NCBI GenBank assembly: GCA_037444445.1
Contig: JBBIMK010000009.1
Location: 1 to 32,000 of the forward strand
From: a bacterium
Lineage (GTDB): Bacteria > UBP7 > UBA6624 > JBBIMK01
Direction of reading: 5' to 3'
Length of the DNA stretch: 32,000 nt
Both the position numbers and the translations under genes were made by a program. The notes under the pieces are model-generated. The model made no database searches. It was not told the DNA's origin and worked only from the letters and a program-made list of their open reading frames with translations. This document shows, one piece after another, positions 1 to 32,000 of the stretch. Numbering within the stretch: the first letter of the stretch is position 1; each line of letters opens with the position of its first letter.

Positions 1-445
1 GTGGAGCACCTCCCTCAGGTGGTGGTCCGAAGCCAAAACCAGGCCCACCTGGCGGTGGTCCCATCGGCCTGGGCTCCTCAATGACTATCTTCTTCACCAG
101 TTTAAGCGTCTTTGCCTCATACTGGAAAAGAGTGTTGCCGAGGAGGATGTAGATAGAGTCACCGACGGCTACCATAGCAGATGGAGGAGTGGAGGGAGGA
201 AATGGCATCATCGGACGCATTTCCCCAAATCCTGGACGAGGTCCACCTGGCTGAGGACCAAAACCAGGTCCACCCGGCGGTGGTCCACCCGGTGGAGGTC
301 CAAATCCTGGACCACCGGGTTGTCCGGGAACGGGTGGTTGAGCCAGTGCCACCGGTGCTGTGGAGTTTCCAACGGTCAACCCTACCACCAACCCCACCAC
401 AAGAGCCACCAATGTTACTGCGAAAAGCCACTTCTTACCGACCAT
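1..445 (-). CDS. Secreted or membrane-anchored Gly/Pro-rich repeat protein, N-terminal part only (ORF is open to the left window edge; absent from the supplied ORF track)
   Basis: Hand translation of the minus strand from ATG 445..443 has no stop down to nt 1: MVGKKWLFAVTLVALVVGLVVGLTVGNSTAPVALAQPPVPGQPGGPGFGPPPGGPPPGGPGFGPQPGGPRPGFGEMRPMMPFPPSTPPSAMVAVGDSIYILLGNTLFQYEAKTLKLVKKIVIEEPRPMGPPPGGPGFGFGPPPEGGAP. SD GGAGGTGA (plus 452-459) lies 6 nt upstream. N-terminal hydrophobic signal/anchor. Track ORFs 159-431, 181-564 and 360-701 are off-frame shadows of it. Confidence 0.6.
   Translation of the reverse strand, partial: MVGKKWLFAVTLVALVVGLVVGLTVGNSTAPVALAQPPVPGQPGGPGFGPPPGGPPPGGPGFGPQPGGPRPGFGEMRPMMPFPPSTPPSAMVAVGDSIYILLGNTLFQYEAKTLKLVKKIVIEEPRPMGPPPGGPGFGFGPPPEGGAP
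33..286 (-). repeat. Two copies of a 29-nt intragenic direct repeat (33-61 and 258-286, 27/29 identical) encoding the PPPGGPGFG module
   Basis: ccaaaaccaggcccacctggcggtggtcc versus ccaaaaccaggtccacccggcggtggtcc, read directly from the sequence. Both lie in the same reading frame of the Gly/Pro-rich CDS. Confidence 0.75.
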
Positions 446-596
446 CTATACTCACCTCCGATCAATTAAACTCGCCAGAGAAGAAAAAGTTTCACCCATC
501 CGGATTCCCCTGTGGTCAACAAGCCCCTCCCCTACATCACACTACGAACCGTGTGTCATTCTGAGTCGAAGGCAATGCATCCGCCTCGCTTTTCAA

Positions 597-635
597 AATG
601 CCCCCTTTTGGGGTCAGGCACCAAACGGTGGCATT
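597..635 (-). terminator. Y-shaped stem structure followed by a U-run on the minus strand; candidate intrinsic terminator of dcd or leader element of the downstream gene
   Basis: Outer stem AATGC(597-601)/GCATT(631-635) encloses CCCC(602-605)-tttt-GGGG(610-613) and CACC(619-622)-aaac-GGTG(627-630). On the minus-strand RNA the 3' arm runs into UUUUG. It lies 47-85 nt downstream of the dcd stop. Confidence 0.3.
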
Positions 636-681
636 CTTAGGCGATTCATCGCCGCTTTTGGAAGTGAAAGCGGATGGGTGC

Positions 682-1236
682 CTACAATTTCGGTAGGGTG
701 ATGCCCATTTGTTTCTGGTATTTCCCCTGTTTATCTGCGTAAGAGATGAGACACACCTGGTCGGCTTCAAAGAAAATCACCTGGGCAATACCTTCGTTGG
801 CATAGATTTTGGCTGGCAGGGGTGTGGTGTTGGAAATCTCTAATGTGGCAAAGCCTTCCCACTCTGGCTCAAATGGGGTTACATTGACGATGATTCCGCA
901 CCGGGCGTAGGTGCTTTTCCCGAGGCAAATAGTGAGGATATTTCGGGGGATGCGAAAGTATTCCACGGTTTTAGCCAGGGCGAAGGAGTTGGGCGGAATT
1001 ACGCAATAGGCCCCCTTCATCTCCACGAAACTTTTCTCATCAAAGTTTTTTGGGTCCACAATGGTGGTGTAGATATTCGTGAAGACCTTAAATTCGTCCG
1101 CCACACGGATGTCATAGCCGTAGGAAGAAAGCCCGAAGGAAATCACGCTTCTGGAAATCTGGCTTTCCACGAATGGCTCTATCATTCGGTGTTTCAGAGC
1201 CATTTCCTTAATCCAGGAGTCGGATTTAATGCTCAC
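682..1236 (-). CDS. dcd: dCTP deaminase
   Basis: 184 aa. The N-terminus IKSDSWI...[12 protein letters not shown], the [10 protein letters not shown] loop and a length of about 180-190 aa are typical of the Dcd/Dut-fold family. GTG start lies 3 nt after the nrdJ stop, so the two are likely co-transcribed. Confidence 0.9.
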
Positions 1237-1239
1237 AGG

Positions 1240-3558
1240 TTATCCGCAGTTGGAATAGCCGCAGGAATAGCATTTGGCACAACCTTCACTCATCACGAGG
1301 ATTCCGCCGCAGTCGGGACACAGGTCCGGGTCTGCCTTTTTCCCTTTGGTTTCCCCCGAACGATTGGAAGATTTGATTTCAGGTTCTTCTAACTGGAAGA
1401 GGAGAGCGTTGCTATCACCATTCAGCCCCAGATACTTTTCAATGGCTTTGGCGATGGCATCCGGAATGGAGTGGGTGATGGAGCCATCCTCCTGGCGTTT
1501 GGACATAATACTGCGTATGCCTTTGAGTTGTTCAATGACATCATCGGGGCGGAGGCCGGAGCGGAAGGCGAGGGAAATGAGCCTGCCAACGGCTTCCGTC
1601 AGGGAAGCCAGGGCAGAACCGGTTTTCCCGATGTTAGCGAAGACTTCAAAGATGCCCTTCTCATCTTCATTGATGGTGATATAGAGGTGCCCTAATTCGG
1701 TGTCCATCTTAATGGTTTTTCCGGAGGTAATCTGGGGGCGGGGGCGGGGCTTCAATACCTTCTTCGTGCCCTCAAACTCCGTCTCTTTCGTCCCCACATT
1801 CAGAACCTGCTGAGGACGCGACCCATCCCGATATACGGTCACTCCCTTACAATGTAACCGGTAAGCCAGGTGATACGCTTTCCCAATGTCCTCCATCGTA
1901 GCGGAGTTGGGCAGGTTGATGGTCTTGGAAACGGACGAATCTACATACTTTTGCCCGGCTGCCTGAATCCTCACATGCTGTTCCGTGGGAATGTCAAAGG
2001 TGGTTTCAAAAATCGCCCGAATATAATCTGGAATCTCCTTCAATCCTTTGATGCTGGGGGCTTCACTGATTTTCCGGAATAAAGCCTCAGTGTAGAAACC
2101 CAATTCTTTGCTTGCCTGCAGGAAATAAGGATTGGCGTAATACAATTTCGTGCCTTCCATCACATGCTTCATCCACACGATGGAAAAATGGGGTTCAATC
2201 CCACTGGAAGCATCCGCAATCATAGAAATGGTGCCAGTGGGTGCGATGGTGTTCACGCAGGCATTCCTCATGGGCGTGCCCTTGAAAATACTATACTCTA
2301 TCCAGGGGAAAGACCCTTTCTGCTCCCCCAGCTTTCGGGAAGCCTCCCGGGCTTGCTCATACAACACTTTCATCAGTTCCTCACAGGCCTGAAGAGCATC
2401 CTCAGAGGAATAGGGAATGCCCATCAGATAAAGCAAATCGGCGAAACCCATAATCCCCAGGCCAATTTTACGAGTGTTCTTCGCCATGCGCTCAATCTCC
2501 TGTATCGGATACAGATTTGCGTCAATTACATTATCCAGGAAATGGGTGCAGAGGCGCACTATCTTCCCATACTCATTCCAGTCAAAGCGGTTACGGACTT
2601 CTTTCCACCGGGCGGGGCGTTTCTTCTCCAAATACCAGGGAGTTCCCGGGTAAAACTTCGCCACATGGATGGAGCCGAGATTGCACACTTCATACGGAAG
2701 GAGAGGCTGTTCTCCACACGGATTCGTGGCTTCAATCTGAAATTCTGGATGATGAACGGGTGTTGCCTCGTTCATTTTATCAATGAAAATCACTCCAGGC
2801 TCCCCGTTTTTCCATGCCTGATAGCATAGTTTATCAAAGACTTCTCGTGCCCTGAGCCTGCCAGTAGTTTGCCCGGTCCTCGGGTTAATCAGGTCATACT
2901 CCGTATCCTCTTCCACCGCCTCCATAAAGGCATCCGTGACCGCCACCGAGATATTGAAATTGGTGATTTCCCGAACATCATCCTTACAGGTGATGAATTC
3001 CAGGATGTCCGGATGGTCAACTCGGAGGATGCCCATATTGGCGCCTCTGCGTCTACCGCCCTGCTTGATGGCTTCCGTGGCGCCGTTAAAAACCTTCATA
3101 AACGAAACGGGGCCGGAGGCGACTCCGCCAGTGGTTTTCACCAGGTCGCCACGGGGACGCAGACGGGAGAAAGAGAATCCTGTTCCGCCACCCGTCTGGT
3201 GAACTTTCGCCGCATTCTTCACCGCCTCAAAGATTCCTTCAATAGAGTCTTCCACAGGAAGCACGAAGCAGGCAGATAACTGCCCGATTGGAGTCCCCGC
3301 ATTCATTAGCGTGGGCGAATTGGGCAGGAATTGAAAATTGGTCATCATCGTATAAAAACGGTGTGCCAGTTCCTCTATCTCTTCCCCGGTGGCGCCATAA
3401 TTTTTTTCCACATCCGCGATGGCTTTCGCCACCCGCCAGAATAACTCCTCCGGCGTTTCTACCACCTCTCCCCGGTCATCTTTTCTCAAATAGCGATTCC
3501 GAAGCACCGTCAGTGCATTTTCTGACACCTTTATCGGCTCTAATACCCCTTTTTCCAT
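1240..3558 (-). CDS. nrdJ: Class II (adenosylcobalamin-dependent) ribonucleoside-triphosphate/diphosphate reductase
   Basis: 772 aa. N-terminal VLRNRYL, SACFV, the active-site TNPCGEQPL motif and a C-terminal Cys-rich tail CPDCGG...CAKCYSCGYSNCG are typical of monomeric/dimeric NrdJ. SD AAGGAGGG lies 7 nt upstream of the ATG. Confidence 0.93.
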   Translation of the reverse strand: MEKGVLEPIKVSENALTVLRNRYLRKDDRGEVVETPEELFWRVAKAIADVEKNYGATGEEIEELAHRFYTMMTNFQFLPNSPTLMNAGTPIGQLSACFVLPVEDSIEGIFEAVKNAAKVHQTGGGTGFSFSRLRPRGDLVKTTGGVASGPVSFMKVFNGATEAIKQGGRRRGANMGILRVDHPDILEFITCKDDVREITNFNISVAVTDAFMEAVEEDTEYDLINPRTGQTTGRLRAREVFDKLCYQAWKNGEPGVIFIDKMNEATPVHHPEFQIEATNPCGEQPLLPYEVCNLGSIHVAKFYPGTPWYLEKKRPARWKEVRNRFDWNEYGKIVRLCTHFLDNVIDANLYPIQEIERMAKNTRKIGLGIMGFADLLYLMGIPYSSEDALQACEELMKVLYEQAREASRKLGEQKGSFPWIEYSIFKGTPMRNACVNTIAPTGTISMIADASSGIEPHFSIVWMKHVMEGTKLYYANPYFLQASKELGFYTEALFRKISEAPSIKGLKEIPDYIRAIFETTFDIPTEQHVRIQAAGQKYVDSSVSKTINLPNSATMEDIGKAYHLAYRLHCKGVTVYRDGSRPQQVLNVGTKETEFEGTKKVLKPRPRPQITSGKTIKMDTELGHLYITINEDEKGIFEVFANIGKTGSALASLTEAVGRLISLAFRSGLRPDDVIEQLKGIRSIMSKRQEDGSITHSIPDAIAKAIEKYLGLNGDSNALLFQLEEPEIKSSNRSGETKGKKADPDLCPDCGGILVMSEGCAKCYSCGYSNCG

Positions 3559-3640
3559 CCCTTTTCCCTCCTTCTCCCTGCGGTTCCCCGCAGGAGGTCA
3601 TTTCCCTCCACAGGGTGTTTTCCCTGTCTCGGTAAATCTT

Positions 3641-3669
3641 ACTATAATACACCCTTCAAGTTTTGTCAA
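3641..3669 (-). promoter_or_regulatory. Sigma-70-type promoter for nrdJ-dcd
   Basis: On the minus strand: TTGACA (plus 3664-3669), a 17-nt spacer, then TATAGT (plus 3641-3646). The predicted leader of about 75 nt contains three hairpins (see findings). Confidence 0.55.
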
Positions 3670-3836
3670 CTTTTATGAAAAAAGTTAGTAAATCCCTGCG
3701 ATTTCCCCCTTTTATCGCCCCTTATGTTACTCCTTCATTTCCTCACTCCCAAATATAGTATACCTGAATTCTCATGGAAGAGAAATGAGGAAACGATGCC
3801 TCAGGCGAAATGAGAGGAGCCACATCCGGGCAGGGA

Positions 3837-3845
3837 TGGTATAAT
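3837..3845 (+). promoter_or_regulatory. Extended -10 element TGGTATAAT just upstream of the hydrolase start (leaderless or near-leaderless mRNA)
   Basis: TGGTATAAT at 3837-3845. GTG 3850 and ATG 3853 lie 5-8 nt downstream, where a transcription start would be expected. Confidence 0.4.
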
Positions 3846-3849
3846 CAGG

Positions 3850-4803
3850 GTGATGCGGTACTGCCAGAGTGTGATACGGCGAGGAGGTTTCTTCATTATT
3901 ATTTGCTGTGCCTTCGTGCTGATTGAACGCTTCTCGTGGCCCGCCTCCCTTACAACATCGGATTCGGATAAGACTTCACCATTACCCGGTAGATATTTCC
4001 ACCAGTTGAAAGGGAAGCGGGTGGGAGTTCAGGTGCAAAGCATTGAGTCCACCAACGCTACGGACACTCAGGATTTTAGCCTGGAGAACGACGCCGGGAA
4101 GCAATTTCTCGGACGAATTCGCATCCCTGTAAAAAAAGGAAAGTATCCTGTGGCTTTCCTGGTGGCCGCTCTGGAAACGGGGCGAACTGTAGTAGACCTC
4201 ATCCCTCAGTACGATGACCTGATTGTAGTAAGCCTGGATTATCCTCTAAGCGTGGAACCCATCACCCTCGGAAATGCTCTTCAGGAGATTTCAGCACTTC
4301 GCCGGGGAGGGGCGGAGACCGTGGCAGGCATCTTGCTCACCCTGGACTGGCTGTTAACTCTGCCGGTTGTGGATGTGAAAGATGTCACCCTGATTGCGGT
4401 AAGTTTCGGCGTTTTTACAGCCATTCCAGCGGCAGCCGTGGACGCCCGGATTACGCGCCTCGTGATACTCCAGGGTGGCGGAGACTTGTCCAGAGTCATT
4501 TCCGCCAATGCCTCTCGTTTAGGCCTCCCTCTCCCGCCGAAAATAACTGCCTGGCTCGGAAGCCTGTTCCTCTCACCTTTCGAGCCCAGCTCTTATATCG
4601 CACAGGTTTCCCCCAGGCCTGTCATCATCGTGGCAAGCCAGGATGATGCCTATTTCCCCCGCTCCACAGTGGAATTCCTTTACCGCCGAGCAAAGGAGCC
4701 GAAAGAACTCATCTGGTTCTCTGGCGAGCATCTCGGGCTGGAAAAAGTGGCAATGCTCCAGGAATTTACTCTCTTCATCGTGAAGAAATTGTATGGGAAA
4801 TGA
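3850..4803 (+). CDS. Membrane-anchored alpha/beta hydrolase (dienelactone hydrolase / S9-like fold)
   Basis: 317 aa. N-terminal TM segment GGFFIIICCAFVLI. Nucleophile elbow IAVSFGV (a variant of GxSxG), acid ASQDDAYFP and His in SGEHLG occur in the expected Ser-Asp-His order and spacing. The start may be ATG 3853. Confidence 0.6.
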   Translation: MMRYCQSVIRRGGFFIIICCAFVLIERFSWPASLTTSDSDKTSPLPGRYFHQLKGKRVGVQVQSIESTNATDTQDFSLENDAGKQFLGRIRIPVKKGKYPVAFLVAALETGRTVVDLIPQYDDLIVVSLDYPLSVEPITLGNALQEISALRRGGAETVAGILLTLDWLLTLPVVDVKDVTLIAVSFGVFTAIPAAAVDARITRLVILQGGGDLSRVISANASRLGLPLPPKITAWLGSLFLSPFEPSSYIAQVSPRPVIIVASQDDAYFPRSTVEFLYRRAKEPKELIWFSGEHLGLEKVAMLQEFTLFIVKKLYGK

Positions 4804-5070
4804 GGGATAAACCCTCCCCCTGTCAGCACAAGATACCTTTCATTTCTCGCTCATTCTTCACAATACCTGATGGCCTGACACACCAGTGGTTTGAATCTAT
4901 TCCAGTGAAAAGATTTTTTCAAACTGTGTTGGTTCATATCCCAAAAACTCGCCCGTGGCTTTTCAGGGTCTAACCTCACAATGTCTTTTACTTTTCGTCC
5001 CTGTTTCAGGATGTGCATTTGCCTCGCTGATTTATGAATTCTTTCCTCCAGCGTATAATGGAAGCAGAGG

Positions 5071-6273
5071 ATGGCGAAAATGGGGAAGGAAGGACAGGTA
5101 GAGGTTGCAATCATTACTTACAATCCGGATTCAGCCATCCTTACCGCCCTTCTGAAGGCTTTGAAGGAGCAAACTTATCCAGTGAGGCAAACCCGGGTGG
5201 TGGATAATGGCTCCACGGAGCCGGAGAAGGTGAAAGGGATGGCAGGCGAGGTGGAGGTGATTCTCCTCGGGAGGAATGAAGGGTTTCCGTCAGCGGTGAA
5301 CCGCTCCGCTCACCTCTCCACCGCTCCTTATCTTCTCATCTTGAATGATGATGTAGTGCCCGAGAGAACCGCCGTGGAAGAGATGATAAAAGTGATGGAG
5401 AGTTATCCGGATTGCGCCGCCGTGGCGCCCAAAATCTATCTCACTCATTATCCTGGCTTCCTGGATAGCGTGGGAACCCTCGTGAATGAACATCTTTCGG
5501 CTTACAATCGGGGCATCGGTGAGCCGGACATCGGGCAGTATGACATCGTAGAAAAGACCTTCGGGGTGTGCTTCGCCGCCACTCTCTTGAACCGGAATCT
5601 CTTCTTGAAGATGGGCGGGCTGGAGGCTTCCTTCTTCTCGTATTACGAAGATGTAGACTGGTGCTTCCGTGCCAATGCAGCAGGATGGCATATCTATACC
5701 GCTCCCTCAGCCCGTTTTTTCCACCTCCACGCCCGGGCATGGAGAAAGGAAAATCCACATCGCCGGTATTTTTTAGTTCAGCGAAATCTCCTCCGAACCG
5801 CATTATGGAACCTTCGCCCACGGGCTTGCCTCCGAACCATCTGCCACAAATTCAGAGAACACTTCCGACGGTTCATTCAGACCCCAGAATACCGCTTTGT
5901 TACCCTCCAAATTTTTTCTTCCTTTCTCCCGGATGTTTTCACTTTCTACCCCCATCGCCTTCGCAGGCAAAAAAAAAGGAAACTCGCTGACCACGACATT
6001 TTCCGCTATTCCTACGGCTATGAACCGCATTTTGACCCGCTGAATTATCGCCCGCTTTATACCCTCGGTAACCTTCATCAAGCCTACAAACGCCTCTTTG
6101 AAATCACCCTGAAAGATGAAGTCGGCCTAAAGGCCGAAGCGCTGAAAGGATTACAGGAGCGAAGCAGAAGTTTACCTCTCCCCTTTCTTCAACAGAAGTT
6201 GAGAGAGATTTTGAAAGGAGAGCCCCCCATCATCCACCAATTCATAGATAACCTGGAGCCGGAAAATGAATGA
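5071..6273 (+). CDS. Family 2 glycosyltransferase (rhamnosyltransferase-like)
   Basis: 400 aa. VAIITYNPD...L, VVDNGSTE and the DxD-type LILNDDVVP motif are classic GT-A/GT2 signatures. TATAAT at 5054-5059 lies 11 nt upstream of the ATG. Confidence 0.8.
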   Translation: MAKMGKEGQVEVAIITYNPDSAILTALLKALKEQTYPVRQTRVVDNGSTEPEKVKGMAGEVEVILLGRNEGFPSAVNRSAHLSTAPYLLILNDDVVPERTAVEEMIKVMESYPDCAAVAPKIYLTHYPGFLDSVGTLVNEHLSAYNRGIGEPDIGQYDIVEKTFGVCFAATLLNRNLFLKMGGLEASFFSYYEDVDWCFRANAAGWHIYTAPSARFFHLHARAWRKENPHRRYFLVQRNLLRTALWNLRPRACLRTICHKFREHFRRFIQTPEYRFVTLQIFSSFLPDVFTFYPHRLRRQKKRKLADHDIFRYSYGYEPHFDPLNYRPLYTLGNLHQAYKRLFEITLKDEVGLKAEALKGLQERSRSLPLPFLQQKLREILKGEPPIIHQFIDNLEPENE

Positions 6274-7264
6274 ATCCGAAATCGCCAGCGAAACATATCT
6301 ACAGGCTATCCAGAAGGAATCCGCTTTCTGGGACCATTTCAACGAGGATGCCGTGGCTCACGGCATCCCTCACTGGCTGGATGTCCGGAAAGCCACTCCT
6401 TTAAGGCGAGGAATCTGGTCGCCATTTGATGACCCGAAATATGAAGAAATCCTTCGGGGTAGTATCAAGCGAACCTACCTGAAAATAGCACTGCAGAAGA
6501 AGGGAAAGGCACTGGACATTGGCTGCGGGCTGGGATGGCTGGCTCTGGAATTAGCCCGCCACGGCATAGATGTCCTGGCTCTGGACATCAGCCAGAAAAG
6601 CCTCCAAATTGCTAAAGCGTATTATGAGAAAGAAAAACCCCCGGGTAAAATTGAGTATCAATGGGCGGATTTGAACCGCATCTCCCTGCCTGAAAACGAG
6701 TTTGACCTTATTGTCGTCTGGGATGTCCTCCATCACATTACCAATCTAAAGGGCTTATTTTCCGAAATTTCCTCCACACTGAAGCCCGATGGAAGATTAT
6801 TGATTTTTGACCATAAAGGGATGGAAGAGAAGAATTTAAGATTCTACCGTTGGTTTCACTATTTCGTCCCCGCCGCCCCTGAAATGTATTTCAATAAAAT
6901 TCGCTTCTGGCTGGAAAAAGGGGGCTTTCTACACCCTCGGCCGAAACCTCACCCGCCTCCCAATGAACCTGTGATTGCCGATGCCCCTTTTGAACACCAT
7001 TCAGAGAAAGAAATCCTCCCCGTCCTGAAAGAACATTTCCAGGAAATTCAGGTGGAAACCCATCTCTGTTTTGCCATGCACCTGGCTCATTTCCACCGCC
7101 TGCCCAAGCTCGGCGAATACTTCTACTTACGCCTTCTCAGACGCCTGGACGACTGGCTCATCCGGAAAGGATTTCTCACAGGCGAATACTTCCTCGCCAT
7201 CTACCCGCCTCCGAGAAACCCACCCATGGGTTCTATCGGGCTGTCGCCCCGCCATCTCCAGTAG
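6266..7264 (+). CDS. Class I SAM-dependent methyltransferase
   Basis: 332 aa. Motif I is ALDIGCGLGWLALELA, followed by the acidic loop VLALDIS, then VVWDVLHH. It overlaps the GT2 stop by 8 nt, which suggests a GT2 + methyltransferase pair. Confidence 0.8.
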   Translation: MNESEIASETYLQAIQKESAFWDHFNEDAVAHGIPHWLDVRKATPLRRGIWSPFDDPKYEEILRGSIKRTYLKIALQKKGKALDIGCGLGWLALELARHGIDVLALDISQKSLQIAKAYYEKEKPPGKIEYQWADLNRISLPENEFDLIVVWDVLHHITNLKGLFSEISSTLKPDGRLLIFDHKGMEEKNLRFYRWFHYFVPAAPEMYFNKIRFWLEKGGFLHPRPKPHPPPNEPVIADAPFEHHSEKEILPVLKEHFQEIQVETHLCFAMHLAHFHRLPKLGEYFYLRLLRRLDDWLIRKGFLTGEYFLAIYPPPRNPPMGSIGLSPRHLQ

Positions 7265-7344
7265 ATGACAGGGAGCCGGAGCACTCAATATCAACAAGGA
7301 TTTGCACCGGGTGGATGCCTGACTGCATACTTTCCTATGAAAGA

Positions 7345-7353
7345 TGGTATAAT
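7345..7353 (+). promoter_or_regulatory. Extended -10 element TGGTATAAT upstream of hrcA
   Basis: TGGTATAAT at 7345-7353, 16 nt before ATG 7370. The same 11-mer GATGGTATAAT occurs at 3835-3845. Confidence 0.4.
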
Positions 7354-7369
7354 ATACGGTGGAAGACGG

Positions 7370-8401
7370 ATGGAAGTGCTGACGGAACGTCAGAAAAGGA
7401 TTTTAACCACGATAGTAGAGAATTATTTTGTTCATGCGAAGCCCGTGGCTTCTACCCCGCTGGCAGAATCCGGGGCTTTTCCTTACAGTTCCCCCACGAT
7501 TCGCAACGATATGCTGAAACTGGAGAAAATGGGATATCTCGTGAAACTCCACGCATCCAGCGGGCGAATCCCTTCGGAAAAAGCCTACCGGCTGTATGTG
7601 GAGAACCTGTTGCTATTCCCCCCCAGAGTTGTTTTTCCAGGCGTTCAGCGGCTGGCTCGGAAGTGGAAAAAAGTGGAGTCGGAACTGAGAACATTCCTGA
7701 CGGAAGCATTGAACACCCTTGCTCAGGAGGCTTCAGCGGTTGCCTTTGCCTCTCTTCCTCTTCTGGACTCGGAAGAAATCCAATTCCTGCGGATTACACC
7801 CTTTGAGAGCACCCAGATTTTAGTGTCGCTGAGAGGCGCTTCTGGATGGCAAGAAACTCGCCTGCTATATCTCCCCGAATCGGTTCAGGAGTTCCGCTGG
7901 GAAGAGATTTCTTCGGAACTGACGGATTGGCTGAAAGGACGTCGGATTTCTACGATTACTCCCTCTTTCCTGAATCGGATGTTTTCAAATGTGAAAGAGA
8001 AAGTTCTTCTGAAGGCGGTGTTATCGTCTTTTTTCTACAGCCTTCAAAGTTCCGAGCGTTTCTACCACGAGGGGCTCTGGTATCTTCCTGCCCAGCCGGA
8101 GTTTCAAGCCTCACCGGAGAAGGTGGCAAAACTGCTACGGCTGTTGGAGGAGCCAGGGGACCTGATAGATATTCTGGTGGGGATGGAAGAAAAAATCGGT
8201 GTGGTGTGGGAAAGCGCCCTTCGTTCCATAGGCCTGGAGGGGTGCGTGATTGTCAGCCAGATTTATTCTCCAGGCGGTCTTCGGGGGTTCGTGGGCGTTG
8301 CCGGTCCCATCCGGCTGAATTATCCCCGGGTGCTTCCCCTTTTACAATCCCTTTCCACCACATTGGCTCATCATTTTCACTCCATGCTCATCTCCGAATG
8401 A
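7370..8401 (+). CDS. hrcA: Heat-inducible transcription repressor HrcA
   Basis: MEVLTERQKRILTTIVENYF...KPVAS..L....FPYSSPTIRNDMLKLEKMGYL.KLHASSGRIPSEKAYRLYVENL matches the HrcA winged-helix N-terminus. The track ORF starts at 7265, but the conserved N-terminus begins at M36 (ATG 7370). Confidence 0.85.
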   Translation: MEVLTERQKRILTTIVENYFVHAKPVASTPLAESGAFPYSSPTIRNDMLKLEKMGYLVKLHASSGRIPSEKAYRLYVENLLLFPPRVVFPGVQRLARKWKKVESELRTFLTEALNTLAQEASAVAFASLPLLDSEEIQFLRITPFESTQILVSLRGASGWQETRLLYLPESVQEFRWEEISSELTDWLKGRRISTITPSFLNRMFSNVKEKVLLKAVLSSFFYSLQSSERFYHEGLWYLPAQPEFQASPEKVAKLLRLLEEPGDLIDILVGMEEKIGVVWESALRSIGLEGCVIVSQIYSPGGLRGFVGVAGPIRLNYPRVLPLLQSLSTTLAHHFHSMLISE

Positions 8402-9144
8402 GTGTCCCCAGGGTATTCCTCCCCCATCTTTCCTCGGGGGCAAAAAAAGTAATTCTGCGTAAAGACTCATTTCATCATCTGGTGCATGTCCTGCGCCTTT
8501 CTCCGGGAGATGAATTTACCGTTTATGGCTGGGATGCCGAAGAAGCCCGTGTGGTGGTTCAAGAGGTGGGGAAAGATTATCTAACGGGAGAAATTCTTTC
8601 CCGCTCCCCTTTACCCAGACCCTCCCTCCAGGTTACTGTGCTTCAAGCCCTCCTCAAAGAAAACTCTATGAATACCGTCATCCAGGGGCTTTCCATGCTG
8701 GGCGTCCATCGGCTCATCCCGTTTTATTCTCGCCGAAGCGTCCCTCAACCGGTGCCAGCCCGGGTGGAAAATAAAATGAGACGATGGGGAAAAATCGCCC
8801 TCCACGCCGCTTCTTTATCCCATCTCCCTTCACCGATGGCTATTCACACACCGACCCCGTTTGCGGAAGCCGTGCAGATGATGCCGGAGATTTCCTGTCG
8901 GTGCTTACTTTATGAGGAAAAGAAGCACTCCGGCTTCGTTTCTTTTCTCCAATCCAGCCCCCCCGCCTCAGAAGTCCTATTGATGGTGGGACCGGAGGGA
9001 GGATTTGAGAAAGGCGAAGTGGAAACCGCACAACAAAACGGCTGGCTACCCCTGTGGCTGGGGCAGCGCATCCTTGCCTCCTCCTTTGCCGGTATCATTG
9101 CGGTGGCGATTCTGCAGGCCTGCTGGGGTGACCTGGGGAAATGA
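8398..9144 (+). CDS. rsmE: 16S rRNA (uracil1498-N3)-methyltransferase RsmE
   Basis: The C-terminal 248 aa of track ORF 7846-9144: MSVPRVFL..., HHLVHVLRL..GDEF, and LLMVGPEGGFEKGEVE near the C-terminus (SPOUT/RsmE signature). ATG 8398 overlaps the hrcA stop in ATGA. The upstream 184 aa of the track ORF is an out-of-frame read through hrcA. Confidence 0.85.
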   Translation: MSVPRVFLPHLSSGAKKVILRKDSFHHLVHVLRLSPGDEFTVYGWDAEEARVVVQEVGKDYLTGEILSRSPLPRPSLQVTVLQALLKENSMNTVIQGLSMLGVHRLIPFYSRRSVPQPVPARVENKMRRWGKIALHAASLSHLPSPMAIHTPTPFAEAVQMMPEISCRCLLYEEKKHSGFVSFLQSSPPASEVLLMVGPEGGFEKGEVETAQQNGWLPLWLGQRILASSFAGIIAVAILQACWGDLGK

Positions 9145-10502
9145 TGAATGATGAATCCCCCGATAAAAATCGTGGAAATCCCGCCACAGGGCGCGATACG
9201 ATGAGGAAAACCTTTTATATTTTTACCCTCGGGTGCAAAGTGAATCAGGCAGAAAGTGAGGGCATGCGGGCTATGCTCCAGCAGAATGGATACAGACCTG
9301 TGGAGAAGGCAGAAGACGCCGAGACGGTGATTGTTCACACCTGTGCGGTGACGCTGGAGAGCGAGAAGAAATCCAAAAAGTATATTCGCCATTTTCGTCG
9401 TTTTCCCCACCATCCGCAAGTGATAGCCACGGGATGCTACGCCACATTGAAGCCATCCGAGGCGGCGGGAGTCGGCGCCTCGGCAGTGATTCCCAACTCC
9501 CGACGCTCTCATTTCCTAAAATTCATCGCCCCACAAAGGCCTGCACCACCCCCGGCTGTAAACGAAGGCTATCCGTCTCCCCGAACCGGCTTTTTTGATG
9601 ACCTGCCCCAGCCGCCTCCTGCTCAACGGACCCGCGCCTTTGTGAAGATTCAGGATGGTTGTTCTCACGGCTGTTCGTATTGCATCATTCCTGCCCTCCG
9701 AGGGCGGGAGCGCAGTCTACCCCCTGAACGGGTCTTGAAAATCCTGGATGAAATGGAAGAGCAGGAAATTCCGGAAGTCGTCCTCACAGGCATTCATCTG
9801 GCGGTTTATGGCAGGGATTTGACCCCGAAATTTTCTCTGGCGAAATTGCTTCAAGCCATTACCCGTCGCTCTTATTCTTTCCGCGTTCGCCTCTCTTCTC
9901 TGGAGCCCCAGGATGTTCGGGATGACCTGATACAGGCCGTAAGCGATGGCGCTCCAAACATCTGCCCCCACTTTCACCTGCCTCTCCAATCCGGAAGTGA
10001 TAAAATTTTGAAACTGATGAGGCGAGGTTACACTTTTACGCAGTTCACCAGGCTGGTGGAACATCTCCGTCGGGCGATTCCAGATGTGGGCATCAGCACA
10101 GACCTCATCGTGGGGTTTCCCGGAGAGGAGGAGGAAGATTTTTCTGCCACCCTCTCTGCTATGAAACTCCTTCAATTTGTTCGGGTTCATATCTTTCCGT
10201 TCTCTGTTCGTCCGGGCACGCCAGCCTCTCTCCTGCCGCAAATCCCTGAAAAAACGAAGTGGGAACGCCAGCAGGAACTCCTGCGATTAGACCGGTGGCT
10301 CCGTAGAAAACTTTCTTGTCAGCAAATCGGAGTCTCGTATGAAGTCATCCCGGAACAGCCATCTGACGAGTTTCCCGGCTTCTTCCAGGGATATACGCAA
10401 AATTATCTTCCCGCCCTCATCTCGGGAGTATCCCCTGGGACCCGGGTGCGCGGGAAAGTGGTTGACATTCGGGATATTTTCCTTCTGGTGAATCCCGTTT
10501 AG
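9141..10502 (+). CDS. mtaB: tRNA threonylcarbamoyladenosine methylthiotransferase MtaB (radical SAM, MiaB family)
   Basis: FYIFTLGCKVNQAESE (UPF0004 domain), radical-SAM cluster motif CSHGCSYCIIP, and a C-terminal TRAM-like region. ATG 9141 overlaps the rsmE stop (ATGA). The conserved N-terminus fits ATG 9201 (MRKTFYIF...) better. Confidence 0.85.
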   Translation: MMNDESPDKNRGNPATGRDTMRKTFYIFTLGCKVNQAESEGMRAMLQQNGYRPVEKAEDAETVIVHTCAVTLESEKKSKKYIRHFRRFPHHPQVIATGCYATLKPSEAAGVGASAVIPNSRRSHFLKFIAPQRPAPPPAVNEGYPSPRTGFFDDLPQPPPAQRTRAFVKIQDGCSHGCSYCIIPALRGRERSLPPERVLKILDEMEEQEIPEVVLTGIHLAVYGRDLTPKFSLAKLLQAITRRSYSFRVRLSSLEPQDVRDDLIQAVSDGAPNICPHFHLPLQSGSDKILKLMRRGYTFTQFTRLVEHLRRAIPDVGISTDLIVGFPGEEEEDFSATLSAMKLLQFVRVHIFPFSVRPGTPASLLPQIPEKTKWERQQELLRLDRWLRRKLSCQQIGVSYEVIPEQPSDEFPGFFQGYTQNYLPALISGVSPGTRVRGKVVDIRDIFLLVNPV

Positions 10503-10516
10503 AAAAGGAGGATGGG

Positions 10517-10867
10517 ATGAAAAAAGAAGATTGTATCTTTTGCCGAATCGTGACCGGTGAAATTCCCGCTGACATCGTGTTTCGCACCGAGAGAGCCCTT
10601 GCTTTCCGTGACATCAATCCTCAGGCCCCTCTCCATTTCGTCGTCATCCCGAAAGACCATGTGGAAACAGTGAGCCAGTTGAGCAATGAGTTTATGCTTG
10701 CCCTGGGAGACATCTTTCGTCTAACAGGAATCCTGGCGGGTTCTTTCGGTGTAGACCAGAAGGGGTTTCGCATCGTGTTCAATGAAGGCCCTGACGCAGG
10801 GCGGACCGTCCCTCACGCTCACTTTCACTTTTTAGCGGGCAGACCCCTTCACTGGCCCCCCGGATAA
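10517..10867 (+). CDS. HIT-family (histidine triad) nucleotide hydrolase/transferase
   Basis: 116 aa. CIFCRI N-terminus, INPQAPLHFVVIPK, and the histidine triad HAHFHFLAG. Confidence 0.88.
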   Translation: MKKEDCIFCRIVTGEIPADIVFRTERALAFRDINPQAPLHFVVIPKDHVETVSQLSNEFMLALGDIFRLTGILAGSFGVDQKGFRIVFNEGPDAGRTVPHAHFHFLAGRPLHWPPG

Positions 10868-10947
10868 AACAGGGAAATGGAGTGTAAGGAATGGAAATTC
10901 GTAGCAGAGTGCTCGTATTTCATGCGAAGAGGTGAGAACACCAAATT

Positions 10948-11895
10948 ATGCCCTACTCGGAGATGAAAATTCGGTTCAAGGACAATGAGGAAGCGGTGGA
11001 ACTTCTGGGCGCTGGCGATGAAAACATCCGCTGGTGGGAGGAAGTCTTTGATGTTCGCTTCCGCCTGAAAGGAGATGAACTGATGATTTCCGGAGAGAAA
11101 ACGGATGTTCAAAAAGTGGGCGAAGCCCTCAAGCGCGCCCTGAAAGATGTTCAGACCGTCCCTTACGAGAACCGGCGGGCTTATTTACTTCGTGCCTTCC
11201 AGTCCCCGCCAGAGGGCAAAGTCCTCAGTATCACAGCCAGCGGAAAGCCCATCAAACCCTTGAGCGAGGGGCAAAGAATCTATGTGGAGCAAATCCTCAC
11301 CAGCGATATTACCCTCTGCATCGGACCGGCGGGCACCGGCAAAACCTTCCTCGCTGTAGCCTGCGGCGTGAACTTCCTGAAGGAAGGAAGGGTGGAACGA
11401 ATCATCCTTACCCGCCCTGCTGTGGAAGCAGGAGAATCCCTCGGCTTCCTCCCCGGAGATATGATTCAAAAAATCAATCCCTACCTCCGCCCGCTGTATG
11501 ATGCCCTCTTTGTTGTCCTCGGCTTAGAGAAAACCCGTCGGCTGATTGAGAAAGAAGTGATAGAAATCGCTCCACTGGCGTTCATGCGTGGCCGCACCCT
11601 CCGCAATGCTTTCATCATCTTAGATGAAGCCCAGAATGTGCGAAAAATCCAGATGAAAATGTTCCTCACCCGACTGGGAGAAGATTCCCGCGCCGTCGTC
11701 ACGGGCGACATCACCCAGATTGACCTTCCCACTTCCGAAGATTCCGGCTTGATTCAGGTCATAGAAATTCTGAAAGGTATTCAGGGCATTTCCATCGTCC
11801 GCTTAACTCATAAAGATGTCATTCGGCATCCTATCGTTACACGCATCATTCAGGCTTATGAGGAGACTTCAAAAAGTGTCCGACCCTCCCAGTAA
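10948..11895 (+). CDS. phoH: PhoH-family ATPase (YbeZ-like)
   Basis: 315 aa. Walker A GPAGTGKTFLAV, Walker B FIILDEAQN and VVTGDITQIDLP are diagnostic PhoH motifs. Confidence 0.9.
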   Translation: MPYSEMKIRFKDNEEAVELLGAGDENIRWWEEVFDVRFRLKGDELMISGEKTDVQKVGEALKRALKDVQTVPYENRRAYLLRAFQSPPEGKVLSITASGKPIKPLSEGQRIYVEQILTSDITLCIGPAGTGKTFLAVACGVNFLKEGRVERIILTRPAVEAGESLGFLPGDMIQKINPYLRPLYDALFVVLGLEKTRRLIEKEVIEIAPLAFMRGRTLRNAFIILDEAQNVRKIQMKMFLTRLGEDSRAVVTGDITQIDLPTSEDSGLIQVIEILKGIQGISIVRLTHKDVIRHPIVTRIIQAYEETSKSVRPSQ

Positions 11896-13522
11896 GCGCC
11901 TCTTCAAAATCCTTCGCTTCCTTTTTTATCCGTTATTTCTCGTCCTGCTTTCACTTTTCCTGAATCTCTTTTTCCTTCGCTGGACCACCCTGCCTGTAAA
12001 GGAAGGGGCTATTGCACCCCGCACCATCACGGCGCCTCGGACTCTCACCTTGATGCTTCCAGAACCTTCTCCCGGAGGTGTTTCCGAAGGAGCGTCAGTT
12101 CGCATTCTCACCCTCTCTCCCGGTGACCTCATCGTCCAGAAGGGAGAACTCGTTTCCTCCCCTCTTTACCATGCCCTCCGCGCCCAAAACCTCGTTCCCC
12201 CGGATTTCTCCCCCCTCTCCCTCTTCTCTATTTTTCTCTATTTCGCTTTCCTCTTCGGGGTTCTCTTTTTCTTTTTCTCCTCTACCCTCAAAAAAGAGTG
12301 GAAGTTTTCTTTACACCGCTTGTTCCTATTTGCCCTGTATGCCTTCACCCTTACTTCCCTTTTCTTTCTCGCAGTGCTACGGGAGAAAACTGGCTGGGAT
12401 TGGGTGCCACTCCCGGCAGGCATTGCCGTTCTTCTTTTACACCATACCCTGGGCATCGCTTCGGTTCCCTTTTTCCTTCTCTCCATCCCTCTTCTATTCC
12501 CGGGGACCATTCTGGGATACGAAGTCGTCACTTTTCCCGTGCTTCTGGCTGGCCTTGCTTCCTCTGCCTCGCTGACCACTGTGAAACAACATCAAAAATC
12601 TATCTTTGCCGGCGTATTCTCTCTCACCCTCCTTTTGAGTCGGATTCTATCCGGCGAAACTCTTCATCCAGCCCCCCAGGAAGGCCTCACACTCGGGCTG
12701 ATGTTTCTGGGAATCTACGGGATTGGGTCTGGATTGCTCCGCGTCCTGCCGGGTGCCTTTGGATTTACCAGCCGGGAGAGGCTGTTGGAACTCTTGAACC
12801 CGGATTCCCCGTTGTTAAAAGAGTTGGCCGCCAGAGCCCCTGGAACTTATGCCCATTCCGAGCAGATGGCCTTGCTGGCAGAGCAGGCGGCGGTGGCCCT
12901 GGGTGCTGACCCGCTGGTCACCCGCATCGGTGCCCTCTACCATGACATCGGCAAAATGAAGCACCCGAAATTTTTCATTGAAAATCAATCCGCGGGAAAA
13001 AATCCCCATGATGATTTGCCCGCCACTATGAGCGCTCGCATCGTAATGTCGCATGTGAAAGAGGGGGAGGAACTTGCCCGTGCTCATCGCCTCCCCCCGG
13101 AAATCATTTCTTTCATCCGCACCCACCATGGCACATCCCGAGTGAGTTTTTTCTACCAGAGGGCGGTAGAGGATGCGGGTGAATCTTTCCTTACCCCGCC
13201 TCCACCGGCTGAATTCCGCTATCCCGGCCCCCTCCCCAGAACCCGGGAGGAAACCCTCATCATGCTCGTAGATTCTATGGAAGCCATCCTCCGCACTCAG
13301 CCTCATTCTTCCACCGACTCCATCCGCCAGACCCTCTGGAATATCACCTATCAAAAGATGAGAGACCATCAACTGGATGAATCGGTCCTCTCTCTGTCCG
13401 AATTATCACGAGCCATTGAAAAAATGCTGGAGTTCATCTCAGGAGGTGCTCACAAACGCGTTGAATACCCGCAACCGGAAGTATCTCATCCGGATCCGGG
13501 GGCCACGAATTCCCGGATTTAA
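11876..13522 (+). CDS. pgpH: 7TM membrane protein with cytoplasmic HD/HDIG phosphohydrolase domain (PgpH/YqfF family)
   Basis: Multiple TM helices followed by HSEQMALLAE...YHDIGKMKHP...HHGTS (HD-GYP-less HDIG domain). The start is uncertain: GTG 11876 has GAGGAG 10 nt upstream; alternatives are ATG 11858 and ATG 11816 (track). Confidence 0.8.
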   Translation: MSDPPSKRLFKILRFLFYPLFLVLLSLFLNLFFLRWTTLPVKEGAIAPRTITAPRTLTLMLPEPSPGGVSEGASVRILTLSPGDLIVQKGELVSSPLYHALRAQNLVPPDFSPLSLFSIFLYFAFLFGVLFFFFSSTLKKEWKFSLHRLFLFALYAFTLTSLFFLAVLREKTGWDWVPLPAGIAVLLLHHTLGIASVPFFLLSIPLLFPGTILGYEVVTFPVLLAGLASSASLTTVKQHQKSIFAGVFSLTLLLSRILSGETLHPAPQEGLTLGLMFLGIYGIGSGLLRVLPGAFGFTSRERLLELLNPDSPLLKELAARAPGTYAHSEQMALLAEQAAVALGADPLVTRIGALYHDIGKMKHPKFFIENQSAGKNPHDDLPATMSARIVMSHVKEGEELARAHRLPPEIISFIRTHHGTSRVSFFYQRAVEDAGESFLTPPPPAEFRYPGPLPRTREETLIMLVDSMEAILRTQPHSSTDSIRQTLWNITYQKMRDHQLDESVLSLSELSRAIEKMLEFISGGAHKRVEYPQPEVSHPDPGATNSRI

Positions 13523-13946
13523 ATCCCTCTTTCATCGGGCTATGGAACTCCTCCACATCCCCGCACCCTCTGAAATTAGCCTCCTGTTCACAGATGACCG
13601 GGAAATCCGAATATATAATCAGCGCTATCTTCATCGTTCTTACTCTACCGATGTTCTTTCTTTCCCACTCTGGGAAAAGGCTGGTGAATGGATGTGCATC
13701 GGAGATATTGCGATTTCTCTGGAGTCAGCAAGAAGAGATGCGAAATTACTCCGCTCTCCCTTCCGGGTTCACCTTCTAACACTGGCGATTCACGGGCTAT
13801 TGCACCTCTTAGGCTATGAGGATTCCACTCCATCTCTGCGTCAGAAAATGCTTCGCCAGCAGACCCGTTTGGTGAACCGGATTCTGCGTGAACTGGAAGC
13901 CGGCAGGAATGCAAGGGCGAAAAGCCAGATGGAAGAGGATGTATAG
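13461..13946 (+). CDS. ybeY: Endoribonuclease YbeY (16S rRNA 3'-end maturation)
   Basis: TDVLSFPL and the zinc motif HGLLHLLGYED, with a length typical of the family. The start is uncertain: TTG 13461 (AGGAGG at 13441-13446) gives about 161 aa; track ATG 13377 overlaps pgpH by 146 nt; ATG 13542 would truncate the conserved N-terminal strand. Confidence 0.85.
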   Translation: MNTRNRKYLIRIRGPRIPGFKSLFHRAMELLHIPAPSEISLLFTDDREIRIYNQRYLHRSYSTDVLSFPLWEKAGEWMCIGDIAISLESARRDAKLLRSPFRVHLLTLAIHGLLHLLGYEDSTPSLRQKMLRQQTRLVNRILRELEAGRNARAKSQMEEDV

Positions 13947-14003
13947 CACGATGCCCGCTCAATTCTTTCATTCTTCCACTCCTCCATTCTCTATCGTCCG
14001 GCT

Positions 14004-15302
14004 ATGAGCCTTCTGACTTCTCTCCTGTTCCTGCTCTTCACGGCCGGGACGGCAGCCATGGAAGCGGCGGTATTCTCCACAGACCGGGGGCTACTGCGAA
14101 GGCTGGAAACTCAGGGACATACTCGCGCCAGGCTCCTCCTCCACCTCCTTTCTTCTCCGGAACGCCTCGCCGCTTGTCTCCTCATCACCCTGAATGTTTG
14201 CGTCATCTTCTTTACCTACACCGCCACCCTCTTTTTCATCCATCTTTCCAGGGTTTATCCTCACTGGAAGCAGGGGATTCTTGTCGGTGGTGCTTCCCTC
14301 ACCATCCTTCTCGCTCTTCTGTTGGGCGAAGTCATTCCAAAAGCGTGGGCTGTGCATCATACCCCCGCTTTCTCCCTTCGTGTGGCACCCTTACTGAACC
14401 TTCTCCAGCGGGTCCTGGCTCTGCCCGTCTCCTTCATTCTGTGGTTTCTACAAAAGCCCCGGCTGGCTATGGGCAAGGCGGCGGAAACGGCTGTCTTTGA
14501 ATCCCGCCTGCGCACTCTCGTGGATTTGGCACAGCGCTCGGGAGCCCTGGAAGAGGAGGAGCGGAAGATGATTGAAGGTGTATTTGAATTTGGCGACCGA
14601 ATCGTAAAAGATGTCATGATTCCCAGAATTGACACCGTAGCACTGGATGTGGATACCCTGCTGAAAGAGGCTATCCAGACCATCGTGACCACGGGCCATT
14701 CCCGCATCCCCGTCTACCAGGAAAGCATTGACCGCATCCTCGGCATTCTGTATGCCAAGGACCTGCTGTCCAGGAATTTCTCCCCACACGAGGTGGCCAC
14801 TCTCCCCATTTTTGGGCTTGTCAAGCCTGTTCTGTTCATCCCTGAAACCATGCCTGTCTCGGAGGCATTTGCGAAACTCCGACGGCAGAGAATTCACCTG
14901 ACTGTGGTAGTAGATGAATACGGTGGCACAGCGGGAATCGTCACCATTGAAGACCTCCTCGAAGAGATTGTGGGGGAAATTCAGGATGAGTTCGACCGGG
15001 CGGAAGCCCCACCCATTGAATTCCTCACCCCGAATAAATCCCATGCCATCGCACTGGGCCGTCTCACCATTGATGAACTCAATCAAGAAATGAACCTGAA
15101 CCTTCCCGTGGATAAAGACTACGACACCCTGGCAGGGTTCCTGTTCCACGAAATGGGACGCATCCCCAAAAAAGGGGAATCCTTTCACTATTCATTCGTG
15201 GAATTTCAGATTCTGGAAGTCAGGGGAAACCAGATTCAAAAGGTGAAAATCCTGCGCTCACCCGCTTCTAAAACCCCTGAACCTTCCTCTCACATCTTAT
15301 GA
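14004..15302 (+). CDS. CNNM/CorC-family transporter (DUF21 TM domain + CBS pair + CorC_HlyC domain; TlyC/hemolysin family)
   Basis: 432 aa. N-terminal 4-TM DUF21 segment (AMEAAVFS...GEVIPKA). The CBS pair region includes VKDVMIPR and TVVVDEYGGTAGIVTIEDLLEEIVGEIQDEFD. The C-terminal transporter-associated domain includes FEFQILEVRGNQIQKVKI. Confidence 0.85.
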   Translation: MSLLTSLLFLLFTAGTAAMEAAVFSTDRGLLRRLETQGHTRARLLLHLLSSPERLAACLLITLNVCVIFFTYTATLFFIHLSRVYPHWKQGILVGGASLTILLALLLGEVIPKAWAVHHTPAFSLRVAPLLNLLQRVLALPVSFILWFLQKPRLAMGKAAETAVFESRLRTLVDLAQRSGALEEEERKMIEGVFEFGDRIVKDVMIPRIDTVALDVDTLLKEAIQTIVTTGHSRIPVYQESIDRILGILYAKDLLSRNFSPHEVATLPIFGLVKPVLFIPETMPVSEAFAKLRRQRIHLTVVVDEYGGTAGIVTIEDLLEEIVGEIQDEFDRAEAPPIEFLTPNKSHAIALGRLTIDELNQEMNLNLPVDKDYDTLAGFLFHEMGRIPKKGESFHYSFVEFQILEVRGNQIQKVKILRSPASKTPEPSSHIL

Positions 15303-16282
15303 CCATCGGGCTCTGGATTCTTCCTCTTTCCATTCTTTTCGCTTGCCTCCTGTTTTCCTTCCTGTTTAACCTCGCTGAAATGTCCTTTTTGAATATAGAC
15401 CGGGTAAGACTGCGGAAAGAAGTGATGGACCGCATCCCTTCCGCCCTGGCAATCCATCGTTTAACCTCCAACCCCCTATCCCTTTTCGGCACCTTACTGC
15501 TGGGAATTACCGCCTTCCTTCAAATCAGCAGTATCCTCTTCACCTATCTTTTTTATCCTCTCGTTTCTCACATACCCTACCTGATGGATATTCTGGTTCT
15601 ACTGTACACCCTCATTGTTATCCTGTTCATTGAGGCTTTTCCACAGATTCTGGCGTTGCGGGAGCCCTATCACTTTGCCCGGCGCACACTGCCTTTTGTT
15701 CGCCTTTTTCAGGTTCTTGCTTATCCTGTGGTCTGGCTCCTCACGCTGATACCGCGAACCCTGATGGGAGACACATCCGCCCGAAGTTTTCTGACCATTC
15801 CACCCCCTTCCCGAAAGAGGCTGTTTGAATCCCTTTTAGAGGGTCCGCCTTCGGAAGAAGCCACGGTCATCTACCGTGTTTTACGGGCGGCTGAAACCCC
15901 CGCCACCGCTGTGATGACCCCCCGGAAGAGCATCGTGTTTGTAAAATCCAGCGACCCTTTGGAAATAGTTTTCAAAACCTTTCAGGACACCCAATTCTCC
16001 CGCCTCCCCGTCTGCACCAAATCCCTGGACGATGCCACCCGATTCCTCCATGTGAAAGACCTCCTCCAGAAGCTGGAAACCCCTACCGAGGACTGGCTGT
16101 CCCTCACCCGCACCCTCCCCTCCTTCCCCGAATCCACCTCCCTCTACGACCTGTTGAAACGGATGCGTGGACAGGCTTACATCGTCCTCCTTCGTAACCC
16201 CAAAAACCAGGTCTCAGGCCTCCTCACTATGGAAGACATCCTGGAATACCTGAAAGGCGAAATAGAAGACGAATACGACTGA
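15299..16282 (+). CDS. Second CNNM/DUF21 + CBS-pair membrane protein lacking the CorC_HlyC C-terminal domain
   Basis: 327 aa. DUF21-like N-terminus (FNLAEMSFLNIDRVRL, EAFPQILA), CBS-like region, and an ending of LTMEDILEYLKGEIEDEYD exactly where the paralog continues. ATGA overlap with the upstream gene. Confidence 0.7.
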   Translation: MTIGLWILPLSILFACLLFSFLFNLAEMSFLNIDRVRLRKEVMDRIPSALAIHRLTSNPLSLFGTLLLGITAFLQISSILFTYLFYPLVSHIPYLMDILVLLYTLIVILFIEAFPQILALREPYHFARRTLPFVRLFQVLAYPVVWLLTLIPRTLMGDTSARSFLTIPPPSRKRLFESLLEGPPSEEATVIYRVLRAAETPATAVMTPRKSIVFVKSSDPLEIVFKTFQDTQFSRLPVCTKSLDDATRFLHVKDLLQKLETPTEDWLSLTRTLPSFPESTSLYDLLKRMRGQAYIVLLRNPKNQVSGLLTMEDILEYLKGEIEDEYD

Positions 16283-16337
16283 ATTTTTCTCCGATATGGC
16301 GGAGTCTTCTGTTTATTTGTGGTAATCTATAAATGAA

Positions 16338-17078
16338 ATGATGAATGGCGAGGAACCGATTCGGCAGAGAACGCCTCTGCCAGGGAATCGCACCGAGGCA
16401 GCCTCGCGGATGGACTTCACCTTCCTCCGCCACGATGCACCTCCGGAAGCATTCCATCGGTTTCTTCAATATACTCTTTTCTATCCCTTCGCCTGCATTA
16501 TCGTTCCCCCGGCTTTATTCAACACTGCACGCACTTTTTATCAACAGCAGGGAGTTTCTAAACCCCTCGGCAGTGTGGTGGGTTTCCCTTTAGGATTTAC
16601 GCCCACTGAAATCAAGAAGGAGGAAGCCCGCTTCCTTCTCCAGAACGGTGCTGTGGAAATAGATATGGTGGGGAATCTTTACTGGCTGAAATCCGACCTT
16701 TCCCGATGGCAAAAAGAGGTGCAGGAAGTTTCTTCTCTGGTTCACTCTTATCACGGCGTGTTCAAAATCATTCTGGAAACTTCTCTGCTGACTTCGGAAG
16801 AAATTACTTCTGCCAGCCGGGCATCCATTCCTGCGGGTGTGGATTTTGTGAAAACCTCAACGGGTTATTTTGGCGGCGCTACTGTAAAGACGGTAGCCCT
16901 GATCCGGCAAGCCGTGGACAGGCGGGTAAAAATCAAAGCCTCGGGCGGAATCCGCACCCGTGAGAATTTTCTCCAGATGTTAGAGGCGGGCGCCGACCGC
17001 ATCGGCACCTCCCACGCTATCCCCATCTTGCAGGAATTTGAAGATTTTGAAAAACAAGATTTGAAACAGGTGGAATGA
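16338..17078 (+). CDS. deoC: Deoxyribose-phosphate aldolase
   Basis: MDFTFLRHDA (the IDHTLLKPDAT equivalent), GSVVGFPLG, EIDMV, FKIILET, the Schiff-base lysine context DFVKTSTGY, and KIKASGGIRT. Confidence 0.8.
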   Translation: MMNGEEPIRQRTPLPGNRTEAASRMDFTFLRHDAPPEAFHRFLQYTLFYPFACIIVPPALFNTARTFYQQQGVSKPLGSVVGFPLGFTPTEIKKEEARFLLQNGAVEIDMVGNLYWLKSDLSRWQKEVQEVSSLVHSYHGVFKIILETSLLTSEEITSASRASIPAGVDFVKTSTGYFGGATVKTVALIRQAVDRRVKIKASGGIRTRENFLQMLEAGADRIGTSHAIPILQEFEDFEKQDLKQVE

Positions 17079-17650
17079 GGCATCACACCATTAAAGCACT
17101 CGTGATAAAACGGCGCATTCTACCCGACGGAAGCAAATTTCTCACCCTTTTTTCGGAAGAAATGGGGAAGGTGGAAGCCGTTGCCCGGGCGGGGGCCAGG
17201 CCCTCCCGCTGGTCGGGCAGATTTGAACCTCTCCTCCTTCTTTCCCTTTCCCTCTTCGGCTCCCGCTCTCCCTACCGTATCACGACCGCTGAGGTGCTGG
17301 AAGATTTTCCAGCCCTCACTTCCTCTCCTCAAACCCTCCAGAAAGTGGCTCCATTCATCTTTCTTCTTACCCGTGCCTTCCCCATTCAAGACCCCTATCC
17401 TGACATCTTCTCACTCGTGCTGGAAATCCTCCACATATTGCCCGATTGTTCTCGCTCCGATTCCATCTACCTTTACTTCAACTATCGCTGCCTCCTTTCT
17501 CTTGGAGGCATTCCCCCAGAGCCTGCCCTTGCCCCGATAACCCTTCAAGAAATCTGTGAAAACCAGGTTCCCCTCCTGCAGGATGCAGGTTTTCATTCTC
17601 GTCTCCGCTCCGCCTGGCTCATTTCCTTAAACCTGAATCTCGCCCCCTGA
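17075..17650 (+). CDS. recO: DNA repair protein RecO (short form, no C-terminal zinc-finger region evident)
   Basis: 191 aa. The N-terminal OB-fold pattern ALVIKRRILPDGSKFLTLFSEEMGKVEAVARAGARPSRWSGRFEPL resembles RecO. ATGA overlap with deoC. It sits at the end of a phoH-ybeY-type cluster, as in Firmicutes. Confidence 0.72.
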   Translation: MRHHTIKALVIKRRILPDGSKFLTLFSEEMGKVEAVARAGARPSRWSGRFEPLLLLSLSLFGSRSPYRITTAEVLEDFPALTSSPQTLQKVAPFIFLLTRAFPIQDPYPDIFSLVLEILHILPDCSRSDSIYLYFNYRCLLSLGGIPPEPALAPITLQEICENQVPLLQDAGFHSRLRSAWLISLNLNLAP

Positions 17651-17678
17651 GTTTATCCAGAAAGTCCACGAACAAAAA

Positions 17679-17717
17679 GCACTCATTCAGTGCGTTTTCC
17701 TTCGGTTTTACCGAAGG
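17679..17717 (+). terminator. Two tandem hairpins after recO; candidate intrinsic terminator
   Basis: aaaaaGCACT-cattc-AGTGCgtttt (17679-17698) is followed by the perfect 7-bp stem CCTTCGG-tttta-CCGAAGG (17699-17717). Confidence 0.45.
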
Positions 17718-17743
17718 ATTGAAAGATGTAGCCACTTATGCAC

Positions 17744-17771
17744 TTGACAGAATTGGCTAATATGATAGAAT
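17744..17771 (+). promoter_or_regulatory. Strong sigma-70-type promoter for the SLH porin gene
   Basis: TTGACA (17744-17749), a 16-nt spacer, then the extended -10 TGaTAGAAT (17763-17771). SD GGAGGTGG at 17793-17800 lies 7 nt before GTG 17808. Confidence 0.6.
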
Positions 17772-17807
17772 AATCCATTGCAAGATGACAGCGGAGGTGG
17801 TTTTATC

Positions 17808-19394
17808 GTGAAAAGGTTGGGGCAGTGGGCAGGAATTCTCGTTTCTATCGGTATCTGGTGCACCACCCTGTGGGCAAAACCCGGTCCCTTCCCCGATGTC
17901 CCCATCGACCACTGGGCTTATGACGCCGTGGAGTATCTGGCTTCCAAAGGTTTTGTGGAAGGATACCCCGATGGGGAGTTCAAGGGGGACCGGACGCTGA
18001 CCCGCTACGAGTATGCCATGATTATCGCACGAATGGAGCGAAAACTCCTTCAGGAACTCAAGGAAATGGCAGGGCCATCAGCGGAAATCCTCTCCATGAT
18101 TCAGCAGATGAAGGATGAATTCTCTGCTGAACTGGAGGATATTAAAGCCAAACTGGCTTCCCACGAGATGCGGCTGGAAGATTTAGAGACCCAGGTCGGT
18201 GGATTATCCCAGCGGACGACTGCTCTGGAGCAGAAGGTGGAGAAGCATGAAGAAATTCTTGCCGCTCTGAAAAAGATTGATGTCTCAGGCTCCGCTTCCT
18301 TTGATTATATCTGGGGAAGCGGGCAGAAATTTAATCCCACCCTTGCCGACTTCTCTCAGTCGGATGTGGACTTCTCCTTCGTTCTGGCTCTCCATATCCC
18401 TGTTGCCGAGACGGTGACCCTGGATTCTAAGGTAACCACCCTGGGACCACTGGGGACGACGAACATCTATGGCGGTGCTGGCACCGACCCTCCCCAGCCC
18501 TGCCCTCAGGGCATCGGCAAGCCCTTTGACCCCCTCGTTTCCTATAACTGCATCACCTACGGGAAATATGATGTTTTCCGCACCGGCGATTATCGCCTCC
18601 CCTCCACCAACGACCAGACGAACAAAAGTTTTGACCTGAATGAAGCCTACATCACCTGGACGAAGGATTGGGGAAATATTCAAGCCACCTTCTGGGGTGG
18701 GAAATTCAACCCCCACTGGTTTTCCTCCCCACTGTTCTTCAACCCTTACATCGGATACGAAGGCTTCGGCGCCATCTTCAACTGGAGAAAGAAATGGAAC
18801 CTGACGCTGGTAGATATGCGGACCGAGGACTTTACACAGGGTGCCCTCCCATCCCTTAATGACACGGACCTGGAATTGATTCAACTTTCTTCCCAGAATC
18901 GGGCGGTAAAAAATCTTGACTTCTCCTTCGGCTGGGTTTTCTCCAATACTTCCGACCTTCGCCAGGTCATCTCTGATTCCCCGGAAACCTTCCTCACCCA
19001 TCTGGCTTATCGGATTCCCTACCGCCGCCCGCTGAAAATCTATGCCGCATTCGCTTCCAACGGTGAAGAATTCCGTGGCCCTCCCAATGCCAGCACGGAT
19101 TACGCCGATGACATCTTCGCCAACTCCTGGATGATTGGAGTGAAACTCCGAAAAGCCGAAAATATTCGGGATTGGGCTCTGGATGTCAACTGGAAGGATG
19201 TGGGGCTGAACACGGGCTTGCCCGGCTACTTTACCCCGGATACGAAATTCCTCACCGCTACCTTTTCCTACCGGGCGGCTAAAAATACCCTCTGGAGCCT
19301 CCGCATTGATTCCGGCACCTTCGGTGATAATGCCAGCATCCCCCGAGAGCCTACCGTTACCTCCTTCACCACAGGCGTCACCACCACCTTTTAA
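17808..19394 (+). CDS. SLH-domain outer-membrane porin (OmpM/SlpA/Som-like: signal peptide, SLH domain, coiled coil, beta-barrel)
   Basis: Signal peptide VKRLGQWAGILVSIGIWCTTLWA. SLH motif FPDVPIDHWAYDAVEYLASKGFVEGYPDGEFKGDRTLTRYEYAMIIARM. Heptad-rich linker (about aa 90-160). Alternating aromatic-rich barrel region ending in a C-terminal F (...GVTTTF). Track start TTG 17778; GTG 17808 is preferred on SD and signal-peptide grounds. Confidence 0.8.
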   Translation: MKRLGQWAGILVSIGIWCTTLWAKPGPFPDVPIDHWAYDAVEYLASKGFVEGYPDGEFKGDRTLTRYEYAMIIARMERKLLQELKEMAGPSAEILSMIQQMKDEFSAELEDIKAKLASHEMRLEDLETQVGGLSQRTTALEQKVEKHEEILAALKKIDVSGSASFDYIWGSGQKFNPTLADFSQSDVDFSFVLALHIPVAETVTLDSKVTTLGPLGTTNIYGGAGTDPPQPCPQGIGKPFDPLVSYNCITYGKYDVFRTGDYRLPSTNDQTNKSFDLNEAYITWTKDWGNIQATFWGGKFNPHWFSSPLFFNPYIGYEGFGAIFNWRKKWNLTLVDMRTEDFTQGALPSLNDTDLELIQLSSQNRAVKNLDFSFGWVFSNTSDLRQVISDSPETFLTHLAYRIPYRRPLKIYAAFASNGEEFRGPPNASTDYADDIFANSWMIGVKLRKAENIRDWALDVNWKDVGLNTGLPGYFTPDTKFLTATFSYRAAKNTLWSLRIDSGTFGDNASIPREPTVTSFTTGVTTTF

Positions 19395-19495
19395 ACTTCT
19401 TATCCCACCCTCATCCCCTACCTCTTCCCATAAGTCCTGCCCACAGAAAAGGTCGTCTCTATTTCAGCCATTCTTGTGTGTAAGGTATTAGAAGA

Positions 19496-20722
19496 ATGAG
19501 ATATCGTTTTCTTGTGGTGGGTGATGATGTAATTTCTCTTCTCCTTGCCAGCCGACTTCAGCAGTCAGGCCCAACCCTCCTCATCCGCTCCTGGGCTGGC
19601 TCTCCCCTGATGGAGATTTCCCATCGCCTCTTTCCTCTCCTTCCCCCTTTCTCCCTCCAAACCCTTTTACCTTTTTCTACTCCAGCCACGGGCATTTTGA
19701 TACACTCTGCCTTCCAAAATCAGCTTCACCCTCCAGCAGTCGGTCTGAAGATTCAAGGCGACCTTCTCACCTTCTTTCGCCACCTGGAACAGGTCTTCCC
19801 TCAGCAGGCTACAGTCCTTGCTTCCCTGCACCAGGATTTCTTCTCCCGCTATCCCGCCTTTCCACCTCACCTTCACGAATATCCCCTTCGCCAGATTTTT
19901 GAGCCCTTCAGCATCTACTTTTCACACCTTCCTCTCCTCAGTCTTTCTTTCCTTGCTCTTCGGAAATCCTTTCAGCAGTTTTCCCCCTCTCTTCTTTCTC
20001 TCGGTGAATTTACCCGAACCATAGAAAGGGAATTCCGCAAAGCAGGAGGTGAAATTGCAGAGTCCACCCGGGTTCACTCTTTTCTTTACCGGGGTGTTTT
20101 CCCTTCTGGTGTGTCCACCGTGGATGGTGAACCCCGTCACGCTCACTCTCTCTTTTTTGGGAACTCCCCCTTCCTCCATCAAAGGTTGAAAGCATTCTCC
20201 ACGGGGATTTCTCCCTTTTTAGGCTATGGAATCTTAAAAACTCCCTTAAACCCGGAGGTTTCATTCATTTTCCGGATTTTTGACCGGGATTTTCCTCCGG
20301 TGGAACAGAATTTCTTCTTTGCTTTTCTACTTCCCTGGGTGAAAGGGGAAGCGGAATATCCAGAAATTCGTGTGATTTTCGGCTATTTCAGTCGTGAAGA
20401 CCACTGGGCAGGCTCTGGTGAAAAAGTAGAAAAGCGGTACCGGGCAACCCTTCTGGAAGCGGTGTCTGAAAGTGTGGGCCAGGTGGAGATTCTGCAGTTC
20501 CTCACACCGCTGGAAGTTCGGAATCACTCGCTGTTCTACACTTTCCCCACGCCCACTTACCTTCCCGGTGAGATTTCCCTTTCACGCAGGATGAAGTTCC
20601 GTTCCGCATTTCCACCCGCCTGCCGCCTACTGATTTCACCCGAGATGATGACAGGGGAGGCGGGAGCGTGGATTCTGCAGGCTGAACGCCTGGCGTTGCC
20701 CTACCTGAAAGTCCCGATGTAA
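19496..20722 (+). CDS. Hypothetical protein with a phytoene-desaturase/amine-oxidase-like (CrtI-like) outline and a degenerate dinucleotide-binding motif
   Basis: 408 aa. N-terminal beta-alpha-beta pattern MRYRFLVVGDDVISLLLASRLQQSG, where GxGxxG is replaced by GDDVIS. Mid-region REFRKAGGEI...TRVHSF.....VSTVDGE resembles the substrate/FAD domain junction. The C-terminus LISPEMMTGEAGAWILQAERLA sits where CrtI has GAGTHPGAG. Weak RBS. Confidence 0.45.
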   Translation: MRYRFLVVGDDVISLLLASRLQQSGPTLLIRSWAGSPLMEISHRLFPLLPPFSLQTLLPFSTPATGILIHSAFQNQLHPPAVGLKIQGDLLTFFRHLEQVFPQQATVLASLHQDFFSRYPAFPPHLHEYPLRQIFEPFSIYFSHLPLLSLSFLALRKSFQQFSPSLLSLGEFTRTIEREFRKAGGEIAESTRVHSFLYRGVFPSGVSTVDGEPRHAHSLFFGNSPFLHQRLKAFSTGISPFLGYGILKTPLNPEVSFIFRIFDRDFPPVEQNFFFAFLLPWVKGEAEYPEIRVIFGYFSREDHWAGSGEKVEKRYRATLLEAVSESVGQVEILQFLTPLEVRNHSLFYTFPTPTYLPGEISLSRRMKFRSAFPPACRLLISPEMMTGEAGAWILQAERLALPYLKVPM

Positions 20723-20870
20723 ACGCCAGCGTCCCGTCGCCTGCAGATTTTTTATTGATTTCTCCTCCCCGGGAAATGCGGAAAGAAAGTCAAAAACAGA
20801 AAAAGATAGATTCTTTTACCTGTCCTTCCTACAAAAGATTGATTTTTTTACATTTCCTTTACACTATATA

Positions 20871-21157
20871 ATGCCAGTGAAGTTAAAGAGAGAAAGAAAC
20901 CGAAATTTTTCGTTTTTCCCATTTACCGACTCTCTCTCGTAGTAGCCGTTGGTGGCAGGCTTTTTTCCTATCTCTTTGCCATTTTATACCCCTTATTATT
21001 CGGGAAAAGGCAATTCCTTATAGCCAGGCGACTGGGATATGAGAGCATTCGGCTGGAAGAGCGTCCTGCACCAGAAGACCCCACTCGCCCCGATTTCACG
21101 CTCCCCGATGTGCCCATGCCCCCAGAACCCGAACCACCCCCTGCACCACCCCCCTGA
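20871..21157 (+). CDS. Candidate unannotated small membrane protein with a Pro/Glu-rich tail; needs a -1 frameshift, an indel correction or a non-canonical start
   Basis: The frame opening at 20843 is open to TGA 21155-21157: ...FFVFPIYRLSLVVAVGGRLFSYLFAILYPLLFGKRQFLIARRLGYESIRLEERPAPEDPTRPDFTLPDVPMPPEPEPPPAPPP. It contains no ATG/GTG/TTG. ATG 20871 (MPVKLKRERNRNF) is in the +1 register and meets it at the heptamer A_AAT_TTT (20903-20909). A hairpin plus T-tract lies downstream at 21204-21250. Confidence 0.3.
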
Positions 21158-21260
21158 AGAGGAAAAGAGGAGCATTCTACTTTTTTATTGCCGTTGTCAT
21201 CGCCTGTCCACCAGCATCCGCACAATTCTTGGGCAGATTTTCTTCTTTTGTGTAATCTTT

Positions 21261-22577
21261 TCAGTCTACCTCTTTTCTCTTCACGCCTTCTTTCAAGGAA
21301 TGAGCGTCAACGCTGTGGATGATGTGCTCAAAATCAGGGCTCCACTGAGAAGTATGGCACTGCCGGCATTGAGTCCTGCGAGGCACGCTTACTTTCACCG
21401 AGGGATTCAGGGTATGCGGAAGTGCAGGATTATGACAGGCTTCACATTGCACATTGATGAAGGTGGGCGTGTCTTTGATGTTCATAAACCCACCCGGTTT
21501 CCCAAATCCCAGAGTATGGCAGGTAAGGCATTCGGGGTTATATTCATCCCGTGTGGGAATAAGAGAATTGATGGCGCGAGCGTGGCGGGAAGAAACCCAC
21601 ATTTCATAGATTTTCTCGTGACAGCGCCGGCAGGAGAAAGCACCGGAATAATCTTTAGGTTTCCACCCCCGGCTTAACCCCAGGATTTCCCGCTGTTTCA
21701 TATACTCTTCCAGTAGAGGCAGAAGGGTCTTTGCATCTTCCTGCGTAGCCTTCACTGGATGCCATTTCACCTGCAGTTGGACAATGCTCCCGGCACGGAT
21801 TAGCATCACCAGCTCCGCCACCCCGAGTTGTGTCGCATTCCAGGACAGGATATGCACTTTACCGTATGATTTTGCGACGACAGGGGTATCTTTCTCCCGC
21901 ATATCAGGAATGCTTCCCAGAACCAGGTCCACCTCTGGATACTGGTTGAGCCATTTCATCACATCCTTCAGCCTGCTCTCGTGAACCAAAAGGGCGAGGA
22001 GATTACTTTCTGCTTTCAGCGTTTGCATGGCTTCTTCTAATTGTTGGGGATTTAGTGTAACATCCCCCATAGAAGGAATGCTTTTGGGGATGGCAGTAGC
22101 CACTCCGAGGACAAGTCCTCTACCAATCTCCTTTTTATAGATTCGGGGCAGGGTAGGGGATTCAATGTAAGTTCCGACAGCGGTGCACTTGCCTTCGGAC
22201 AGGGATGTCAGGATGCGGGCGCTGGTGAGAATTTCCTGCGGCCCCAGGGCGCAAACATCCACCCCTGCATCATCAAAACCCTGCCGAAATAGAGCGGCGC
22301 TCTGCTTCGCCATCACCAGGTCAGGCGGCAAAAAATTCCCCCCCTCCAGCGTAACCTGGATATTTCCCGCAGAGCGGAGCTCCTTTACTATCGCTACCTC
22401 TTTTACCCACCCACCCCCCGAACCAGAACTCAGGATTCTTCCGTCCTCCCCATAAAGCCAGAGAAAACGAACAGTTTCTGACCTGTAAATGCTACAGGTG
22501 GAAAGGACGAAGAAAATCAGGAAATAACGGCGTCTCCACAACAGATTCACGGGCAATGTTCCATTCCTGCTACCCAT
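21261..22577 (-). CDS. Membrane-anchored/secreted fusion: degenerate 5'-nucleotidase/metallophosphoesterase-like domain + C-terminal tetraheme cytochrome c (c554-like)
   Basis: 438 aa. N-terminal anchor RRRYFLIFFVLSTCSIY. Four CxxCH motifs: CRRCH (aa 316), CLTCH (350), CEACH (378), CRQCH (404), with W..S.HA and NVQCE.CH spacing typical of the c554/multiheme family. The N-terminal 300 aa follows the UshA-like strand/helix pattern. Confidence 0.8.
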   Translation of the reverse strand: MGSRNGTLPVNLLWRRRYFLIFFVLSTCSIYRSETVRFLWLYGEDGRILSSGSGGGWVKEVAIVKELRSAGNIQVTLEGGNFLPPDLVMAKQSAALFRQGFDDAGVDVCALGPQEILTSARILTSLSEGKCTAVGTYIESPTLPRIYKKEIGRGLVLGVATAIPKSIPSMGDVTLNPQQLEEAMQTLKAESNLLALLVHESRLKDVMKWLNQYPEVDLVLGSIPDMREKDTPVVAKSYGKVHILSWNATQLGVAELVMLIRAGSIVQLQVKWHPVKATQEDAKTLLPLLEEYMKQREILGLSRGWKPKDYSGAFSCRRCHEKIYEMWVSSRHARAINSLIPTRDEYNPECLTCHTLGFGKPGGFMNIKDTPTFINVQCEACHNPALPHTLNPSVKVSVPRRTQCRQCHTSQWSPDFEHIIHSVDAHSLKEGVKRKEVD

Positions 22578-22621
22578 TCTCCCTGGGAGTGAAAAGATGC
22601 GGAGAACGAAGGCTTCTTTCT

Positions 22622-22870
22622 TCAGTGTTCTATATCCTCTCGGGCTTCCCAGTAAGGGCAGTAGAAGGGATGGTCCTGAAGGAGCACCCGTCCATCAGAG
22701 TTTCTCATCACCGGCTCCATCATCGGATATTCCTCTCGCTTCCATCCTAAAAGATGGCAGGTTTCCTCTACACACAAAGTATCCTCCAGCCCTTGAACAG
22801 CATACCCGCGCTCTTGAATCTCAAAATGTCTGCAGTTGATGCAGTGCTGAAGGATGGGTTTCATACCCAT
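22622..22870 (-). CDS. Small Cys-rich hypothetical protein (82 aa) translationally coupled to fbp
   Basis: ATG 22870-22868 shares one base with the fbp TGA stop (TGATG on the minus strand). HCINCRHF...LCVEETCH...FYCPYW gives CxxC + CxxxxC + one further Cys. No family recognised. Confidence 0.45.
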   Translation of the reverse strand: MGMKPILQHCINCRHFEIQERGYAVQGLEDTLCVEETCHLLGWKREEYPMMEPVMRNSDGRVLLQDHPFYCPYWEAREDIEH

Positions 22871-23970
22871 CAGGATTCTTTCTGAAACCGGTCCTTCAGC
22901 CTTTCAATAATTTGTGGGATGGTGGTGTATTCCATATTGGGAAGGGAAAGGCGGTGGGGTTCAAAAGGTCCATGAAGGCGCATATAAGAGGCAATTTCAC
23001 CGGCAAAATAGCGGGAATTGTCAAAGGCAGGGTCGTCAAACAGGTCCACAGGACCCACCAGTTGCCCATTCGCCAGTTGAAATCCTGCAGAAATCACCCG
23101 GGGAGGTCCGTCAAATCGGCTGGTCTGGGCTTCCCGAAAGGGCACGGGGAAAAGGGGTCCAAAGTGGCTCCCCCGATTCCACCCTTCCACCAGATGAGGG
23201 AAGGCAAAGGCTTCCAGGATTTCCCCCACAGCAGGCAACCCGGCTTGCGCCCGAACTATCAGAACCGGGTCATCCTTCCCTACATACTTCCCCGCTATCA
23301 AAGCAAGTTTCTGCGTGGAGGCAGAGGCGCAAACCATTCCACCTCTGGTGAATACCTTCCGGACAAGATACCGCTCCACTGCTCCAATCAATGCCAGCAA
23401 ATCATACATCTCTTCCGGGCAGTTGAGGCGAATGCTCTGATTTTCTTCTATATCCAGGATTTCAAACTGGAAGCCATCGTGCATTTTGGGGTCAATCACC
23501 AGGCCAGCGGTGCAGAAAGGGTCGGCAAACATACGATATACAGGAAGATTCCAGGCGCCCGGTGAACATTTATCCCCCATAAAAATCACCACCGGCTCTG
23601 ATGGGCGTTCCTCTATTTCCATCTCCGCTACCCCCGGTCCTAAACCTTTCACATTCCCGCTGAAGGCATCTTTCAGAAGGTCCTGCCCTGCCCCATACAA
23701 CTTCAACTCCTTCGCCACCTCCGTGCATCCGACAAAAGTATCCCAGGCGATTTTGTGAATCTGCTCGCTATTTTCACCCATTTTATGAGTGAGAATCAAT
23801 TCCAGGTCATCCCCGCAGGACATCACACAAAAATCAACAAGAACCCCTTTTTCCTTGTGAGCCTGAAGTTGCTCCTCAGCGGTGTCAATCAGGTCTTCGT
23901 GGATATGCGAGTGCCCCACATACCCCCCCACATCTGCTTTAATCACACTCAGCGTTATTTTTTCAGCCAT
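22870..23970 (-). CDS. fbp: Bifunctional fructose-1,6-bisphosphate aldolase/phosphatase (class V FBPase, archaeal type)
   Basis: MAEKITLSVIKADVGGYVGHSHIHEDL... is the hallmark N-terminus of FBP aldolase/phosphatase, and the length of about 366 aa fits. SD AAGGAGGG lies 7 nt upstream of ATG 23970. The track start at 24090 adds 40 aa that are not family-like. Confidence 0.9.
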   Translation of the reverse strand: MAEKITLSVIKADVGGYVGHSHIHEDLIDTAEEQLQAHKEKGVLVDFCVMSCGDDLELILTHKMGENSEQIHKIAWDTFVGCTEVAKELKLYGAGQDLLKDAFSGNVKGLGPGVAEMEIEERPSEPVVIFMGDKCSPGAWNLPVYRMFADPFCTAGLVIDPKMHDGFQFEILDIEENQSIRLNCPEEMYDLLALIGAVERYLVRKVFTRGGMVCASASTQKLALIAGKYVGKDDPVLIVRAQAGLPAVGEILEAFAFPHLVEGWNRGSHFGPLFPVPFREAQTSRFDGPPRVISAGFQLANGQLVGPVDLFDDPAFDNSRYFAGEIASYMRLHGPFEPHRLSLPNMEYTTIPQIIERLKDRFQKES

Positions 23971-24004
23971 CCGGCATCCCTCCTTTCGTTCTTCGTCCAT
24001 ACTC

Positions 24005-24013
24005 ATTATAACA
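24005..24013 (-). promoter_or_regulatory. Extended -10 promoter element TGTTATAAT for fbp
   Basis: Minus strand TGTTATAAT (plus 24005-24013). The predicted start is about 28 nt upstream of ATG 23970. The -35 element is poor (GCGAAC). Confidence 0.45.
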
Positions 24014-24385
24014 AATTGTGGATGAGCGTTCGCAGTAACCCGCCCGAGATTTTTCCTCACTCTATGAAATGAAACTTTATCCCGACCCACTCGTGATTCC
24101 TGAAACCAGGTATGTCATTTTCTGATTATTCCTATTGTCTACTTCCTGAATTTCGTGGTTGAGGATATTCCTCACCTCCTTTCCATAAGAGGAATGGAAG
24201 AATACGCACGAGGGATTTTACCTGACCATTTGACTTTGGAATAATTTTGTAGTCATATTATCGTGCTCATGCTATGAGATTTGATAAGGGAAAGAGGAAG
24301 CCTTTTATGACAATGAGGGGGCAGGGAGAAAGTGGTAGGGTGCCGGGTTTTATCTCCTCCTTATGCCTTTGCTTTTCTATATCTA

Positions 24386-24401
24386 CCCCCCCCCGTATAA
24401 T
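24386..24401 (+). promoter_or_regulatory. Putative -10 hexamer TATAAT (24396-24401) preceded by a C9 homopolymer (24386-24394) in the spacer; candidate promoter of the S8 protease gene
   Basis: ctaCCCCCCCCCgTATAATcgcc, read directly. -35 candidates are TTTTCT (17-nt spacer) or TTGCTT (21-nt spacer). ATG 24503 has SD AGGAGGTGG at 24489-24497. Confidence 0.4.
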
Positions 24402-24502
24402 CGCCTTTTCAACCCTTTCTGCTGGCTCATCCCTAAAATTCCTCTCTTTTTGGGAACTTTCTGGCAAAAAAGGAAGTCCACTTTATCAGGAGGTGGTAAA
24501 AT

Positions 24503-26923
24503 ATGAAGCGAGGGAAGGTGGGAATTCTGCTGAAGGCAATCTGGGGCGCCTTCCTGTTGTATGCACTTTTTTCCTGCGGCGGAGGGGGTTCCGCTACTAC
24601 ACCTGCGCCTGCGGCCCGAAGCCAGAAAATAATAGTGCCGTTTTCGGCGGGAAGAGGTGGTTTGCCGAGCAGCTCCCATAGAACTGCAATGACGAACCCG
24701 GCTGAGAATGCGACAGATACAACCAGCTCATCCCTGCCTCCAGCGACCCTGACACAGGAAGGTTTGCTGGAAGGACCGCCGGATTGGCGAGTCAACGAGC
24801 ATCTTCCCTCTGTCCCGTTCCCGGAGTCGTTTCTCTGGGAGTTTGTGGATTCCCGGGGCCGCGCTTTCACGGAAACCGGCAGGGCTCACATAAATGTGCG
24901 GGAGTTCGGGCTTGTCCTCAGGGACTCCACGACACTGTTTCAATTGTCAGAACTGCTTCACCTCACGGATGCGTCCATATTGGGCGCAAGCCCAAAGATG
25001 AAGATGCTTTTTGTGCGCCTCAAACAGCGACGGAATCTGGACGAATATCTCGCCTTGCTGAATCGTTTAGAAGAAGACCCCCGAGTGGAGAGGGTGATTC
25101 CGCAAGTGACTGTGTACAAAGCCTCAGCGCTCGTTCCTACTGATGAAGCAGACTGGCGCTGGGAAGTCAGTCCAGGTGGAGGCAACTGGAATTTTGAGGC
25201 AGTAAGAGTGCCCCAGGCATGGAGCCTTATGGGCTGGATTTACAGGAGACAGAATCTGGTCACCGGGGGCATCGTAGACGAGGGTTTTTTCCTTCACCCA
25301 GACCTCTCAATGAACCATGAGGAATTGAACGGTGCCAATCCAAGACTTGACAATCATCATGGAACCGGAGTTGCTGGAGTGTGGGCTGCCCTATGGGGCT
25401 CCACCGTGCAACAGAGATGGCTGGACGGAGTGCTACCGAACTCTATTCTGACCCTGTGGGGTTTAACGGGGCGAAATGTGCCGCCCCGCGGACCCGGTGA
25501 CCCTCGCTGGCCCCCTCCCTGCGACATTTTCGGGCCCCAGGATGACTACGGCAAACAGTGTCTCTTCTGGCTCCAATTGTTAGATGACCTTTTCTCACAG
25601 AACAAGTTTCTGGACCTGCACCCGGAAATCAGCGTCCTGAATCTCAGCATCGGATATGGGTGTTTGTTCGCAGGCGATGCGGCGGATCCTCCCGGTAACC
25701 CTCCTGACGAGCGAGCCCGTCAAATCGCTGAGATGCTGGGCAGGGATTTTGCGCACCACTTCCAGAGCCGGGCAGACACTCTTCTACTGTTCCAGGCTGC
25801 TATGAACTGCTACCTGAGGCGCCTGGATGAAGCCGAGGACGATGCCCGCTGGAATTCTCCCTCCTGCTATGCGTCCATAGTGGGCGACCCCACCTCCAAT
25901 CCCCCTGTGCCACCCCAACAAAACATCATCTGCGTGGAAGCCACGAAGAACGCGGCGGGTTATCCGCTCGCCGGTTTCTCCAATGTGAGCGGGCAACTCT
26001 CCGCCCCGGGAAATAGCGTCACAGTATTGCTTGGAGTAGATGAAACAGCCGGGACTTCCGGCACATCCTATGCCAGCCCGCTATCCGCCGGTGCGGCATC
26101 CCTTCTGAAGTCATTCCGTCCGAGCCTGACGGTGACGCAGATTCGTCAGGCGCTTCTGACCTATTCCCGCTCCACGCCGGCAAACCAGCCTGAACCTCGG
26201 CGCGCACCGATGCTGGATGCCTTCTACGCTCTCACCGGGCTGGACCTGATGGCAGGAAATACCGATGTCCAGAGGGAACTGGTGGATGCGGATGATGGGA
26301 CGGTGGACGGGAACCTGCGGATGAGGGTATTCACCAGCGACCCGAACCCGGATGATGTTCACGCCATCCCGCCCGGAGGAACAACCCCAGACCACCGACG
26401 CGGGGACGGGTATGTGACCCCACGCGATTTCCGCACCTTCCGGGATGTCTTCCTTCAGGTTCGCTCTGTGGAGGATGCCAATCTCGCTCCGCTCATCTCT
26501 CTGGACGGTTCTGCGACGCATTTCAAGAGGGATTTGAATATGGACGGATGTTTGAGGGCGAGGGCGGATGCCTGCGACCCCAGCACCAATCCCTGCGTCC
26601 CCGCCAATCCCCCACACCCGGTGGACATCCCTACTCCCACCAACTGCTCGGCAGAAACCGGCGCTCCGGTGGAGAATGTCTATCCCCGGTATGATTTCAA
26701 CGGGGATGGGAGAATCACGGCTAATGCGGTCAATCCCGCCTCCGGCGATGTGGCGCCGTTCAAGATTGACCCGGACACCCACTGCACCGGGCTCAACCAG
26801 CCTGCCGGATGTCTGCGGGATATAGATGTGATGGCGCAGGTGTGGGATGCCTCTTCCTGCGAGCTTCCCGCCGGAGAATCAGCCGGTTGCCCGTCAGCAC
26901 TATATAGAGAATGTGGGCAATGA
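24503..26923 (+). CDS. Lipoprotein subtilisin-like serine protease (peptidase S8) with propeptide-like N-domain and C-terminal Ca-binding (dockerin/EF-hand-like) loops
   Basis: 806 aa. Lipobox LFSC (Cys25). Catalytic Asp in GGIVDEGFFLHPDL (D259), His in NHHGTGVAGV (H286), oxyanion Asn in VLNLSIG (N380), Ser in GTSGTSYASPLSAGAASLL (S522). DxDxDG-type loops: DADDGTVDGN, DLNMDGC, DFNGDGRITAN. Confidence 0.85.
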   Translation: MKRGKVGILLKAIWGAFLLYALFSCGGGGSATTPAPAARSQKIIVPFSAGRGGLPSSSHRTAMTNPAENATDTTSSSLPPATLTQEGLLEGPPDWRVNEHLPSVPFPESFLWEFVDSRGRAFTETGRAHINVREFGLVLRDSTTLFQLSELLHLTDASILGASPKMKMLFVRLKQRRNLDEYLALLNRLEEDPRVERVIPQVTVYKASALVPTDEADWRWEVSPGGGNWNFEAVRVPQAWSLMGWIYRRQNLVTGGIVDEGFFLHPDLSMNHEELNGANPRLDNHHGTGVAGVWAALWGSTVQQRWLDGVLPNSILTLWGLTGRNVPPRGPGDPRWPPPCDIFGPQDDYGKQCLFWLQLLDDLFSQNKFLDLHPEISVLNLSIGYGCLFAGDAADPPGNPPDERARQIAEMLGRDFAHHFQSRADTLLLFQAAMNCYLRRLDEAEDDARWNSPSCYASIVGDPTSNPPVPPQQNIICVEATKNAAGYPLAGFSNVSGQLSAPGNSVTVLLGVDETAGTSGTSYASPLSAGAASLLKSFRPSLTVTQIRQALLTYSRSTPANQPEPRRAPMLDAFYALTGLDLMAGNTDVQRELVDADDGTVDGNLRMRVFTSDPNPDDVHAIPPGGTTPDHRRGDGYVTPRDFRTFRDVFLQVRSVEDANLAPLISLDGSATHFKRDLNMDGCLRARADACDPSTNPCVPANPPHPVDIPTPTNCSAETGAPVENVYPRYDFNGDGRITANAVNPASGDVAPFKIDPDTHCTGLNQPAGCLRDIDVMAQVWDASSCELPAGESAGCPSALYRECGQ

Positions 26924-27722
26924 TTCCGGGGACGAAAACAATGACCCCTTTCAATGCGACTCCACCTGGAGGTGGCAGCCCCGCCGATACCTCCTTGCTG
27001 ACCGGAACAGCGACCAGAGAATAGATTACCTGTATTCCGTGGATTTACATTTTTCGGGGGCGGCGCTTCCCTCTTCAGGAGCCCCCTCTATTCTCATCGT
27101 TGTCAAATCCCGGATGCCGGATGGGAATAGGCAGGATGATGATGGAGATGGGATGATAGATGAACCCTATGACCGTTCCTTCACCCGGCACATTCGGATT
27201 CCTGCCAGTGAGTGGGCATCCCAGCGGCTGGTGCTCACCGTTCCTATCTATTCCCTCGTCGCACAGGACCCACCGCCGCCGGACCAGTTAGGGAGAATTC
27301 GTGTATCGGTCAAAGGGGTGAGCATCCAGCCTTCTTGCTGGGAATATTTCCCCCTTCATTACGGGCAGGATGTGGCGGTGCCGCCCCGGCAGGGCGTTGA
27401 CCCCGCCACCCCCTGCCCTTCCCCTCCCACCCGGGCCATACACCTCGGGGGTCCCAACGACCGGCTGTATAAAATCCTCACCTTACCTGACGGCGGTTAT
27501 CTGGCGGTGGGCGGCACCTACACAATGGCAGGTGGAACCCCACCAGATATGTGGGTTTTCCGGCTGGGAAGCGATGGCAATGTTGTGTGGGCGAAAGCCT
27601 ATGGAGACCCCCATATGGGCAACATTTATTTTGGCAAACAGGATAGCGCAACGACTGCCGCAATTATCCTTCAGGTTCCCTACAGACTCCAGCAAGCCTC
27701 TATAATAGCCAGAAGCCAATAG
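26847..27722 (+). CDS. Hypothetical protein or gene remnant: Ca-loop region plus a single beta-propeller-type repeat, with no signal peptide; possibly a frame-shifted continuation of the S8 gene
   Basis: Overlaps the S8 3' end by 77 nt in another frame. Contains DDDGDGMIDEPYD and one repeat, LPDGGYLAVGGTYTMAGGTPPDMWVFRLGSDGNVVWAKAYG (DGGY...G.D.W..k.d..G...W type), then terminates where a second repeat would be expected. An alternative start is GTG 26913. Confidence 0.4.
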   Translation: MPLPASFPPENQPVARQHYIENVGNDSGDENNDPFQCDSTWRWQPRRYLLADRNSDQRIDYLYSVDLHFSGAALPSSGAPSILIVVKSRMPDGNRQDDDGDGMIDEPYDRSFTRHIRIPASEWASQRLVLTVPIYSLVAQDPPPPDQLGRIRVSVKGVSIQPSCWEYFPLHYGQDVAVPPRQGVDPATPCPSPPTRAIHLGGPNDRLYKILTLPDGGYLAVGGTYTMAGGTPPDMWVFRLGSDGNVVWAKAYGDPHMGNIYFGKQDSATTAAIILQVPYRLQQASIIARSQ

Positions 27723-27761
27723 CGATTGGCGAATGGCAGATTCAGAAACAGTGAGATTTTG

Positions 27762-27805
27762 CAGGCAACACAAGAGTGCAAACCGTCTCTGCACGCCCCT
27801 GCCTG
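27762..27805. terminator. Nested inverted repeats between convergent genes; weak candidate bidirectional terminator
   Basis: CAGGCA (27762-27767)/TGCCTG (27800-27805) encloses GTGCA (27776-27780)/TGCAC (27790-27794). Only a modest T-rich tail follows (atattcgtttgattcg). Confidence 0.25.
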
Positions 27806-27850
27806 ATATTCGTTTGATTCGTTGAATCCTGCGACCTTTGCTCCGAGCGA

Positions 27851-28456
27851 TTAAGGGTAATACTTGACCCGAACCCCTGCGAGGTAAGTGTCCACTATCG
27901 TTTTGGTTTTCAGGCTATTCGTCCGATAAACATAATATAACTGGTCTTTGATGTAAGGTTTAATACGCTCAAAAGTGAGTTCCGACGGCTTTAATCCGTA
28001 GGTCTTCATCAGAGTTTGGTTCCATACCTCTTTATTTTCCTCATAATATCTGCGAACCTCCTCATCCGTGGGCTCCAGCAGGGAACGAAAGAGAGCGTCT
28101 TTGAGCAATTGATTCCGGATATACTGGCGATAATCTTCGTCCGTTAAACCCCTTTCTTTCAGCCATTGCTGGTAGTGCTGGAGGTTCTGGAAGCGTTCCG
28201 AGATGTCTCGCGACAGGGCTTTATCCACCGTGGAATCCGAAACGCTGAAGCCCCGGGCGACCGCGGCGCGAACCAGGACAAAATCCTGCACATATTCGTC
28301 CAGAAACCGCTGGAATGATGGGTCCTTTACCAGGTCCTCGGTTAGTATAGGAACCTCGTTAATCCACAGTATTGGACGGGCAGTGGGCCCACGGCACGAA
28401 CCCCATAAAACAAAAAAGGCTATGACCCCCAGCGGTTTCAAAACCCTCATTTTCAT
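27851..28456 (-). CDS. SurA-N-terminal-domain-only periplasmic chaperone-like lipoprotein (no parvulin PPIase domain)
   Basis: 201 aa. Signal plus lipobox VLWGSC. INEVPILTEDL..., ...GFSVSDSTVDKAL..., FQNLQHYQQWLKERGLTDEDYRQYIRNQLLKDALF...EPTDEEVRRYYEENKE follows the SurA_N/PpiD/PrsA N-domain pattern. ATGA overlap with the upstream gene. Confidence 0.55.
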   Translation of the reverse strand: MKMRVLKPLGVIAFFVLWGSCRGPTARPILWINEVPILTEDLVKDPSFQRFLDEYVQDFVLVRAAVARGFSVSDSTVDKALSRDISERFQNLQHYQQWLKERGLTDEDYRQYIRNQLLKDALFRSLLEPTDEEVRRYYEENKEVWNQTLMKTYGLKPSELTFERIKPYIKDQLYYVYRTNSLKTKTIVDTYLAGVRVKYYP

Positions 28457-31284
28457 TTCTCCTCTCCCTCCTTAGAAATCGGGATAACCCCGGCATCCAG
28501 CCAGGGACTCCAGAAAAGTAAAAGACTGCCCCGCTCCATTGATGTCCCGCGATATGAAATTCTCATTCTTCTTTCCCCTTTTACTTCCTCCAGCCAGAGC
28601 ACCACCTCATTTCTCCCAATTTCCATGCCCTCCTCCGGGGTAAGACCTGTAATTCCATAAAATTCTACTCCTGTTGCATGGCGGATGTGAACACATAGAA
28701 AAGGGAGTGGCGCTCTTGGAACGAGGGAAAGGAAAAGAGAAGAGCCATTCACATCTGATTGAAATTCCGTTCTGACCTCCAGCAAAGAAGGAGAAAGGGA
28801 AGTGCAGGAGGCTGAGGTAGGCTTGCCCAGATGTCTATCGCGAAGGGCTTCCTCAGGAAACAGAGTGCACCGCACAGGAGGCTTTCCCTCTATCACGGGC
28901 TGAACCACAGAGCGGAGATAATCACTCATAGGGAAATTCGCAGGAAGCAGTGGAAGAGGAGAAATTTCAGAGGCTTTCTTCAGGAGAAAATGGAATGGGA
29001 AAGCCGATGGAAGAATAGAGAAAGTTTTCATTCCAGGGGGTCGCAGAAGAGAAAAAACAGCGGTGGCAAACGGACTGTAAGCGGTAGGTTCTTCCGGCAG
29101 GAAGGCACCGGCTTTCGCTACCACGCCCTCATCCACTGCCTGCCCTTTCTCCTGCAGCGCTCTTAAAGCCAGTAGCGCCCATGCGGTGGCCTCTACATTT
29201 CCCTTCTTCATCGTTCGCAAAAAATGAAACCCCCCGTCCGACTGTTGAAACCGATAAAGCCAGCGGAGCAGGATAGAGTCGGAAAATTCCCTATCCGGGA
29301 GGAAGGAACGGGTGAGCAAATTCAGAAACGAAAAATCTTCAGAGCCTGCAGAAGCCGTAGAGACTTCCGCAATAGATTGAGAAAACAGGAGCGGTTTCCC
29401 TTCCACTGAAAAGGCCCGGATGGTAATCGGCCAGGATGGGTCAACAGAATTCATCGGGAGAACCCTCTGGAATGAGGTTCTTTCGCCCTTCCGCAGGTCC
29501 ACCCGCACCGGCACATCGCTACGAACCACCAGAGTGGGGTCTGAAACTGTGGAGGGTAAAAAATCCGCCTCCAGCCTTTTCTCCTGAGTATCAGCGATGG
29601 AAGATAGGCGAACCTGAGTATAAATGCCCTCAGGAACCTGTAAAATTCGCGATGTGAATGCGTAAGAACCCCCCGCAGGCTCAATCAGGCTCAACCGATA
29701 ATAGCCCGGCGAAGGTGGTAGCGAGATCCGTGTTTTCTCATCACCTGAAATCGGCTGAAGCAAAAATGCTGATGACAGTCCAGAGGATGAAAAGACAAAG
29801 GTGGAGTGCTTTTCCACTCTCAGGGTGGAAAGAGGAAGGGGAGGTGGAGTTCCCCCAAGGAACTCCGTCAGGCGGAAGGAAGGAGGAGTCAGTAAAAGCC
29901 ATCCCTCTTCTACCTCCGGATGCTGAACCGTTAGCAGGGCTCCACCCAGAAGCACCTCCTCGGTCTGATAAGTCAAAGTCGGTGGCGGAATATTCGCCAC
30001 CGGCACGAAGGTCTGTTGAACCTGCAATCGGCCAGATTCCACCCATTCCTCACTCATCCAGAAGCCCGGTGCATAGGCTTCCGCAAGGGGCAGACGAACC
30101 TCCTGCCCCGGCTTGAAAATGCGAATGCCATCAGGCAAATAAAAATAAATCGTCTTGAAATCTGAAGGAGGCAAACTGTAAACCCCTCCGCTATTCAGGG
30201 AAGAATCTTCCTCTCCGGTGAACTTCCAGAAATACTCCTCTCCATCTCCTTCAAGCCAGACAAAAGAATAGGGGCTGGATACAGTGGATAAGGGGGGTGC
30301 AAGAGTTATTTTCCCCGAAGTCCGGGAGTCAAAAATTCGGGTGGACGAAATCCATTCCTTTTCTCCATCTTTTATTCCATACACCGCAACCTGAAAAGGC
30401 CGGGGTGCACGGGGAAAGTAACTCAATCCCTCGCCGTCCGAGGTTAACGGTGGAAGTAGAAGAAATCGGGAGGGCTGGATGATTTCCACCCTGTAAGGCT
30501 CCCTCCCATACCCCTCCAGTTGCACTTCAATTTCTTCATCAAAAGGCTGGGGAAGGTGAAAAAACTGGAGTAAGGAAGAAACGGGAGAAAAGTAGAACAA
30601 TCTCCGGGAAGAATCAAAAATCCTGAAAGAGCGGTGCTCTCCACCCCGCAGGAGTAAAGAAACTGCCCTCTCATCAACGGTATAGACCCCATCCGGAGAA
30701 ACGCCCTCAGGAGCCGATGGAATTTCTATCGGAAGTTCATCTATGTCTTGCCCTTTCTGAACCCTGAGGATAGAGCCTGCGGGAACCATATCCAGTGAAA
30801 CTTTTCCGCCTCCATCCGTTAGCCCGAATAGAAGTTTTTCCTGCTGGAAGAAGAGAGAAAAGGACACACTTCCCACCGGTTTTCCTGTTCTTCGCTCCAC
30901 CACTTCCAGATAGAAATATCGCCCTGTTGGGTGGAGTATCATAGATAGGGAAGTAATCAAAAATGTCCGAACCGCTTCGCAGGCGCCGGATTGGAAAATT
31001 GTGCGATAATATCCTCGTTCCAGGGGCTTCTTCAGCGGTCCCGGGAAGGGCCCGGAATAGAGAGACTCAAATCCTCCCTCATCCTCCAGAAATTCTCCCT
31101 CCCATTTTTCTACTTGAATCGTGAACGGTGGAGGGCAGGGAGGTTCACCCAGGGAAATCGTTTCACCGGGTGAAAAACGCCAGAGAGATGAAGCAGGGGT
31201 GGAAACAGAAGCCACAGAACCTGCCATTAGAACCGCTAACCACCAGAGTGGAATTCGTGAAATTGAAAATGGGAGGGGTGTCAA
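28453..31284 (-). CDS. Large secreted alpha-2-macroglobulin-like protein (beta-rich repeats, one TED-like alpha-alpha repeat, A2M C-terminal-like beta domain), no CxEQ thioester motif
   Basis: 943 aa. TTG start overlaps the HtrA-like stop (TTGA). Signal peptide IPLWWLAVLMAGSVASVS. RWLYRFQQSDGGFHFLRTMKKGNVEATAWALLALRALQEKG (plus about 29150-29260) is the A2M-TED/prenyltransferase-type repeat. C-terminus: LVPRAPLPFLCVHIRHATGVEF...GRNEVVLWLEEVKGERRMRISYRGTSMERG. The CDS itself is confident; the family call is moderate. Confidence 0.5.
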   Translation of the reverse strand: MTPLPFSISRIPLWWLAVLMAGSVASVSTPASSLWRFSPGETISLGEPPCPPPFTIQVEKWEGEFLEDEGGFESLYSGPFPGPLKKPLERGYYRTIFQSGACEAVRTFLITSLSMILHPTGRYFYLEVVERRTGKPVGSVSFSLFFQQEKLLFGLTDGGGKVSLDMVPAGSILRVQKGQDIDELPIEIPSAPEGVSPDGVYTVDERAVSLLLRGGEHRSFRIFDSSRRLFYFSPVSSLLQFFHLPQPFDEEIEVQLEGYGREPYRVEIIQPSRFLLLPPLTSDGEGLSYFPRAPRPFQVAVYGIKDGEKEWISSTRIFDSRTSGKITLAPPLSTVSSPYSFVWLEGDGEEYFWKFTGEEDSSLNSGGVYSLPPSDFKTIYFYLPDGIRIFKPGQEVRLPLAEAYAPGFWMSEEWVESGRLQVQQTFVPVANIPPPTLTYQTEEVLLGGALLTVQHPEVEEGWLLLTPPSFRLTEFLGGTPPPLPLSTLRVEKHSTFVFSSSGLSSAFLLQPISGDEKTRISLPPSPGYYRLSLIEPAGGSYAFTSRILQVPEGIYTQVRLSSIADTQEKRLEADFLPSTVSDPTLVVRSDVPVRVDLRKGERTSFQRVLPMNSVDPSWPITIRAFSVEGKPLLFSQSIAEVSTASAGSEDFSFLNLLTRSFLPDREFSDSILLRWLYRFQQSDGGFHFLRTMKKGNVEATAWALLALRALQEKGQAVDEGVVAKAGAFLPEEPTAYSPFATAVFSLLRPPGMKTFSILPSAFPFHFLLKKASEISPLPLLPANFPMSDYLRSVVQPVIEGKPPVRCTLFPEEALRDRHLGKPTSASCTSLSPSLLEVRTEFQSDVNGSSLFLSLVPRAPLPFLCVHIRHATGVEFYGITGLTPEEGMEIGRNEVVLWLEEVKGERRMRISYRGTSMERGSLLLFWSPWLDAGVIPISKEGEEK

Positions 31285-32000
31285 ATACTCCCGACCATGG
31301 CATCATCCGGCCGGTCAAACGGATAGACTTCAATTTCCGTCTTTTTCGCTTCCCGCAGAACCTGAAGTTTTAACTTATCATCCGGTCCTAACTGTCGGAT
31401 GTTCAGCGCCAGGTCTCGTGGACTTTTATACAGGATTTCCTCGGTCACCAATTGGCCAGCGGGGGATTGGCGCGTGAACTTGGCGCCCAGGATAATGTCA
31501 CCCACCCGAAGCCCACGCTTGGCCGCAGGTCCTTTGAGATCCACAGTATCCACGATAATTCCTGCATCCTTCTCTATCCATTCTTCAGGCATACCGGCGA
31601 AAATCCGAAGGAGTTTCGTGGTGGGTGAAGCGATGACCCCAAACCAGGGGTGATAGATTTTCCGTCCCGCAATTAAATCAAAAGCATACTGCCGAAGGTC
31701 ATTGGAAGGGAATACAATGTTCAAATTCTGCACTTCCCGCACCAGTTCTGTGGGAATGATAGTGGATTGCTCCACTGCCAGGGCATTGATGCCCAGCACC
31801 TCACCTCGCATATTCGCCAGCGGTCCTCCCAGATTGTATAGGTAAAAGCGAGCATCCGTCTGAATCACCTTCGGAACGAAGTAATCCCAGTTCATGTAGT
31901 AATCCCGAACGGAACTAATGACACCCACGGATGCGGCTACCGTTTCCCCCAGCGGATATCCGAGAGCCAGCACGGTTTCTCCCGCTTGAACTGCGGAGGA
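31281..32000 (-). CDS. HtrA/DegP-like trypsin-fold + PDZ protein, C-terminal part (extends beyond the right window edge); catalytic Ser replaced by Leu
   Basis: The frame is open to nt 32000 (SSAVQAGETVLALGYPLGE...). VIQTDARFYLYNLGGPLANMRGEVLGIN aligns with the HtrA motif IQTDAAINPGNSGGPL.N..GEVIGIN. PDZ region: GIIVDTVDLKGPAAKRGLRVGDIILGA. Track start GTG 31973 is internal. Confidence 0.8.
   Translation of the reverse strand, partial: SSAVQAGETVLALGYPLGETVAASVGVISSVRDYYMNWDYFVPKVIQTDARFYLYNLGGPLANMRGEVLGINALAVEQSTIIPTELVREVQNLNIVFPSNDLRQYAFDLIAGRKIYHPWFGVIASPTTKLLRIFAGMPEEWIEKDAGIIVDTVDLKGPAAKRGLRVGDIILGAKFTRQSPAGQLVTEEILYKSPRDLALNIRQLGPDDKLKLQVLREAKKTEIEVYPFDRPDDAMVGSI

Follow-up and report, generated by a model that had tools for sequence, protein, structure and literature searches.

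The stretch of DNA analysed here (the window; 32,000 nucleotides) carries near its end three consecutive minus-strand open reading frames, at 31281..32000 (partial), 28453..31284 and 27851..28456. The first belongs to a degenerate HtrA paralogue, designated HtrA-C, of which the window holds only the 3′ part (239 codons), the gene running off its end; the second encodes a 943-aa exported protein without a thioester, which starts with TTG and belongs to a very rare, mini-macroglobulin-like family; and the third encodes a 201-aa SurA_N-only putative lipoprotein. The genes are joined by two stop/start overlaps, which the earlier note had described and which can be read directly from the DNA: TTGA at 31281..31284 on the minus strand, where the HtrA-C stop meets the TTG start of the large protein (…ATT TGA / TTG ACA), and ATGA at 28453..28456, also on the minus strand, where the stop of the large protein meets the SurA_N start (…AAA TGA / ATG AAA), the latter being preceded by a Shine-Dalgarno-like run, GGAGGGAGAGGAG. 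The TTGA overlap recurs in the orthologous loci L001 (9947-9950) and L003 (10001-10004), despite the large proteins of these two loci being only ~26% identical, and overlaps equivalent to the ATGA of the window are present in L001, L003 and L006. In the closest copies, the start of the large protein has been called later by NCBI and JGI, resulting in products of 924 and 926 aa; it has to be noted that the signal-peptide-like N-terminus arises only from the TTG start and is resembled by the N-termini of the L001 and L003 proteins. The predicted signal peptide (approximately residues 1-33; 31186..31284, minus strand) was recognized by inspection, from a basic residue, a hydrophobic stretch and the sequence VSTPASS. 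Promoter and terminator scans remained at shuffle level, and no Rfam families or tRNAs were found in the window.

The HtrA-C fragment matches Trypsin_2 (E=4e-9, 37.7 bits, Pfam cut-off 27.6) and, over its residues 144-225 (31326..31571, minus strand), PDZ_2 (E=3e-7, 31.1 bits, Pfam cut-off 27), while the Do-family NCBIfam models match the fragment far under their cut-offs. Alignments to MucD/DegP-like structures and to the paralogues place the sequence YNLGGP (31821..31838, minus strand) at the position of the GNSGGP of MucD and DegP, with a Leu codon at 31830-31832 replacing that of the catalytic Ser, so the product has to be regarded as an HtrA homologue but not as a protease. This agrees with the proposal made previously from the DNA alone, in which the gene was read as an HtrA with a PDZ domain and with NLGGP in place of GNSGGP. 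The fragment shares 95% identity with the last 239 aa of a 381-aa protein of L001, in which the His and Asp of the triad are also replaced, by Thr and Asn, respectively; alignments of this full-length orthologue to structures of MucD, DegP and HtrA reach E-values down to 1e-30. Between the window and L001, the dN/dS of HtrA-C is 0.05 and that of the fructose-bisphosphatase (FBPase) gene is 0.03; the dead HtrA-C is thus under purifying selection on par with a housekeeping enzyme.

The third gene matches Pfam SurA_N_3 (E=1.4e-8, 35.2 bits, cut-off 27.2) at 28097-28318, with no parvulin (Rotamase) domain passing in the Pfam search of its 201 residues, 17 of which touch the start of Rotamase_2. 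Weak NCBIfam matches to PrsA and to the Treponema TDE1658 model were also observed. Cys21 (28394-28396) follows a hydrophobic stretch, in the context VLWGS-C21 in the window and FFSS-C in L001, both of which are non-canonical lipoboxes, while orthologues elsewhere carry the canonical LSGC, LTGC and LSGC. The description of this protein as a lipoprotein consisting only of a SurA_N domain therefore stands with regard to the domain, and with regard to the lipobox it stands in canonical form for the orthologues rather than for the window copy. The dN/dS of the SurA_N gene is 0.13 (window vs L001).

The 943-aa protein belongs to a family of five clusters among 1.84 billion representatives, found in the recovered loci only in the context of HtrA and SurA_N genes, and its dN/dS (window vs L001) is 0.23. 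It contains five cysteines, at positions 50, 102, 806, 827 and 864, and neither the CxEQ motif, as noted before, nor any CxE. The A2M, MG and TED models of Pfam and NCBIfam (A2M, MG2, bMG, BRD, TED_complement and A2M_recep) do not match the whole protein, and none of the A2M-family models matches any of the six family members at E<=10. Comparison of profiles with E. coli YfhM by hhalign resulted in a probability of only 2-3%, BLASTP against YfhM was not significant, searching the PDB sequences with the profile of the family gave no match below E=0.7, and internal MG-type repeats were not detectable when sub-blocks were aligned with hhalign (best probability 20%, for residues ~75-95 against ~509-531). 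In a search seeded with YfhM, the matches listed were only A2Ms at least 83% identical to it, and therefore no diverse A2M profile was built. A role as an outer-membrane β-barrel was considered and rejected, there being no C-terminal aromatic signature, with the Cys pairs and the sandwich-type strands also speaking against it.

The AF2 model of the protein has a mean pLDDT of 54.5, with 394 of the 943 residues below 50, and its top 16 Foldseek matches are all A2M, TEP, CD109 or C5 structures (E from 2e-17 to 3e-9), the best of which is the E. coli macroglobulin ECAM (5a42, E=2e-17), with 4u4j and 4u48 also among the best. The global TM-scores are only 0.1-0.16; the NIE-MG1 fragment of ECAM (4zjh) reaches a TMt of 0.52 with an rmsd of 4.6 over 174 columns, a match which probably sits on the N-terminal domain pair. 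Generic multi-Ig proteins are found with the same model at E~1e-8. As a negative control, a low-confidence AF2 model made from a two-sequence alignment (pLDDT 29) found nothing at or below 1e-3. The term “A2M-like” can thus be used only at the level of the fold, because the HMM models miss the protein while the top 16 matches of the AF2 model are of the A2M/TEP/complement type. The earlier note had assigned A2M and TED labels and had proposed an HMM search of the protein; Pfam and NCBIfam give no A2M family, so that by sequence these labels are not confirmed and only the fold-level likeness is retained. That likeness is based on one AF2 model of mean pLDDT 54.5, the sequence and profile tests all being negative.

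In the predicted layout, the signal peptide is followed by a pair of β-sandwich domains (residues 35-190; 30715..31182, minus strand; pLDDT 70-89), in which Cys50 and Cys102 are conserved in the family alignment, and by a central β-rich region (residues 200-608; 29461..30687, minus strand), which on the basis of the AF2 secondary structure, with pLDDT mostly 40-65, may contain about four more sandwich-like domains and which includes a P-S-P-G-x-Y motif (residues 523-529) that is invariant in the family. The model then places helices at residues 653-820 (28825..29328, minus strand). In isolation, this helical segment gives sub-threshold matches to Prenyltrans (E=0.006), TED_complement (E=0.021) and SQHop_cyclase_N (E=0.035), with TED_complement not standing out from the other two, and one repeat of the α/α-toroid type lies within it (residues 665-719; nt 29128-29292, minus strand), a single sub-threshold repeat that was rejected as evidence for a prenyltransferase or terpene cyclase. 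With ~170 aa and about seven to eight predicted helices, as compared to ~300 aa and 12 helices in a complete TED, the modelled region does not appear long enough to form a full thioester domain. Within it, a variable segment of about 60 residues is delimited by sliding identity values and by the fraction of gaps (721-780; 28945..29124, minus strand; pLDDT below 50 from residue 750), which is the least conserved part between close homologues and is missing in three of the five lineages (the three distant homologues). The low-confidence variable segments 468-507, 609-651 and 721-829 are candidates, and only candidates, for bait regions. The protein is predicted to end with a C-terminal β-sandwich domain (residues 835-936; 28477..28782, minus strand; pLDDT 70-83).

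The longer contigs carrying orthologous loci show that these genes belong to a larger arrangement, encoding in order a Yip1-like protein, a BON lipoprotein, HtrA-A, HtrA-B, HtrA-C, the mini-macroglobulin-like protein and the SurA_N lipoprotein. The cassette is seen in L001 and in L003/L004, and what is covered by the partial contigs L002, L005 and L006 is consistent with it. The gene-neighbourhood comparison suggested by the earlier note shows that the linkage is kept: a SurA_N-type gene follows the large gene in every recovered locus of the family, and L001, L003, L004 and L006 have an HtrA-like gene ahead of it, with nothing upstream visible in L002 and L005 because both contigs begin inside the large gene. 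The product of the Yip1-like gene is a polytopic inner-membrane protein, and the BON protein is similar to OsmY and DolP. HtrA-A, HtrA-B and HtrA-C each have a trypsin-like domain, one PDZ domain and a signal-type N-terminus. According to alignments to solved HtrAs and between the paralogues, the triad positions are Q/S, D and Q in HtrA-A, which has lost His and Ser; H, D and S in HtrA-B, which is intact and retains GNSGG with the Ser; and T/D, N and L/I/R in HtrA-C, which has lost all three. The C-termini are conserved in HtrA-B (GAGGT-I/L) and in HtrA-C (PDDAxxG-S/T-hydrophobic). Between L001 and L003 the identities are 74% for BON, 53% for HtrA-B, 47% for HtrA-C, 45% for HtrA-A, 35% for the Yip1-like protein (over 421 aa, making the first genes of the two cassettes orthologous), 32% for SurA_N and 26% for the large protein, the latter having ~850-940 aa and no thioester across the cassettes. 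The cassette, together with its dead-active-dead HtrA pattern, is therefore conserved between lineages whose large proteins are ~26% identical. In L001, groES-groEL lies directly upstream of the cassette, an adjacency which is not kept in L003. Further scans of genome contigs recovered no additional cassette locus, those of metagenome contigs recovered only the L003 contig again, and a word-indexed search with the family alignment did not recover distant homologues of the large protein.

With the window breaking off within HtrA-C, only the last three genes of the cassette were visible to the earlier note. In the genome of the window, the HtrA-B, HtrA-A, BON and Yip1-like genes would be expected upstream, as judged from an orthologous locus that is 79-95% identical. 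The description of the operon as made only of non-catalytic relatives is correct for the three genes in the window (with A2M taken at the fold level); for the operon it is wrong, since the orthologous loci contain HtrA-B with an intact triad. Its further statement that the combination is not a described operon finds agreement in the literature, in which no description of this operon, including the BON/HtrA/SurA combination, was found; the cassette is best seen as a hitherto undescribed form of known types of system.

The reading that we consider on balance probable, as a whole, is that the three genes form the end of a seven-gene envelope cassette, rare and conserved, of hot-spring bacteria and that this cassette encodes a dedicated, membrane-associated module of protease, chaperone and macroglobulin for periplasmic proteostasis and protease control, which is not purely non-catalytic. 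HtrA proteases form trimers or multiples of trimers and are gated by their PDZ domains. In the model proposed here, HtrA-A, HtrA-B and HtrA-C would assemble as mixed trimers or higher oligomers, in which two pseudo-subunits with PDZ domains regulate or target the only catalytic one, and the BON and SurA_N lipoproteins, together with the Yip1-like protein, would keep the complex at the membranes. The mini-macroglobulin may act as a non-covalent cage, adaptor or regulator together with the HtrA protease, in the manner of the thioester-less Type II bacterial A2Ms, or may alternatively be matured by the HtrA protease. The SurA_N protein could serve as a holdase; the core of SurA formed by its N- and C-terminal parts keeps its chaperone function without the parvulin domains. 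Both the HtrA hetero-oligomer and the link between macroglobulin and HtrA are inferred from co-conservation and gene coupling. A more far-reaching version, which is considerably more doubtful, would make the cassette a self-contained periplasmic protease machine of a new type, i.e. an obligate HtrA hetero-oligomer in which a catalytic subunit is combined with two pseudo-proteases. A dedicated mini-macroglobulin without a thioester would gate its activity or its access to substrates, and BON, SurA_N and the Yip1-like membrane protein would anchor it between the membranes. Should this be true, it would represent an endogenous protease-macroglobulin pair, with the smallest macroglobulin-fold protein known, diverged beyond sequence recognition.

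Other explanations have to be weighed against the module. The large protein could instead be the client of its neighbours, i.e. an exported protein of structural or surface function that evolves rapidly (for instance an Ig array of a sheath, of S-layer-associated or of adhesin-like type) and that would require a dedicated set of SurA_N, HtrA triplet and BON for its folding, processing and delivery, its resemblance to A2M being that of a generic string of β-sandwiches. It is the fastest-evolving member of the cassette (26% identity as compared to 45-74% for most others, with a dN/dS of 0.23), the A2M signal is absent at the sequence level, generic multi-Ig proteins also reach Foldseek E-values of ~1e-8, and the organism does possess an SLH-anchored outer-membrane protein; in addition, the Treponema TDE1658 chaperone for “MOSP complex formation”, whose NCBIfam model matches the SurA_N protein, provides a precedent for a SurA-like factor acting on one envelope protein. 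We nevertheless regard the client explanation as unlikely, if worth weighing, given that the top 16 Foldseek matches are exclusively A2M/TEP/complement, about nine orders of magnitude above the generic Ig chains, and include the helical segment at the position of the TED, that no SLH, anchoring or repeat signature was found in the large protein, and that it is not obvious why a client should require two pseudo-proteases that are conserved.

Another explanation is a functional grouping without a dedicated complex, in which the large protein would act on its own as a periplasmic trap, similar to Type II, against foreign proteases, and the HtrAs, BON and SurA_N would be co-regulated general envelope-stress genes. 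A role as general stress proteases does not easily account for two HtrAs that lack the triad and yet are strongly constrained; the large protein is confined to the cassette context in all five lineages found among the 1.84 billion representatives, and there is conservation of the 4-nt overlaps. A defence of the periplasm has been proposed for bacterial A2Ms, whose genes are accompanied by those of repair or partner proteins (PMC5764988), which would suit such a grouping, as would groES-groEL directly upstream in L001 as part of a stress regulon, an argument weakened by the absence of this adjacency from L003; altogether, we consider it quite improbable. Least probable by far is the proposal from which the analysis started, namely, that a solely non-catalytic operon forms a holdase or trap complex by which the cell is protected against the S8 lipoprotein protease encoded convergently to it. 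The protease Ser, the thioester and the parvulin domain are indeed all missing in the three window genes, and the product of the S8 gene carries a lipobox and D/H/S motifs that look intact; the orthologous cassettes, however, include the intact-triad HtrA-B, and no S8 gene lies beside the cassette in L001, L003, L004 or L005. In L001, the FBPase gene follows 109 nt after the SurA_N gene, and in L003, L004 and L005 an enolase gene follows it; in the window, the S8 gene has been inserted between SurA_N and FBPase in a lineage-specific manner. Since the S8 neighbour is not conserved in these four loci, the hypothesis of self-protection is unsupported.

Under the preferred reading of the cassette as a proteostasis and protease-control module, HtrA quality-control proteases would be joined with bacterial macroglobulins, which have hitherto been studied separately. 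The macroglobulin fold would also be extended to a form of ~900 aa that is invisible to sequence models and occurs in free-living hot-spring bacteria, weakening the idea that bacterial A2Ms are mainly host-associated adaptations; current HMM libraries miss the family of the 943-aa protein entirely. A close counterpart is MagD, encoded by magABCDEF of Pseudomonas aeruginosa (PMC5764988, PMC3735191), which has the macroglobulin fold that is suggested by the AF2 model for the window protein, is likewise exported and without CxEQ, and is encoded in a multi-gene operon with membrane-associated partners. MagD, a Type II A2M, traps proteases non-covalently, without a thioester, forms complexes with operon-encoded proteins (PMC5764988) and depends for its stability on an operon partner (PMC5764988, PMC3735191). 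The window protein differs in having about 940 aa instead of about 1500, in matching no A2M, MG or TED HMM and in its truncated TED-like part, and its partners are HtrA paralogues, BON, SurA_N and Yip1-like proteins rather than MagA, B, C, E and F (PMC5764988); moreover, the cassette comes from hot-spring metagenome lineages, whereas mag is found in proteobacterial colonisers. The pbpC-linked Type I A2Ms (E. coli YfhM/ECAM and Salmonella SaA2M) provide the best Foldseek matches and share the location in the envelope, but the 943-aa protein has no thioester, is half as long and has no pbpC neighbour, and its profile-profile probability with YfhM is the low value given above.

With SurA, PrsA, PpiD and Treponema denticola TDE1658, the third gene product shares the SurA_N-type chaperone domain, and with PrsA also its putative nature as a lipoprotein, but it lacks any parvulin domain and has only 201 aa. 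In common with the periplasmic S1C protease-chaperones HtrA, DegP, DegQ and DegS, the cassette HtrAs have a trypsin-like domain, here with one PDZ domain each, and HtrA-B has the full triad, whereas the other two of the three paralogues, HtrA-C of the window among them, have lost catalytic residues and nevertheless show strong conservation; a fixed tandem of the dead-active-dead type is not known from the HtrA operons described so far. If the module reading is right, it constitutes a natural set of one active and two dead HtrAs, bearing on the regulation of PDZ-gated HtrA oligomers and on the origin of pseudo-enzymes. A precedent is found in magnetotactic bacteria, where the degenerate HtrA-type MamO has a non-proteolytic role beside the active MamE (PMC4794232). 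The cassette has no magnetosome context, and its two pseudo-subunits keep their PDZ domains; the HtrA paralogues show weak NCBIfam matches to the MamO and MamE models.

Positions 27851-32000 are filled by three minus-strand ORFs, namely the partial gene 1 (31281..32000), which encodes the HtrA-like protein HtrA-C, gene 2 (28453..31284; 943 codons, TTG start), which encodes the 943-aa "big protein", and gene 3 (27851..28456; 201 codons), which encodes a SurA_N protein. Both stop/start overlaps read as claimed in the earlier note, with the gene 1/gene 2 junction being ATT-TGA / TTG-ACA (TTGA overlap) and the gene 2/gene 3 junction AAA-TGA / ATG-AAA (ATGA overlap), and the coupling of the three visible genes is borne out. 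The ATG of gene 3 has a purine-rich, Shine-Dalgarno-like run ahead of it, and consensus scans for promoters and terminators inside the region scored at shuffle level.

The big-protein family is extremely rare: a word-indexed search of 5.8 billion proteins returned only the protein itself and one relative at 79%, and five clusters emerged when 1.84 billion representatives were searched exhaustively by HMM. The gene neighbourhood, whose conservation the earlier note had made an issue, is common to all retrieved contigs with homologues. In the closest orthologous locus, L001, which originates from the Chocolate Pots hot-spring metagenome (PMC6137239), groES and groEL are followed by a 446-aa membrane protein (Yip1-like at E=9e-5, under the Pfam cut-off), an OsmY/DolP-like BON protein, HtrAs of 346, 397 and 381 aa, the big protein, SurA_N and FBPase. 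In L003 and L004 different upstream genes, encoded on the opposite strand, precede a cassette composed of a 435-aa membrane protein, BON, HtrAs of 353, 393 and 382 aa, an 848-aa big protein and SurA_N, followed by enolase and pyruvate kinase. The order in L006 is HtrA, big protein, SurA_N, and contigs L002 and L005 start inside the big gene, with a SurA_N-type gene following. Since the cassette order is shared and the flanking genes differ among loci, the unit consists of seven genes with variable flanks; its upstream genes lie outside the window and are known from the orthologous loci, the first being orthologous between L001 and L003. The cassette, co-conserved and stop/start-coupled, is real, conserved and undescribed, the combination of its three visible genes having been correctly judged to be undescribed, and its parts are of known kinds. 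The groES-groEL pair is found directly upstream on the same strand in L001 (2729..4662) and not in L003/L004, so that any heat-shock co-regulation would be lineage-specific.

The 239-residue fragment of gene 1 gives Trypsin_2 and PDZ_2 matches exceeding the Pfam cut-offs, and matches to the Do-family NCBIfam models that are well under theirs. Alignment of its full-length orthologue to solved HtrAs shows His->Thr, Asp->Asn and Ser->Leu changes, with the motif YNLGGP in place of GNSGGP; the Ser->Leu change is visible directly in the window, in agreement with the previous description of an HtrA-like, PDZ-containing protein that has lost its catalytic serine. Comparison with the orthologue (95% identity, dN/dS 0.05, with 0.03 for the adjacent housekeeping FBPase gene) indicates that gene 1 is a real, constrained gene, and the pseudo-proteases are under purifying selection. 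The triad states of the three paralogues, read from alignments to solved structures and from a paralogue alignment, show HtrA-A with Gln or Ser at the His position, Asp kept and Gln at the Ser position; HtrA-B with His (TNWHVV), Asp and Ser (GNSGG); and HtrA-C with Thr or Asp, Asn, and Leu, Ile or Arg at the respective positions. This pattern is identical in L001 and L003, and the C-type orthologues of L006 and the window fit it. It follows that, while the three visible genes do encode non-catalytic relatives, the claim of an operon made only of such proteins does not stand, since every long orthologous contig carries an intact HtrA two genes upstream. The HtrA-A and HtrA-B genes overlap by 4 nt in both L001 and L003. 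Conserved hydrophobic C-termini are present on HtrA-B (...GAGGT-I/L) and HtrA-C (...YPF-D/E-R/K-PDDAxxG-S/T-I/V/F), the two being encoded at 6529..9950 in L001 and 6594..10004 in L003; HtrA-A has no such terminus. They could possibly serve as intersubunit PDZ ligands.

Gene 2 gave no significant match in Pfam, NCBIfam or PDB sequences, and neither BLASTP nor hhalign related it significantly to E. coli YfhM, the few weak local matches being collinear. Its helical segment alone matches Prenyltrans (E=0.006), TED_complement (E=0.021) and SQHop_cyclase_N (E=0.035), all below threshold and all on one toroid-type repeat, so that the "A2M-type TED repeat" reported earlier amounts, at the sequence level, to a generic alpha/alpha-toroid repeat. 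The CxEQ motif is, as had been stated, absent from the whole sequence, and internal repeats were not detectable. Its conserved Cys pairs (Cys50/Cys102, and Cys806 with Cys827) are in line with export, as is its signal-like N-terminus. One distant homologue in the family alignment weakly matches BiPBP_C (E=0.027), the domain at the C-terminus of PBP1c, whose gene pbpC neighbours Type I bacterial A2M genes; this probably reflects generic beta-sandwich similarity.

At the level of fold, the AF2 model built from two sequences reached a pLDDT of 29, and that from six family members a mean of 54.5 (medium confidence), with confident blocks at residues 33-190 (70-89) and 830-930 (70-83). In the latter model beta structure predominates as far as residue 608, helices occupy 653-820, and a beta-sandwich forms the C-terminal end. 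The top 16 Foldseek matches in the PDB are all A2M-superfamily structures, including ECAM 5a42 (E=2e-17), A2ML1, Salmonella A2M, CD109, TEP1r, human A2M and C5, with generic Ig-domain chains appearing only from ~E=3e-8; the ECAM NIE-MG1 fragment aligns with a TMt of 0.52, and in a control search the pLDDT-29 model produced nothing better than E=0.1. The model thereby offers moderate support for a macroglobulin-like architecture of half size, lacking a thioester and carrying a truncated TED. The segment formed by residues 721-780 (28945..29124) is proline-/serine-rich and of low model confidence; it varies more than any other part among close relatives (57-80% identity between the two close ones), and three of the five lineages, all distant homologues, do not have it. 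It is a candidate bait-like or dispensable loop.

Gene 3 has a SurA_N_3 match exceeding the Pfam cut-off and weak NCBIfam matches to PrsA-like isomerases and the Treponema TDE1658 chaperone; a Pfam search found no parvulin domain, in keeping with its description as SurA-like without a PPIase domain. The context of Cys21 is non-canonical in the window, and orthologues carry LSGC or LTGC lipoboxes, so its product is likely a lipoprotein.

HtrA oligomers are built from trimers and gated by PDZ domains. The main interest of the cassette lies in a dead-active-dead HtrA triplet coupled to a mini-macroglobulin invisible to HMMs, which may form a mixed HtrA oligomer in which one subunit is catalytic, associated with the membrane via BON, the lipoprotein SurA_N and the Yip1-like membrane protein; the mini-macroglobulin would serve as a cage, an adaptor or a regulator, or would itself be matured by the protease. 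Besides HtrA biology, this proposal draws on MagD, a likewise thioester-less Type II A2M that is a non-covalent protease trap needing operon partners (PMC5764988), and on MamO/MamE, where a dead HtrA has been repurposed (PMC4794232). The main rival holds that the big protein is a client of the machinery and not its partner, as its fast evolution (26% identity, dN/dS 0.23) would suggest; the protein co-occurs exclusively with the cassette and shows fold-level macroglobulin similarity.

Self-protection against the neighbouring S8 protease, raised previously as one hypothesis, is unsupported. The S8 subtilase lipoprotein gene (24503..26923, plus strand; LFSC lipobox, with intact-looking VDEG, HGTG and GTSYASP motifs) and an overlapping plus-strand 291-codon ORF (26847..27722; weak delta-60-repeat match) lie between the SurA_N and FBPase genes in the window only; the interval is 109 nt in L001, and enolase follows SurA_N in L003, L004 and L005. 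Given the short interval in so close a relative, the pair represents a recent insertion or deletion, and the overlap could reflect either a frameshift or a distinct gene. Further downstream, genes for a class V fructose-1,6-bisphosphate aldolase/phosphatase (22870..24090, minus strand; FBPase_3 in the L001 orthologue) and a multihaem cytochrome c554-like protein (21261..22577, minus strand) are syntenic with L001. At 406 aa (GTG), the longest FBPase ORF exceeds the 366-aa L001 call by 40 codons, and the true start is therefore probably internal. At 17778..19394 (plus strand), a 538-aa protein combines an SLH domain at its N-terminus (E=6e-12) with a coiled-coil segment and a C-terminal part that is weakly porin-like. 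It resembles the SLH-anchored outer-membrane proteins of deep-branching diderms; together with the class V enzyme and the multihaem cytochrome, it suggests a diderm hot-spring bacterium as the host. A ribonucleotide reductase large subunit of class II type with a C-terminal TSCPD domain, its barrel-domain match split in two, is encoded at 1240..3558 (minus strand).
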